IMG/VR virus record: IMGVR_UViG_3300022689_000310
DNA from: an uncultured virus (IMG/VR IMGVR_UViG_3300022689_000310)
Taxonomy: Duplodnaviria > Heunggongvirae > Uroviricota > Caudoviricetes
Strand: one strand, 5' to 3'
DNA length: 64,000 nt
Shown here: positions 1 through 64,000 of the stretch, piece by piece
Position numbering within the stretch: position 1 is the stretch's first letter
Layout: each line of letters starts with the position of its first letter
The notes under the pieces: model-generated
The model's input: the letters and a program-made list of their open reading frames with translations, nothing else
Databases searched by the model: none
Told to the model about the DNA's origin: nothing
Made by a program: the position numbers and the translations under genes

Positions 1-68
1 GAAGTGAATAAATTAAGTAAAAATAAAAAAGGTGAAAGTGAATAAAGATGAAAGGATATAAGAAGGAA

Positions 69-764
69 TCAAATAGAAGGAAGGAGTGGAAGGAAGAAAG
101 AGCGAGTAAAGGAAGGATCAAGTTTATATTTAAAGTTAATAAGAACAGATTTAGCAAACTTAAAAAGACCTTTAATAGAGATAGAAATATTAAGGAAACG
201 AGCAGTCCTAAGAATAGAAATAGAGAGAATAGAAGTTATCCAATGATAGATTCTATTAACAGGTTTCCCTTTACGATTAAAAGGACGAATAGAGTCCAAG
301 AAATCAGTAGGAAGTTTTTTACCAAAGACTTTAAGATATTTATAAATTCTTCTTTGTCCACGAGTAACAATTTGATGTACTTGAGTAGGAAGGAAAAGAA
401 GATTAGAAGGATGATTATTAAAAGTATTTCCATCAATATGATGAACTTCATAAGAAGCAACAACAGAATCATCAGGAAAAGAATAAGTTTGTATTCTAGA
501 GTAAGATAAAGAGGAAAGAGATTTAAAGCCATTAGAATGAGCTTCTTTTCCTCCACAACAAAAGAAAGCAACTACTTGATGTTTATAAACAATCTTTTGA
601 TGATTAGAACAAAAGAAATCAAAGAAGTTATTAGAAACTAACAATTCTTTAAGTTCTTTATTTTGAGGAAGAGAAAGATCATAAGCGACATATTTATGAG
701 GATATTTCCCTAAATACATGGATTGAGCTTTATTTAAAACAGGAAGTAAAGTATTATAATTCAT
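69..764 (-). CDS. HNH endonuclease (homing-endonuclease-like)
   Basis: YEVHHIDGNTFNNHPSNLLFL...H is a canonical HNH motif, preceded by the VYKHQVVAFF segment typical of phage HNH proteins. Confidence 0.85.
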   Translation of the reverse strand: MNYNTLLPVLNKAQSMYLGKYPHKYVAYDLSLPQNKELKELLVSNNFFDFFCSNHQKIVYKHQVVAFFCCGGKEAHSNGFKSLSSLSYSRIQTYSFPDDSVVASYEVHHIDGNTFNNHPSNLLFLPTQVHQIVTRGQRRIYKYLKVFGKKLPTDFLDSIRPFNRKGKPVNRIYHWITSILSISILRTARFLNISISIKGLFKFAKSVLINFKYKLDPSFTRSFFLPLLPSI

Positions 765-810
765 AATAAATCAATTTAATATCCATTTTTCATAAATGGG
801 TTTACATTAA

Positions 811-843
811 AAATCCCCTTTAATTTTTAATCAAAGGGGATTT
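811..843. terminator. Hairpin, probable intrinsic terminator
   Basis: AAATCCCCTTT ... AAAGGGGATTT perfect 11-bp inverted repeat with A/T-rich flanks. Confidence 0.6.
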
Positions 844-884
844 ATTTATAGAGATATAAATTTATATATTAAATATAAATAAAA

Positions 885-1200
885 TAAAAAGGGAGACAGA
901 TTACTCCCTTGAGCCAGACTCCCAAGTTTCTGGAAATTAATCAATGTCCCCAAAGGAACCAAAAGAAAGAATCAAATGGAAAAGGGGAAAATGAAAGGGA
1001 CTCCCTGCATCAGAGGCATACAGTAACCTTAAGAGTGAATATAAAATATTCACAAAGTGATATAGGAGGCGTGCCAGTCGTTATTAAGTCTCTCTTTACT
1101 CCTCTTGAAATAGTCCCATGACAGGACGAACCCTTTAAAACTCTCCTCTGAGCATCCGGGGGGTGAGGACCCTACGTATGAAGTAGTCCGTTGCTGACCG
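885..1200 (-). ncRNA. Putative structured ncRNA, copy 1 (unknown family)
   Basis: Relatively GC-rich intergenic island with many hairpins. The core at 1073-1198 shares three sequence blocks with copy 2 and ends on the minus strand in hairpin GGGAG..CTCCC plus a U-tract. Confidence 0.55.
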
Positions 1201-1324
1201 CTAGAATATTTTAATAAAAGTCCAAAAAGGAAAAACTCAAACTCTTAAAAAGAAGAAACAGAAATAATAAAATATCTGTTGAGTAAAATCGATTAAGGAA
1301 GTTATCCCTAAAATTCTTATCAAA

Positions 1325-1630
1325 AGGGAAAAGGACAGATTTGTCCTATGAAAAGTCCCACACATTTCTCAAGCAAATGTAAATCTTCAAAGAGATCAAG
1401 TGGAAATCCTGGTCGTTATTAAGCGTCTTTGCTCCGTCAGTATGTAAGATGTTCAAAGAGATTAAAATCCGAAGTAAGGAAAGTCAATCAAAAGAACAGA
1501 GCCCTTGAGAGTATAGTGACGGTGTGTGCTCTACGAATGAAGTAGTCCGTTGCCAGGTAAAATAAATAATCAAGAGAAGGAATTGTTTTATCCTGACTTG
1601 TTAGCGAGGTTACTATCCAAAGTTGATTAT
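1325..1630 (-). ncRNA. Putative structured ncRNA, copy 2 (unknown family)
   Basis: Core at 1408-1557 is closed by CCTGG/CCAGG with an inner CCGTCA/TGACGG stem and carries the same conserved blocks as copy 1. Ends on the minus strand in hairpin AGGACA..TGTCCT plus a U-tract. Confidence 0.55.
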
Positions 1631-1636
1631 AAATAA

Positions 1637-1645
1637 ATTATATCA
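1637..1645 (-). promoter_or_regulatory. Extended -10 promoter (TGnTATAAT)
   Basis: Minus strand reads TGATATAAT just upstream of the structured region; the AT-rich background weakens the call. Confidence 0.4.
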
Positions 1646-1895
1646 TAAAGAGAAAAGAAAAAAAGGAGCAAAAGGAAAGAAAAATGAAATGAGTAGAAAT
1701 AAAAGAATTAAATAAAAGAAGAATAAAAATTAAAAGCTAAAAGAAAAATTATGAAAGGAAAGATATTCAATAATATATTCAATTTAATAATAGGTTATAT
1801 AGGTATATTAAAGGGTATAATAATATGGTATGAAGTAATAAAAGGGAATAAAAGAAAAGAAGAATTATTTAATATATTAGAGGGAAAAGATATAA

Positions 1896-2831
1896 TTAAC
1901 CTATAACAGCGGAAGAAAAAGCTGCTCTTGAAGAGGAAAGAGAAGAAGAGGAGACTAAAGAAGAAGAAGGAAAGGAGTGAGAAAAAGTATATAAAGAGGT
2001 AGAAAATAAAGCTCTTGAAGAGGATAAATAAGAAGAAGATGTTAAAGGTGGAAATTCTTCTACAAAGTAAAGGGAACTCTTCTTAAAAATAGCTCTTTTA
2101 GAAGAGATATATAAAGAGTTGTCTAAAACAAGAGGTTCAATAGTATCTACTTGAAGAGTATTAGCAAGATCCAATTGAGGACCTCTACTAAAGTAAACCT
2201 TATCATTTATAGAATATTTAGCGAAGAGAAAATAAGAAGAGAAAGTATCAATAAAGTAAGGTTCAACGTTAGGAGTTAAATAATAATTATTAAAGGGGTC
2301 TATAGTATCAATAGGAGTAAAAGTATTATTATTAATATCATATGACATAATAACAAAATTCTCAAAAACAAGATTATCTGGAGTCCAATCTTTATCTGAG
2401 AATAAAACTTTAAGAGAATAAGGAGGAACTATTCTAAATATCCTTTCAGTATATTGTTTAAGAACGTATTTAATACGAACATTATTAATATTTTCCCAAG
2501 GGATAGAGAATGAATCAAAATAAGTATTAAGAATATAATCTGTAGGTCTAGTTTTAATTATTAAAGTATCGCGAATATCAGGTTCACTAGTAACATAAGC
2601 AAGAAAAGTAAAAATACCTAATCTGAGACCAATATCAATATCAAGAGTAATATTATCTTCAGAAGAAAGATCTAAATAATCTCCAGTTTCTTGAGACCAA
2701 GTAAGATGAGAAGCATTAGTAAAAGGGGTAATAGAAATAGAAGAGGCACAGAGGATAAGAATTTCATTACCTAATTCTAAGTAAGTATCTTCAAGTTTAG
2801 ATATGAAATGAATACATTTAATAAGAGTCAT
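1896..2831 (-). CDS. Hypothetical, probable virion protein with three C-terminal SSxRAxF repeats
   Basis: 311-aa ORF co-oriented with the structural pair; SSKRAIF/SSSRALF/SSSRAAF repeats in a Ser-rich tail. Confidence 0.6.
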   Translation of the reverse strand: MTLIKCIHFISKLEDTYLELGNEILILCASSISITPFTNASHLTWSQETGDYLDLSSEDNITLDIDIGLRLGIFTFLAYVTSEPDIRDTLIIKTRPTDYILNTYFDSFSIPWENINNVRIKYVLKQYTERIFRIVPPYSLKVLFSDKDWTPDNLVFENFVIMSYDINNNTFTPIDTIDPFNNYYLTPNVEPYFIDTFSSYFLFAKYSINDKVYFSRGPQLDLANTLQVDTIEPLVLDNSLYISSKRAIFKKSSLYFVEEFPPLTSSSYLSSSRALFSTSLYTFSHSFPSSSLVSSSSLSSSRAAFSSAVIG

Positions 2832-2841
2832 AAATTATAAG

Positions 2842-5800
2842 TTATAAAGAAGGATATTTTACATAACCATAGGATCCCGTAATACTTTTACCATTATCAG
2901 AAGGGTTGAATATTAAATAGTATAGATGCAGATAAGGTGGAATGTTAGTACTCATATTATCATTATGTCTATGGAAAACCACTTCTCCAGGAGCTGGTGT
3001 ACCCTTTTCATCATCATAAAATAGAGGAGCTTTAACACCATTAATATTTATATCTAATTCTAATTTACTACCAGAGATAGGAGCAAGATATAAAGGATCA
3101 GGAGTAATTCCTAAAGGACCATGAGGAAATTCTATTTTAATACCTTCCGTAATAGAAGTACCAGAGACAGTGAAACCAGAAGGGAAGTTAACATTTCTAT
3201 TAACAGGAGCAATATAAAGGTTATAAAAGAGTTGATAACTTGTAGTATTATCCATCAGAAATCCATTAGCCATATATTGTAATAAATATTGTCCTGTCTC
3301 AAAAACAGGAGTAGAACCAGTGCCATTAGAGAAAGAAATATCTAAATTATGTGGTCCTTTTTGTAAAGAGGTATGAGTAACTCTTGATGCTGGATGATCT
3401 TCTACCCAATTAGATCCATCCCAACCATATTTAGCCCAACCATAATTAAGAATATCATAATAACGAGAATCATATTGTGTATAAAAAAGATTACTGAAAC
3501 TAACAGAAGTCCAATGATCAACTGTATTAAGACCTAAATCATCATCTAATAAAATAAATTCAAATATCCAATCAGTATCAATTGTTGATTTAGAAGAATT
3601 AAGATGAACTAAATTATTAGACGAATCTATATGAGTAAAAATACTAGTATTAGTTACTAAGTAACCCTTCCATATAATAGGATTACCTAGATAACTATTA
3701 GTACTAGCTAAGAATCCGGGTTCATCATTGACATCAAACCAATCCCAATTATCTAAAGCTTTATTAGTAATATATGGTGTTCCTTCAATATCATCAATGA
3801 TATTAAAATCAGTTCTTCTAGTATAAACATCTAATCTTGTTGTACTTGTTGAATTAAATCTAAAATAATAATATCCATTTACCCAGATATCACCAGCGGG
3901 CCAATAAATTAGATATAGAGGATTACCAGAGGACCCAGCTCCATATCTAAAATAAATATTAGTACATTCAACAGAAGAACTATTATTAATATTCCACCAA
4001 CTGATAATATTAGAATCAGCAGTAAGACGATAATTATTAAATCTAGCAGGATCAAGACCTGAGGTAGTAACTATAGCCATATCATAAGTAGTACTATCTC
4101 TATTAATTTTTATATAAAAAATATTACTCCAGGAGTTAGGTATAGAGGCACTGTTATAAGGAAGATTAGAACCATTAACACCTCTAAGCAATAAAGGTAA
4201 AGGAGTAGACCAGTTATCACTATTACTCATTCTGCCATTAAAGATAGCAAATACTTTACTATTAAACCCTATATCAACAGCGTGACAAGGTTCATTAACT
4301 AATTTAGTTACGGTAGAAGTATCGTAATTAATTACATATAAACCAGTTTCTTTACAAGCCGCATAAATCTTTCTATTAGAATCATCAAACGAGATCTGTT
4401 TTAATTTAGTAACTGGCAATACAGGAATAGAATCTTTATCCCATGTTCTAAAATGACCATCATATAGATTTAATACTGTAAATCCCTTTCTATCCCACAT
4501 TACTATTTCTTCTTTATTCCAAGGACAAGGAAATTTAGGATAGCCTGAAGAACTACCCCTATGTCTTTTATGTTTTATACCACCATGTATAAAAGGTAAA
4601 GGAGTATATAAATCATTCTCCCAACTATTTCCATTATATGTAGAGTAATTTTTAGTTCTATAATTAAAATCATTAGAACCTCCATATTGACAAGCTATTG
4701 TTATAAATTTCCTTATCCATACTTGATAGGTTGCTGTTCCTACAGACCCACCATTAGTTATTTGTATTCGATATACTTCAGGAAATCTAGTCTCTGGTTG
4801 CCAAGTACCCTCTACTTTTATATCTCCTCTTGTTGTAGCGTTCTCTGTAGCTTCCCAAAAAGGTCTCTCAGCTCCTGCCCTTTTCATAAATCTACTTTGA
4901 AATGGCTCTGTCAAAGTATCAGTATATTTAAACCAATCATACGTAGACCCATTGCCCTGTGAATGTCCTTTTTCTGCATTAGAGCCTAAAATATTCATTA
5001 TTTTAGGTTGAGTAGTACTGTCATGGTTAAGTTTCTGATCTTGATCTCCAAATACTCCTAAGAATACAGTATTAAAAACCATACCATAAGCAGTATTAAA
5101 TAAGTCAAAATTTGTAGGATCAGATTCCCAAGTCAATGTCTTAGCTCCTATAGTTGAACCATACTTTCCATTATGTCCGATTATGTAATTCCTAGATACA
5201 TTTATATATTCATATCCATTTATAGGATCTTCTTGTATAGTAGTTGGTAAAGCACAGTATCTAGGAGAAATATTTCTAATATTAAAACTGTCATTAATAT
5301 TAATATTAGAAGTAAGAGCTAAGGAAGCAGATTTACTTTTATTAAATATTCCTATAATAGGAACTTCAAGATTGTAATAGATATCAAGATCCTCATATGC
5401 ACCTTGTGTAATGGGAGGATCAAGAATAATAGAGGAGATTACATAACAAATACTAGAACTACTATGATCTGAAATCATAAGTACGTTAAATGTAGATTCA
5501 GCTCCTGTAGAAGGAAATCTAGAATATGTTTGAGAATATAATGGTTCATCTTCTATCCTTCCAAAACAAGTACTCCTTTCAAATCCTTCAGGGAGTATAC
5601 TTCGCATTAAAGAAGGGTTAGAATTTATACTTATATTATAATTAAATGTAGTATTTGGATATGTGTATCCCGGAATATTAACTCTCCAAATATAAAAGCT
5701 ACTAAAAGATAAAGATCCATCATTTATATGATGTCTTGCTAATGATGAATAGAATCTTTCATGTAAAAAGTTAACTTTTTCTATTGGTTCTCTAGTTTCT

Positions 5801-5871
5801 TTTTTAGTGATAGAGTCTATAAATTTAATAGTATATCTACCAGTTATTTTTAAATCTTTACTATATTTCAT
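2842..5871 (-). CDS. Large beta-rich virion/tail protein, paralogue A
   Basis: 1009 aa, rich in G/N/S/T/W, colinear similarity to 5874-8834 (PEVYRIQITNGGSVGTATYQVW, EPCHAVDIGFNSKVFAIF). Confidence 0.65.
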   Translation of the reverse strand: MKYSKDLKITGRYTIKFIDSITKKETREPIEKVNFLHERFYSSLARHHINDGSLSFSSFYIWRVNIPGYTYPNTTFNYNISINSNPSLMRSILPEGFERSTCFGRIEDEPLYSQTYSRFPSTGAESTFNVLMISDHSSSSICYVISSIILDPPITQGAYEDLDIYYNLEVPIIGIFNKSKSASLALTSNININDSFNIRNISPRYCALPTTIQEDPINGYEYINVSRNYIIGHNGKYGSTIGAKTLTWESDPTNFDLFNTAYGMVFNTVFLGVFGDQDQKLNHDSTTQPKIMNILGSNAEKGHSQGNGSTYDWFKYTDTLTEPFQSRFMKRAGAERPFWEATENATTRGDIKVEGTWQPETRFPEVYRIQITNGGSVGTATYQVWIRKFITIACQYGGSNDFNYRTKNYSTYNGNSWENDLYTPLPFIHGGIKHKRHRGSSSGYPKFPCPWNKEEIVMWDRKGFTVLNLYDGHFRTWDKDSIPVLPVTKLKQISFDDSNRKIYAACKETGLYVINYDTSTVTKLVNEPCHAVDIGFNSKVFAIFNGRMSNSDNWSTPLPLLLRGVNGSNLPYNSASIPNSWSNIFYIKINRDSTTYDMAIVTTSGLDPARFNNYRLTADSNIISWWNINNSSSVECTNIYFRYGAGSSGNPLYLIYWPAGDIWVNGYYYFRFNSTSTTRLDVYTRRTDFNIIDDIEGTPYITNKALDNWDWFDVNDEPGFLASTNSYLGNPIIWKGYLVTNTSIFTHIDSSNNLVHLNSSKSTIDTDWIFEFILLDDDLGLNTVDHWTSVSFSNLFYTQYDSRYYDILNYGWAKYGWDGSNWVEDHPASRVTHTSLQKGPHNLDISFSNGTGSTPVFETGQYLLQYMANGFLMDNTTSYQLFYNLYIAPVNRNVNFPSGFTVSGTSITEGIKIEFPHGPLGITPDPLYLAPISGSKLELDININGVKAPLFYDDEKGTPAPGEVVFHRHNDNMSTNIPPYLHLYYLIFNPSDNGKSITGSYGYVKYPSL

Positions 5872-5873
5872 TT

Positions 5874-8834
5874 TTATAATGTGGGGAACTTTAGATAATT
5901 ATAATGACCTGTGATTATCTTATTAATATCTACTTCATTAAAGATTAAATAATATTCATCTAATCTATTATCGCTGGGATTCGTAATATTATTTCTATTA
6001 AAAACTACTTCTCCTAAATCAGGTTTTTCTTTATTTTGTGAGTAAAAGATATATCTTTCCAAATTTCCTACTTTTATAGACATATTATTTCTATTACAAG
6101 CCTCTACCATATAAAATTCTGGGTCAGGATCTACACCAAGAGGACTCTTAGGAAAATGAACTTTAATACCTTTATTAGGTAAATATTCACCTTGTACGGT
6201 AAAGTTATCAGGGAAATTAACAGTAACTTTTGGTAAATAAGTTTCAAGGCTTTGAACTTTATAGTATGTAGTATTATCATGAAATAATCCATGACAGATA
6301 TATTGTAACAAATATTGATTATTCTCAAAATTACCAGAGAAAGATAATATTAATCCATGTATTCCCTGTTCATTTGTATTATGAGTAATTTTTCCATTGG
6401 GGTCTCCTAATATCCAATTAGAACCATTCCACCCATATTTATCCCAAGCATGATCTTTAATAGAATAATTATTAGTATTAGACTGATTAGATATTAAATT
6501 AAATAAAGAAAAGTAATTCTTAGAAGATAGATAGAAACATAAATCTCCATCTAATACAAAGCATTTATATATAGTATGATACTTTCTATTACTTAAATTT
6601 AACCCATCCCACTTAATTAATACTTCTAGTTCATATCCTTCATATATTCTATCTGCCATTAAATTATCATTCCACAATACTGGATTCCCAGAGTTAAAAT
6701 AATAATAATTAGTATTAAAAGAATTTTCACCGAACCATTCCCAGTTATCTATTTGTTTATTAAAAATAGTGAAATTAGTTGATTCTTGATAACTATCTTC
6801 TAAAGTAAAAGATGTATTACTTGTATATCCTGAATAATTAACTGAAGTTGTTGAATTAAATTCAATAAGTTTATTATGAGTTACCCATCTATTTCCCTTT
6901 TTCCAATATTCTAAAGATAATGGATCATAACACAACCCAAAATTACTTATATATATATTTGTACATTCAGTAGATGATGTATTATTTATGTTCCACCAAT
7001 TTATTATAGCGGAGTTACTACTTATATAATATTCATTGAATTGAGCAGGAGTATTACCACTTGTAGTAACAATAGCTATATCATATGTTGTACTTTCTTT
7101 ATTTATCTTAATGAAATGTACATAATCCCAATCTTTAGTAAATGAATTAGTTCCTATATCACTACCATTTATTCCTTTTGCTAGTAATGGTAAAGGTGTG
7201 TACCAGTTATCACTATTACTTAATCTTCCATCAAAGATAGCAAATACTTTACTGTTATATCCTACATCGACTGCATGACAAGGTTCTATTACAAGATGTT
7301 CGACTGAATTATTTATATTATTTATTCTGTAGAGACCTGTTGCTTTACATGCTATATATATATATCTATTAGGAATATCAAAAGATATCTGTTTGATTTT
7401 AGTAGCTGTCAGAGTGTTAATAGAAAAAGCATCCCAAGTAATAAATTCTGAAGTGAATAAATTTATTCTAGTTATACCTTTTCTATCATACATAAATATT
7501 TCTTCTTTATTCCAAGGAGAAGGTAATTTAGGATAGAATTGAAAACTACCATGATGTCTCTTGTGTTTTAAATATGAATGTAAAAAACTAATACAAGAGG
7601 GTCTCTGATTCTCCCAATAATTTGAATTATTATCTTCTATATTACAATCACTAAAGTTATAGTATAGAATTCCACTATTATTATTTTTAGATAATTGTGC
7701 AAACTTCTTTATCCATATTTGGTATGTTGCGGTACCTATACTACCTCCATTTAGTATTTGTACTCTATATATTTCAGGGAATGAAGTTATAGGAGTCCAT
7801 TCTCCAGATATATTTATGTTTCCATTATTCTTTGGCTCTTCATCAGGATTATAATATGGACTTATAGCCTCTTGTATTTTCATATATTTGGTCTGTAAAG
7901 GAGCATTAGGAACTATTAAAGGATCATATTCATATTTGAACCAGTCAAGTCCAGAATTATACCCTTCTATAAAACCGATATCAGTGCCCGCACTTCTAGC
8001 TATTATAGGAGATGGGTTATATATAGATACTTGAGTATTAGTACCAAAGCATCCTGTTATAACTGTATTTAGAACGGTACCATAACGGGTATATTCATGA
8101 TTAGTCTCTGAAGGGTCAGTTTGCCAGACTCTAGAAATCTGACAATAGTTTCCCCCTTCTATATCTGAAGTTCCTAGATGGTCTACTCCTTCACCAATTT
8201 GTAGAAAATGATATCCCAGATCACCATAAATTCTAGGACTTAAAGGAGATTCATGGTATGAAGCTTTCATTATATGATGCCCTCTAATATTCTTATTTGA
8301 AATAATAGAGGGAATAATATTGAGATTATTGATTCTTGATTTGAAATAATTACCTGTATATGGTATCTCGATATTATAATAAATATCTAAATCTTCAAAT
8401 TCGCTTTGAGAACAATAAGGTGATATTATTAAACTTGTAAAAGGATGCGTATAGTAGTTGACATATACTGAACTAGATAGACCTACAATATTGAATATTC
8501 TTAATGAACCGATAGCTCTAAATCTTCTGGTTATTATAAAATGAGGAACTTCTTCTTCTTTAGTCGTAAATATTTTATAAGCTACATCTCCTGCTCTTAC
8601 TTCTCCTTGAGCTATATTATTAGTATTTAATCTATAATCATATGATAATCTAGGGTATTCATAATTATCTAAATATGCTATAAATAATTTAAAATCAGAT
8701 ACTGAAATACTATTAGAAAATGAGGATCTATAAAAATTTTCATGTACAAAGTTTTCTAATTTTAATGGAGGTCGAGTTTCTTCTCCAGTATATGTATGTA
8801 TAAATTTTATTTCTACTTTACCTTTTATCTTCAT
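5874..8834 (-). CDS. Large beta-rich virion/tail protein, paralogue B
   Basis: 986 aa, full-length paralogue of 2842-5871 (PEIYRVQILNGGSIGTATYQIW; C-termini KFPTL versus KYPSL). Confidence 0.65.
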   Translation of the reverse strand: MKIKGKVEIKFIHTYTGEETRPPLKLENFVHENFYRSSFSNSISVSDFKLFIAYLDNYEYPRLSYDYRLNTNNIAQGEVRAGDVAYKIFTTKEEEVPHFIITRRFRAIGSLRIFNIVGLSSSVYVNYYTHPFTSLIISPYCSQSEFEDLDIYYNIEIPYTGNYFKSRINNLNIIPSIISNKNIRGHHIMKASYHESPLSPRIYGDLGYHFLQIGEGVDHLGTSDIEGGNYCQISRVWQTDPSETNHEYTRYGTVLNTVITGCFGTNTQVSIYNPSPIIARSAGTDIGFIEGYNSGLDWFKYEYDPLIVPNAPLQTKYMKIQEAISPYYNPDEEPKNNGNINISGEWTPITSFPEIYRVQILNGGSIGTATYQIWIKKFAQLSKNNNSGILYYNFSDCNIEDNNSNYWENQRPSCISFLHSYLKHKRHHGSFQFYPKLPSPWNKEEIFMYDRKGITRINLFTSEFITWDAFSINTLTATKIKQISFDIPNRYIYIACKATGLYRINNINNSVEHLVIEPCHAVDVGYNSKVFAIFDGRLSNSDNWYTPLPLLAKGINGSDIGTNSFTKDWDYVHFIKINKESTTYDIAIVTTSGNTPAQFNEYYISSNSAIINWWNINNTSSTECTNIYISNFGLCYDPLSLEYWKKGNRWVTHNKLIEFNSTTSVNYSGYTSNTSFTLEDSYQESTNFTIFNKQIDNWEWFGENSFNTNYYYFNSGNPVLWNDNLMADRIYEGYELEVLIKWDGLNLSNRKYHTIYKCFVLDGDLCFYLSSKNYFSLFNLISNQSNTNNYSIKDHAWDKYGWNGSNWILGDPNGKITHNTNEQGIHGLILSFSGNFENNQYLLQYICHGLFHDNTTYYKVQSLETYLPKVTVNFPDNFTVQGEYLPNKGIKVHFPKSPLGVDPDPEFYMVEACNRNNMSIKVGNLERYIFYSQNKEKPDLGEVVFNRNNITNPSDNRLDEYYLIFNEVDINKIITGHYNYLKFPTL

Positions 8835-8849
8835 GAAGACTTTTATTTA

Positions 8850-10211
8850 TTAATTAAAGTATCTAGGAATAGTTTCTCCTTTATATAATTCACCGGTCTC
8901 ATTCTTATATATTAAATATAAATTATCATATTGATCATCTAATAATATACCTATAATAGGATCTCTTTTATTATTTTTGATTATATGTAATTCTGCTACC
9001 TCTTTTTGATTGAAACTAAAAGTAGTCCCATCAAATCTTTTACCCCAATTATTCTCTTCTTCTATGTCTATCACTAAATCAGTATAAGAGAAATTGAATT
9101 TAGTATTAAGATATACATCATAATGATTACTTAAATCTAAGTTATTATTATTTAAATCTAAGTTATTATAATTATAATTTCCATAACATACCCTTCCTTC
9201 TAAAGGGCATAGATTACCAATATTCATGACATATAATTTATTATATTCATCTAATTTAAATAAGAAACTCTCTTTTTCATTTATATCTATTACAAAAGCT
9301 AATTTAGGAAGTCTTATAGGTTTTATTAATTCTTTTGTTTTTAACTTTTTATCATATATATATTTAATATCTTCTGGAACACTATAAACTGTATGATTAT
9401 CTATTCCATCATTTCTCTCTGTTTCTTTCTTTCTTAATAAACATGATTCACTAAAACAATTAATACCTGCATTACCTCTATTTTTTATATCAATCAAATT
9501 ATCTCCACATAAAATCTCTTCTTCTTTTTCTTTCTTATTCTCTTTAACTATGTTACTTATAAGTTCTACTATATCTTTGATATAATTATTTATAACATTA
9601 TTTAATTCATTATACTCCTCATCTAATGGATTTTTTATTTTATAAATCCAATACAATATAAGTATACATATTTGTCGATAATCATTTAGAATACTTTCTA
9701 TTGTCTTAATACTATAGAGAATACTTCCAGAATACGATTTTATATAATTACAAATTGATATAATATCTAAATTTCCTAAATTTACTTCTAATAATTCTAA
9801 AGTTTTATCATTAAATATATCTAAATATTCTTTATATATTTCATTTTTATTTATGAAACTTTCAAATAATTCTTCCTTATTAAAGTCTGGATTAAATCTT
9901 TTTATATCTATATTTTTATTTTTTTGTATATACATATTAATTTCAATATATATATTCTCAATATAAAGATATATATTATCAATATAACTTTTTATTTTAG
10001 AATAATTTAACGCATATTTACAATTCCTTAACATATAATGAGAGATTAATTCAGAATAATCTAATCTTCTATATAATATTCTTCTAGTATCGTCTATAAA
10101 ACCAACGTATTCAATATCGCATTGTTCATCATATAAATAAATTATATCTAGTCTAATTTGTGTAGCTATAGATATTAAGTTTCTGTTTAACCAATTCTCT
10201 TTGCATTCCAT
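8850..10211 (-). CDS. Cys-motif/helical protein with C-terminal prokaryotic E2-like domain (array member 1)
   Basis: YVGF..RRLD, NCKY, SCLLRK, GNLCPLEGRVCYG, YLNTKFN. Confidence 0.55.
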   Translation of the reverse strand: MECKENWLNRNLISIATQIRLDIIYLYDEQCDIEYVGFIDDTRRILYRRLDYSELISHYMLRNCKYALNYSKIKSYIDNIYLYIENIYIEINMYIQKNKNIDIKRFNPDFNKEELFESFINKNEIYKEYLDIFNDKTLELLEVNLGNLDIISICNYIKSYSGSILYSIKTIESILNDYRQICILILYWIYKIKNPLDEEYNELNNVINNYIKDIVELISNIVKENKKEKEEEILCGDNLIDIKNRGNAGINCFSESCLLRKKETERNDGIDNHTVYSVPEDIKYIYDKKLKTKELIKPIRLPKLAFVIDINEKESFLFKLDEYNKLYVMNIGNLCPLEGRVCYGNYNYNNLDLNNNNLDLSNHYDVYLNTKFNFSYTDLVIDIEEENNWGKRFDGTTFSFNQKEVAELHIIKNNKRDPIIGILLDDQYDNLYLIYKNETGELYKGETIPRYFN

Positions 10212-10238
10212 ATTGTCTAATGAATTCTCTCCAGTAAT

Positions 10239-11648
10239 TTAATCAAGATTAATAACAATATTTCCTGACTTTAAAGTAATACTATTTTTATCTATATTTA
10301 AGTCATATGTCCTAATATTTGTATCTAGTTCATATACAATTTTATATTTTCTCTCAGTATTATTTCTTTTATCTTTTAATCCTATATTATCTACTTCTTC
10401 TAGAAAAGTATTTATATAAGTATTACCACTCATTTCATTATATCGGTAAAGAATATAATCTGAATTTTCTAAAGAGAATTCAGAATTTATATATATATTA
10501 AATGCCTCATCTAATCTTATAATATTATTATAAATCAATTCTTCGGCCCTTTGTATATTTCCCCAACATATTTCACCGTTACTATCAGTATTACCAAAGA
10601 AAGTATTAGTTATATTTTCTATTCCATTTTCTTTGTATAACCTTAAGAAATTAAATTTATCGCATATATCTAAAGTATATAAGTTTACAAATATTCCATA
10701 TGTTTTAGTGTTGACTGTAGAGATATGAATAGTCTTATTATCATTTAAATATTTATTTACAAAAGTACTATAAGGACCCTTTAAATACTTATAGATATCT
10801 TTCTTTACTGCCAATTTACAGTTATATGAATTAAAACTTCTTATATGGGAGTTACATGAGTTAGGGTCATTAGAAGATTTATCTAAATAATCCTTCAAGC
10901 AGTCTACTAATTTAATAGTTTGATCATTTATATCTTTAATAATATTATCTATAGAATCTATATGACAAAGTGTATTTGTAACATATTTAAAAGAAGATAT
11001 TATGTTAATAGTATCATTCAAAAAAGATATTCTTCTATTATGAGAGCTACTATCTTTATATTCATTATTTATACCTGTAACGTAATATTCTAATATATTA
11101 TAAAGATTTAAAATATTAAATATTATATATTTAACTGCATCATTAGAACAAAGTAAAACTGACTGACAAGTTGTAGAGATATTAGATATTTTACCATTCT
11201 GATCTATAAACTCTTTAATTACAAATTCACTATTCTTACGAGTTATAAAGGTGTATCTATATATACCTAAGTTAGATTTTATCTCAAAGGTTTTACTATA
11301 TAAACATACATTTTTATTAAATTTATTTGTAGATATTTTATTTCCATATTTTATATATTCATCTAATATCTTCTGAACTGAATAAGTATACTGTCTAAAT
11401 GGTTCTATTATGATATTATATATATTTAAATCAAATTCATTTGCCATAGAACATTTAGTACAAATATAATTTTTCAGAGGATCTTCTAAATTTAATCTCC
11501 TAATAATATGTATATCTTCTTTTATAAAAAATCCAAAATAGTAATATCTTTTTTTACTCTTATTTTCAGGTGAAATGTTATTATGATTTTTTTGTATTAT
11601 TAAAGGTCTAATCTTAATATTCTCTGGAAGTTTAATCTTAAAGTTCAT
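10239..11648 (-). CDS. E2-like array member 2
   Basis: YFGF..RRLNL, CTKC, NCKL, GNTDSNGEICWG, YINSEF. Confidence 0.6.
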   Translation of the reverse strand: MNFKIKLPENIKIRPLIIQKNHNNISPENKSKKRYYYFGFFIKEDIHIIRRLNLEDPLKNYICTKCSMANEFDLNIYNIIIEPFRQYTYSVQKILDEYIKYGNKISTNKFNKNVCLYSKTFEIKSNLGIYRYTFITRKNSEFVIKEFIDQNGKISNISTTCQSVLLCSNDAVKYIIFNILNLYNILEYYVTGINNEYKDSSSHNRRISFLNDTINIISSFKYVTNTLCHIDSIDNIIKDINDQTIKLVDCLKDYLDKSSNDPNSCNSHIRSFNSYNCKLAVKKDIYKYLKGPYSTFVNKYLNDNKTIHISTVNTKTYGIFVNLYTLDICDKFNFLRLYKENGIENITNTFFGNTDSNGEICWGNIQRAEELIYNNIIRLDEAFNIYINSEFSLENSDYILYRYNEMSGNTYINTFLEEVDNIGLKDKRNNTERKYKIVYELDTNIRTYDLNIDKNSITLKSGNIVINLD

Positions 11649-11669
11649 TATTTATCTTTCTCCATTTCT

Positions 11670-13118
11670 TTATTCATATATATATTCATAATTAGAATTA
11701 TTATATGAAAATCCAATGATACCTAAATCCGAAGGGATTGAAATATTATCTGATGCAATAATTGTTTCTGCTTTATCTACATCATTATGTATCAATAAGT
11801 CATCTGTTAAATATTTATCATTTTCTAAATATATATGATTACCATATATATCCATACTAAATGTAGATTCTAGATATAATGAAAAGAAATTTTGTAAAGA
11901 ATTAGGTTCTTTATCTATTCTAATTAAAATACTCTCTGGTATATCACCCCAACATATAGAACCATTTCTGTAAGTATTACCTAAACAACAATTATGTATC
12001 TCCCAGACTTCATTATATTTAACTCTTCTAAATAAAAATATATAATTTCGTGTATAAAAATAATTTTCAGAAGTATTAATAAATATACCTATATCTTTTA
12101 AATTTACGTAATTCAGTAAATACTTCTTATTCTTTCTCTTACATTCTTTATATATTGAGTTATGTGGAGTTTTAATATATTTAAATTTACTTTCATCAGG
12201 TATCTTTCTTAATAGACAGCCTCTAAAAGAAATAGATCTAGAACATAATTTACAACCATTTTCATTCTTATAAATACTTTTAATTTTATTATTAGCATCT
12301 GAAATGTTAAAATTGAGAGATTTTAAACAATTTTCTACTAATTGTCTTACTGATGGAATAAATCTATCTATAGTAGGAAATATATGTTCTTGTAAAGAAA
12401 CTTGACTATAACCAACTGTTGAATCATATATTACTTCTCTATTAAATAACCCAAGATAATGCAATGAATTGATAGAGATATAACCTTTATTTAATACTAA
12501 TTTAGATATCTTTTCTTTAGACATATTAATAGTTCCTAATATTTCTCTTATAAAGTTAATACCTTTTTCAGCTTCTATACGCGAAAATTCTCGTTCACTC
12601 TGTAAACTTTCTGAGACACCTGAAGGGATAATATCTATTTTAGGATTTAATATATAGTTAACATCAAGACATATGATTTTTCTATTTAAAAGATAAGACA
12701 GGATAGTATTCTTATCATTATTCATATCATTTAATATATAGCTAAGATATGTAGTTTCTTGATAATTAAATAAGATATATCTAATCCCATTATCATATAT
12801 TGAAATATCTATATCTTCTATATGTAATTGTTGTATAAAGATCTCAGACTTATGATGATGTATCAACTTTCTTATAAGACATAAAATATCCTCTATTAAA
12901 ACATTAGATATCCATTCATATATTTCAATAATCTTAGCATCAAAATCTAATGCAAATTTACAGTTCTTACAAAGGTTCCTAGATAAAGAATCAGTTATAT
13001 TTAGTCTTCTTGTAAAATATAAATCACTATTAAAAAAATATCCTAAATAATTAGAATGGCCAATTCTTATAGCAGCGGGATCTGTACCTTCAGGAATTAT
13101 TAATCTATTAGTTTTCAT
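11670..13118 (-). CDS. E2-like array member 3
   Basis: YLGYF..RRLNI, CKNC, GCLL, GNTYRNGSICWG, YLESTFSMD. Confidence 0.6.
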   Translation of the reverse strand: MKTNRLIIPEGTDPAAIRIGHSNYLGYFFNSDLYFTRRLNITDSLSRNLCKNCKFALDFDAKIIEIYEWISNVLIEDILCLIRKLIHHHKSEIFIQQLHIEDIDISIYDNGIRYILFNYQETTYLSYILNDMNNDKNTILSYLLNRKIICLDVNYILNPKIDIIPSGVSESLQSEREFSRIEAEKGINFIREILGTINMSKEKISKLVLNKGYISINSLHYLGLFNREVIYDSTVGYSQVSLQEHIFPTIDRFIPSVRQLVENCLKSLNFNISDANNKIKSIYKNENGCKLCSRSISFRGCLLRKIPDESKFKYIKTPHNSIYKECKRKNKKYLLNYVNLKDIGIFINTSENYFYTRNYIFLFRRVKYNEVWEIHNCCLGNTYRNGSICWGDIPESILIRIDKEPNSLQNFFSLYLESTFSMDIYGNHIYLENDKYLTDDLLIHNDVDKAETIIASDNISIPSDLGIIGFSYNNSNYEYIYE

Positions 13119-13182
13119 TTAAATCTCCATACAACTTATTCTCATTTAATATTGATGTAATTATTTATTAAATGTAATATTT

Positions 13183-14622
13183 TTATTTATATATAAATTC
13201 AATATGTTCATCATCATCATTAAATGACAGTCCAATAATATTAGGGTTTACTATCATAGAAATAGAGCAATTATTAAAATCATTCTTCATAAGAATACTA
13301 TTTAATGAATTTATACCCTTTTTTTTAATTAATTTTGTATCTATATATGTGTCATTTCCCATATAAATATAATAAGTTGAAATATCCATATTAAATATAG
13401 ATACTAAGTACAGTTCAAATAATTTTATTAAACTATTATCTTTTTCATTTAAATCATTAATAGTATTTCTTGGAATATTTCCCCAACATATAGAACCATT
13501 TCTATAAGTATTGCCTAAAAAACAATTATGTATTTCCCATACTTTATTGAAATTAACTCTCTTAAATACATATATATTATCTTGTTTATGGTAGCTTTTT
13601 GAAATATTAATAAATGGACCCATATCAAGTAAGTTAATATATGTATAAAGATTACCACTTTTATTAAAGTTTTCTAAGAATATAGAATCATCTCTTGACC
13701 TAATATATTTATGTTTAAATTTATTAGGTATATTCTTCAATAAACATTCATCATTAAATATTGATCTATCAAACAATTTACAGCCATACTCGTCTCTATA
13801 AATATTTTCAATTTGTATATTAGCTTTATTTAAATACTCTGTTATCTTTTCTAAAAGAATAATTACTGAAGGAATACATCTAGCATTGAATTTATTTACA
13901 TCAGGAAATACATTTCCATTTCCAATACATATAAATCTTTTTATACCTTTATAAGTATAACTTTGTCTAAGATTTATAAAACCACCTATATTAAATACAT
14001 TTAATATATTACTAAACTTTTGTGCTAGTCTATATTCATTAATCGAATTATAACCTTTATAACTAACTAGATTATATAAACACTTTCTACAATTATCAAT
14101 ATATCCAAGTAATTCCATTATAAATTCCTTACCTGTATAATAATAGTTATTTGTACTAATTGGTTCTTCAATACACAATAAAGTATTCAGATTACAACAC
14201 TTAATATTAATTGAAAAAAAGAAGTTTATTTCTTTTAAGTTTATTTCTTTTATCCTTGTTATATAAGTACAATTATTATAATTAAATATAATATAACAAT
14301 TACCTTTATATTCAAAACATTCATTTTGATTAAACAAAATACTATATTTGATATATAAATTATCAATCATTATATTATCAATAAATAAAAATATCTCATC
14401 TATAACTTGATGAGATACTTTTTCCAATACTTCAATAATTTTATTATCAAAATCTAATGCGAATTTACAATTTAAACAAGTATTTTCATTTATAAATCCT
14501 TTTATATTTAATCTTCTAGTAAAACCTATATTCTCTTTATAAAAATATCCTAAAAATGTTTGATCCCCTTTCTTTATAATTGCACCTTCTGTGTTTTTAG
14601 GAAATATTAATCTATTTTTCAT
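13183..14622 (-). CDS. E2-like array member 4
   Basis: FLGYF..RRLNI, CLNC, ECLL, GNTYRNGSICWG, YLVSIFNMD. Confidence 0.6.
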   Translation of the reverse strand: MKNRLIFPKNTEGAIIKKGDQTFLGYFYKENIGFTRRLNIKGFINENTCLNCKFALDFDNKIIEVLEKVSHQVIDEIFLFIDNIMIDNLYIKYSILFNQNECFEYKGNCYIIFNYNNCTYITRIKEINLKEINFFFSINIKCCNLNTLLCIEEPISTNNYYYTGKEFIMELLGYIDNCRKCLYNLVSYKGYNSINEYRLAQKFSNILNVFNIGGFINLRQSYTYKGIKRFICIGNGNVFPDVNKFNARCIPSVIILLEKITEYLNKANIQIENIYRDEYGCKLFDRSIFNDECLLKNIPNKFKHKYIRSRDDSIFLENFNKSGNLYTYINLLDMGPFINISKSYHKQDNIYVFKRVNFNKVWEIHNCFLGNTYRNGSICWGNIPRNTINDLNEKDNSLIKLFELYLVSIFNMDISTYYIYMGNDTYIDTKLIKKKGINSLNSILMKNDFNNCSISMIVNPNIIGLSFNDDDEHIEFIYK

Positions 14623-14650
14623 TCTTTAATTCCATTTCTATCCTTATTAT

Positions 14651-14974
14651 TTATTTTTTCCTTCTATTTTTATAAAGTCCTGGTCTATGTTTAGGAGGTC
14701 TTTTTTCAGGTGCTCTACCAGTCACTCTTTTACCATTACTTCTAGTCCTAACCCATTTACCCCTTTTGACATCTTTAAGATCTTGTCCTTTTAATTTTCT
14801 AACACTTTTAACTTTTTTATTCCAACCTACTGCTTTATGTTTCTTACCTCCTGCAGACACGGGTTTAGAAGATTTATTTACGGCTTGTTGAGGAGATTCT
14901 GCTCTAACTACTATTGGTGTATTTCTATTTCCTCTCCAAACTCCATATACAGAAAGTCTATTTATATAATTCAT
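14651..14974 (-). CDS. Small, highly basic protein (nucleic-acid binding?)
   Basis: 107 aa, very rich in K/R with few acidic residues. Confidence 0.6.
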   Translation of the reverse strand: MNYINRLSVYGVWRGNRNTPIVVRAESPQQAVNKSSKPVSAGGKKHKAVGWNKKVKSVRKLKGQDLKDVKRGKWVRTRSNGKRVTGRAPEKRPPKHRPGLYKNRRKK

Positions 14975-15022
14975 ATTATTATTTATATATGTATGTATAT
15001 ATAGTTGAATAAAATATTATAT

Positions 15023-16255
15023 TTAAATAGTAAATAAATTATCAGAATTTTCATCTGTATATAATAAATCTACTGTACAATCTCTAATTGATAAAAGAAA
15101 TCCATAAGGTTTATAATATGGATTAAATAGATTATTATTTAAATCAAATATAACTTCATCTCCTCTATAATTTTTTAGTACAATTTCTTCTGTATTGAGT
15201 CCTATTTTAAGAAAGTCATATTTATCATTAATCTGAAATTGAATACAAGGATCATGAGAGAAAGGAAATGATAAGTTTAAATAATTATCAATTATTTCTT
15301 TCATATCTAAAAAATTATCTACTTGTATATCACCCCAACATATAACATTATCATATGTTAATTCTTGTGATTCAAAAAGTCTTAATTCATCTTCTACTCT
15401 AAGATATAATCTAGTTCTTGGTATAACATTAATTTCTGAAGGACTACACCTTTTTAAAAAACAATAATTCTTTAAATTTATTGGTCTTATCAAAGTTAAA
15501 GTATTTAAAATCTTATCTAAATCCTTTATAGGTTTTATACACATATTCTCTTCTAAAGGTAAATTAGAGTCTTTTAATAAACAAGATTCATATATAGGGT
15601 AAACTTGTTTAGTACATATCTTACCTTCATTTTCCATCTGATCTAATACATCTGAATTCTTTTCTAATTCATCTTCGTATTCTTTTAGAATATTTTCTAG
15701 TTCTTCTTTTAGATGATCGACTTTAAATATACTCTCAAGAGTAAAAAAGTAACTAGAAAAATGAAATAATGCCATAAAATATGTAGTAATATCATTATAA
15801 TCTCTTAGAAAAACTATATCTTTAATCTCCTCTAAACTAAATAGATCATTTAATAATATAAATTTATCTTCATTTATATGTAAATAAGTATAACCTTTTT
15901 TATCTATATATAAATTCTTACCGATAATATCTAAACTTTTCTTTTTATTAAAATCCTCAATATTCTTATTTATAGGAGTAATATTATCTTCTATAAGTTT
16001 AAAGAATTTATTTACATGATCTTTATGAATCTTATCTATTTTTTCTGTAAGTAGTTCTTCATATCTCTTTTTAAATTTACAATTGTGACAGATATAATCT
16101 TCTGCCTCTTCACTTAAATCTAAACGGATAAAACGACTTAAACTTTGTTCAATAACAAAACCATAATAAGTTGTATAATCATCCAATTTTAATAAGATAG
16201 GTAATATATCTAGACCTGTAGGTAGTTTATAAATAACTTGATCATTATTTAACAT
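15023..16255 (-). CDS. E2-like array member 5 (most divergent)
   Basis: YYGF..IRLDL, CHNC, SCLL, YDNVICWG, YLNLSF. Confidence 0.55.
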   Translation of the reverse strand: MLNNDQVIYKLPTGLDILPILLKLDDYTTYYGFVIEQSLSRFIRLDLSEEAEDYICHNCKFKKRYEELLTEKIDKIHKDHVNKFFKLIEDNITPINKNIEDFNKKKSLDIIGKNLYIDKKGYTYLHINEDKFILLNDLFSLEEIKDIVFLRDYNDITTYFMALFHFSSYFFTLESIFKVDHLKEELENILKEYEDELEKNSDVLDQMENEGKICTKQVYPIYESCLLKDSNLPLEENMCIKPIKDLDKILNTLTLIRPINLKNYCFLKRCSPSEINVIPRTRLYLRVEDELRLFESQELTYDNVICWGDIQVDNFLDMKEIIDNYLNLSFPFSHDPCIQFQINDKYDFLKIGLNTEEIVLKNYRGDEVIFDLNNNLFNPYYKPYGFLLSIRDCTVDLLYTDENSDNLFTI

Positions 16256-16422
16256 CCTATTCTCCTGAATTTAACTCACAAAATGTTTAAGCTTAAATAT
16301 ATATATATTTTAAAGATGATAAATTTAAAGATAGTTAAACGAATATATTGATAAAAGGAATTTAATAAATTTTATTAAATATAAATTTACGTCTAATAAA
16401 TCTTTTTTATAATCATTTAAAA

Positions 16423-17085
16423 TTAATAAGTAGAGTCATCAGAGTTTGCGAGTACATTAAATGCATCTTCTCCACTATCTATTCTTCTTGCATTTATTTC
16501 AGAGATTTTAGATGCTATATTATATTGAGTATCTTCATAAATTCTTTTATATTCAGGCTGTGAATTAAAAAGTTTTAAAGTGTCTTCTATTTTTCTTCTA
16601 TCTCTTAACAAAGCGTAAGTTGTTTTCAAACGGTCTAATTGAGAAGCACTATTAGCTTTTTGAATAAAGTTATTAAGTTTACTAAGTTGTAAAGCGGTAA
16701 ATACCTTACTACTTTCAAGATCAATTAATACTCTTTGGTATTCTTCTTCAAGGATTTCTAATTTAGTTTTAGCAGTTTTAGTTTTTTTCTTTTCTCCTGC
16801 CACTTGATATTTTATCTGTTCTTCTTTTTCTTCAAAGAAATAATCAGTTGCTTCTTTAACAAAATCTACAAAAGTTCTATATCTTTCAGCAATATAAGAT
16901 TGAAGATCCCTATTAGATTCTTTAATACTTTCTATAGCTTCATAGTTAGGAGCTGCATTAATTGAAGATTTCAATGTTTCAGCAAGTGGTCCCTCTCCAA
17001 ATATATTGGCTATTTGTAAATCTTCTTGTGAAGCTTTAGAAGATTTTTCATCTAACATATCTGTAAGTTTATCTATTTCTGACAT
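16423..17085 (-). CDS. Hypothetical coiled-coil protein
   Basis: 220-aa helical E/K-rich ORF with a GAGG RBS. Confidence 0.6.
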   Translation of the reverse strand: MSEIDKLTDMLDEKSSKASQEDLQIANIFGEGPLAETLKSSINAAPNYEAIESIKESNRDLQSYIAERYRTFVDFVKEATDYFFEEKEEQIKYQVAGEKKKTKTAKTKLEILEEEYQRVLIDLESSKVFTALQLSKLNNFIQKANSASQLDRLKTTYALLRDRRKIEDTLKLFNSQPEYKRIYEDTQYNIASKISEINARRIDSGEDAFNVLANSDDSTY

Positions 17086-17261
17086 TAAGTATTACCTCAT
17101 TTATAAGTGAACAAAAGAAAATCTAAAATCAATAGATTAATAATAATAATTATTAACCTAATCCAGACTTCCTTATTTAAAAGTATCTGCAAATTATTCA
17201 TCTTAATCTCTAATGTATAATAAAAATCAAAAAATAGTATAAATAACAATTATTTAATATT

Positions 17262-19043
17262 ATGCCAAGATTTAGAACTTCTATACCAAATCTAGTAGAG
17301 AATTTAAATGCAGATAGAATAGATGGAAGAGATGTAGATGATATGGGTATATCTACTAATGACCTATGGACTGCTGATAAGATTAGGAACTCATCAGGTT
17401 CTTCTTTACAAGCTAATGGAAATGATATTGAATTATTGAATATGGTAGGTAATACATTAATGTCATTAACTGTGCCCTATGCAATAAATGCAGGTTCAAT
17501 AGATGGAATAGACTCTAGCTTTATGATGAAACTAGACGAAGATAATATTCCAACTTTTGATAATCTATATACATTAGGAAATACATCTAATAGATATTCT
17601 AATATATATAGTTATATATTTACTGGAGATTTAGTAGGTAATTCAAGTACAAGTACAACTTTAGAAACTGCTAGAAACATTACTTTATTAGGAGATATAA
17701 TTGAAGTATCAAATACTTTTAATGGTTCTTCTGATATTACTTTTAATATAGGTTTAAATGATAGTGGGGTAGTTCCAGGAGAATATAGTAAAGTATCAGT
17801 AGATAATAGAGGTATAATTACATCAGCTAGTAATTTAGTACCTTCCGATATCATATCTTCGTTAGGTTATATTCCATTAAATAAAAGTGGAGATACAGTA
17901 GATGGAGATTTAGTAGTACAAGGTAACTTAACTATAAGTGGTACTACATTTCAAGTTGAATCAGAACAAATTACTATAGCGGATAATTCTTTATTACTTA
18001 ATTCTAATTTTACAACAGGTACTCCATCTGAGAATTCTGGTATTGAAGTCCTTAGAGGAGATGACACCACAGTTGGTATTAGATGGAATGAATCTAATGA
18101 TGCATGGGAGATATCAGATGCATCAGGAAATTATAAAGAAGTAGCTACAATAGATGGAGGAATACTTAATTCAGATTTATTAGACGGTCTCGATAGTACT
18201 TATTTCTTAGATGCCTCTAATCTTAATACTGGTATATTACCTATAGAAAGATTACCTGGTCTTACGGGAGATATTACCTCTATAGATGGTTCTAACACTT
18301 TAACTCTTAACACAGTACCTATAGAGAAAGGAGGTACTTCTTTAACTTCAGTAGGTCTAGATCAAAGTATCTTAAGTGTATCTGGAGGAGGATTAGTATA
18401 TAGAATTATTAATACATCTTCATTAATAACTCTTACTACAAATACATCTGCATATACTTTAGATATAGGAGATATTGGTTCTATTGATAGAGATATCTTT
18501 CTCTATTCATTATATATCTGGGATAAGAGTTATTATTTAATATTAGATAGGACTGATTCTTGGTATGATATCCCCCATTTTATAGTTGATTCTTTGGAGA
18601 CTGATTCTTTTTCTTATTTATATATAAATAGACCTATAGAATGGGATAGAATTTATAGATTAGCTATGGATATCTCTTTTAATATGAATTCTATATATGA
18701 TCCATTAGACCCTTCTTGGAATGATGGTAGAACAACAGGAGTACTTTGGGTTAGACTTATAAAAGTTTCAGATGATACAATTATCTATAATGATGTAATA
18801 AATTTATCAGGTATGGTATTAGAAAATGACATATATCCATTAATAATAGACATAGGGAATATTTCTATCAATGATAGAGTTAAATTATCTATAGGTATCT
18901 TTTGGGATGAATTATCTGATAGTTGGCCCTCTAGTAATATTAGTGGAGATGGAGTTACAGATAATTATTTAAATTATGGAAGTGAAGTGTATTTAAATAT
19001 ACATAAAGTAGCAATTAATGTTTATGACAGAATGCCTAGTTAG
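17262..19043 (+). CDS. Tail fibre-like protein
   Basis: NADRIDGRD and SDLLDGLDST repeats, LETARNITLLGD, GVVPGEYSKVSVDNRGII, LGYIPLNKSGDT and VPIEKGGT are typical tail-fibre motifs. Confidence 0.8.
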   Translation: MPRFRTSIPNLVENLNADRIDGRDVDDMGISTNDLWTADKIRNSSGSSLQANGNDIELLNMVGNTLMSLTVPYAINAGSIDGIDSSFMMKLDEDNIPTFDNLYTLGNTSNRYSNIYSYIFTGDLVGNSSTSTTLETARNITLLGDIIEVSNTFNGSSDITFNIGLNDSGVVPGEYSKVSVDNRGIITSASNLVPSDIISSLGYIPLNKSGDTVDGDLVVQGNLTISGTTFQVESEQITIADNSLLLNSNFTTGTPSENSGIEVLRGDDTTVGIRWNESNDAWEISDASGNYKEVATIDGGILNSDLLDGLDSTYFLDASNLNTGILPIERLPGLTGDITSIDGSNTLTLNTVPIEKGGTSLTSVGLDQSILSVSGGGLVYRIINTSSLITLTTNTSAYTLDIGDIGSIDRDIFLYSLYIWDKSYYLILDRTDSWYDIPHFIVDSLETDSFSYLYINRPIEWDRIYRLAMDISFNMNSIYDPLDPSWNDGRTTGVLWVRLIKVSDDTIIYNDVINLSGMVLENDIYPLIIDIGNISINDRVKLSIGIFWDELSDSWPSSNISGDGVTDNYLNYGSEVYLNIHKVAINVYDRMPS

Positions 19044-20547
19044 GTATAACATCATATATCTCAATAGATAAATACTCTATACATATTTCTACTAAAGAAC
19101 CATATGAACTGTAATTATTTATTTCGTTATCACCTGATATATTAGATATAGGCCAAGAGGAATTAAATTCGTTCCAGAATATACCCATTTGTATAGAAAT
19201 ATTATTATTAAGCTGTATGTCTTGAGGTAGTTCTAAATAATAAATATTAGTATTATTTAAACTGTTAGATGTATCTAAAATTACACCTTTAAATAACTCT
19301 ATATGATTCTCACTTAGAATTCTTATCCATAAATAACCATTATATTTACCCTCCTGCCAATTTATATGATTAGGATTATAAATTTTACTTGAGTTAGAAC
19401 CAAGATTTATCTTAACTTTATACCTTCTAATAGTATCTCCATTACTACTTGGTGAATTATCTAAATATGGTAATAACCTTGGTAGATAGTACCATCCATC
19501 AAGTTTACTTAAGATTATAGAATAAGAATAATTACCGGTTCCCCAAAATATTATTGAAGATTTGAATAACCATTTACCAGATCTTTCTAGAGTAAGATAT
19601 CTATTATCTGCTTCTATTTCAGTTAATAAAGTTTCTCCTCTAATAGTTAAATCTCTTTCGAAATTCCATACTTGTATAGAATTATCATATGAAAGTATTA
19701 AATCTCCTGATTCTAATATATTTGGTTCTCCTCCAATAAAAAACTTATAACTATTAGGACTTCTAAAAAATAGACCGCCTGATTCCTTTCCTATATTAAT
19801 GTTCTCTATATTTGAGAAGGATATTATATCAGAAGAAGAAGTATTAAATTGTATGGGAGTATATATATTTATCTCCTCAGATCCTAAATTTAAGATATTA
19901 TTTCCATCTCTCTTGAAAGATATTTCTTCTAACTCTTGTGAATCTATATTTATTATTAATTCTTGTGAGCCCGTATTTTTATAAATATAAGAGTTATATA
20001 TATTATCAAATCTTATATATGAACCATCTATTATATATAAATCCCCTTTGAACCATATATTACCGGTAGTACCTTCTACACTAAATAGATTATCATTATC
20101 CCAAATCACCCATTCTCTTTCTGTATCTATCTTCCTACCAATACTACCTTTACCCCAAGGGGTTCTCTCATTAGGAATCTTGATGAGATATTCATCCCAA
20201 TGAGAGTTGATATCTATATGATATACTAATCCTTTAATATTTGATTCTTCATTATTAGAAGTAAATAAATCACTTTCATTTATGATCTTAAAGGCATTTA
20301 ATTGATAACCATTAAATAATAAACTATTAAAGGCGGTTCCTTCTTTTTCTAAATATTTATCTTCTAGATATATACCATTTTCTTTTATATTACCATCTTC
20401 AATTATTATATCCCCTTCAATATTAATAGGACCTGACCAGATTTCTGATGTATTAGGAGAAAAAGTATCAGGTATATTCTCTATATCTGTCCATTTAATA
20501 CTTGGAATATTTATTATATCTTCCCATCTTATTACTAAGTTAGGCAT
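19036..20547 (-). CDS. Tail fibre-like protein sharing its C-terminal domain with 17262-19043
   Basis: N-terminal WEDIINIP/WTDIENIP repeats; C-terminal GIFWNEFNSSWPISNISGD versus GIFWDELSDSWPSSNISGD in the partner. Confidence 0.7.
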   Translation of the reverse strand: MPNLVIRWEDIINIPSIKWTDIENIPDTFSPNTSEIWSGPINIEGDIIIEDGNIKENGIYLEDKYLEKEGTAFNSLLFNGYQLNAFKIINESDLFTSNNEESNIKGLVYHIDINSHWDEYLIKIPNERTPWGKGSIGRKIDTEREWVIWDNDNLFSVEGTTGNIWFKGDLYIIDGSYIRFDNIYNSYIYKNTGSQELIINIDSQELEEISFKRDGNNILNLGSEEINIYTPIQFNTSSSDIISFSNIENINIGKESGGLFFRSPNSYKFFIGGEPNILESGDLILSYDNSIQVWNFERDLTIRGETLLTEIEADNRYLTLERSGKWLFKSSIIFWGTGNYSYSIILSKLDGWYYLPRLLPYLDNSPSSNGDTIRRYKVKINLGSNSSKIYNPNHINWQEGKYNGYLWIRILSENHIELFKGVILDTSNSLNNTNIYYLELPQDIQLNNNISIQMGIFWNEFNSSWPISNISGDNEINNYSSYGSLVEICIEYLSIEIYDVIPN

Positions 20548-20737
20548 CTTTATTATTACTAATATATTTTAATAAAAATTCATATTGTTCCATATCAAGT
20601 CTCATTAATACTGGGTTCCTTTGTGTGAAGTCTAAAACACAATGACCCATTGCCATTTTTAGTACTCTTTTTACTCTTTCTTCATCTTTAATATCAGTAT
20701 TTTGAGAAGTTATTAAATCTGTTTTTATGTCAGTCAT
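20540..20737 (-). CDS. Small hypothetical protein
   Basis: 65 aa, AAGGA RBS, overlaps the start of the next gene. Confidence 0.55.
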   Translation of the reverse strand: MTDIKTDLITSQNTDIKDEERVKRVLKMAMGHCVLDFTQRNPVLMRLDMEQYEFLLKYISNNKDA

Positions 20738-20841
20738 CTTACTATCCTTTAATAAAATTAATCTTTAGTGATTCTTTTATTCTTTTTCTTTTTAATCTTC
20801 TTTCCGTCAATAAATCTCTTAATTTATCTTGGACTTTATAT

Positions 20842-23544
20842 TTATTTATCATTTACTTCACTTATGTATTTTATGTATTCTCTTATTTCTTCTTTTAATT
20901 CTCCAGTTTCTTTATTAAAAATATTATTACTTAAACTATTCATATTCTTTAATAAATAATATTTATCTCCAATATCATTATTTACATATAACCATTCGGT
21001 ATATTTAGTAATCCTTACTTCTTTACTATATATATTAATATAAATTGATATAGAGGATTGTATATGATTCAATATTGAATTTAATCTCTTACTTTTATAA
21101 ATATAAGGATTTACATCATTACCAAATAAAGGAGTATTTTCTTTTATATCTAAAATATTTAATAAAACTTTTAGATATTCATTATTTAATAACTTTTTTA
21201 ATGAAGTCTCTAATTTAATGGTATATTTATTTAATTCTTCTTCGATTAAATATATATACTTTATACATTCTATTTTTAAATTATAAGTACTTCTTACTAA
21301 TGAGTAAAAAGAAATAATTAATTTTGGGTCCTTCTTATATATAAACTTATATACTCTATTCATGTATTCCTTAGATTCTATAAGAATATATCCACTATCT
21401 TTTAACACTTCTAATCCTTTAGAAGAAATAATATATAACTTTTTTCTTCTATTCTTTCTATTTAATATATGACCGGCCAACCATAAATCAATAATATGAT
21501 AATTCCATGTATTATTTTTGGTATGCTCATGATAATAAATAATATGGGGTAAATATTTAAACTCTAATTTAGAAATACTTTCCGAATATTCATTCAACTT
21601 TATATTATTTAATCTATATCCAGGATAACGGTCTATATAATCTAAAAGTTTTTCCTCTTTTAAAACTTTTATAGAACCAGGTGATAATTTATTTAATGCT
21701 TTTTTTTTATAATCTTTATCCTGTATAACTATTTCACATCCTAACAAATAACTACCTAAAGATTTATATATAATATTTAAATTTATTAAATTCTTTTCTA
21801 TAATTAATATAAAAGGAATATCTCCATCTAGATAACTTAATTTACTTCTTATATATTTTATAGAAGTACCATTAGAAATAATTACCTTTAACCTTTGATG
21901 TAATACCAATTCTAAAAATAATTTACACGTTCTATTAAAATTAAAACGGTCTTTATTAAGTTTAGATAATGAATTCTTTACATATTTACCTTCTCCTAAA
22001 CATTTAGAAATATTTAAATATACCTTACTCTTAATATCTAATACATTTAAAGGACCTATTATATATGAATCGAATGTATTTATTATATACGAGAATATGT
22101 TATATGGATTTACTTCTTGTTTATAATTAAATATATTATTCTTCCAGATAGATTGATTATTGATATAAGATTCTAAAGTAAAATGAAGTTTATATCTATC
22201 AGAATATAACTTTTTTTCTTTATTTCCACCTAATTTTCTATTAAAAAAATCTATTGTATGTAAACAATTTATTATATCTATAAGATTATCTGTAGGGAAA
22301 TTCTGTATTAAATCAATTACTTCTTTCTTTAAACTTATAATCAATTGTTCAACTATTTCTATAATACTTTCTTTAGGTATAATTGATTCATAGTTCATAA
22401 AGGTTCTTATACTATCTAATCTTATCTTTATATATATACTATTCGTAAAAAGTAAGTTAGATAATACAAATCTTAAATTAGTACCTTTTAAATCAATCTC
22501 ATTAATATAATCTCCTAAAAGAACTCCTATTGAACTATATGTATAAAAAGAATTAAATCTAGATAATAATATACTTAATATTTCTCTATATTTCTCAAAG
22601 CAATAATAATCTCCTTTCAAGATTATATTAACTAAGTTATCTTTTTTTATATTAAATTTAGATAATTCTAATTCTTTACTAAAGGTATTAGAAGTATTAT
22701 TTTTAATATATGAACATTTTTCTTCTAAAGATATAATAGATTCTTCATAGCCATTATTAAGAATACGGCTTTCTAGATTATATATATTAGAATAATTATT
22801 ATCCAATAAAAAGAATCCTTCTATGGATTCTTTACTTTTATTTAGATTTATATATCTAGAAGAAGAATAATTCCTTAATAATTTCAATAGAGATATATTA
22901 GTATATATATCTATATCTAATAAAAAAGTACTTTCCAAAGTATAGAGAATTATATCATTTATATTCTTATTCTCTTCTAAGTAAAACTTAACTATTGTTC
23001 CTGTACATTCTTTACTTGATATTGGTTCTTGTTCTTCTAATGCTTTTATATAACATGGTATGCCTGACTCATTAATAAATAGAATATATATCGTCTTATA
23101 TAAATCTCCATTTATATAATGAAAGCTATTAATAAATATATGTTCTATATTTAAAAAGAATAAATAACAAATACCTATACCATAGTGAGGTATATATTGA
23201 TTAGATTTAGAAGAGATACCAAATTTACTAAAATATTTATTCATTATATTATCATCTATTCCTATCCCATAATCCCGAATAGATAATAAAAGATTATTAG
23301 AAGGGGAATTAGTTATATTTTCATCTCTATTTATCCAAATATCTAATCTATTAATATTATTAGAACGAGAAGCGTCTACTGCATTATATATAATTTCTGT
23401 TATTGCACTCCTAACAGGATTCTTACAATCCTTCTTTAATAAATTAAGAAAAAGACTAAAAGTTTGTTTATTATTGCATAAAGAAAATTCTACTTCCCCT
23501 TCAAGATTAGAATAAATAGCTTTCTCTCTTTTACTCCCCTTCAT
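20842..23544 (-). CDS. rIIA-like GHKL (HSP90-type) ATPase protein, paralogue 2
   Basis: EIIYNAVDAS, IRDYGIGI, SSK...YGIG, GTIVK; colinear similarity to 40050-42965. Confidence 0.75.
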   Translation of the reverse strand: MKGSKREKAIYSNLEGEVEFSLCNNKQTFSLFLNLLKKDCKNPVRSAITEIIYNAVDASRSNNINRLDIWINRDENITNSPSNNLLLSIRDYGIGIDDNIMNKYFSKFGISSKSNQYIPHYGIGICYLFFLNIEHIFINSFHYINGDLYKTIYILFINESGIPCYIKALEEQEPISSKECTGTIVKFYLEENKNINDIILYTLESTFLLDIDIYTNISLLKLLRNYSSSRYINLNKSKESIEGFFLLDNNYSNIYNLESRILNNGYEESIISLEEKCSYIKNNTSNTFSKELELSKFNIKKDNLVNIILKGDYYCFEKYREILSILLSRFNSFYTYSSIGVLLGDYINEIDLKGTNLRFVLSNLLFTNSIYIKIRLDSIRTFMNYESIIPKESIIEIVEQLIISLKKEVIDLIQNFPTDNLIDIINCLHTIDFFNRKLGGNKEKKLYSDRYKLHFTLESYINNQSIWKNNIFNYKQEVNPYNIFSYIINTFDSYIIGPLNVLDIKSKVYLNISKCLGEGKYVKNSLSKLNKDRFNFNRTCKLFLELVLHQRLKVIISNGTSIKYIRSKLSYLDGDIPFILIIEKNLINLNIIYKSLGSYLLGCEIVIQDKDYKKKALNKLSPGSIKVLKEEKLLDYIDRYPGYRLNNIKLNEYSESISKLEFKYLPHIIYYHEHTKNNTWNYHIIDLWLAGHILNRKNRRKKLYIISSKGLEVLKDSGYILIESKEYMNRVYKFIYKKDPKLIISFYSLVRSTYNLKIECIKYIYLIEEELNKYTIKLETSLKKLLNNEYLKVLLNILDIKENTPLFGNDVNPYIYKSKRLNSILNHIQSSISIYINIYSKEVRITKYTEWLYVNNDIGDKYYLLKNMNSLSNNIFNKETGELKEEIREYIKYISEVNDK

Positions 23545-23575
23545 GAAAATTCTTTTATCCTTAGAGTTTTAACTA

Positions 23576-24367
23576 TTATTTATCTATAAAATGTACCCAA
23601 AAAGATCCATCAGGAATACATAATCTTTTTATCATGTCATAACTATATAATAAATTCTCTCCACTTAGATCAGTCCTATAACCATTTGGAAACCATTCTC
23701 CATAAGGATCATTTACATAGAATCCTTTCTCATTAAATCCTCTTACAGCAATAATATGACCAAAACTAGTAAAGTATCCGTGTATTATAAGGGGCATATC
23801 TTTCTGATATATATGCTTTTTACAATCACTGATAGTACAATGAGTTTTGAAATCATCTATAAAACCATACTGTCTAATAACTTTAGCTAGATCATGTGGG
23901 CTATGTCTACTTAAACCATTATCAATCATATAATTATATAATTCATCTTCCAATTGTGTATATTTACCTGAAGGTCTAATCCCCAAATAATATAAACACA
24001 TAGCTACAGAAGTTACATTACAAGAACCAGTAGGGTTATAAAAGTTATCTAATTGACTAAAATGAGGTAAATCAATTGAATATTGATTTGGATATGGATA
24101 ATCCTTATCAATAACTAAATCTTTATTAGAACCATTATGTTTAGTAACTGATACATGAGGTTCATATAAAAAGAACTTTTTATAATCTTTAAAAATAGAA
24201 TTAGATTCTACTTCTACCAGAATATGCTCATTTCTAGTCTCTTCTATGGATATAGCTTGGAAACTCTCTCCTTTATTAAAAGGTTTTATATCATCTTCAT
24301 TTAGCTCAGAAGACTGTAAAGGTGATGATTTAAAGAGAGTATTAATAATAGAATTAATAGTATACAT
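23576..24367 (-). CDS. C39-like cysteine peptidase, probable endolysin or cell-wall hydrolase
   Basis: QLDN..GSCNVTSVAM (Gln/Cys), GHIIAVRG (His), VNDPYGEW (Asp), plus an N-terminal cyanobacterial-style module (TLFKSSPLQSSEL). Confidence 0.8.
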   Translation of the reverse strand: MYTINSIINTLFKSSPLQSSELNEDDIKPFNKGESFQAISIEETRNEHILVEVESNSIFKDYKKFFLYEPHVSVTKHNGSNKDLVIDKDYPYPNQYSIDLPHFSQLDNFYNPTGSCNVTSVAMCLYYLGIRPSGKYTQLEDELYNYMIDNGLSRHSPHDLAKVIRQYGFIDDFKTHCTISDCKKHIYQKDMPLIIHGYFTSFGHIIAVRGFNEKGFYVNDPYGEWFPNGYRTDLSGENLLYSYDMIKRLCIPDGSFWVHFIDK

Positions 24368-24376
24368 ATAATATCT

Positions 24377-25807
24377 TTAGTTTATTTCAGTTATAAATAA
24401 TGACCCTCCAGTAGCATCATATGGTACTGAATTATATCCTCCTTCTCTATATGGAAAAGTCTTTTTATCGGCAGTATTAAAAGTAGTACCCATAATGGAT
24501 ATAGGTCCTAATTCGACACTAAACTCTAAGAATTTACTTCCTGCTGTAGTATTACCAGGTCCAGTAACATTAATAATAGTTGGGGTGGCTGGAGTATTAG
24601 TCTGATTTAATAAATATAATACAGTATTAGGAGTATTAATATCTCCTATATAATCTCTTATTTCTTGAAGAGTTAAGTTATTAATAGATAAGAGATTTAA
24701 TAGAGTATTAGGAGTCCCAATATCTCCTATAAGATCAATTATTTCTTGAGTTATCAAGAGGAGATCATTATTTAAATTAATTAAATATAATAAAGTATCC
24801 GGAGTATTAATATCTCCAATAGAAGTTATTATATCTTCAATCCTATTTATTATTATATTAAATAAATCATTTGTATTATTCTGTACTACATAAGTAGAAA
24901 TAGTATTAGGGTTTAGACTTTCCAAACCAGTAGAATCTACTGCAAGATATTCAATAAGGACTTGACCATTATAGTCAGGGTCAGTTATAAGTATAAGATC
25001 ATTTATCTGATCTATAGGTATTAAATCTCCTGCAACAATAGGAACACCTCTAAGTGTCAATTCTCCTTGTTCAGGTGGAGGTAAAGTTACTATTCTATAT
25101 CCAACTATTTCTTCACCTAATAAGGGACTATAACCAATTAAGTTATTAATATTTATATTCTCTCCTTGTCCAACTATTCCTAAATCTATAGGAGCTACGA
25201 GGGGTTCAAAGTTATTAGGAGGATTTATACCACCAGGAGGAATCTTACTATAAGTACCAGTAATAACAATCTGTTGATTTTGTCTTATTAATAAAGTATT
25301 ATTACTATTAATAGGACTCCAAGTTAATAATGGATCTGGTTCATTATTAACAATAAAGAGATCTCCTGATAAAACAGAAATATTATATAGACCCCCTCCC
25401 ATTACTCCAGCGTTTCTTTCACCAATAAGTAAAGTATATCTAGTATCAATAGTACCATGTTTAGCTACTCTACTAGGATCATAACGGGTTTTATCAAATT
25501 GTTTAAGTTTATTAGTAGTTTCTAATCTAATTTGTCTTAGACGACCTCCTTTATTATGCGTATATTCCATGACCCAAGGATGTAATTCTCCAGCTGTCAA
25601 TACATATCCATAATCAGAAGTAATAGTCAAAACAGGTACAGATCCATGATATATAACAGCGGATAAAGGTATCCATTCTGTTTCACCAGTACTTATATCA
25701 TAAGTAAATATTTCTTGTCCTAAAGTTAAATCCCCTTTTATATAATCATAAAAGTTCTTCCATCCATTTCTAGTTAATATATCTGTATCTAGAGGTATTC
25801 CTGACAT
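24377..25807 (-). CDS. Hint-domain, cadherin/Ig-like and repeat protein (probable virion protein)
   Basis: GIPLDTDILTRNGWK (block A-like), TAGELHPW (block B), RQNQQIVITGT (block G-like), cadherin-like IVTLP..GELTL..DPDYNG, three IGDIxTP repeats. Confidence 0.7.
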   Translation of the reverse strand: MSGIPLDTDILTRNGWKNFYDYIKGDLTLGQEIFTYDISTGETEWIPLSAVIYHGSVPVLTITSDYGYVLTAGELHPWVMEYTHNKGGRLRQIRLETTNKLKQFDKTRYDPSRVAKHGTIDTRYTLLIGERNAGVMGGGLYNISVLSGDLFIVNNEPDPLLTWSPINSNNTLLIRQNQQIVITGTYSKIPPGGINPPNNFEPLVAPIDLGIVGQGENININNLIGYSPLLGEEIVGYRIVTLPPPEQGELTLRGVPIVAGDLIPIDQINDLILITDPDYNGQVLIEYLAVDSTGLESLNPNTISTYVVQNNTNDLFNIIINRIEDIITSIGDINTPDTLLYLINLNNDLLLITQEIIDLIGDIGTPNTLLNLLSINNLTLQEIRDYIGDINTPNTVLYLLNQTNTPATPTIINVTGPGNTTAGSKFLEFSVELGPISIMGTTFNTADKKTFPYREGGYNSVPYDATGGSLFITEIN

Positions 25808-25837
25808 AATATTTATATAAATTATTTTTATTAAAAT

Positions 25838-25864
25838 AACAGTTAGATAATAAATCTAACTGTT
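25838..25864. promoter_or_regulatory. Intergenic palindrome
   Basis: AACAGTTAGAT-aataa-ATCTAACTGTT perfect 11-bp inverted repeat. Confidence 0.5.
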
Positions 25865-25886
25865 TACGTATATATATATATATAAG

Positions 25887-26393
25887 TTATACTATTTTAT
25901 TCGAGGATATTGTTTTTATCTTTTTATGTGTAGATAAATTCTTTATAGCAAGACTATATAAATAATTACAAGCCATAACATCATTAATACTTCCATACTT
26001 CCTATAAGATAAATCATCTTGCGATTGTACAAATATATAATATATATTTCTTTTATCCTTTCTCCATTTACTATATCTCCTTTTATATTTTATTGAGAAG
26101 GTAGTTTTCTTCTTAAATTTTATCCATTCACTTGTATATCTAAACCAGTCTTTAAATGTTAAAGGTAAAAGACTTATATCATATTTATCACAAATAATAC
26201 TAGATATATATAAACATTGAAGATAATCAAGATTATGAGGAAAAGTATATAAATGTTCTCCTAATATAGTCACTAATATTTTATTATGATTCTCATTCTT
26301 CACACATAAACCCAATTTCCTTATATATGAATTAGTACTCCCTCCTATGTCTAAATGTTCATCTAAATGACCAATACAGTCCTCTGTATTCAT
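25887..26393 (-). CDS. Hypothetical protein
   Basis: 168-aa ORF translationally coupled to the upstream gene (ATGA overlap). Confidence 0.6.
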   Translation of the reverse strand: MNTEDCIGHLDEHLDIGGSTNSYIRKLGLCVKNENHNKILVTILGEHLYTFPHNLDYLQCLYISSIICDKYDISLLPLTFKDWFRYTSEWIKFKKKTTFSIKYKRRYSKWRKDKRNIYYIFVQSQDDLSYRKYGSINDVMACNYLYSLAIKNLSTHKKIKTISSNKIV

Positions 26394-27262
26394 AGAATAT
26401 TTTCCCTTTTAAACTTAAGGTGATGTAGATCTAAATTTGGGTCTAATGTATTTATGCTATCTACCAAGTAATTGGAATTAACTTCTGCCTTTAAACCTCT
26501 CATAGAATTCTCCAGAGTTTGTAGTGTTGATCGTTTTTCATCTTCTTCATTTATATCTGTCAAGTATAAATCTAATAAACTACTTGGTATTTCAATACTA
26601 TTAACTTTATCTAAAATATCCTTCTTCTTATCTTCTAATATTTTATGTAATATTAATATCTCCTTTCCTAATTTATTATTTGCTACTAACTTTGATGCTT
26701 GACTTATATTCATTTCAGTAGTAGGTATTAATATATCTCCTATAGATAAATCAAAATCATATTTACTTGATTTACTTATTAACTTAAATAAAAGTAAGAA
26801 TGATATATATCTTTCAAATATAGGAGATTGAGTTTTAGTATCTTTTAAGGTGTCTCTATATATAAATTCTATATACTGATCTACTAACTTTTTATTTATA
26901 AAACTTCCTTTATTTGCCCATAAGAAATCTAAAGAACTCTTTCTTAAGGAAGTACTATTAACTATTTCAAATAATAAACTACTTTCACCTTCTACTAAAA
27001 TTCCTAAGAATTGGTCTAAATCTATAAAATAATAATTCTCTTTTGTATCTATTAATTTAAATATGGGTTTGAAGTTATTTATATACCAACTATTATTAAA
27101 ACTATCTGGACTCCAATATATAGTAATCCTCAATCTCTTCCTTATATTTGGTAATTTACATCCATAATCTTCTTCAGTAAACTTAAACTCTCTTATAGTT
27201 TTACTGTATAGATATGTATGAATCATACTACCTTTACCAATTTCACATATATTCTTTATCAT
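26390..27262 (-). CDS. Hypothetical protein
   Basis: 290-aa ORF in a minus-strand operon. Confidence 0.65.
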   Translation of the reverse strand: MIKNICEIGKGSMIHTYLYSKTIREFKFTEEDYGCKLPNIRKRLRITIYWSPDSFNNSWYINNFKPIFKLIDTKENYYFIDLDQFLGILVEGESSLLFEIVNSTSLRKSSLDFLWANKGSFINKKLVDQYIEFIYRDTLKDTKTQSPIFERYISFLLLFKLISKSSKYDFDLSIGDILIPTTEMNISQASKLVANNKLGKEILILHKILEDKKKDILDKVNSIEIPSSLLDLYLTDINEEDEKRSTLQTLENSMRGLKAEVNSNYLVDSINTLDPNLDLHHLKFKRENIL

Positions 27263-27302
27263 TTGTATTACCTATTCTATTATTACAATATCTTTATCTT
27301 TA

Positions 27303-27974
27303 TTATGTAGACCAATCTATCTCTTCAATTCCTTTTGCTTTTAATTTTTTATTACAATCACTAAATATATTACTACCTATAAATTTATTAAATTCTCCCC
27401 TAGCTGCAGGATGACTAGTCTCTAATATTTCATTATATATACTATCTTTTATAAGAGGTTTTACTTCTTTTGCTTTATTTCCCCATAACATAAATATCTT
27501 ATATCTTTCTATATCACTTAGAACTTCTATTATTAAGTTTGTTAACCCTTCCCATCCTTTATTATAATGACTATTTGGTCTATTCTCTATTACACTTAAT
27601 ACTCTATTCATTAATAAAACACCTTGATTGGCCCAATTATCTAATTTATAATTTCTATTATTTATACCTTCTGTTCTAAATATCTCTTCAAATATAACTC
27701 CTAATGATTTAGTTTTTATCTTACTACTAAAAGCCAATCCATCAGCACATCCATTAAAATAAGGATCTTGACCTATAATAATAACCTTTACTTTATTTAA
27801 CAAACAGATATCAAAAGCTTTAAATATATCTTTATTACTAGGATATATTTTATAAGGTTTTTTCTCTCTTTCTTCTTTTAGAAATTCTTTTAATCTAACT
27901 CCTTCAATAGTATTTTTAAAATAATAACTTAGAATATCTTCCCATCTGTTATAACCAAAATTTGAAGATGTCAT
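27303..27974 (-). CDS. ung: Uracil-DNA glycosylase family 1
   Basis: VKVIIIGQDPY, GLAFS, WANQGVLLMN, FMLWG, TSHPAA. Confidence 0.95.
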   Translation of the reverse strand: MTSSNFGYNRWEDILSYYFKNTIEGVRLKEFLKEEREKKPYKIYPSNKDIFKAFDICLLNKVKVIIIGQDPYFNGCADGLAFSSKIKTKSLGVIFEEIFRTEGINNRNYKLDNWANQGVLLMNRVLSVIENRPNSHYNKGWEGLTNLIIEVLSDIERYKIFMLWGNKAKEVKPLIKDSIYNEILETSHPAARGEFNKFIGSNIFSDCNKKLKAKGIEEIDWST

Positions 27975-27991
27975 CTTTCTTATTACTTAAA

Positions 27992-28423
27992 TTAAATTTT
28001 TACTAATTTTTTATCTATATCATTTATCTTTTCTAATAAATCTTTATCATACTCATCTCCTTCTATATAGAAATAACATGGTAAATCTAGATCAATATTT
28101 TTATCTATAGCTAACTCCAAATGAACTATTGAACCTTCTTGATATTTCTTTAAGTAACTTTTTATTTTATTAGTATCTATATCTACTAATATTACTTCTA
28201 TATCCTCTAAGTACCTCTTTGGTATCTTAGATACCATAATTTCTTTATTTATATATTTATTATATTTATTATCAATACATAATAATAATTTTTTATATAG
28301 TCCTTTACTATGTTTAATAAGTCTTAATTGTATATCAGTAATATAATCTAAGTAACATATCAATAATCCATATGAATAGTTAGAAGTCATAATTGGGGTT
28401 ATATGTTGTTGTAAATTATTCAT
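27992..28423 (-). CDS. Hypothetical, possibly a degenerate HIGH-fold nucleotidyltransferase
   Basis: GLLICYLDYITDIQLRLI weakly resembles GxFDPIHxGHLxxI but lacks the His residues. Confidence 0.35.
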   Translation of the reverse strand: MNNLQQHITPIMTSNYSYGLLICYLDYITDIQLRLIKHSKGLYKKLLLCIDNKYNKYINKEIMVSKIPKRYLEDIEVILVDIDTNKIKSYLKKYQEGSIVHLELAIDKNIDLDLPCYFYIEGDEYDKDLLEKINDIDKKLVKI

Positions 28424-28463
28424 TTTGACCTTTTTTTAATTTATTCATATTTATTTATATTCC

Positions 28464-28895
28464 TTAATCGAAACCAAACTTTTTGTAAAAGTCAAAAGCT
28501 GTATCTTTATCTATAAAACAAATAATATTATTATCTGTATCTAACCAACCAACTTTACTATTCTTATAATCAGATATACATAAAACATTTATAACAGTAG
28601 ATAAGTAATCAATGTCTAAATCTTTTATATCTGATATATAATATATTGGTAATATATTTGTATATTCTTTATCATGATAAATATATTCTTTATATTTATA
28701 TTTATCATAATTCTCCATAAGATATTTCAATGTTCTAAAAACATTACCCTTTCGATCTATGACCTTGAAGAGATTATCTATATACTTCCATAAAGAAGGG
28801 TGCATATCTTGTATCCAACTACTCTTTTCTATATCTCTATTATAAAGTGTATAAATATTAAATAAAGGATATACAGAGTAGAAATTTCTATACAT
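28464..28895 (-). CDS. Hypothetical protein
   Basis: 143-aa ORF. Confidence 0.6.
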   Translation of the reverse strand: MYRNFYSVYPLFNIYTLYNRDIEKSSWIQDMHPSLWKYIDNLFKVIDRKGNVFRTLKYLMENYDKYKYKEYIYHDKEYTNILPIYYISDIKDLDIDYLSTVINVLCISDYKNSKVGWLDTDNNIICFIDKDTAFDFYKKFGFD

Positions 28896-28959
28896 AATAT
28901 AATTTCTATATCTACTATATCCTTATTATAATATTATTCTATTCTATTTTTATTTATAT

Positions 28960-29310
28960 TTATATTAAATCTTCTAAAGGAGTCTCCTCATCATATTCTT
29001 CTTTTGTACTAATATTTTCATTTGAAGTATCTTCAATTATTTTATTAAGATCCTCATTAGTAGAATCTGTTGTATTTATATCATTAGAATAAGAGATAGA
29101 GGGTATAGATATATTATGAGGAGATGTAGGAGTATTAGTAGTTATATACCATCCTTTATTCTTCCACCATTCAAGATATATTTTTCCATAAGCCTCTAAG
29201 AATTGTCTAAATAAAGTAGTTAAATCATTATATTTACATTTACTATGTATTAATAATTCTTCTATAAGTTTAATCTCTTCTTCATCCTCTATTATTATTT
29301 TATATTCCAT
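28960..29310 (-). CDS. Small protein downstream of the actin gene, possible ParR-like adaptor
   Basis: Beta-helix-helix-like N-terminus and acidic tail; directly follows the ParM-like gene. Confidence 0.4.
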   Translation of the reverse strand: MEYKIIIEDEEEIKLIEELLIHSKCKYNDLTTLFRQFLEAYGKIYLEWWKNKGWYITTNTPTSPHNISIPSISYSNDINTTDSTNEDLNKIIEDTSNENISTKEEYDEETPLEDLI

Positions 29311-29321
29311 TATTATATTAT

Positions 29322-30371
29322 TTATTTAAACGATATTTTTGTATCTAACATTCCTAATACATTAGCCAATCTTGGGTTATTACTTATTTTTATTCTTTTA
29401 GTCTTTTTAGCTAAATCTTTAAATAAAGTTGCACCACCTCCTATTATTAATAATTCATTTATATCACCAGATTGTTTAGTGATAGTTCTTATATCATTTC
29501 TAACTTCACTACACCATCTGTCTCTATACATTTCATAATCTTCCTTAAAGGATATTCCAGTACTTTCATAAGTAAAACTTTGATCTTCTATACCTGCTAA
29601 TATAAATCCTTCATCTGGACTTATAAATATATCTGCTTCTCTTAAACATTTTCCTTCTCTTATCATACTTGCTAGTTGTTGTACTCCTCTTCTCATAATT
29701 CTATCATTCATAAGAGGAATTCCTTTATCAGTAAAAGGAGTAATTATACAAGTTCTTGTACCTACATCTATTAATAAACTTTTAGCTTTATTATTATTAT
29801 TTACTAAGTTATTATTAACACAATATAAATATCCTCCATATCCTTCAGGAACAACTTGTACTTCTGAGATATTGAATTTAAGTATTCCAGTTTTCTGACC
29901 AATTATAACTTCTACTTTATGTGTACCTAAAATTTCTTTATTTATATAATCAGTCACTTTTAGTTCTTTCTGATTATTATCCAATATTAATTTTCTATGA
30001 TCTGGTACACTATATATTATTTTTATTTCTTTATTAGAAGGATTATATGAAGGATCAGAGGCCAAAACAGTAATAACACCTTGTAAAGAGAAATCATGTT
30101 TATCTTTTATAAATAAAGGAGGAACTCTCATACTTTTAGCTAATTCTCCTGATATCCAATATTTATCTTTTAAGTCTTTTCTATCTCCTTCTATATATTT
30201 AAATAAAACTGAAGTATCATCAGTATATCCCATTCCTAAACTTTCTACATCATACTCTTCTATATTTCCAATATAAGATGGGATAATATCATAAGCCATA
30301 TCTTTTTTATTATTACTTCTCTTTGCCCATTTAATACATGAATTACCTAGATCTATACTATATATAATCAT
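29322..30371 (-). CDS. ParM/StbA-like actin ATPase
   Basis: Phosphate-1 IDLGNSCIK, connect VVPEG, phosphate-2 IDVGTRT, adenosine IIGGGA, NPRLANVLG. Confidence 0.88.
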   Translation of the reverse strand: MIIYSIDLGNSCIKWAKRSNNKKDMAYDIIPSYIGNIEEYDVESLGMGYTDDTSVLFKYIEGDRKDLKDKYWISGELAKSMRVPPLFIKDKHDFSLQGVITVLASDPSYNPSNKEIKIIYSVPDHRKLILDNNQKELKVTDYINKEILGTHKVEVIIGQKTGILKFNISEVQVVPEGYGGYLYCVNNNLVNNNNKAKSLLIDVGTRTCIITPFTDKGIPLMNDRIMRRGVQQLASMIREGKCLREADIFISPDEGFILAGIEDQSFTYESTGISFKEDYEMYRDRWCSEVRNDIRTITKQSGDINELLIIGGGATLFKDLAKKTKRIKISNNPRLANVLGMLDTKISFK

Positions 30372-30375
30372 TTTA

Positions 30376-30792
30376 TTATCTATTTAATTTCTTCTTACCT
30401 ATAGTGAGATGAAAGGGATATAATGGAGTTGAAGTAATATCTAATTCTTTTCTAACAATATATAAGAAAGGACAATATATATCAACCCAGTAATATTGTT
30501 TATTATTTTTTATATTATTATCCACATCAAAGTTAATTAAACAATCTTTATACTTTTCCCAATTCCTTAAATTAACTATACTTTCCCCTCTCACTACAGT
30601 TATATGGGAATCTATTCTTTCTATATTATTTATATTACTCTTCAATCTATTAAATAATATATTTCCTATATCATTTAATACTTTTATTTTTAACCATCCT
30701 ATATTCCTTTTTATATTATAAGAATATTTAAATATACCACTATTTATACAATTTATATCTTTATCTTTAGTCTTGCTTTTTATATAATACAT
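30376..30792 (-). CDS. 2H phosphoesterase
   Basis: Two HxT motifs, SHITVV and FHLTIG. Confidence 0.8.
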   Translation of the reverse strand: MYYIKSKTKDKDINCINSGIFKYSYNIKRNIGWLKIKVLNDIGNILFNRLKSNINNIERIDSHITVVRGESIVNLRNWEKYKDCLINFDVDNNIKNNKQYYWVDIYCPFLYIVRKELDITSTPLYPFHLTIGKKKLNR

Positions 30793-31321
30793 CTAATGAT
30801 AACTTAGTAGAATCTAATAACCTTTGTTCTAATATTCCTCTTGTATATCTTAATAATTTATCATTAATTTTTTTTAGTACTGATTTCTCTTTATAACTAT
30901 TAATATCAATATTATCTGTAATATATAACATAAATATATTAGATTTATCTATACCTATCCATAACTCCTTACATATCTTTTTACAATACAAAGTATTACT
31001 ATTCATAAAATAATTAAGACCATCAATATATATCCTTAATATCTTTATATCGTTTAATGTTTCTATAATTTCATCTTTTAATAAACATTTATAACTATCT
31101 GTATAATCTGATGGAATTATATTAGATATATTCTTTATCCTATATTTTTTTAATTGAGTCTCAATATAATGTTTTAATTTCAAACCTTCTGTCTGCCCTA
31201 CTGTAAGAAAAGAGGTATTAAAATTATCTTTTAATTCTATTTTTATGAGACCTGTCTTATCTATGTAAGAGTTTATGAAATTATTATACTGTACCTCTCC
31301 ACCTTCTTCTCTAAAAGTCAT
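30767..31321 (-). CDS. Hypothetical protein
   Basis: 184 aa, AGGAG RBS. Confidence 0.6.
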   Translation of the reverse strand: MTFREEGGEVQYNNFINSYIDKTGLIKIELKDNFNTSFLTVGQTEGLKLKHYIETQLKKYRIKNISNIIPSDYTDSYKCLLKDEIIETLNDIKILRIYIDGLNYFMNSNTLYCKKICKELWIGIDKSNIFMLYITDNIDINSYKEKSVLKKINDKLLRYTRGILEQRLLDSTKLSLDVLYKKQD

Positions 31322-31330
31322 AATTCTCCT

Positions 31331-32038
31331 TTAATTTATATCTATACTTATTTCAGAAGCAACATTTATCTCTGAGAAAGAATTCCTTAGTACTCTATCT
31401 GTATATATTATACTTCTATCAGCCCCTCTAATAAAGAATTTAATACCTTCTCTATTTAATACCTCGGTTCTAATTTTTACTAAGGTATAATCTTTAAGTA
31501 AATCTTTTTCTAATAATATATCTCTTACTTTCTTCATTCTATCTGGTATTATTTGTGAATATAAAATTATTCCAGTATTATTAAAAGGTAAATAAGTTTC
31601 TTCATTATACCAATCTATATTTAAAGTTATTTCTATCTCATCAATTTCTTCTTCTATTATCTTAGTGGGTAAGAAAGTATAATATTCCATATTTTCATCT
31701 ATTGCTTTCCACTCTTCTTCTTCTTTAGTAATAGGAAAATCTTTACCTCTAAATCTTATACAACCTCCCTGTTCTTCTATATATATATTTGTCTCTTCTA
31801 TCCCATTTATATCTCCTGCTCTAAAGTTTACATAATATACAAAATCTTTTATATCCCATATACCTGCTATTACTCCTTTACTCTTTAAGAAAGATATAAA
31901 TTGACTGATAGTCATCCATTTCTTGAACTTAATAGGTAAATACTTTTTATGAGTAATGACTGTCTTTAATAATAAATTATTACTATCTGAGCCTCTTTTA
32001 ATTTTTCTTTTATTTCCACTACTATTAATATAAACCAT
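31331..32038 (-). CDS. Hypothetical protein
   Basis: 235-aa ORF. Confidence 0.65.
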   Translation of the reverse strand: MVYINSSGNKRKIKRGSDSNNLLLKTVITHKKYLPIKFKKWMTISQFISFLKSKGVIAGIWDIKDFVYYVNFRAGDINGIEETNIYIEEQGGCIRFRGKDFPITKEEEEWKAIDENMEYYTFLPTKIIEEEIDEIEITLNIDWYNEETYLPFNNTGIILYSQIIPDRMKKVRDILLEKDLLKDYTLVKIRTEVLNREGIKFFIRGADRSIIYTDRVLRNSFSEINVASEISIDIN

Positions 32039-32070
32039 TTTAAATTAATTACTTCTTGATTTGATTTTGT

Positions 32071-32817
32071 TCAATTATATATTAAACTTTCTATAATACC
32101 AATATTAGATTCATCTTTCCAACCATTAGTAATCATACTATCAATGATTGATATTAAATATAAAGTTATCTTCTCATATCTATCATATAAAATCAATTTC
32201 TTATCTTTAGATACTTTACATTTATTATCTATAAATTTCTTAGAACATCTAAATAAATTATTTAATTCTTCATCTAATATAGATGGAAATTTATTTGTAT
32301 CAACAATTCCTTTTTTTAATCTATTACCTTCTTTTATCTTATCCATATCTTCAAATACACCAATAATCTTTAAGTCATTACCATCTATTAATACATATCT
32401 TTTATCTTCTAAATACTTTATTTTTATATGTGATAATTCTTCTTTTTTAGAATCTCTTAAAAATATATCCCTTATGTATATTTCTATATGATCATTATCA
32501 TCAGATATCCATATATGTTCTGTTACATTTAAATTAGTTATTTTTTCATTCGGTTCTTTTTCTTTATATACTAATAAATATAAATCTCTTAATTCATCAT
32601 TTTTTATAAGTAATAATTCATAAAATATACCTTCAATAGGATATTTACTTTTTAATAATATTACTTCTTTCCTTTTTATTAAATGTTGATCTATTTGTAT
32701 AAGTTCACTTCCATCTAAATTCTTTGCTATAGGTCCTATTTGAACTTGTAATCTTACATTATCTATAATACTCCTACTCTCTGGTATATCTGTTATATCT
32801 ATACTATCAAATAACAT
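32071..32817 (-). CDS. Hypothetical protein
   Basis: 248-aa ORF. Confidence 0.65.
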   Translation of the reverse strand: MLFDSIDITDIPESRSIIDNVRLQVQIGPIAKNLDGSELIQIDQHLIKRKEVILLKSKYPIEGIFYELLLIKNDELRDLYLLVYKEKEPNEKITNLNVTEHIWISDDNDHIEIYIRDIFLRDSKKEELSHIKIKYLEDKRYVLIDGNDLKIIGVFEDMDKIKEGNRLKKGIVDTNKFPSILDEELNNLFRCSKKFIDNKCKVSKDKKLILYDRYEKITLYLISIIDSMITNGWKDESNIGIIESLIYN

Positions 32818-32853
32818 TATTAATAAATTTTTTATCTATTTACTGTTTGATAT

Positions 32854-32895
32854 TATAAAAAATAATTGCTCCTCTTAGAGCAATTATTTTTTATA
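32854..32895. terminator. Intrinsic terminator hairpin (bidirectional form)
   Basis: TATAAAAAATAATTGCTC-ctctta-GAGCAATTATTTTTTATA. Confidence 0.7.
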
Positions 32896-32924
32896 GAAAA
32901 ATCTATAACCTATTAGTTAATATA

Positions 32925-33851
32925 TTAAATTTTATCTTTATCTAACTCTTTTAATATATTTACAGCTTGTTTATACAACTTATCTACTCTTAAATCATAG
33001 TAATATGTAGTACCATTAGGTCTTTCACTTATCCAAGTTATAGTATCATAACAAATATCAGAACCCATCTTTTCTTGCTTTTCTACTATTTGTTCTAATG
33101 TCTCATAACATTCATATATAGGTAGTTCTATTATAGTATTACCCCTTTTGAACATAATACTAAACATCTTTTCGTTTATCTCTATATCCTCTATGAGACC
33201 ATATTCTACATTTATTTCTTTCCAATTATTCAATAAGAAATGAAGAATATCTGTAGTATTATCTTCTATCTTTATAGTTCCTTTTAATAAACTCCCCCCT
33301 TGTCCTCTTTTCCAATCTAATATTATTCCATTTGGTGCTAATATTTTCCATATTTTACTTTGTTTATCTATAGATATTATCCTATAACATTTATTTATCT
33401 TATTAGAATTCTTTTCAAAACCAAGATTAATAAGGCCTGTAGTTTTATTACAACCTTGAAGTAGAATGTAATTATTAAGGTAACTAGGTAGGAACTTATC
33501 CCCAAAAGGATTTTTTCTTTTTATAAATTCATAAATCTTATTAAATGCTTCTATACTAATAGCTTCTTTTCTACTCTTAACCATCTCTGAATTATCCCAA
33601 CAGATTTCTATATGAAATGACCATTTATTACTAAAGCTATTATCTTCTGCCAATATCTTTTTAGGAGTTACTGATATAATACCAGGAATATCATCAATCC
33701 TTTCTCTTTTAATTCTGTAATCCCTTTTATCTATTATAGGATCAAGTGTAGTTAAAACTTTTACAGATGGGTCTGTTTCTTTATCCTCTGTATCATTAAT
33801 GATAACTGATTCTTCATTTAGATCTACTTGATTGTTACTATTGATAATCAT
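32925..33851 (-). CDS. Hypothetical protein
   Basis: 308-aa ORF. Confidence 0.65.
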   Translation of the reverse strand: MIINSNNQVDLNEESVIINDTEDKETDPSVKVLTTLDPIIDKRDYRIKRERIDDIPGIISVTPKKILAEDNSFSNKWSFHIEICWDNSEMVKSRKEAISIEAFNKIYEFIKRKNPFGDKFLPSYLNNYILLQGCNKTTGLINLGFEKNSNKINKCYRIISIDKQSKIWKILAPNGIILDWKRGQGGSLLKGTIKIEDNTTDILHFLLNNWKEINVEYGLIEDIEINEKMFSIMFKRGNTIIELPIYECYETLEQIVEKQEKMGSDICYDTITWISERPNGTTYYYDLRVDKLYKQAVNILKELDKDKI

Positions 33852-33880
33852 ATCCTATAATATCTATCCTTAAGTTAAAT

Positions 33881-34588
33881 TTACTTTACCAAATCACTTA
33901 CTAAGTCTTTATTACAGAAACTTAAGTAGTAGTTGGGTATGATGTATAAATAGTTATGATTACTCAATTTATATAATTTATGTCCATCATTTAATAATGT
34001 AACTCTTTCTATATAAATTGAGTCTATTAAATTAAATATATGATCAAATAACAATGAGATTTTATTTTCTTTACTATCGCTCTCAACTGATACAATAAAT
34101 AATTCTCTATCCTTTATTATTCCCTCATCTTTTAAATGGATTGTCCTAAGATTATATATATATTTATCTATTATATACTGTTTAAAGAAAACTTCTCCAT
34201 ATAAAAAATCCAAAGATTTAGATATATATAACCAACCTATATCTTTTTCTTTGAATAATATATTATTAGAATAATTAAATAACTGCAAATATTCTATATA
34301 TTGTTGATATGTATATATATTATTAGATATTAATGGAAGTAATATTAAATCTCCCATAGAATAATCTATATTAAGAGATGGATAATGTATAAAAGAATCT
34401 AGATTAACGTTAAGAGTATTAAAAGGTAATAAAGTATATATATCTTTAGAAACACTTTTATCTTCTAGATATATCAATGGATTTTTATATATTTCTAAAT
34501 CTATATTTCTCTCCAAGGAACCTGAAATGATTTGTCTAAGTAGAGATACTTCTGATAATCCCATTAATTTATTCATTATACTATCCAC
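33881..34588 (-). CDS. Hypothetical protein
   Basis: 235-aa ORF overlapping the upstream stop. Confidence 0.6.
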   Translation of the reverse strand: MDSIMNKLMGLSEVSLLRQIISGSLERNIDLEIYKNPLIYLEDKSVSKDIYTLLPFNTLNVNLDSFIHYPSLNIDYSMGDLILLPLISNNIYTYQQYIEYLQLFNYSNNILFKEKDIGWLYISKSLDFLYGEVFFKQYIIDKYIYNLRTIHLKDEGIIKDRELFIVSVESDSKENKISLLFDHIFNLIDSIYIERVTLLNDGHKLYKLSNHNYLYIIPNYYLSFCNKDLVSDLVK

Positions 34589-35066
34589 TTATCATTGTAT
34601 TAACAGATTCTATTGTAGGTATTACTCTAAGACTAGATTTTATATACATTAAAAAGAACTCCCATAAAGATAAATGGAAGCAATATATTTTCTTATTACT
34701 ACTCTTAGGAACTAAATATTGTAATCCTCGAAGAATATAATCTACCCCCTCACACCACTCTTTATAACTCTCTCTATTAAATGGAAGTTCTTGTATACTA
34801 TTAGATTGTAATCTACCATTTAATATCACCGAGTTATTCTTTAGAATTCTATCTGTTTTGTTTTCTAAATTAGAGACTTGTTGTTCTATATATTTTATAT
34901 TTAGGCCTCTATTATCACTAAAATGTTGTTCGGCGTCACAAGGAAATATCATTATTATTTGACCGTCCTTGAAACCTAATTCTTTACAAAAATCACCTTT
35001 AACCCTAACTGCGGGGGTATAACATCCTCCTGATACTATATTAATTGTTAAAGGTTTTATATTCAT
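34581..35066 (-). CDS. Protein with N-terminal AbrB/SymE-like domain
   Basis: PAVRVKGDFCKELGFKDGQIIMI resembles the SymE/AbrB pattern PxIxLxGxWLxxxGFxxGxxVxV. Confidence 0.5.
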   Translation of the reverse strand: MNIKPLTINIVSGGCYTPAVRVKGDFCKELGFKDGQIIMIFPCDAEQHFSDNRGLNIKYIEQQVSNLENKTDRILKNNSVILNGRLQSNSIQELPFNRESYKEWCEGVDYILRGLQYLVPKSSNKKIYCFHLSLWEFFLMYIKSSLRVIPTIESVNTMISG

Positions 35067-35068
35067 CT

Positions 35069-36016
35069 TTAATCAGGCATAGAAGTATTAAACAAATCTT
35101 GTTTAATATTTTCATAAATCTCTATTATATTTGGCTCCTTTGTATACCAATTTGTTACTGTTATATATTCCTCTATATCTTTTACTTCTCTTGTATCTAT
35201 ATCTCCATTTAAACTTATAGAGAGATTATTTGAATATAATGGTATCTGTAGTCGGTATACATTTTTTATTATCTTATTTGATAATTCTGTTTGTAAATCA
35301 TTACCACTAGATAATAATAATTTTGGTAGTAATGTACCCCAATATATTAAACCACCTTTCTTAGAAGTTTCATGTTCTACACTTATAGCTTCATCACCTG
35401 TTCCTATTGAAACTACCTTTATATCTTCTATTTTATTTCCTTCCTCTACCGCTTCTGCTATTCCAGCTAATATTGGATTAGAAACTGCTAATGCTCCATC
35501 ACATATTCCTGTATTAACACCATTTATATCTAGAGTAAATGATGGAAATATTGTAGGACATGCAGAAGACATACATACTGTTTGCCATAATTTTAGATTT
35601 AAATTAAGTTCATCTTCCCATGACTTTAAAAATAATGGTTTATCTCTTAAGGTATCATAAGCTATTATTAATAATTTAACTTTATTTATTTCATTTAGGC
35701 ATATATCTCCTAATATATTCCTTGATTCTTCTATTAATTTCTCTATTTTATATTTCGGTCTTAGACCTAAAGGACTTAACCAGTTCTCATTCTTTTTACT
35801 AAATATTTTTGGTATTAACTTTAAATATATATCTAGTATTGTTTCAGATGTATATCCTAATGATATTAAACTTCCTATTATAGATCCTGTTGATGAACCA
35901 CATATTAAGTCGAATTTTGTATTTAATGGACAACCTATATATTCCTCTAATCTCTTTAAGAATATAAGACTTATTACTCCTCTTGATCCTCCTCCATCTA
36001 ATGATAATATCTTCAT
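35069..36016 (-). CDS. Patatin-like phospholipase
   Basis: LSLDGGGSRG oxyanion loop, GSSTG nucleophile, SSACP, catalytic Asp in DGA, SIGTG. Confidence 0.92.
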   Translation of the reverse strand: MKILSLDGGGSRGVISLIFLKRLEEYIGCPLNTKFDLICGSSTGSIIGSLISLGYTSETILDIYLKLIPKIFSKKNENWLSPLGLRPKYKIEKLIEESRNILGDICLNEINKVKLLIIAYDTLRDKPLFLKSWEDELNLNLKLWQTVCMSSACPTIFPSFTLDINGVNTGICDGALAVSNPILAGIAEAVEEGNKIEDIKVVSIGTGDEAISVEHETSKKGGLIYWGTLLPKLLLSSGNDLQTELSNKIIKNVYRLQIPLYSNNLSISLNGDIDTREVKDIEEYITVTNWYTKEPNIIEIYENIKQDLFNTSMPD

Positions 36017-36027
36017 GATTTCTTAAT

Positions 36028-36927
36028 TTAAATGCTTTCTATAGTATTTATTACTCCAGAACAAGTTAACTCTTTTATTAATCTCTTTGTATTCTCTACC
36101 ATCCTTAATATTCTATCTATATCATCCTTTGATTTCATTTCTCCTATTCTTCCATAATAAGGACATTCTTCATTTAATATTAAATTCCCTATATATCTTT
36201 TTAATATCTCTTTAGAAGCTTTAGGCCATTCTTGTAATCCTAATTTGCATTTTCCCTTTAGAGATAAATCTATATAGTAATAACATTCATCAATTAATAC
36301 ATCTTCTTTACTATACTTTCTAATCTTCTTATAGAATTTATTATTATTTATATAACTTAATGGTATACAAATACCCTCTAAATAATAAGTTTCTTTTGAT
36401 TCTATTATTGACTTTATATCTTTATTTCCTCTTAAGACAATACACCAATAATCATTTATAGAATTATCTAACTTACCGTATATATTTATATTCCCACCGT
36501 ATTCTTTAGGTAATACTTCTATATCTTCATCTAATTCAATATAACTTATTACCCCACCATGTATTAAAGAATATATATCTGTATCCGTTGCTCTTTTCTC
36601 AATAGATAATACTTTATTCTTTATCTTATTCCTATCAATTTCATTTACACTCTCTAGATCTATCTTATCTGCTGATATTCCATATACATTCTCTATTTCT
36701 TCTCTTTCCTCTAAAGCTATTTGTATAATCTTATTCCTCTTCTTTTCTACTTTATTTAATACTTCTTCTACCTCCTCTTCCTCTAAATCTTTATTCAAAA
36801 CCCAATTTGTATTTTCTATTATAGGATTTATCTGCTTTATATTATATTTCTCTTCTGATATATTCCTTTTATCTTTAATATATAAACTGAATACATCGAA
36901 ATAATGTCCTGATTCAAATATCTTCAT
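36028..36927 (-). CDS. Hypothetical protein
   Basis: 299-aa ORF. Confidence 0.65.
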   Translation of the reverse strand: MKIFESGHYFDVFSLYIKDKRNISEEKYNIKQINPIIENTNWVLNKDLEEEEVEEVLNKVEKKRNKIIQIALEEREEIENVYGISADKIDLESVNEIDRNKIKNKVLSIEKRATDTDIYSLIHGGVISYIELDEDIEVLPKEYGGNINIYGKLDNSINDYWCIVLRGNKDIKSIIESKETYYLEGICIPLSYINNNKFYKKIRKYSKEDVLIDECYYYIDLSLKGKCKLGLQEWPKASKEILKRYIGNLILNEECPYYGRIGEMKSKDDIDRILRMVENTKRLIKELTCSGVINTIESI

Positions 36928-36999
36928 ATTGATATCTCATCTCTTTTTTCTTTCTTCTTCCTTATGATGTATTATAATTATGATTCTTTTATGTATTTA

Positions 37000-37350
37000 T
37001 TAATACACCGTATTAATATCACTTGGTGTCATTGTTATATCTGTTTCTGCTACTGTCCAACCATCTCCATTTAATAATGCTTGGAGTCTTAGTTTTAATG
37101 ATTCTATTGCGGTTACCACATCTCCACCTGTTTGACTTACTATAGCTTTTATGTTCATATCCATATCGAATGTATATAATGGATATAATGTTGGCAATCC
37201 AGTCGCTGTACTTGCTTCTGTTTTAGCAGCATCCGCATCTATCGCTTCTAGAATATAAGCCCCATCTTGTAAGACTCCTTCTTCTAACGTTACATTTGGA
37301 TCTTCAAGGACTATCTCTTCTACTGTTGTAGTTACTTTATAATATGGCAT
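37000..37350 (-). CDS. Small acidic T/A-rich protein, possibly a virion component
   Basis: 116 aa; composition differs from the K/I/N-rich neighbours. Confidence 0.55.
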   Translation of the reverse strand: MPYYKVTTTVEEIVLEDPNVTLEEGVLQDGAYILEAIDADAAKTEASTATGLPTLYPLYTFDMDMNIKAIVSQTGGDVVTAIESLKLRLQALLNGDGWTVAETDITMTPSDINTVY

Positions 37351-37391
37351 AATTATTATCTAATAAGTATATATTTATACTTGAACTAATG

Positions 37392-37796
37392 TTAATTATC
37401 TAATATAGGAATTATTAATCTTGACTCTATTTTTATTAAACCTTCTTTTAATTTATTTTTTATATGAGATAATATGATATCCATTCTATCTTTATTAGCT
37501 TCAATTAATTCTCTACTAATTTCAGTTTCATATAATTCTGTTTGTACTTTACTAGAATCATAAAATACTATATTCCCATTTATATCTATACCTACTACTA
37601 AAGTTAAAGAAGGGTCAGGATCATTTAAGATTTCATCTATCTTATTCTTTATTAAATTCTCCTCATTAAATCCATCTATATCACATTTACTTATCTCTAT
37701 TTCACTATTTACTTTTAGATATATACTTTGATCCTTTTCATCATAGTATACCTTTACAGGTATCCTAAACTCTGGATATAAATTATCAATAGTCAT
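37392..37796 (-). CDS. Hypothetical protein
   Basis: 134-aa ORF. Confidence 0.6.
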   Translation of the reverse strand: MTIDNLYPEFRIPVKVYYDEKDQSIYLKVNSEIEISKCDIDGFNEENLIKNKIDEILNDPDPSLTLVVGIDINGNIVFYDSSKVQTELYETEISRELIEANKDRMDIILSHIKNKLKEGLIKIESRLIIPILDN

Positions 37797-38286
37797 TATT
37801 TATTATTTCTTTACACATAAATTCTACACTATCTACCATTCTGAAATCATTTATTAACTTTAGGTTATTCATTAGATATAATTTTTTCTGGAAATCTAAA
37901 TTATCTGATGTAGTCGGGGCCATACCTATAATATATCTACAATTCTTATATGTAGACATTATTACACCCATTTCTAATAACCTTTCTCTCGATATTAAAT
38001 TATCTATCCACATACAATATATAGAACATTTGTCTATTAAACTTATTTCCCAAGCAAATTTACCTACTCCATTAACTCCATGTATATTATTTATTTCAGG
38101 ATGTATTAATAGACATTTGTAATTATCTTTTTGTAATAAGAATTTTATCAATTCATGTTTCCAATCATAACCAGATTCACTGACTTTAGATCCTGATAAT
38201 AATATTCTATTATTATATTCTTTTACTAATCTTTCATATTCTTCTTTATTCTCTATATATTTAGAATAATTTATTTCTTCTATCAT
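37786..38286 (-). CDS. Nucleoside 2-deoxyribosyltransferase-like protein
   Basis: ILLSGS..DWKHEL..HPE..WE...C..W..LLEMG follows the pattern of the NDT-like family. Confidence 0.6.
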   Translation of the reverse strand: MIEEINYSKYIENKEEYERLVKEYNNRILLSGSKVSESGYDWKHELIKFLLQKDNYKCLLIHPEINNIHGVNGVGKFAWEISLIDKCSIYCMWIDNLISRERLLEMGVIMSTYKNCRYIIGMAPTTSDNLDFQKKLYLMNNLKLINDFRMVDSVEFMCKEIINNDY

Positions 38287-38328
38287 CTTGTTTTATTCTT
38301 TATATTTATTTATACATCTTTATTCTAT

Positions 38329-38871
38329 TTAAATCCCAGAAATGAACTTATCAGTTTCATCTTCATATTTTTCTAGTTCAGATTTAGTTTCTTCTAATAT
38401 ATTATATAATCCTTTATCATAATTCTTTAGTTTAAGCTTTTTATGTATCATTCCAAGTTTCTCTTTATCATCTAATATTAATAATTTATTATTAGATCTT
38501 TTTATAAAACTTATACTATATCTATGAGACGTATCTTTTCTTAATACTCCTAGAATAAATGATCCTTTATTTAATTTTAATTTCTGTTTTGTTATTCTTC
38601 CTTTATCAGTATTTACTATTATCTCTTTTATATAAATTATAAATAGGGCTAAATTATCTGTATGTTCCTTTAATACCTTTTGTAAATCAATAACAGTTTC
38701 CCAGTTACTTATAAAAATACTTTTATATTTAGATATATTATTCTCTATTAAAAAGTCTTTATAATCTTTCTCTTTATATAGAATTAGTTCAATATCTTCT
38801 AAACATATTTTACCTTTACCATTCTTTAACGGAAAACTTATATAATTATTACATTTAGTTATTAACTCCAT
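38329..38871 (-). CDS. Hypothetical protein
   Basis: 180 aa, AGGAGG RBS. Confidence 0.65.
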   Translation of the reverse strand: MELITKCNNYISFPLKNGKGKICLEDIELILYKEKDYKDFLIENNISKYKSIFISNWETVIDLQKVLKEHTDNLALFIIYIKEIIVNTDKGRITKQKLKLNKGSFILGVLRKDTSHRYSISFIKRSNNKLLILDDKEKLGMIHKKLKLKNYDKGLYNILEETKSELEKYEDETDKFISGI

Positions 38872-38897
38872 ATCTTATTTCCTCCTTGTATATATAA

Positions 38898-38932
38898 AAA
38901 CAAAAGAGGTAGCTCTACTACCCCTTTTGTTT
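38898..38932 (-). terminator. Intrinsic terminator
   Basis: Minus strand AAACAAAAGGGGTAG-tagag-CTACCTCTTTTGTTT with one G-U pair and a U-rich tail, downstream of the rIIB-like gene. Confidence 0.7.
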
Positions 38933-38948
38933 ATTTTATTTTACTATA

Positions 38949-39983
38949 TTAACATTGTTCTAATATAGTAATTCCTATTTCATCATCATTTTGTTTTACA
39001 TTACCTAACAGTAATAAATCATTAAGTTCTTGCATTGCACCTTCTTCGGTATATGGATTCCTTACTAAAATCCCACCTCTTTCTTTTGTATTTAACTCTA
39101 CCTTCCAAATCTTATTAGTATCTTCGTTAGATATAGTACCATTAAGTGCACTGATAGGTAGGAATTCAGTAGCTCTTAAATAAAAACTATAAATACTTTC
39201 ATTATTAACTTCTTTAGTTACTCTTTTAACCTCTGTAATATATTCTGGATTTATAGCATTATCATATATTTGACCTTCATCAGTACAAAATGTAGAATCT
39301 GTAACTACTCTAAAAGATCCTAATAATGATCCTTTACTATCTCTACTTTTATAATAACTACCTAATTTATATTCAAGATTCCCTCTATTAAATGTTTCTC
39401 TTAATTGTTGTTCTGTTAATTCCCCTCCATTTTGTTTAACTAATATATTACTTTCCCATTTAGATCTTCTATATGCTATTACCCATCCTTCTTGAGTAAT
39501 AGAAAAATCTTTACCTAATACTGCTTTATATAATTCTTTCTTAACTTTTAGATTTGGGTTCTTCTCAACTTTATCATAAAAGGCTAAAAGAGGTTTAATT
39601 CCCCATGCTCCATATTGAGACTCTATCATATTGAATAGAGTTTTTACTAAATTCTGTTCCTCAATATCAAGGTTCCTTCCTTTTAATAATACATTTCCTT
39701 TTTTATCTATATCAAGTAAAGATTGTAATTTATCTACCCAAGATTTATCTTTTAAATTATCTATAATTTTCTTTGTAACTTCTCCTTGATCTTCTATTAG
39801 ACTTCTTTTTAATGTATTGAATATATCTTCTCTACTCTTTCTTGTTATAATTAATGGTTCCTTACCAGATCGTATTATGGAAATATTATTATCTGTAATA
39901 TGATATTTTATATTTTCTTCTTTGATTTCTTTCTCTTCTATTATTCTTTCTAGTAACGCAGTACTGTTTCTGTAAGAATTCAT
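38949..39983 (-). CDS. rIIB-like protein
   Basis: LLAFYDKVEKNP..ELY..FSITQEGWVIAYR resembles the rIIB core; lies directly downstream of the rIIA-like gene. Confidence 0.7.
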   Translation of the reverse strand: MNSYRNSTALLERIIEEKEIKEENIKYHITDNNISIIRSGKEPLIITRKSREDIFNTLKRSLIEDQGEVTKKIIDNLKDKSWVDKLQSLLDIDKKGNVLLKGRNLDIEEQNLVKTLFNMIESQYGAWGIKPLLAFYDKVEKNPNLKVKKELYKAVLGKDFSITQEGWVIAYRRSKWESNILVKQNGGELTEQQLRETFNRGNLEYKLGSYYKSRDSKGSLLGSFRVVTDSTFCTDEGQIYDNAINPEYITEVKRVTKEVNNESIYSFYLRATEFLPISALNGTISNEDTNKIWKVELNTKERGGILVRNPYTEEGAMQELNDLLLLGNVKQNDDEIGITILEQC

Positions 39984-40049
39984 TATATTACCTCTAAATT
40001 TCTTATCTGTTCTTTGTTCAAAGTAGTTATGGGTTTAATCTATATTTCA

Positions 40050-42965
40050 TTAAAATAATTTATCAATTAATTCTTCTATTATTTCATTTAATTTACCTGT
40101 TTCATCCTCTAATGAAGGTATTATTGCTATATCAAGATAATCACCTATCATTTTTACATCTTTTGTTTCATTATTATTATAACCTAATAACCAATTGAAT
40201 GGGCTTACTATAGGACTAATATCCTTCTTATAAAACTTTAATATTAATTGTCTAAGATCTTCTAATATTATATTTATAACATTTTCTAGACCTATAAATT
40301 CTTTTTTATTATATATAAAATCCTTCTCTTGTATATCTATTTTTATAGTTTCACTTATAACAAACTTTACCATTTCAGTATTACATATCTCTATAAAACT
40401 CCTATTATATTTCACTCCTTTCTTTATTAATAATTTTTCTATCTGTCCTGTTATACAATATTCATATAATAAGTCAGAATTATTATTAAAGTAATATGGA
40501 TAACTACTTCTATTCTTTTTTTTCCCTAAACATAATAGATTATCTAAATATATTTTATTCTTTTTATATAACTTGTATAAATAGTCTATATATACCTGAT
40601 TAAAATATTTTAATTTGTAATTTCTACTTACTTCATTATTTTTATCTCTTAAATATGTTGCTGATAATGGAGTTAAGAATAATAATCTATTTATCTTACC
40701 TTCTTCCCCCTTTATATATCCTTTTTTACATAAACGGTCTACTAACCAATATTTAAAGAATATACTTAAACTTGTATATGAGTTATCTAATTCTGTATAT
40801 ATAATCCTTTTATTTAATTTATTCTCTTTCAGTATATTCTCTTCTAATTTCTCCGTTATGTCATATTTCCTTTCTAAACTATATCTATTATTCTCTAAAT
40901 GTGATATTAAATTATTACAGTATTCTTCACTTAGTACTCTACAAGAAGATAAAGATCCATAAAAGGATTTATATTCTTTTTCTTCTATAGTTATTTCTTT
41001 TCTCTTTTTCTCTTTCTTTCCACTTTTAAAGAATTTTACATCAAGTAATTTATAAGCTAGACTTTTTCTTATTTCATTTGCTACCGTTTTATCTTTCTCT
41101 ACTATTAGTAAAAAAGGTTCCTTCTCTTCTACTAAACTTTTATTATTTCTTATTTCGCTTACACTGTTATTTGTAGATAATATTATTTTTATATTATTTT
41201 TCTCTAAGAACTCTTTTACTACTTCATGTTTTGTTCTATACCTTAATATATTACTAAATATTCTTGATAACTTCTGTTTTGTTAAAGTATTCTTAGGTAT
41301 TGTAGATGATAAATTACTTTCTACATCTGATGGTATATTTAATACTTCTGTTGGTCCTACTAAGTAACTATCTAAACTGTCTACTAAATGATTAATTATA
41401 TCTTTACTTCTTAATACTTTATCAAACCATTCTTCTTTAGCCTCTTCACTATTAAATAGTATATATTTTTCATAATTATCTATTTCATTCTCTTTTATAC
41501 GAAATCCATTCCATGACTTTATTATATTTCCATTTATATAACTTCTATTTTCTACTGATAATCTACAACCTAAATGTGGTAAATATATTGTATCTAAATT
41601 AAATAAATAATCATGTTTGATTATAGTTTTTTCTATAGTTATTAGATCTTTAAATGTTTCTATCTTTTTGTTTAGATCATTTGATGATAAAAAGTATACT
41701 AAATATTTATCTATACATTCTTTTAATGCGTTTAATATATATTCTCTAGTCTCTTCATCTTCTATTACTATATTCTCTCTATTACTTGAAAACCTTATAG
41801 ATCCTATGGGAACTCTTACTACTAATTGTAAGCCATTCCATTGCATATTTTCTATTACTTTTATAGTTTTTATCCTATTGTCTTTATCTTCTATTGAAGA
41901 TTTATAATCATTTATATATATTCTTTTTAATGATGGAATATCTAATGTATATAATGAATCTCCCATCATTATAATTACACAATCTTTTTCTATTATTCCA
42001 TTATTTACTGTAGTTAAACTTTTTATTATATCCCTATCAATAATCTTTGTGGGGTTATTACTATAACTTCTATAATGTATTAATTCTTCACTAAATAATT
42101 TATTATCTTCTTTACTACTTTTTTCAATCTCTATTGATGATTGATTCTCTTCTATTCTTTTATATCCCCCTTTATTCTCAAATCTATTTGTACTTCTATA
42201 TGTATTTCTACTATATTTATTATTTATTCCGTATATAGGAAATATATAAAAACTATTTATATATTTTAAATCTTGATTTAATTTTTCTTTATCTATCTTA
42301 TATTTATATACCCAACTTGAGAGAAGACATAAAGAATTTAAATTTGTATATAAATCTACCTCTATTAAGAAACAATTCTCTAATATATATCTGATACTTT
42401 TATTTAATATGTCAAAATCATCTATTAATACTTTTATATTTGTACCTGTCTCTCCCGGTTCTCTTTCTTCTATATTTTTTATATCATAACAAGGTATTCC
42501 TCCTGAATCTCTATATAATAAATAAGTAATATTTTTATCTTTAGTAGAAGTCTCTATAAATACTTGTTCACCTATACAAAATAATGTACATATTCCTATC
42601 CCTAATGCTCCTATTTGTTCGTCTGATTCTCTTTTACTTGAATTACCTATCTGTCTTACATATTGGTCCATTCTTTCTTCATCAATACCTATACCATAAT
42701 CTCTTATTTCTAAAAAGAACAAAGATTCTATATACTCTGATGATTTAATAGTTATATCTACTCTCTTATTATTATTTTCTATAGATGCATCTATAGCATT
42801 ACCTAATACTTCTCTTATAGCACTTCTTTGTGGATTACTATATAAATTTCTTGTAAGTATTTCTATAATATGACGGGTCGCTTCAGAATCTTCTGATAAC
42901 TTGAATTTCTTACTCGTTATACTTGTATTAGTTATAGATTCTAGTTTTTCTCTCTTTATCTTCAT
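40050..42965 (-). CDS. rIIA-like GHKL ATPase protein, paralogue 1
   Basis: LYSNPQRSAIREVLGNAIDA, IRDYGIGI, SSKRESDEQIGALGIG, GTNIK, SSNRE. Confidence 0.85.
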   Translation of the reverse strand: MKIKREKLESITNTSITSKKFKLSEDSEATRHIIEILTRNLYSNPQRSAIREVLGNAIDASIENNNKRVDITIKSSEYIESLFFLEIRDYGIGIDEERMDQYVRQIGNSSKRESDEQIGALGIGICTLFCIGEQVFIETSTKDKNITYLLYRDSGGIPCYDIKNIEEREPGETGTNIKVLIDDFDILNKSIRYILENCFLIEVDLYTNLNSLCLLSSWVYKYKIDKEKLNQDLKYINSFYIFPIYGINNKYSRNTYRSTNRFENKGGYKRIEENQSSIEIEKSSKEDNKLFSEELIHYRSYSNNPTKIIDRDIIKSLTTVNNGIIEKDCVIIMMGDSLYTLDIPSLKRIYINDYKSSIEDKDNRIKTIKVIENMQWNGLQLVVRVPIGSIRFSSNRENIVIEDEETREYILNALKECIDKYLVYFLSSNDLNKKIETFKDLITIEKTIIKHDYLFNLDTIYLPHLGCRLSVENRSYINGNIIKSWNGFRIKENEIDNYEKYILFNSEEAKEEWFDKVLRSKDIINHLVDSLDSYLVGPTEVLNIPSDVESNLSSTIPKNTLTKQKLSRIFSNILRYRTKHEVVKEFLEKNNIKIILSTNNSVSEIRNNKSLVEEKEPFLLIVEKDKTVANEIRKSLAYKLLDVKFFKSGKKEKKRKEITIEEKEYKSFYGSLSSCRVLSEEYCNNLISHLENNRYSLERKYDITEKLEENILKENKLNKRIIYTELDNSYTSLSIFFKYWLVDRLCKKGYIKGEEGKINRLLFLTPLSATYLRDKNNEVSRNYKLKYFNQVYIDYLYKLYKKNKIYLDNLLCLGKKKNRSSYPYYFNNNSDLLYEYCITGQIEKLLIKKGVKYNRSFIEICNTEMVKFVISETIKIDIQEKDFIYNKKEFIGLENVINIILEDLRQLILKFYKKDISPIVSPFNWLLGYNNNETKDVKMIGDYLDIAIIPSLEDETGKLNEIIEELIDKLF

Positions 42966-43029
42966 CTTTATATCCGATTAATACTTCTTTTATGTATATC
43001 TAATATTTATGATTTATTTTATTTATAAT

Positions 43030-43584
43030 TTATATGAGGTCAGGAGATAATATATCTACAATTTTCTTTATAGTTCTTTCTATATTATTATTCTCTATTC
43101 TTACCATCTTATCAAAATATTCACTTACTAAATCCCAATTATTATTAAATAGTTCTTTATATTTGTTTGTGTAATACTTCTTGTTTCTCTCATATATATC
43201 TATATCTAATATTTTTAATGGAATACCATCTGACTCTATAAAAAATATATACTTAATATCAAACTCACTTAATATTCCATCTTTTACTCTTTTTAATATA
43301 TATTCTTTTATCTCTTTAGTATTTCCTTGATATATATAAGTTGATATCCAAAATCTATCTATAATATAATTTATATCTTTATCTATATACTTTACAAAAC
43401 TTTCCATTTCATTAATACATAACTTTGCTTTCTCTATATTTGTTATAGATTTATCTAATATTAAATCTCTTACTCCTTCAGTAGGAAATTTTTGATATAC
43501 TAATTTGTCTTTAAATTTCTCTAATATAAGATTACATAAAGTAGTCTTACCTACTTTATCTACTCCTTCTATTACAATATTCAT
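43030..43584 (-). CDS. tmk: Thymidylate (dTMP) kinase
   Basis: IVIEGVDKVGKTT P-loop, KFP, IIDRFWISTYIYQG. Confidence 0.88.
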   Translation of the reverse strand: MNIVIEGVDKVGKTTLCNLILEKFKDKLVYQKFPTEGVRDLILDKSITNIEKAKLCINEMESFVKYIDKDINYIIDRFWISTYIYQGNTKEIKEYILKRVKDGILSEFDIKYIFFIESDGIPLKILDIDIYERNKKYYTNKYKELFNNNWDLVSEYFDKMVRIENNNIERTIKKIVDILSPDLI

Positions 43585-43623
43585 TATTCTTTTTCTCTTA
43601 TGTTTCTTTATCTTTTATTACTA

Positions 43624-43657
43624 ATCCCCCATTCTATTTAATACTTTGATGGGGGAT
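43624..43657. terminator. Hairpin, possible terminator
   Basis: ATCCCCCAT ... ATGGGGGAT 9-bp inverted repeat. Confidence 0.5.
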
Positions 43658-43762
43658 AAATAATACTTCTATTTAATTATTAGATCAATCAGAATCAAAT
43701 AAATAAATATATACCCAAGCAACTTTATTAATGTTTTATCTTCTTCCACTATTTATACACCT

Positions 43763-45361
43763 TTAAATTTCAATTATAGAACTAGTATTCATTCTTTCTT
43801 TAGGATTACTATAAATATCTCTCTCAGGAGAATAATTATTTATATATTTAATATTCTCTGACATAAACTTTCTAGAACTATATCTTCTAGTCATTATATC
43901 TCCACTATTAATAGATAAAGAATCGAATACACCTATAGACCATAATACTCCATATAATGTACTTGAATCTATATAGTCTATTAAGTAATGTTCTAATAAT
44001 TCTCTTACCTCTTCAAAGTTGATTCTTTGAGAATGTTTGAAAGCAACATTACATAATAACATTCTACACTTATTAGAAATATAACCAGTTGTTAATAATT
44101 CTTCTATAATAGCATTTATAGCTCTATTAGATGATAGTAATAATTTATTAATACCCTCAGAATATTTATTTAATTCTTTAGCTTGTTTATACAGTAAAGA
44201 TATTTCTTCAGAAAGTATCTCTTTACTAAATTTATATATATATAGTTGATTGAAAGAAGAATCTCCTAACTCTTCTAGAAATTTAATATATCCCTCATTA
44301 AAGTCTTTGAATTTTACTTGTTTCTTGTTTAAAGATTCATATGTTAAATGAGAAATTCCATCAAGGTCAGACCTTTCTTCTTCATTAAAAATAGATCTCA
44401 TAACTTCTGTATTTCTATTTTGACTAGTTGTCGAATTGTATAGATTATTAATATATAAACATATATATTGCATCTTATAGAAAATAGATATTTGAGATAT
44501 ACTTCCAAAGGCTATGTATGGAGATAACTTAGAAGAATTAGGCTCTGCATTCTTTCTTTCTAAATGATAATTATATATACCTTCTCCTTCACTATCTAGT
44601 AACCAATCTATAAATCTTTTATTAGGATCTAGTTCTAAGAATGAAGTTTCACTTCTTGTTTTTAATTCACTTAAAGCTTGTTTACTATATTTCCTTCCTA
44701 GGATCTTTATCTCTTTATTTATATTTGTATTACTCTCAACAAACTTTTGGAATATATTTCCTTCTATCTCTTTGTACTCTCTATAACTATTCAATAAAGA
44801 GATTAAATAATTTGTATTACTTATAGTTCTAGAGATAAAATCACTTCTATTTCTAATAGGAAGATTTTTAATAATACATTCTCTAACAAAACATTCATGT
44901 AAGAAGTTACAAAAAGAAGTTTCTTTTTTATGAGGTTCAAAAGATATACTTACATTATATTCTATATTTATTTCATTTTTAACTTCACGAATTTCTTCAT
45001 GTATCTTTTTTATATCCCCCATGTTCTTTCTATTTCTGATAATACTAATCTCATTATCTTTTATAATTTCAATAAGAAATTCTTTTAATTGTTTTGCACC
45101 TTTAATTATTACTATATCTATTCCTAATACCTTATCGAATAATGAATTAGCGAACTTTAATTGTCTTATATAAAAAGATTCCCTATGAGGACCTATTCTT
45201 TTATAACCAGTATTTGGTAACTTTTCCTCAAAATAATCTGGCCAGTAATATATAGGTATTAACAAAGTCCTATCCTCTATACTACGTTTTAGAGATGTCA
45301 ATAATATTTCATTATCATTAACTCTACATATTTCATTCAATAATACTATTTCAATATCCAT
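43763..45361 (-). CDS. DNA photolyase/cryptochrome family protein (divergent)
   Basis: EICRVNDN, SSKLSPYIAFGSIS, ELLTTGYISNKCRM and LIDY are FAD-domain motifs. Confidence 0.8.
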   Translation of the reverse strand: MDIEIVLLNEICRVNDNEILLTSLKRSIEDRTLLIPIYYWPDYFEEKLPNTGYKRIGPHRESFYIRQLKFANSLFDKVLGIDIVIIKGAKQLKEFLIEIIKDNEISIIRNRKNMGDIKKIHEEIREVKNEINIEYNVSISFEPHKKETSFCNFLHECFVRECIIKNLPIRNRSDFISRTISNTNYLISLLNSYREYKEIEGNIFQKFVESNTNINKEIKILGRKYSKQALSELKTRSETSFLELDPNKRFIDWLLDSEGEGIYNYHLERKNAEPNSSKLSPYIAFGSISQISIFYKMQYICLYINNLYNSTTSQNRNTEVMRSIFNEEERSDLDGISHLTYESLNKKQVKFKDFNEGYIKFLEELGDSSFNQLYIYKFSKEILSEEISLLYKQAKELNKYSEGINKLLLSSNRAINAIIEELLTTGYISNKCRMLLCNVAFKHSQRINFEEVRELLEHYLIDYIDSSTLYGVLWSIGVFDSLSINSGDIMTRRYSSRKFMSENIKYINNYSPERDIYSNPKERMNTSSIIEI

Positions 45362-45386
45362 AAACTTACCTCCTTTTAATAGAAAA

Positions 45387-45414
45387 AAGAGTGGAAGAAT
45401 AAACTCCCACTCTT
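45387..45414 (-). terminator. Intrinsic terminator
   Basis: AAGAGTGG...CCACTCTT stem followed by a U-tract on the minus strand. Confidence 0.65.
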
Positions 45415-45438
45415 GAATTTGTATTTAATTCTTATATC

Positions 45439-46407
45439 TTAGTAATCAAAATTTTCATCTCTTGTCTGAGAAGAGTTCAATAATAAACTATTTATAGGAT
45501 CTACATTGCTCATAGAAACTTGTTCTAACATTCCTCTACGAGCTTGGTCTTGTAAAGTTTCAGTTCCTCTATTTCTACGAGAGGCTTGAATACCTGCAAT
45601 CCTTCTCTGTTCAGGTGTAAGAGTTTGAGTAATACTGTAAGAAAGACCTGGACCCGGTAAGATTCTATCTGATCCTTTCTTAATACCATATACACTAAGG
45701 ACTTCATCGAGATCTTCATCAGCAGGTACTGAATTGAAAATAGTAGTTAGACCCGTAGGAAGTAGAACTATATCCTCAAGATGAATATGAATAGTTTCTG
45801 TATCTTCCATCTTCTTACTTACAAATTCATGTCTTTCAGTATCTAAATCTACATAAAAACTAGCAGGAACTGTACCTTCATAAAGAAATGCTTCACCTAA
45901 AGATTCACATAGATATCGATTCTCTACAATTCCTCTTTGTTTAGCAGCAGGTAATTGTTTACGATTTATCTGTAAATTACGTACAAATATTGGATGTTTA
46001 TAACTACCTTTAGTACCATCAAGAGGATGATAATATACACTCATATTACCAGTAGTAATCTGTTCAATAGTTCTCTCAATACTTTCTCTTCGAAGATCTA
46101 TATAACTTATATCTTCATATTCACCTCTTTCATTTTGTTTTACCATTGGAAACCGTTTCTTTAGAATCTTTTCACATTCTTCTAAACTAATTTCCCCTTT
46201 ATGTAGTGCAGACCCAATATTTCCAAAAGGAATATGAGTATTTCTATTCCCTGGTTTATTAAAATTAAGAACTTTATCCCAATCATAAAATGGATGAAGA
46301 GCTTGGACTACTTTCCATTTAATTTCTAATTCCTCTGTAAGTTTTAACTTTTCTTTATTTTCTTCTGCTAACCGTGCCTTTTCTTCATATGTTTTAACTT
46401 GTTTCAT
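45439..46407 (-). CDS. Hypothetical protein (conserved-looking, higher GC)
   Basis: 322 aa, balanced composition, AGGGG RBS. Confidence 0.7.
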   Translation of the reverse strand: MKQVKTYEEKARLAEENKEKLKLTEELEIKWKVVQALHPFYDWDKVLNFNKPGNRNTHIPFGNIGSALHKGEISLEECEKILKKRFPMVKQNERGEYEDISYIDLRRESIERTIEQITTGNMSVYYHPLDGTKGSYKHPIFVRNLQINRKQLPAAKQRGIVENRYLCESLGEAFLYEGTVPASFYVDLDTERHEFVSKKMEDTETIHIHLEDIVLLPTGLTTIFNSVPADEDLDEVLSVYGIKKGSDRILPGPGLSYSITQTLTPEQRRIAGIQASRRNRGTETLQDQARRGMLEQVSMSNVDPINSLLLNSSQTRDENFDY

Positions 46408-46456
46408 TAATATTCCCCTTTTCTAATTTGCTTAAGACTAAATAAAGATATTTGTA

Positions 46457-47536
46457 TTAATAATCTACAAGACTATCAAGATCTAATCCACCCACTTCTT
46501 TATTAGGTTTAGAAGTATCTTCATCATTATCAGAAACATCTTGATTTACCTGTGTAGAAGAGGTCAATATATCATAATCTACCTCCTTTGTTTGATTACT
46601 TTTATTTAAAACTTTTTCTTCCTTTTGATTTGAACTCTTTGATGAAAGAACTTCTTCTAACTCTTCTAAACTTTTGGTATTTCTCAACATACCTTGAAAA
46701 GTTTTATCTGATTGACTTCTATTAAGAGTATCCAGTTGTTTTCTTTCAATAGGTCGAGACTGACTTTCTACTAATACTACTGTGTCTAGAAGAGTATGAT
46801 CCTTTAACCCCTCTTCATTTACATGATAGGAGTTCTTCAATATATGAATAGTCTTTGGAGTATAACCAGGTAGAGCTATATATAATCCAGGTGCTCCACT
46901 CCGTTGAAGTAAGATTACATCTTTAATTCTATATTTAATATTATTCTCGTCTGTATCTTCTAGTAATTGAGGATGTAATTGCAGTAATTCTTCACTAAGA
47001 AATACCGTAATACTCCCTGGATTATTTAGACCACTACTAATACTTTCACTGACTAATTGAGCTAAAAACTTATCAATCCTAGGAGAATCCTCATTACCAG
47101 CAGGTTCTGTTACTCTAAAACTTAGTTCTAAAATAGGTGTATATTTTGGACAACGAGAAACATATTGACCATTATCATCTGTATAATTATCACCTATCTT
47201 TCCATTCTTCCAGAAGTAAAGCACTTTATTTACTGCGTGTTCATAATACTCCTTAAAGTTTTTAGCTGGACGAAATACCTTTTCTTGATCTTCTACAATT
47301 AAATATGTATTATAATTATCTTTAAAATACTCTTCTTCATTATCAGGAGTAATATTGCCTTCAATAATCTCTTTCTCAACCTTTTCAAAATCAATAGGAA
47401 TTAACTTTCTATAAGGGAGAGAAAATGCATTTAGTAAAGAATTAATATCTAGACTAATTTTTCCAAAAGATTTAAAAGCACTAAAATCTTTATATAAGTC
47501 TGCATTCAAAATGGTCTCAATATTTTTACTTTCCAT
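46457..47536 (-). CDS. Hypothetical protein with acidic C-terminal tail (SSB-like architecture?)
   Basis: 359 aa, disordered acidic tail ending GGLDLDSLVDY, AGGAG RBS. Confidence 0.6.
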   Translation of the reverse strand: MESKNIETILNADLYKDFSAFKSFGKISLDINSLLNAFSLPYRKLIPIDFEKVEKEIIEGNITPDNEEEYFKDNYNTYLIVEDQEKVFRPAKNFKEYYEHAVNKVLYFWKNGKIGDNYTDDNGQYVSRCPKYTPILELSFRVTEPAGNEDSPRIDKFLAQLVSESISSGLNNPGSITVFLSEELLQLHPQLLEDTDENNIKYRIKDVILLQRSGAPGLYIALPGYTPKTIHILKNSYHVNEEGLKDHTLLDTVVLVESQSRPIERKQLDTLNRSQSDKTFQGMLRNTKSLEELEEVLSSKSSNQKEEKVLNKSNQTKEVDYDILTSSTQVNQDVSDNDEDTSKPNKEVGGLDLDSLVDY

Positions 47537-47565
47537 ATACTTCTCCTTTTTCTTATTTATTCAAC

Positions 47566-47622
47566 TTTAGATACTTATTATGTATCTAAATGGGTTAGAT
47601 AAGAGTATAGACTCTTATCTAA
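47566..47622. promoter_or_regulatory. Two tandem palindromes
   Basis: TTTAGATAC..GTATCTAAA (47566-47590) and TTAGATAAGAGT-atag-ACTCTTATCTAA (47595-47622). Confidence 0.5.
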
Positions 47623-47631
47623 ATATTCAAT

Positions 47632-49128
47632 TTAACTTATTCTATAAGGAACTCCATAACTTGAAAATAATGAATTTATACCCGAAGGATCCATACTAGA
47701 TTCATAGATTAATTTATTCATGTAACTTTGTCTCAATAGATCTATTCTTCTTTCATATATAAATAATGATTTTATAAACCAAGAGCCTATATCAGTCATT
47801 TCTATCTCTTTTGTTTTACTATTGTATGCCTTCATTAAATTTAGACATTTAGGCTCTTCCCTTATTCTATCCAATAATAATTGACTCAAACATCTCCTTC
47901 TAGAATTAAATAGATTTACATCTATAGTATCTTTTAGAGTTTGAGTATCTATATTTATAATTACTTTTAATTGTTCTTCTAATCTTCTTTTTACATATAA
48001 CACTTCTTCTAGATTTACATTAGTAATATCTTTAATATTTAAAATACTTCTAGTACTTGCTTTAGATGCTAAGATACCCCTACCAAATCTTCTCATACTC
48101 CCTATAAATAAAGACATATCAATAAACTTTGTATTAAAGTTTATATCCGCTTTACTCAGATCTTTTGATTTAGTAAGTTGCTCTCTAGTTACACTTCCTG
48201 ATTCTAATGCATTATACATATTTACCATACAGTAGAACCTAAATATATAACTTATTACTGTCGGAGGTACATTAGGATCTACTTTAGAAAGTCTATATAT
48301 AGAAGCAAAATTGTCTTTTGCTTTTCTGAATGAAGATATACAAAAATTACTATTTACTGAAATAGAATCTCTTGCCTTTGAAGCTTCTTCAGGACTTAAA
48401 TATTTTGTATCTTTCATAATAACACTAGGACTTTCTATTCCTAATATCCTTCCCCATAAGCCCCAATTTTCTTCTTTATAACCAGAAAGACTTAAATCTT
48501 CATAAAAAGTAAAACATAAATATCTTACTGTTAAATATTTTAAGTATAATTCATTAGCCTCTTGTATATTCTTCTCTCCACCTCTTCTTACTAATTCATT
48601 TAGAATAGTATGAAGAACAGGTTCTACTTTTAAATCTCTAGAATATTTATTTATAAATATTAATAAATCGTATTGTGCTGCACAATAAACATTAAATGCT
48701 ACACCAATAGCTAATTGAATAAAAACATTACCTTTAAATATATCTAGCAAACCTTTATCGAATTTTTGGTTATATACCTTTTCATTCACCTTACCAGACT
48801 TGTCAAAAGGTATTGCCTTTCTAGACACTTTAAAGAAATCAGTTAAAGGTAAGTCTTCTATCTCATAATTATTATCATCAAAATATCTACCTCTAATATA
48901 TCCATGAAATCCTGAACACTTTACGAATTTCTTATTTGCTTTTTTATCTAATACTTCTAAGATAGTATATATTTCTTCTTTAGCTTCATTATATAGACCA
49001 CTATCAATTAAAGATAAATTTGTAGGTATTTCATCAAAGATATCAAAGATATCTCCTTCTTCATCCTCTCCAATACTTATCTCTATACTATCTAAAGTAT
49101 CTAATACACTAAAATCTTCTTCATTCAT
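47632..49128 (-). CDS. Hypothetical, possible RNA polymerase partner subunit
   Basis: 498 aa, starts 3 bp after the RNAP-like gene; acidic N-terminus. Confidence 0.55.
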   Translation of the reverse strand: MNEEDFSVLDTLDSIEISIGEDEEGDIFDIFDEIPTNLSLIDSGLYNEAKEEIYTILEVLDKKANKKFVKCSGFHGYIRGRYFDDNNYEIEDLPLTDFFKVSRKAIPFDKSGKVNEKVYNQKFDKGLLDIFKGNVFIQLAIGVAFNVYCAAQYDLLIFINKYSRDLKVEPVLHTILNELVRRGGEKNIQEANELYLKYLTVRYLCFTFYEDLSLSGYKEENWGLWGRILGIESPSVIMKDTKYLSPEEASKARDSISVNSNFCISSFRKAKDNFASIYRLSKVDPNVPPTVISYIFRFYCMVNMYNALESGSVTREQLTKSKDLSKADINFNTKFIDMSLFIGSMRRFGRGILASKASTRSILNIKDITNVNLEEVLYVKRRLEEQLKVIINIDTQTLKDTIDVNLFNSRRRCLSQLLLDRIREEPKCLNLMKAYNSKTKEIEMTDIGSWFIKSLFIYERRIDLLRQSYMNKLIYESSMDPSGINSLFSSYGVPYRIS

Positions 49129-49131
49129 ATT

Positions 49132-51198
49132 TCAGTCTCCTATAGGATTTACTAAAGGTAAAGTTGGTATTTCAATAACTCCTCCTTCTTTTACTACTCT
49201 AATGGCAAGACTATCGCCATCTGCATCTCCTTCATTAGAAAATGCCATTGTCGCAACATTTAATGCTACTAGGAAAGGACTAACCATCTCATTACTTACA
49301 ACTTTAAGATGAGTAAAACTAGATACTGGTACTCTACTTATTGATCCTATATATAATGGTGCATCATTATCAATAATCCTCTTACCCTCTTTATTAATAG
49401 ATATTCTTAAAGTAGGATCTTTAATATTCATGAATTGTAAAGTCACAGGATGAATATGAATTTCATCTGTTCTTATAAATCCACAAGTAGTAGTTGCTAC
49501 TCTAGCCGTAAAATATACTTTCCTAGAACTACGAGTAACTTTCTTATATAATGCATCACTTATATTTATATATGTCTGTAATAGAAATTTTATATTAGTG
49601 ATTATTGTTATTACCTTAGTGGCCCAACTATCATCTCTATCTTCTAGAGGTATAGAAAATGCTTTGAAAAGACTTATAATTGAAAGTTTAATTCTCGAGT
49701 TACCATTCAAATACTGTGTAACTGTAGGAATATCTAATACTAATCTATTTATTTCACCTACCATAAAAGTTATAAAGTCTTTCTTCTTAAACATCTTATT
49801 TTGTTTTTGTAGACTAAATAAACCTTTAGTAGAGATAGAAGGAATATATAATGTATGTAATATATTGGCTTGTCTATATTTTAATAAACAGACTTTCATA
49901 TTAGTCTCTTTTATCAAAGTACCTTCATCAATGATTGAACTCTGTTCTAGTATTTCTTGACCCTCATTAAAACTTTCAATGACACATCTTTGAGTTCTCT
50001 CAACTCCGTCTGTATTTTCATTTTGGAAGTTCATTATGAACTCTCCATGTTTTTCAAAATCAATTCTTTGAGAAACATAACTATCACAATATGAATTTAC
50101 ACTTCCAAAGAATTGAGCTGTATATGGTGTTTCTATTTTTCCTGCACATATACCTATCACCGCCCGAGCATTATGATGTATAATTCTCTTTTCTTCATCA
50201 ATGAAAACCACTTCTTCATCATCAAAGATCAAATTCTTTTTAGTATTCTGATATAACCTTTTTAATATTGTGTAAAAAGTAGGTTCTAAATCCCATCTAT
50301 CAATAGTTACTCTTATCAAATTTTCTTCTATAGCTTTTACACCTTCATCTAAGTTTATAAAGAATCCATTACAGTTATATATAATAGGTTTCCCTTTTAG
50401 TGCACATTCTTCTGATACTAATGATAAAGCTGCATTCTTTGTTTTCGCCTCTTCAGTACTTAAGATTACTTGTAATTGTAAAAGTTCATTTGTCTTTGGA
50501 TCTCTTAATGGTCTAGAAGGATCAAATATTAGACCGTTAGGGTCTTTAGGATCACATCCCTCTAGATAGATAATCATATTATTACAAAGGTTTGTTAACC
50601 TTGATTTAATACTTGGAGCTCTTAGTTTTTCAGCCAAAGTATAAATCATTCCAGTAAATCTTAGATAAAGAGTACTCATATCTGTAAGGTCAGAGATTCT
50701 TTCGTCTACAGATTGTAATACACCTATCATCATATTATTCCATTTGCAGAGTACTTCTTCTATCTCTTTCCCATCAATTGTTGTCTTTAAAGAAACAATA
50801 GTATCTCCATAACTTAAGAATGACCCGACTGGAGCTATATAAATAGTAAATCCATCTCTTATAAGATCGGCATTAGTCAAAGGTAATTCACATCTTCTTA
50901 CTGTACTAAATGTATAAATATTCTTTGATTCTGGATGGACTGCTCCATTTCCACTTCCCATACATACTAAAGGACTATATACAATAGCTGTTGCTAATTT
51001 ATGACATTTATATGATAATGGCTCTTGATCTCTTGGTTGATATTGATATGATGAAGAACCAATTGAAGTTCTCCCTCCTTCCTCTATAGTTCTTTTAATT
51101 TCTTCAAGTTGATTATTATAATATTCCCTTGCAAGATCACCAGGAATTTTAGGATTATTCTTATTAAAAGTTTTAACCGTTTCTCCAATTCCAGTCAT
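49132..51198 (-). CDS. Two-barrel (DPBB) RNA polymerase catalytic subunit, beta/beta-prime-like fusion
   Basis: C-terminal RKVYFTARV, SISRVP and NEGDADGDSL (DxDGD at 49213-49227); N-terminal half with YGDTIVSLK, EKLRAPSIK and LQVILS in RpoB order. Confidence 0.75.
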   Translation of the reverse strand: MTGIGETVKTFNKNNPKIPGDLAREYYNNQLEEIKRTIEEGGRTSIGSSSYQYQPRDQEPLSYKCHKLATAIVYSPLVCMGSGNGAVHPESKNIYTFSTVRRCELPLTNADLIRDGFTIYIAPVGSFLSYGDTIVSLKTTIDGKEIEEVLCKWNNMMIGVLQSVDERISDLTDMSTLYLRFTGMIYTLAEKLRAPSIKSRLTNLCNNMIIYLEGCDPKDPNGLIFDPSRPLRDPKTNELLQLQVILSTEEAKTKNAALSLVSEECALKGKPIIYNCNGFFINLDEGVKAIEENLIRVTIDRWDLEPTFYTILKRLYQNTKKNLIFDDEEVVFIDEEKRIIHHNARAVIGICAGKIETPYTAQFFGSVNSYCDSYVSQRIDFEKHGEFIMNFQNENTDGVERTQRCVIESFNEGQEILEQSSIIDEGTLIKETNMKVCLLKYRQANILHTLYIPSISTKGLFSLQKQNKMFKKKDFITFMVGEINRLVLDIPTVTQYLNGNSRIKLSIISLFKAFSIPLEDRDDSWATKVITIITNIKFLLQTYINISDALYKKVTRSSRKVYFTARVATTTCGFIRTDEIHIHPVTLQFMNIKDPTLRISINKEGKRIIDNDAPLYIGSISRVPVSSFTHLKVVSNEMVSPFLVALNVATMAFSNEGDADGDSLAIRVVKEGGVIEIPTLPLVNPIGD

Positions 51199-51208
51199 AT
51201 ATATCTCC

Positions 51209-52597
51209 TTATCCTCTTAATTCTTTTTCTTTATTTCTTATTCTTTCGAATAGATTTCTAACCTTTTCATTCCTTAAGTCTATAAGGTTTTCTATTTTAC
51301 TTATTACTGTTCCTGTATGTATTGTTACTAAACTAAATCTAGCTGCATATTTAGCTGGTTTATCACTCTCCAAACCACTTACTTCTGTAAATACATCAAA
51401 TAAACTATATTTACCCTCCTTTACCTTTTGACTTACTATTTCATATATTTCATCTAAATACTTAAGGTATTGAGGGTATTTAGAAATACACTTTCCTAAA
51501 GTTAAATGATCATATTTTTCTCCAAACTCTTGTTTTAATACCGCATTAAACTCTTTATATTTATTAACTATTATATATTTTGTTACTTCAGTTTTAGGTA
51601 CAAGAGATAATTCTGCTATCGGATTTACTACTACATATTTACCACTTTTATCAATTAGTGTTGATACACATAATTTATTTCTATATTTTTCCGCTATATA
51701 CGGAATCATATCCTTTGAACCTTTAGAAAAAGTTAAGAATAAGTTTTTTTCATATATTGATATACAAGCTACTTTATGCCCTTTATGATGTTCTACTACA
51801 GGATCAGAAATACCTATAGTAGTTCTATCTTGTCTCATTAGATCTAAATTATATCTAATTGTAGAAAGCCCTTCTCTACTGATACTATTTGGTATCGCCG
51901 AACATAAAAACATTAGTAATATTTTATGTATATTTGGATATATCTTATCAAATACACCATAATATTTCTTAAGTTTTATCTTATCAATATCACTCCTATT
52001 AATCTCTTCATTTATATATAATTCCCAGGTTTTCTCCTTATCTAAATATTGTAAGTAAAAACTAGTTCCTCTATTACCAGTAGTTATTTTCTTAAAACTA
52101 CTATCACGAATATTTATATCTTTTGCATTTAGTAAGTTTATATATAAATATACATCTTTAATATTTATATCTGCTTCATAAGCTCTATCTAATATTAAAC
52201 TATTAATAGGTATACAAATATAATCTTCTCTCATACTAGCGCTAACTTTATTTATATTTGAAAAGAGAAGATATTTACTATATTTATTAGGTTTATCTGG
52301 ACAATGATTTTTTAACCAACTTTTATCCCTTGAAGATACACCTTGATAAAACACTTCTTGTTTTTGAATAGCCTCTATCATTACATCTGGTATAAGTCCC
52401 ACTATACAATAATAACAGTATCTGGACCTATCATAGATAGAAGCGGTGTTCTTAATATAAGCCTCTAGAAAGTCAAGTTCTACTTTTGATATACCCCTTT
52501 TTAATTCATTTTTTAATCTACTGAAATTTAATTTATTATTCCAATCTTCTTGTAATACAAATCTTTTACTCATATCCTCCTCTTCCTTTACTAACAA
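51209..52597 (-). CDS. Hypothetical, possible RNA polymerase partner subunit
   Basis: 462 aa immediately upstream of the RNAP-like gene; the true start may be the internal Met after a GAGGAGG RBS. Confidence 0.55.
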   Translation of the reverse strand: MLVKEEEDMSKRFVLQEDWNNKLNFSRLKNELKRGISKVELDFLEAYIKNTASIYDRSRYCYYCIVGLIPDVMIEAIQKQEVFYQGVSSRDKSWLKNHCPDKPNKYSKYLLFSNINKVSASMREDYICIPINSLILDRAYEADINIKDVYLYINLLNAKDINIRDSSFKKITTGNRGTSFYLQYLDKEKTWELYINEEINRSDIDKIKLKKYYGVFDKIYPNIHKILLMFLCSAIPNSISREGLSTIRYNLDLMRQDRTTIGISDPVVEHHKGHKVACISIYEKNLFLTFSKGSKDMIPYIAEKYRNKLCVSTLIDKSGKYVVVNPIAELSLVPKTEVTKYIIVNKYKEFNAVLKQEFGEKYDHLTLGKCISKYPQYLKYLDEIYEIVSQKVKEGKYSLFDVFTEVSGLESDKPAKYAARFSLVTIHTGTVISKIENLIDLRNEKVRNLFERIRNKEKELRG

Positions 52598-53202
52598 TAA
52601 CCTTTATCAAAACATTCCATGAACTTATCTAAGTTCAATCTCATGTACATACCATCTCTAAAATCTGTTTTATAAATATATAATTCAGTTCCTTCATCAT
52701 ATACTTCTACACTGATAGGTTCAGTAATAATATAATTTTGTATATAATTGTATCTATTCTTATTTTTTAATACTTTCGAATAACATTCATCCGAATATAT
52801 TGGTGTTCTACTATATTCAATGACTAACTGACATTTTCTTTTACGCTCTTTGATTTCTTCTTTTAGTTGATTAATAACATCTATATTATAAGGATCTCTT
52901 ATTATTAAAGTTATATTTATACCAAACCATTCTTCTTTATCTATATTTCTATCAACTTGAATAAAACTATGATTCCTAATTCTATATACTTTCCCCATAT
53001 ACATGAAAAAAGAAGGCAAACCATTAATACTATAAAAATGGTCTACCTTCTGTATCTTAGCTCTATATTCTATTTTTTTCGAACTAGATGTATATTTTTC
53101 TGTTAATAGAATATCACTTGATTTATTACTAAATCCTTCTATTTCATAGATGAATAATATGCTACCTCCATTATAACTTCTTTCTCCTAACAAACTTTTC
53201 AC
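52591..53202 (-). CDS. Hypothetical protein
   Basis: 203 aa, GTG start with AGGAG RBS. Confidence 0.6.
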   Translation of the reverse strand: MKSLLGERSYNGGSILFIYEIEGFSNKSSDILLTEKYTSSSKKIEYRAKIQKVDHFYSINGLPSFFMYMGKVYRIRNHSFIQVDRNIDKEEWFGINITLIIRDPYNIDVINQLKEEIKERKRKCQLVIEYSRTPIYSDECYSKVLKNKNRYNYIQNYIITEPISVEVYDEGTELYIYKTDFRDGMYMRLNLDKFMECFDKGYC

Positions 53203-53209
53203 CTCCTTT

Positions 53210-54487
53210 TTAATCTTTATTTTCCATTATATATCTTTCTAATATTTCTAATTTATCCTCATCTTCCATAATAAAGTTTTGTTGTTCTTCCATATATATA
53301 TCATATGGAGTTATTAATAAATTCCCTTCTAAATAATTTTCTATTTCTTTAGGATATTTACTTAACTTATATATATATACTTTATATTCAACTCCCATTT
53401 TTAATAACTTATACTCTATCTTTTTATCTACTATTAATTTATTTGTACGTAAATATTCTTTTATATCATCTATATCTAAAGTATCTATACTTATGTTTCC
53501 TTTATCTTTTGCATTATTCCTCATTATTTCAGCTTCATTTATTAGATGTTTAGGAGATTTATATATACGTTCTAGTTTTGTTAAGTTAATTCCTTGAGTA
53601 GCTATCTCTTGATCTTGATTCTCATCATATGGTATAGGCTTTCTATATATATCATCTTTCCTTTTATCTACTTCTCCTATATATTCTTTTAACCTTTTAT
53701 AAGGCTCTTCTCCTATTTCCTTTATTATTAAATCTTCTTCATCTACTTCTCTATGAGTTAATATATTAATTACATCTCTAATACCTCCAGGTAAAAGTAA
53801 ATCCATTATACTGGGAGATATATCACCATTAGAGAAATCCGGTCGATTTGTACTAAATAGTACTTTTGTAATTTCATCTTCCAAATATACCACCTTCTTT
53901 TCTTTAGTTCTTAAATATTCTATTAAACTTTCTTTTATTCTCCTTTTATAAGGAAAATAAATACTAAAATAAGAATAACCTTTAGATATATTTATATTAT
54001 TAAAATATTGATCTGTAACTATAAAATCTCTTAGTTCTAATTTACCTACTCTTTCTTTATCAAAAGTTTTTATACAATAAACTTCACCTCCTTCTATAAA
54101 ATTATTTAACTGAAAAATAAAAAAGTTTAGATATTTAATTAAATTATATGTTCCCTTTATGTTTATTTCAAATAATGCCCTCTCTCCTTTTCTAATATAA
54201 TTACAATTTATTGGTAAACATATTCTAATGTATTCTTTAACTCTTTCAGCTTTATTAATATCATAAGTTAAAAATATTCTATATATACTTTCTAATCCTT
54301 TCTTTGATCTATATAAATATGAATATATCTTATCATTAATCTTATAGTGTAAAGATTCAGGGTATCCTTCTATTAAATTATTTATATCATCTATATTTAT
54401 ATAGTTATCACTATATTTTCTTCTTAATAAATTATCTTCATTTATACTTCCTCTTGCGGAATAAGTTATCAAGATGAAATTTTCCAT
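53210..54487 (-). CDS. Hypothetical protein
   Basis: 425-aa ORF. Confidence 0.65.
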   Translation of the reverse strand: MENFILITYSARGSINEDNLLRRKYSDNYINIDDINNLIEGYPESLHYKINDKIYSYLYRSKKGLESIYRIFLTYDINKAERVKEYIRICLPINCNYIRKGERALFEINIKGTYNLIKYLNFFIFQLNNFIEGGEVYCIKTFDKERVGKLELRDFIVTDQYFNNINISKGYSYFSIYFPYKRRIKESLIEYLRTKEKKVVYLEDEITKVLFSTNRPDFSNGDISPSIMDLLLPGGIRDVINILTHREVDEEDLIIKEIGEEPYKRLKEYIGEVDKRKDDIYRKPIPYDENQDQEIATQGINLTKLERIYKSPKHLINEAEIMRNNAKDKGNISIDTLDIDDIKEYLRTNKLIVDKKIEYKLLKMGVEYKVYIYKLSKYPKEIENYLEGNLLITPYDIYMEEQQNFIMEDEDKLEILERYIMENKD

Positions 54488-54527
54488 TAACCGACCCCTT
54501 GCTTATTTTGTCTTTAATACATATATA

Positions 54528-55037
54528 TCAAGATAAATTTAATAATTTATTTCCTTCACATATATATACATCTATTTTATTAAATATATCTTCATTCTTT
54601 TTTATAAGTTCCAATTCTCTACTATTACTATCTACTATTACTAAATTTACTCTCTTCTTATTATCTTTAAAACATAAAGAGTATAAAAAAGAACATAAAT
54701 AATTGATAACCTCATATTCATGTTTTAATTTATACTCTTCAGGAATTAATTTTAATACTTCACTTATTTCAGTCTTTCTTTTTTTAGAATTATTCTTTTT
54801 TATACTATTTGCTTTTTTACTCTTATAGCTTGCATCTCCTCTATACATTTCTATAATCGTATTATTTCCTAATAACTTGAATTTATCTAAATAATTTATA
54901 ATAGTATCTTTATTTTCATTTAATATATCTAATCTTAATACTTTCAGGGGTCTATTTATTTTATTTAATAAGTCTCTAAATAGAACTTTAATATTCTTAT
55001 TATGGCTATATATACTTACTATAAGATCTTCTCTCAT
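54528..55037 (-). CDS. Hypothetical protein
   Basis: 169-aa ORF. Confidence 0.55.
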   Translation of the reverse strand: MREDLIVSIYSHNKNIKVLFRDLLNKINRPLKVLRLDILNENKDTIINYLDKFKLLGNNTIIEMYRGDASYKSKKANSIKKNNSKKRKTEISEVLKLIPEEYKLKHEYEVINYLCSFLYSLCFKDNKKRVNLVIVDSNSRELELIKKNEDIFNKIDVYICEGNKLLNLS

Positions 55038-55043
55038 TCTTTA

Positions 55044-55895
55044 TTACTTTAATTTATCTCTTATACTATTTACAGTTTCTAAATTTGTTATTGTTTCTGT
55101 TAGATATGGTTTTATTTTACTATATGTTATCTCTTTATCTTTTCTTCTTATAAGATCACGTCTTATTAAATTATCATTTTTATTTACTATTAATTCATTT
55201 TTCTTTGCATTGAATTCATTATAAATCTCGTCTAAGTTGCATTCTAAAATTTCTAATATATAACTTTTTCTATCTATATCATTAGTATCATTGAAATAAT
55301 TATATAGACCCCATTTCAAATAGAAAGTTAAATATTCCTCTTTATATATTCTTATATCCTTTTCAAGTTTTGAGATTAAAATATTTCTTTTCTCATCGTT
55401 ATCTAAACTCAAACCGAATCTACTATATATTAGATCATCTCTATTCTTTATAAACTCAAACTTTTTTACTAATATCGGCCATATATACTTTTCATTTATC
55501 TTTACTCTATTATTTAGATAAGGTAATAATAAATTGAAATAATTATCTGAGAATAAATCTGTATTACAACTTATTCCTAGAGACCTACATATTTTTCTTA
55601 TTAATTTATCTTCTACTTCCTTATTATGTCCTACCATCTTTTCAATAACTTTAGGTAAACAATATTTTATATTTATACCCTGTCCTATTTCATTACCATA
55701 TAATTTTACTTTTAATTTATATATATAAGGTAGACTTATTATTTTTCCATGATTTAATAAAGTCTCTTCCCTTTGTTGTATTATTATTAATATTCTATTG
55801 TCTCTAGTTTTTATTGAAATTCTTCTTTGAGGACTTCTATAAACATTATTATATGATTTTACTGTTACTTCATTAGATATTACCTCTTCAAGCAT
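55044..55895 (-). CDS. Hypothetical protein
   Basis: 283 aa, GGAGGG RBS. Confidence 0.65.
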   Translation of the reverse strand: MLEEVISNEVTVKSYNNVYRSPQRRISIKTRDNRILIIIQQREETLLNHGKIISLPYIYKLKVKLYGNEIGQGINIKYCLPKVIEKMVGHNKEVEDKLIRKICRSLGISCNTDLFSDNYFNLLLPYLNNRVKINEKYIWPILVKKFEFIKNRDDLIYSRFGLSLDNDEKRNILISKLEKDIRIYKEEYLTFYLKWGLYNYFNDTNDIDRKSYILEILECNLDEIYNEFNAKKNELIVNKNDNLIRRDLIRRKDKEITYSKIKPYLTETITNLETVNSIRDKLK

Positions 55896-55930
55896 GTATC
55901 ATCCCTCCTATATCTAAAACATCTTTTATT

Positions 55931-56626
55931 TTATTTTAAAGGTATAAGTCTCATTTCATCTAAGTTAAAACTTTTTACAGTCGAATTCTCATTTACTAAT
56001 ACGTTTTTACTTTCTATATTGTTTCTCTTTCTCCAAGCTATAAACTTTTCGTTAGAGATATATTTATGTTTACATATACTTCCTTTTAACTCATTTGTTA
56101 GATCTGTTAATTCCTTCTGGCTTAAATCCCAATCTAATAATTCTTTTATTGATACTTTTACTACCTTCCATATTGTCATATTATTTGCAGATGAAGTTAT
56201 TACTCTTACTATCTTTCCATCATATATTTCTCTTCTAAAATCACATGTACATCCTCCCCCGTATCTCATTCTATGAGTATATATATTTGGACATAATACT
56301 CCTATTACTTCTGATTCTTTCTTATTTATATACATAAATCCTTTGTACTTAATAGGGTCAGTAGTTTTACCTTTTATTGTCTCTTCTAGAATTATATTTA
56401 TGTTTAATCTTTTTTTATTTCTTTCAAGAAAATATGTGTCATTAAATATTAATCTATAACTATTTACTTTTGTATCTAAAGGTTTATTAATATAAATCTT
56501 AATCTCATTACCTAATTTATTCCATTTACTTAATGAATTTAAATTCGTCTTACTTATGTTTACTGTTAGTATTTGTTTATCGTTTACCCAATCAAATTTT
56601 ATCTTTCTATTGTCATAGATAATCAT
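55931..56626 (-). CDS. SWIM-type zinc-finger protein
   Basis: CTCDF ... ICKH (CxC-n-CxH) with a long spacer. Confidence 0.6.
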   Translation of the reverse strand: MIIYDNRKIKFDWVNDKQILTVNISKTNLNSLSKWNKLGNEIKIYINKPLDTKVNSYRLIFNDTYFLERNKKRLNINIILEETIKGKTTDPIKYKGFMYINKKESEVIGVLCPNIYTHRMRYGGGCTCDFRREIYDGKIVRVITSSANNMTIWKVVKVSIKELLDWDLSQKELTDLTNELKGSICKHKYISNEKFIAWRKRNNIESKNVLVNENSTVKSFNLDEMRLIPLK

Positions 56627-56656
56627 TACTTCAATCTCCTTACCTCTATTATGTTC

Positions 56657-57499
56657 TTATTTCTTATTTGATTCCCTAATACTTATTAGATCTTCTATAA
56701 GAACTTTACCATTTTCTATGGTCTCTCCGAATAGAGGAGCTGCTCCCTCTAAATATATCTTTAGTAAATTGAATTGATTATTAAAACAATAATATTCTCT
56801 ATCTTTTACATAAAAATTACCTGTTCCTTTCTTATCTATAATAGTTCTACCTACATCTAGGATCTTTCCATCTATTAATAAATTATCTGAACTAAAAGAC
56901 CCATGACATATTCTATTCTCTAATATCTTCTCTATACTTTCTAACCATTTATTTATTAATATCTTGTAACATTTATATATATTTTCCTCATCGTATATTA
57001 TTTTAATACATTTTCTTATACTATCTCTCTCTACCTCTGTACCTACCATTACATATTTATGTAACATTCCTAATCTTATCCAAGTTTTATTACTCCTTAT
57101 TAAACCTTTCTTTCTATTTTCTTTATTCCGTATATATCCTAATATATTTACCGTTTGTATTCCTATATTACTTAGATAGTACGATAACATTTCCTCATAA
57201 CATAATTCTTTTTGAGTTATATATCCATCTAAATTCTCTTGAGTATATCTTGTAATTCCTATACCTTTTATATTAATTAAAAAATCATCCACTTTAAATT
57301 GTCCCGATCTCCCATCTCCTAATTTTTCATTGAAAGCTCCAAATTGATATCCTCCATAATCATAACTATAAACTTTAATTATATTTATATTTTCTAATTT
57401 ATCTCTGACAGTATTATCTCTATTTATCTCTATGTTATATTTATTTAAATCTAAATCTCGACAAGAATATAAAGAAGGTTCTAAGAGTTCTATTTCCAT
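56657..57499 (-). CDS. SelO/YdiU-family protein AMPylase (compact)
   Basis: YGGYQFG..LGDGR, IKGIGITRY, WIRLG and HGSFSSDN..ILDVG match SelO motifs in order. Confidence 0.85.
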   Translation of the reverse strand: MEIELLEPSLYSCRDLDLNKYNIEINRDNTVRDKLENINIIKVYSYDYGGYQFGAFNEKLGDGRSGQFKVDDFLINIKGIGITRYTQENLDGYITQKELCYEEMLSYYLSNIGIQTVNILGYIRNKENRKKGLIRSNKTWIRLGMLHKYVMVGTEVERDSIRKCIKIIYDEENIYKCYKILINKWLESIEKILENRICHGSFSSDNLLIDGKILDVGRTIIDKKGTGNFYVKDREYYCFNNQFNLLKIYLEGAAPLFGETIENGKVLIEDLISIRESNKK

Positions 57500-57510
57500 T
57501 TGATATACCT

Positions 57511-58497
57511 TTAAAATATTATATTAACATCATCAAATGTATCTTTATCTATTAAATCTATCTCCTCTTTATCTTCTGAAGCATCTCTAAATGGTTTATA
57601 ATTTACTTCTTTTACGTCTTGAATTTTTTTATTATCTTCAACTAAACTTTTATTTATTATATTTATATTTATAGTCAATTTTATATTTCTTGAACCCACT
57701 TCAATATTCTTTATTTTATCTATAATAGATTCTAAAGTTATATCTAATATACCATTATCTATTTGACTTTTTTCTATTGGTGTAATTTTATCATTAAATA
57801 TATTTGTTAAAGCTATAGTAAGAGGATTTTCATTATTTCCTTCATTATAACTATTACCCGTTTCATCACTTTTATATATAGATCTAAATTCTTTAGATGT
57901 AATATTTGTAATTTCTTGTAAAATAAATTCTTTAAAGCCCTTTTTATTTGCATCTATAAATATAAGGGGGTCTAATATACTTTCATAAAATTCTTCATGT
58001 TTATTCTTATATCTCTCCATTAAATAATTACATAAACACCAAAATATATAATCTTCATTACTTAATGTTTTCTTTTTACTCTCATACTCAATTAAATTAA
58101 GAAAATATATTGGAAATACATCTTCTTTAGTTTTTAATAGAGTGCTATATCTTCTTCTATCTTTCTTCATATCTGTTATCATCTTTATAAATTCTTCTCC
58201 ACACCTATATCTATATTGATAATAACTATTACAAATATTAACTAGACCTAACTTATTTATACTTCTATCTCTATATTTTCTTTTATTTCCTATACTGTCT
58301 ATAAACTTCATTATATTCTCAGCTTTATGTATAATATTACCTACCTGATTACTTTTTAATACTTCCCTTGCACTAGAAGTATTAATATATATATCTTTAT
58401 CAAGACAATGAATCAAAAGTTTTATGACTTTATTAACACCTTTTCCCCTAATATTATCTAAACATCCAGAGATTTCTAAATCTTCTTTATTTAACAT
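57511..58497 (-). CDS. Hypothetical protein
   Basis: 328 aa, AGGAG RBS. Confidence 0.65.
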   Translation of the reverse strand: MLNKEDLEISGCLDNIRGKGVNKVIKLLIHCLDKDIYINTSSAREVLKSNQVGNIIHKAENIMKFIDSIGNKRKYRDRSINKLGLVNICNSYYQYRYRCGEEFIKMITDMKKDRRRYSTLLKTKEDVFPIYFLNLIEYESKKKTLSNEDYIFWCLCNYLMERYKNKHEEFYESILDPLIFIDANKKGFKEFILQEITNITSKEFRSIYKSDETGNSYNEGNNENPLTIALTNIFNDKITPIEKSQIDNGILDITLESIIDKIKNIEVGSRNIKLTININIINKSLVEDNKKIQDVKEVNYKPFRDASEDKEEIDLIDKDTFDDVNIIF

Positions 58498-58513
58498 TTA
58501 TCTTCTCCTATTA

Positions 58514-58819
58514 TTAAACTTCAATCAAGTCTATACCTTTATATTTTTCCTTTACTTCTCTTATTATATTTCTTACCTTTATATCTATTGATTTACTTTC
58601 ATCTAAAGATATTCTTTCTACTTTAAATACTTTGTTAGAATTATAATCTATTCCTAACTTTTCTAAATTTCTTACTATAATTTTATATACTAGACAATTA
58701 TCTAAATCTACTAAAACTCCTAAATATATGTAACACTTTTCTTCTTTATTCCTCTTACATCTTTTTATCTTTTTTTTACATTCTTTATTTAATTTGATTA
58801 ACTGTTTTGTGTAAACCAT
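58514..58819 (-). CDS. Hypothetical basic protein
   Basis: 101-aa ORF. Confidence 0.55.
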   Translation of the reverse strand: MVYTKQLIKLNKECKKKIKRCKRNKEEKCYIYLGVLVDLDNCLVYKIIVRNLEKLGIDYNSNKVFKVERISLDESKSIDIKVRNIIREVKEKYKGIDLIEV

Positions 58820-58852
58820 TTTCTATATCTATAATTAACTTCACATAATTAA

Positions 58853-58875
58853 ACCCCACTTATTTTAGTTGGGGT
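58853..58875. terminator. Hairpin, possible terminator
   Basis: ACCCCA ... TGGGGT stem in an intergenic gap. Confidence 0.45.
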
Positions 58876-58893
58876 CTTTCTTTATATATATAT

Positions 58894-59292
58894 TTATAAC
58901 TGTTCTAAATCTGGTAATCCTTTTATACAATCTTTATATCTTCTAGCTAAATTATATAAATTACTTATTGTTTCTAAATTTTCTGTTAACTTTATTCTTT
59001 CTTGACGATTTAATACTATATCTTCCTTTTCTATCAAAGATCTTCTGATCTCTACTTGAACATTTATTAAATCATCTTTACTCTTTGTTAATGCAGTACT
59101 TTTCTTTTTTTCTATAGATTTAATCTTCTTATTAAATTCATTATCTACTTCATCTATTTGAGTTAGAATTTTATTTATTATCTCTATTATAAAACCTGAA
59201 TAAATACTATATTCTATATACCCATTAATAAAGTTTTCTTTATATTCAATTAATTGAGATCTAACTTTTAATGTTTCTAATTCTAAATCCAT
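58894..59292 (-). CDS. Hypothetical coiled-coil protein
   Basis: 132 aa, helical. Confidence 0.6.
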   Translation of the reverse strand: MDLELETLKVRSQLIEYKENFINGYIEYSIYSGFIIEIINKILTQIDEVDNEFNKKIKSIEKKKSTALTKSKDDLINVQVEIRRSLIEKEDIVLNRQERIKLTENLETISNLYNLARRYKDCIKGLPDLEQL

Positions 59293-59301
59293 TATTTACC
59301 T

Positions 59302-59751
59302 TTATCTATTTTTATCTCTTTCTCTAGCTTCTTCTAAAGCTTTCTTTACTCTAGGATTATTTCTAAATTTTGATCTAGCTACATGATCCAATACTCTTCT
59401 TGCTGATATATCATTACTATTATGTCTTAATTTAATAGCATTTAAAGCAGACTTTACATCAAATACTGGAAATTTATCCCCATCTATACCATATTCATCT
59501 CTTGCTTCTGCTGTTACATTTCCTTTCTTTGTCCTATAAGATAACTTTGTTACTGATAAATTATTACTATTCGGTGATAACGATTCTTCTACTCTTTGAC
59601 TTATTCTAGATACTCTTCTAGTTACTCCACCCTTTTTTAAGTTTAAATTATTCCCCGAATTATAACTTGATGGTGGTCTAGAAGATTTCGAATTTACATT
59701 ATTTATTACTTGATGTAATTTTTCTTTATTTAAACTATTTGTTTTAACCAT
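59302..59751 (-). CDS. Basic S/R/N-rich protein
   Basis: 149 aa, disordered basic N-terminal half and small C-terminal domain (KFPVFDVKSALNAIKLRH). Confidence 0.6.
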   Translation of the reverse strand: MVKTNSLNKEKLHQVINNVNSKSSRPPSSYNSGNNLNLKKGGVTRRVSRISQRVEESLSPNSNNLSVTKLSYRTKKGNVTAEARDEYGIDGDKFPVFDVKSALNAIKLRHNSNDISARRVLDHVARSKFRNNPRVKKALEEARERDKNR

Positions 59752-59761
59752 AATTAAATAT

Positions 59762-60604
59762 TTATTTATTTATTAAAATATCTAATAAATAAATGACTGT
59801 ATTACTATCTATAATGGCTATATAATCTAACCAGTATTTTAATTTTAGAGTCTTCTGTATATAGACCTTAAATCCATTATATATATTATCATCATTATCT
59901 GTAGCCCAAAATGTACCCGTTTCTGTAATAATAGCATCTGTAATAGAATTATTTATATTGATATCTGGTATACTATCTGTTACTATATAATCTATTACTT
60001 CTAAATCTCTATTCTTTATCAAATTATTTAATTCTAAATAGTTAAATTCAATACATATTATATTAGAATCTGTATTTGAAAATATACAATGATCTAATCT
60101 GATTGATTTTTTACTAAAATGGGCTTTAAAGATATTATAATAATTTATCTTATCTTCAAGTGTTATATCTCTATCTTTATCTTCATTTAGTATATAACTT
60201 ATTCCTTTTTTAGTTATATCATTCAAATTTTTTATTTCTTTCTCTACTTCTGTATATAATTTAGAATGTATATGAGTTGGATAAAATATTGAATCTAATA
60301 TAGATAATTTATTTAATAAACTTTTTGTTACACTATTTTGATCTTCTACTAACTCTATAGTATCTATATCTCCTTTCTTACTTATCTTTAAAATTGCTGA
60401 ACGGTTATTTACTTTTAATATATTTTTTATTAAATATCTTTCAGCCTCTATATAATTATCAAAAATATAATATGTTAACTTACTATCTAATCTGATATCA
60501 TTAGATATTATCTTTTTTAGTAAAGATATCCAATTTACCTTACAAGAATAACAGTTTAGAATCAATAGATAATATTTATTAATATCGTTATTATTACATT
60601 CCAT
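59762..60604 (-). CDS. Hypothetical protein
   Basis: 280-aa ORF. Confidence 0.6.
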   Translation of the reverse strand: MECNNNDINKYYLLILNCYSCKVNWISLLKKIISNDIRLDSKLTYYIFDNYIEAERYLIKNILKVNNRSAILKISKKGDIDTIELVEDQNSVTKSLLNKLSILDSIFYPTHIHSKLYTEVEKEIKNLNDITKKGISYILNEDKDRDITLEDKINYYNIFKAHFSKKSIRLDHCIFSNTDSNIICIEFNYLELNNLIKNRDLEVIDYIVTDSIPDININNSITDAIITETGTFWATDNDDNIYNGFKVYIQKTLKLKYWLDYIAIIDSNTVIYLLDILINK

Positions 60605-60690
60605 TTTTATTCTACCTATTATTTCTAATATATTTCTTCTTAATGTACTCTTAATCTATATAGTAAGGAGCTCTCCTTTAAGATTTATCA

Positions 60691-61404
60691 TTACTCATTT
60701 AATAAAGCTCTCCACTCATCCTCAATATATATACTCATAATTCCTGATGCTATATTATAATGCATTTGACCAGGATACACTCCACCTCCAGATGGACTAC
60801 CATAATTTAGTATTGGCGTCCCTCCTATTACATGCCATCCACCAGAATAAAATACCCATAATATTTTATATGACGATCCTATCGTTATCCATAATTGCCC
60901 TTCTGTTGCAAATAATGTGTTTGGGGTATTTGTACTTAATGTCATTAGACTATTAATGATATTCTCTGTTCCCCCTGTACCTCCTGCATTATCTACGCAA
61001 TCACATAGAACACTTGGAGGACAATCCCATCCATCATAATTCTCAATACTTGTAATCCTTTCAGAATTAGTAGTTACTATTGCTATAAGATGTGCTATAT
61101 CTCTATCAGGTAGAGACTGTGTCACTACTAATTGAGAATCACTATATCTTAACCATACATATTCTGTGCCTGGAGCTGCTAATCCTACACTTCTAGCTCC
61201 ATCTGTAAAATACCATTCCTCTGTTGGATTATGACAATTCCCTTTTCTTACTCTCCCCCTTGATATATTTATAGATAATAAAGTATCTTGTCCTACTCTA
61301 GGACTATCTGCATAACTTAATATATTATGAACCCATTCTGTATTTGGTACTCTCTCCGAACTATTTCTTAATGGAGGAGTTGAAGTAAATAAACTTGTAG
61401 TCAT
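60691..61404 (-). CDS. Probable virion/tail-associated protein
   Basis: NSSERVPNTEWV resembles tail-fibre T-x-I-A-T-T-x-F-V repeats; GQLW and GQMHY...W repeats; Gly-rich. Confidence 0.55.
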   Translation of the reverse strand: MTTSLFTSTPPLRNSSERVPNTEWVHNILSYADSPRVGQDTLLSINISRGRVRKGNCHNPTEEWYFTDGARSVGLAAPGTEYVWLRYSDSQLVVTQSLPDRDIAHLIAIVTTNSERITSIENYDGWDCPPSVLCDCVDNAGGTGGTENIINSLMTLSTNTPNTLFATEGQLWITIGSSYKILWVFYSGGWHVIGGTPILNYGSPSGGGVYPGQMHYNIASGIMSIYIEDEWRALLNE

Positions 61405-61412
61405 CTTCTTTA

Positions 61413-62375
61413 TTAGAGTTCTTCTCTATTGCTACTATATATTATTTGATTATTATTTAATGTCTTTAGTATTGATAAAAATGACTTTAATCTCTTAGTA
61501 TCTAAACCCAATCCAATTTCATCAATTATTATTAAAGAATCCTTTATCTCATCTTTTATTATCTTATATAAAATATTTAATATTCTTCTCTCTCCATATG
61601 ATAGATCTTCTATAGGAAAGGTTTCATTTCCTTTATTAATTAATATATTCCCCCATCTATCTATACCTTTTATATTTATTGATTCTCCTATAGATTCTCT
61701 TAATACTTTATTTAGTTCTTCTATTCTTTCTTCTTTCCCCTCTATCCATTTTCTTATTTCAATATTTCTTTTTCTATCTTTTATATTATCCATCTCTTCA
61801 TACGAATCTATCTTTAATAATTGAGGTACTCCATTTCTTTCAAACTTTTTATATCCCATTCCTTCTAATGTTTCTATAAAATAATTCGTCCTCATTTGAT
61901 TTATTAAATGATTCCCCTTTGTATATCTAAATACATTATTACATGTTTTTACATTGTTTATATATCCACCTTGGAATAATATAAAGAATCTTTTTTTTGT
62001 CTTATTTAAATTTAACTCCCCTATCTCTTTTTTCCATATATCTCCATCTCCATTATTTATCTTATTTATATTCTTCCATATTTTTCCTATTTCTTTATAT
62101 CTTCTTATCTCTTCTTTACTTAATTCTATCTCTATCTCTACTCTTGTATCTTTCCTTAATATCTCATGAGGATTGAAATATGGCCAATTATAATCATTTA
62201 AAGTTTTACTCTTATATAATGCCATTTCTATAGCTAAACATAGACACTCTAATATCTTTGTTTTACCCCCTCCATTTCCCCCTTTTATAAAAGTACTTTC
62301 TCCATTTAATTCTATTCTTTTTATTTTTATACCTTTATAACTTTTGATTACCAGACTATGCAATTTCAATCTCAC
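61413..62375 (-). CDS. ABC/SMC-type ATPase (AAA_15/AAA_21-like)
   Basis: Walker A GGNGGGKT, signature LSYGE, Walker B IIDE. Confidence 0.85.
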   Translation of the reverse strand: MRLKLHSLVIKSYKGIKIKRIELNGESTFIKGGNGGGKTKILECLCLAIEMALYKSKTLNDYNWPYFNPHEILRKDTRVEIEIELSKEEIRRYKEIGKIWKNINKINNGDGDIWKKEIGELNLNKTKKRFFILFQGGYINNVKTCNNVFRYTKGNHLINQMRTNYFIETLEGMGYKKFERNGVPQLLKIDSYEEMDNIKDRKRNIEIRKWIEGKEERIEELNKVLRESIGESINIKGIDRWGNILINKGNETFPIEDLSYGERRILNILYKIIKDEIKDSLIIIDEIGLGLDTKRLKSFLSILKTLNNNQIIYSSNREEL

Positions 62376-62391
62376 TGCCTCCTTTTTCTTA

Positions 62392-62688
62392 TTACAAATC
62401 TCTAACTAATAATATATATTTATCTAAATCAATATATCTATCTTTATATATCTCCTCTATACTTATTATATTTAATATATAATACTCTTCTCTTTTACAA
62501 TTACTCTTTATTAATTTATATAAATCGTTATCTATTTCCCTTTCATCTATACACTTAATATCTTTAATAAGATCTTTGAATATATTATCATCTACTTTAT
62601 TTATTAACTTTTTATATACTGTGTTTTTATTTCCATTTATAATATTTTGTATTTTATCTATCTCTAGAAATAATATTTTTATCTTCAT
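62392..62688 (-). CDS. Hypothetical protein
   Basis: 98-aa ORF. Confidence 0.5.
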   Translation of the reverse strand: MKIKILFLEIDKIQNIINGNKNTVYKKLINKVDDNIFKDLIKDIKCIDEREIDNDLYKLIKSNCKREEYYILNIISIEEIYKDRYIDLDKYILLVRDL

Positions 62689-63172
62689 TCTCTAATAATT
62701 TCTTATCTATATTGGAAATTAGACTAATATATGTATCGGTATAAATTCTAACTCCTCTAAAATTATTTGTTCTTATATCTAATAACTTTATTCTTTCTTT
62801 ATTCTCTTCATTTTGTTCTGATTTAACAGCATTAGATATCTCTTTATATCCTCTATATCTATTTGTATTTAGATATGTTCCTATATCTATACATTTGAAT
62901 TTATTTCTTATCTCTTCTTTATTCTTATTTATCATTTCTTCCCCTTCTATATAATTTGATAGTATTTTTAAAGGGTAAGTTATTATAAGACTTTGTATTT
63001 TATAACCGGCTGTTATATCTATATTTATCCCTTTTTCTATAGATAAATTTAATAAGTTTTTTGAAAACCTTAACTTCATTTTATTAGTAGGTTTACTATA
63101 TATATTCTTTATTACTAATATAGAATTATAATTAATATCAAACCATTTATTTAATATAAATCTATCATTCAC
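62654..63172 (-). CDS. Hypothetical protein
   Basis: 172-aa ORF. Confidence 0.55.
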   Translation of the reverse strand: MNDRFILNKWFDINYNSILVIKNIYSKPTNKMKLRFSKNLLNLSIEKGINIDITAGYKIQSLIITYPLKILSNYIEGEEMINKNKEEIRNKFKCIDIGTYLNTNRYRGYKEISNAVKSEQNEENKERIKLLDIRTNNFRGVRIYTDTYISLISNIDKKLLENEDKNIISRDR

Positions 63173-63497
63173 TTTTTCCTCTTCCTCTTCTTTTTCTTCT
63201 TTTTCTATTCTCTCTATTCAATTTTGTCCATAAATCTTCAGGTATACCTACATTTTTATCTATAACTTTAATAATTCGTTCATCAATCTTTTTATTTATC
63301 AAAGATAATACTAATAATCTAGGTAAATCTTTATGATTAAAATTTATAGAATAAGCTGTTCCATTATATATTAAATATCTTCTTTTAGAATTATTTCCTA
63401 ATACTCGATAACTATCTTCATCTTCTAAAATTCTATCTGCGATATTCCTAAGATCTATAGGAATATAAGAATCTCTTACTAAAGCTTTATTTTCCAT
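63165..63497 (-). CDS. Hypothetical protein with basic C-terminal tail
   Basis: 110 aa, GAGG RBS, RKRRKRRGRGK tail. Confidence 0.6.
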   Translation of the reverse strand: MENKALVRDSYIPIDLRNIADRILEDEDSYRVLGNNSKRRYLIYNGTAYSINFNHKDLPRLLVLSLINKKIDERIIKVIDKNVGIPEDLWTKLNRENRKRRKRRGRGKSE

Positions 63498-63501
63498 CCT
63501 C

Positions 63502-63825
63502 TTAATTCTCTATTTCTTTTTTACCTTCACTGTATATATATACACTTAATTCTGTATCTTCTTCTAAATTCCATTTATCTATATTTGTTTCTATACTCAT
63601 TACTGTTTGTAATATATCAATATGTTCTTCTTTTACAAGAACTTTTCTTCTACTTTTTATTTCTATTAATGTAGATTCTATTACATCATAATCATAATAC
63701 TTTCCTTTTTCCATTAATCTTTCTTTCACTAAGAAGATTAAATTAAATGGAGTAATACTTAATAATCTTCTTTTCTTGAGATTTTCTTTATATAATAAAT
63801 CTTCTTTACCTAATAGTCCGTCCAT
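63502..63825 (-). CDS. Hypothetical protein
   Basis: 107-aa ORF. Confidence 0.55.
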   Translation of the reverse strand: MDGLLGKEDLLYKENLKKRRLLSITPFNLIFLVKERLMEKGKYYDYDVIESTLIEIKSRRKVLVKEEHIDILQTVMSIETNIDKWNLEEDTELSVYIYSEGKKEIEN

Positions 63826-63840
63826 CTTTCTATTGATCCT

Positions 63841-63999
63841 TTATTCAGTATTTATGTATTTACCTTTACCTTTACAACAATGACAATCCTTTTCTCCTTT
63901 TATAAATCTTAATCCATAACATTTATCACATAACTCCAAACTATGTACTTTTATATTATTACTCATAGTTTTTGTATATATAATCGTACCTAATCCGTT
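63841..63999 (-). CDS. 3' end of a DnaJ-type CxxCxGxG zinc-finger protein (truncated by the window edge; absent from the ORF track)
   Basis: Manual translation: NGLG...LCDKCYGLR...DCHCCKGKGKYINTE*. Confidence 0.65.
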   Translation of the reverse strand, partial: NGLGTIIYTKTMSNNIKVHSLELCDKCYGLRFIKGEKDCHCCKGKGKYINTE

Positions 64000-64000
64000 A

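Follow-up and report, generated by a model that had tools for sequence, protein, structure and literature searches.

What is encoded in the only long non-coding stretch of an otherwise tightly packed piece of phage DNA? The DNA analyzed here is a phage-like stretch of 64,000 nt, below called the window, with a GC content of about 25% and the standard genetic code. Its minus strand carries 48 of the 49 open reading frames (ORFs) of at least 150 aa found in the whole window, and several window ORFs are preceded by GGAG Shine-Dalgarno-like motifs. The gap at 765-1895 (1131 nt) is the longest between ORFs of at least 150 aa and the sole long non-coding stretch of the window; the other examined gaps of more than 150 nt between large ORFs, as well as the other intergenic GC peaks, hold small genes. 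Judging from the nucleotide sequence, this gap most likely contains an uncatalogued gene for a small folded RNA, present in two old copies that have diverged.

The gap and its gene neighborhood

An earlier reading, made from the sequence only, had described positions 885-1645 as a gene-free, relatively GC-rich island, and both parts of this description hold. The region contains no ORF of at least 150 aa, merely short ORFs without conserved frames, and the island is the GC maximum of the whole window. This maximum, 0.50 vs. a mean of 0.252 and a standard deviation of 0.053 (in 120-nt windows), lies within the gap 765-1895, and the GC enrichment at the locus is about 700 nt wide, exceeding the conserved blocks described below alone.

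Family matches in the window are few and phage-like, namely the HNH endonuclease, two rIIA-like ATPases, a tail-fibre-like protein, patatin, SelO, UDG, thymidylate kinase, and photolyase-like and actin-like proteins. An accessory set unusual for a phage is located at 23576-57499. The HNH gene and the members of this set are as follows.

69-764, minus strand: HNH endonuclease gene, free-standing, on the downstream side of the RNA locus (PHROGs HNH families, E = 1e-5)
23576-24367: peptidase C39-like, accessory set
27303-27974: UDG, accessory set
29322-30371: actin/ParM-like, accessory set
35069-36016: patatin-like phospholipase, accessory set
43763-45361: photolyase-like FAD domain, accessory set
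56657-57499: SelO-like adenylyltransferase, accessory set

The HNH gene also matches Pfam HNH_3 (E = 6e-5, 23.0 bits, under the cut-off of 24.8). No Shine-Dalgarno motif is visible before it, and its ATG is 47 nt from a hairpin at 811-843. On the other side of the locus, a strongly pyrimidine-rich minus-strand stretch of about 250 nt within 1646-2040 separates the RNA locus from the neighboring gene for a 311-aa protein (1896-2831, minus strand), the tail of which is Ser-rich and of low complexity. A possible 51-aa plus-strand ORF (1751-1906), encoding a hydrophobic helix, shares 11 nt with the end of the 311-aa gene. Seven large minus-strand ORFs (410-1009 aa) situated upstream of the RNA locus, in 2842-16255, have zero Pfam or PHROGs matches and, by their composition, may encode structural or tail proteins. 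Only one large gene is on the plus strand (17262-19043); its PHROG matches, to tail fibres, are weak, and it shares 8 nt with the start of the minus-strand gene 19036-20547. The two large rIIA-like proteins with HATPase_c domains are encoded at 20842-23544 and 40050-42965 (minus strand); their best tblastn matches in known phages have just 26-27% identity over the first 260-270 residues.

The 311-aa protein has one relative among 5.8 billion proteins, P0002 (71% identity), in which the last residues of the protein (SSSRA.FSSAVIG) are conserved. Since P0002, its sole known relative, is encoded on a 209,968-bp contig, the phage lineage is of jumbo size; it is also hardly sampled.

Conserved blocks and paired strands of the two copies

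The sequence-only reading had reported two copies of three blocks in the same order, and direct reading finds every block in its place. In plus-strand letters, TCGTTATTAAG occurs at 1078-1088 and 1413-1423, TCTTTRCTCC at 1093-1102 and 1426-1435, and CTACGWATGAAGTAGTCCGTTGC at 1172-1194 and 1531-1553. On the minus strand the order becomes block A (GCAACGGACUACUUCAUWCGUAG), block B (GGAGYAAAGA), and block C (CUUAAUAACGAC). A fourth colinear block, D (AUCNCUUUG), was newly found in both copies, at 1061-1053 and 1396-1388, and begins 11 nt past the stem that closes the core, an offset identical in the two copies. The features of the two units, in minus-strand order, are the following.

1558-1636, minus strand: copy 2 leader, in which GUCAGG (1597-1592) can pair with CCUGGC (1557-1552), replacing the closing stem
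1408-1557, minus strand: copy 2 core (model R1, 179.6 bits)
1553-1531, minus strand: copy 2 block A, with the hairpin CUAC-UUCAUUC-GUAG
1530-1528 with 1424-1422, minus strand: copy 2 short stem AGC/GCU
1435-1426, minus strand: copy 2 block B, GGAGCAAAGA
1423-1412, minus strand: copy 2 block C, CUUAAUAACGAC
1388-1396, minus strand: copy 2 block D, AUCUCUUUG, 11 nt after the closing stem
1073-1198, minus strand: copy 1 core (model R1, 145.3 bits)
1194-1172, minus strand: copy 1 block A, with the hairpin CUAC-UUCAUAC-GUAG
1171-1168 with 1090-1087, minus strand: copy 1 short stem GGUC/GACU, with one G.U
1102-1093, minus strand: copy 1 block B, GGAGUAAAGA
1088-1077, minus strand: copy 1 block C
1053-1061, minus strand: copy 1 block D, AUCACUUUG, 11 nt after the closing stem
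911-1052, minus strand: 3' domain found in copy 1 only, with a hairpin at 1053-1035 and a second CUGGCU at 917-912

The units are about 330-360 nt each and similar only within the blocks. Identities between the copies are 22/23, 12/12, 9/10, and 8/9 in the blocks, with fixed order and offsets, whereas outside blocks A and C identity between the cores is seen in 34 of 100 aligned columns, a share close to the 25% of random sequence. As blocks are conserved while their flanks are close to random identity, the duplication appears to be old, with selection holding four short blocks. The identity of the blocks is at the nucleotide level, and variation of the synonymous type is absent. With up to three mismatches, the 23-mer block has 2 matches in 64 kb, a number reached in 0 of 100 shuffles; GCAACGGACTAC, with up to two mismatches, also has 2 matches in the window, reached in 3 of 100 shuffles. 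The 12-mer CTTAATAACGAC alone is not rarer than chance (8 matches with up to two mismatches vs. 6.5 expected), its only exact copies being the two colinear ones. A search for antisense targets of the blocks within the window found none.

The sequence between the blocks differs, yet the pairing proposed earlier for it is retained on the minus strand. All five pairs of the closing stem form in both copies, as GUCAG/CUGGC in copy 1 (1198-1194 with 1077-1073, one U.G) and as CCUGG/CCAGG in copy 2 (1557-1553 with 1412-1408); three of these pairs are changed on both sides, one on a single side (U.G to C-G), and one is invariant. The short stem, GGU(C)/(G)ACU vs. AGC/GCU, has one double and one single change, and the CUAC/GUAG hairpin, described as invariant, is the same in both copies. 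The central insert likewise varies as had been noted, blocks A and C being separated by 94 nt in one of the copies and by 118 nt in the second. In the aligned cores, the 12 proposed pairs are formed in all 24 cells of the two copies, with four double and two single changes, and pairing falls to 17-50% when the 3' partner is slid by 1-3 columns. RNAalifold independently recovers the closing stem and the CUAC/GUAG hairpin, and adds a fixed CG/CG pair joining the two junction strands. For the four variable pairs of the closing stem in both copies, a Monte Carlo estimate gives p = 3.9e-4 in register and p = 0.041 when offsets of 0-3 are allowed on both sides. In addition, YAAAG of block B and CUUUG of block D are complementary over 6 bp in each copy, the Y giving U.G or C-G, and this pairing is a candidate pseudoknot across the closing stem.

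The two sequences that define the structure are also those in which its covariation was assessed, and the observed covariation was equalled in 25 of 500 column shuffles. The minimum free energies (MFE) of the cores do not differ significantly from those of dinucleotide shuffles on the minus strand (z = +0.56 and -1.21); the plus-strand values are +1.28 and -0.67, and for the whole units z is -0.78 and -0.85. In the isolated cores, the closing stem forms with a probability of about 1. In copy 1 this drops to 0.001-0.004 once the 3' domain is included, and in copy 2 it is 0.09 for the fold from the putative start and 0.72 for the fold from the core to the terminator. The stem is rarely predicted in full-length folds because its strands have other partners: GGUCAG, the 5' strand in copy 1, can pair with CUGGCU of the 3' domain, and CCUGGC in copy 2 can pair with GUCAGG of the leader. 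Forcing the closing stem of copy 1 costs 3 kcal/mol (-84.8 vs. -87.8 kcal/mol in the free fold). These competing pairings may be noise or true alternative states. The middle stems beyond the three counted here do not align between the copies. The earlier proposal of a functional RNA fold is borne out in part: an element at the RNA level, neither coding nor tRNA, is supported, as are helices kept by compensatory changes beside the invariant unpaired blocks, whereas the energies of the cores are no better than those of shuffles and the covariation comes from two sequences.

Orientation and transcription signals

Minus-strand orientation, which had been preferred with some reserve, is favored by the G.U pairs, the terminators, the motif TGATATAAT, and the orientation of the genes. 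Two G.U pairs of copy 1 become A.C if read on the plus strand. One inner stem of copy 1 does pair better on the plus strand, where it is a helix of the MFE structure, as the same reading had cautioned. Terminator-like sites in 600-2100 number two on the minus strand (910-889 and 1347-1332) and zero on the plus strand, with a shuffle mean of 1.1. The two hairpins, with their U tracts, both contain AAUCUGUC, in agreement with the terminal hairpins originally described, and the TGnTATAAT reported at 1637-1645 is read directly on the minus strand as TGATATAAT. The candidate signals are listed below.

1637-1645, minus strand: extended -10-like TGATATAAT, a candidate promoter some 80 nt before the copy 2 core
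1322-1347, minus strand: terminator-like hairpin AGGACAAAUCUGUCCU followed by UUUUCCCUUUU (6 pairs, 3 of them G-C), the weaker one
880-910, minus strand: terminator-like hairpin AAGGGAG-UAAUCUGU-CUCCCUU followed by UUUAUUUUAU (7 pairs, 4 of them G-C)
811-843, strand not assigned: strong two-way hairpin, the third terminator (15-nt arms, 93% complementary)

The consensus scan called no full sigma-70 promoter on the minus strand; TGATATAAT was passed over because no -35 hexamer fits. As no such promoter was called, transcription of copy 1 may come from read-through at the weak terminator of copy 2. The 3' domain of copy 1 is C/U-rich at about 1000-950 and there resembles the terminator tail of copy 2. 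An intrinsic terminator 3' of the units on the same strand is what a stand-alone small RNA gene should possess, and the two minus-strand sites agree with this. The hairpin at 811-843, with T runs on both sides, lies between the RNA locus and the HNH gene, and a third terminator at this place also fits a stand-alone RNA.

We give somewhat better than an even chance to the interpretation that the locus encodes orphan small RNAs of a new family, either as two genes or as a single transcript of two units, which would act in trans via the invariant unpaired blocks. The small non-coding RNA or RNAs would be transcribed from the minus strand, starting probably at the extended -10 (1645-1637) and perhaps a second time just before copy 1, and would end either at 1347-1332, the weak terminator, or at the two stronger terminators, 910-889 and 843-811. 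Each unit is predicted to contain a core of about 125-150 nt, in which the 5-bp closing stem brackets a junction. The invariant junction strands that are expected to be unpaired are GCAACGGA, the 7-nt loop UUCAUWC, GGAGYAAAGA, and CUUAAUAACGAC, with AUCNCUUUG kept beyond the stem, while the helices and the insert of 94 or 118 nt appear free to vary. The invariant unpaired nucleotides could form a recognition surface. We suggest that such a stable small RNA would bind a phage or host protein or RNA in trans, rather than act as the leader of the next gene.

Known classes, alternative explanations, and significance

That the copies could not be matched to a known family was confirmed by a search of Rfam: none of the 4227 models of Rfam 15 reaches its gathering threshold in the whole window. 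At E up to 10, nothing relevant is matched inside either core, also when each core is searched alone; the only weak matches to the cores are two CRISPR-repeat models (E = 6 and 8.7) and rli33 (10 bits). Weak Rfam matches to SpR14, PyrR, and GcvB were caused by the hairpin 811-843. At the same limit, no riboswitch model matches over the cores, and the hammerhead, twister, twister-sister, pistol, hatchet, and HDV models have no match; no hammerhead core motif is visible by reading.

Several other classes were considered and rejected. For tRNA, tmRNA, and armless tRNA, ARAGORN finds 0 genes in the window, and again 0 with the intron, tmRNA, and mitochondrial settings; at the 80% threshold it makes two implausible calls only, with introns of 72 and 183 nt. 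The loop UUCAUWC resembles a CAU anticodon loop, although copy 2 has U at position 37. A protein-coding gene is rejected, since a start-bearing ORF spanning the blocks is absent and the residues between the blocks are unrelated. Only one frame reads through blocks A and C, and it has no start codon in copy 1 and is interrupted by an in-frame TGA in copy 2; recoding of TGA to Trp, which would open the copy 2 frame, is dismissed because TGA ends tightly packed genes elsewhere in the window. The 70-aa plus-strand ORF 909-1121 has no relative besides itself among 5.8 billion proteins. The copies have only short blocks in common, which does not fit the template and variable repeats of a DGR, and there are only two of them, which does not fit a phage promoter or an iteron. 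A group I or II intron is rejected on the lack of a Rfam match and on the completeness of the upstream 311-aa gene, with its C-terminus conserved in P0002. Type III toxin-antitoxin RNA repeats are short, near-identical, and placed directly before a toxin gene; the units here are about 330-360 nt and alike only in the blocks, and what follows them, past another terminator, is the HNH endonuclease gene.

Homologues were sought in several collections. No match was obtained by blastn with 780-1760 against 50,697 phage records or with 1060-1570 against 72,556 plasmids. In IMG/VR, a 17-mer pattern gave 0 loci, an 18-mer pattern 1 locus, GC-rich and without the flanking block, a gapped A...C pattern 2 loci, both coding, and a gapped B..C pattern 4 loci, all coding and three of them from one phage type. 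The 18-mer gave 22 loci in metagenome contigs, none with GCAAC upstream or block C downstream, and 21 loci in GTDB genome contigs, none with the flanks. A search of IMG/VR gave no relative for the 311-aa, 1009-aa, and rIIA-like proteins, and the two-sequence alignment likewise found none. On the window itself, model R1 (filters off, E up to 10) finds only the two copies, the next best match having E = 0.17.

A cis-acting role would place the two units among riboswitch-like attenuators arranged in tandem, in which aptamers sensing a ligand or protein would gate late-operon transcription toward the HNH gene, the closing stem and its alternative pairings setting terminator read-through. Tandem complete riboswitches each consist of an aptamer and a terminator, and here also two aptamer-sized cores stand in series on one strand with an intrinsic terminator after each. 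The closing-stem strands have conserved-looking alternative partners (GUCAGG 1597-1592 in copy 2 and CUGGCU 917-912 in copy 1), AGY is present twice, each time able to pair with RCU, and invariant junction strands are typical of aptamers. However, the alternative pairings leave out the terminator stems, which form in both free and forced folds; no terminator/antiterminator overlap was found; the distance from core to terminator is 60 nt in one copy vs. about 160 nt in the other; and no riboswitch model of Rfam matches at E up to 10. In addition, unlike tandem riboswitches, this locus is followed by an extra terminator, the strong one at 811-843, preceding the sole downstream gene, an HNH endonuclease, which is not a typical regulated gene. 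We consider attenuation unlikely. Less probable still are two self-cleaving ribozymes belonging to a new class, which would process the late transcript at its 3' end or free the RNA lying between the two. Known small ribozymes are often found in such phage settings, and a small junction of several stems, in which unpaired nucleotides are invariant and helices vary, present in two nearby phage copies, would suit them, but the models of known classes are unmatched at E up to 10, no hammerhead core is visible, and no cleavage site is marked in the sequence.

The conservation could also reside in the DNA, if the blocks were protein binding sites serving regulation, recombination, replication, or packaging, and the complementarity beside them were incidental. 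The blocks are identical at the nucleotide level, block A includes CTAC-N7-GTAG, a dyad of 4 bp, a fold has no thermodynamic support, and the locus adjoins a homing-type endonuclease gene. Such an element is nevertheless rather improbable: it would have just two copies in 64 kb, with the next best match of model R1 at E = 0.17, the blocks are asymmetric, the double changes keep pairs with G.U appearing only on the minus strand, the two terminators have the matching orientation, and the GC enrichment extends over about 700 nt, beyond the blocks. Finally, the locus may be a decaying remnant, a functionless old duplicated RNA gene or mobile-element relic in which the stems are due to chance or left over. 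That there are two copies only, that copy 1 apparently has a collapsed terminator (GGGAGUCCC) near 1004-996, that the fold statistics are weak, and that homologues are absent from large collections are all in line with decay; identities of 22/23, 12/12, 9/10, and 8/9 beside flanks of random identity are not explained by it. Conservation of this kind beside randomized flanks needs continued selection on both copies, and we hold decay to be a minor possibility.

The preferred interpretation, two orphan small RNA genes or one two-unit transcript acting in trans, can be compared with known systems. PMC6429828 presents GC-rich intergenic regions (GC-IGRs) in AT-rich genomes as a signature for finding structured RNAs, and orphan candidates of this type are apparently also the subject of PMC8632094 and PMC11109978. 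Like these, the present locus is a long, GC-rich, gene-free gap in a genome of 25% GC, with conserved unpaired blocks beside variable helices and intrinsic terminators at the end; unlike them, with their many homologues and covariation statistics, it offers two paralogues on one phage contig. RNAC and RNAD of phage T4 are described, in the review PMC3014915, as transcribed from the tRNA region, with unknown roles. They too are two small, stable-looking RNAs lying side by side in a large lytic-type phage; the 64-kb window, in contrast, contains zero tRNA genes, and no DNA similarity to the 50,697 phage records was found, in a comparison at the sequence level. Homing endonuclease genes are also present near the RNAC/RNAD locus, and the phage collection is one which we take to include T4. 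The phi29-type pRNA is a phage-encoded RNA of about 120-170 nt with a three-way junction and helices free to vary in sequence, and the cores resemble it in size, in the arrangement of variable helices round a junction, and in being of phage origin. They differ in matching no Rfam family (the library presumably contains a pRNA model), in belonging to a large genome with rIIA-like genes and not to a small phi29-like phage, and in that no loop-loop complementarity between the two copies was seen by reading.

A bolder proposal, to which we assign a low probability, is that the cores belong to a new class of small functional RNA that folds by itself, either an aptamer or a ribozyme with self-cleaving activity, and that a hardly sampled lineage of large AT-rich phages employs it in tandem for processing or gating its late transcripts at their end. 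About 40 invariant unpaired nucleotides would then build an active centre round the junction, possibly locked by the B/D pseudoknot (YAAAG with CUUUG). The roles of ribozyme, scaffold, or decoy named in the sequence-only reading are possible for the cores but unsupported.

Few non-coding RNAs have been recognized in large phages. The locus is a clean and compact candidate: it has terminators of its own, its four single-stranded blocks are invariant and its helices interchangeable, and it comes in two natural variants within a single genome. If the RNA is an aptamer or a ribozyme, a new RNA class would be added; if it is bound by a host or phage protein, it would represent a new RNA-based step of the infection cycle in an almost unsampled phage lineage.
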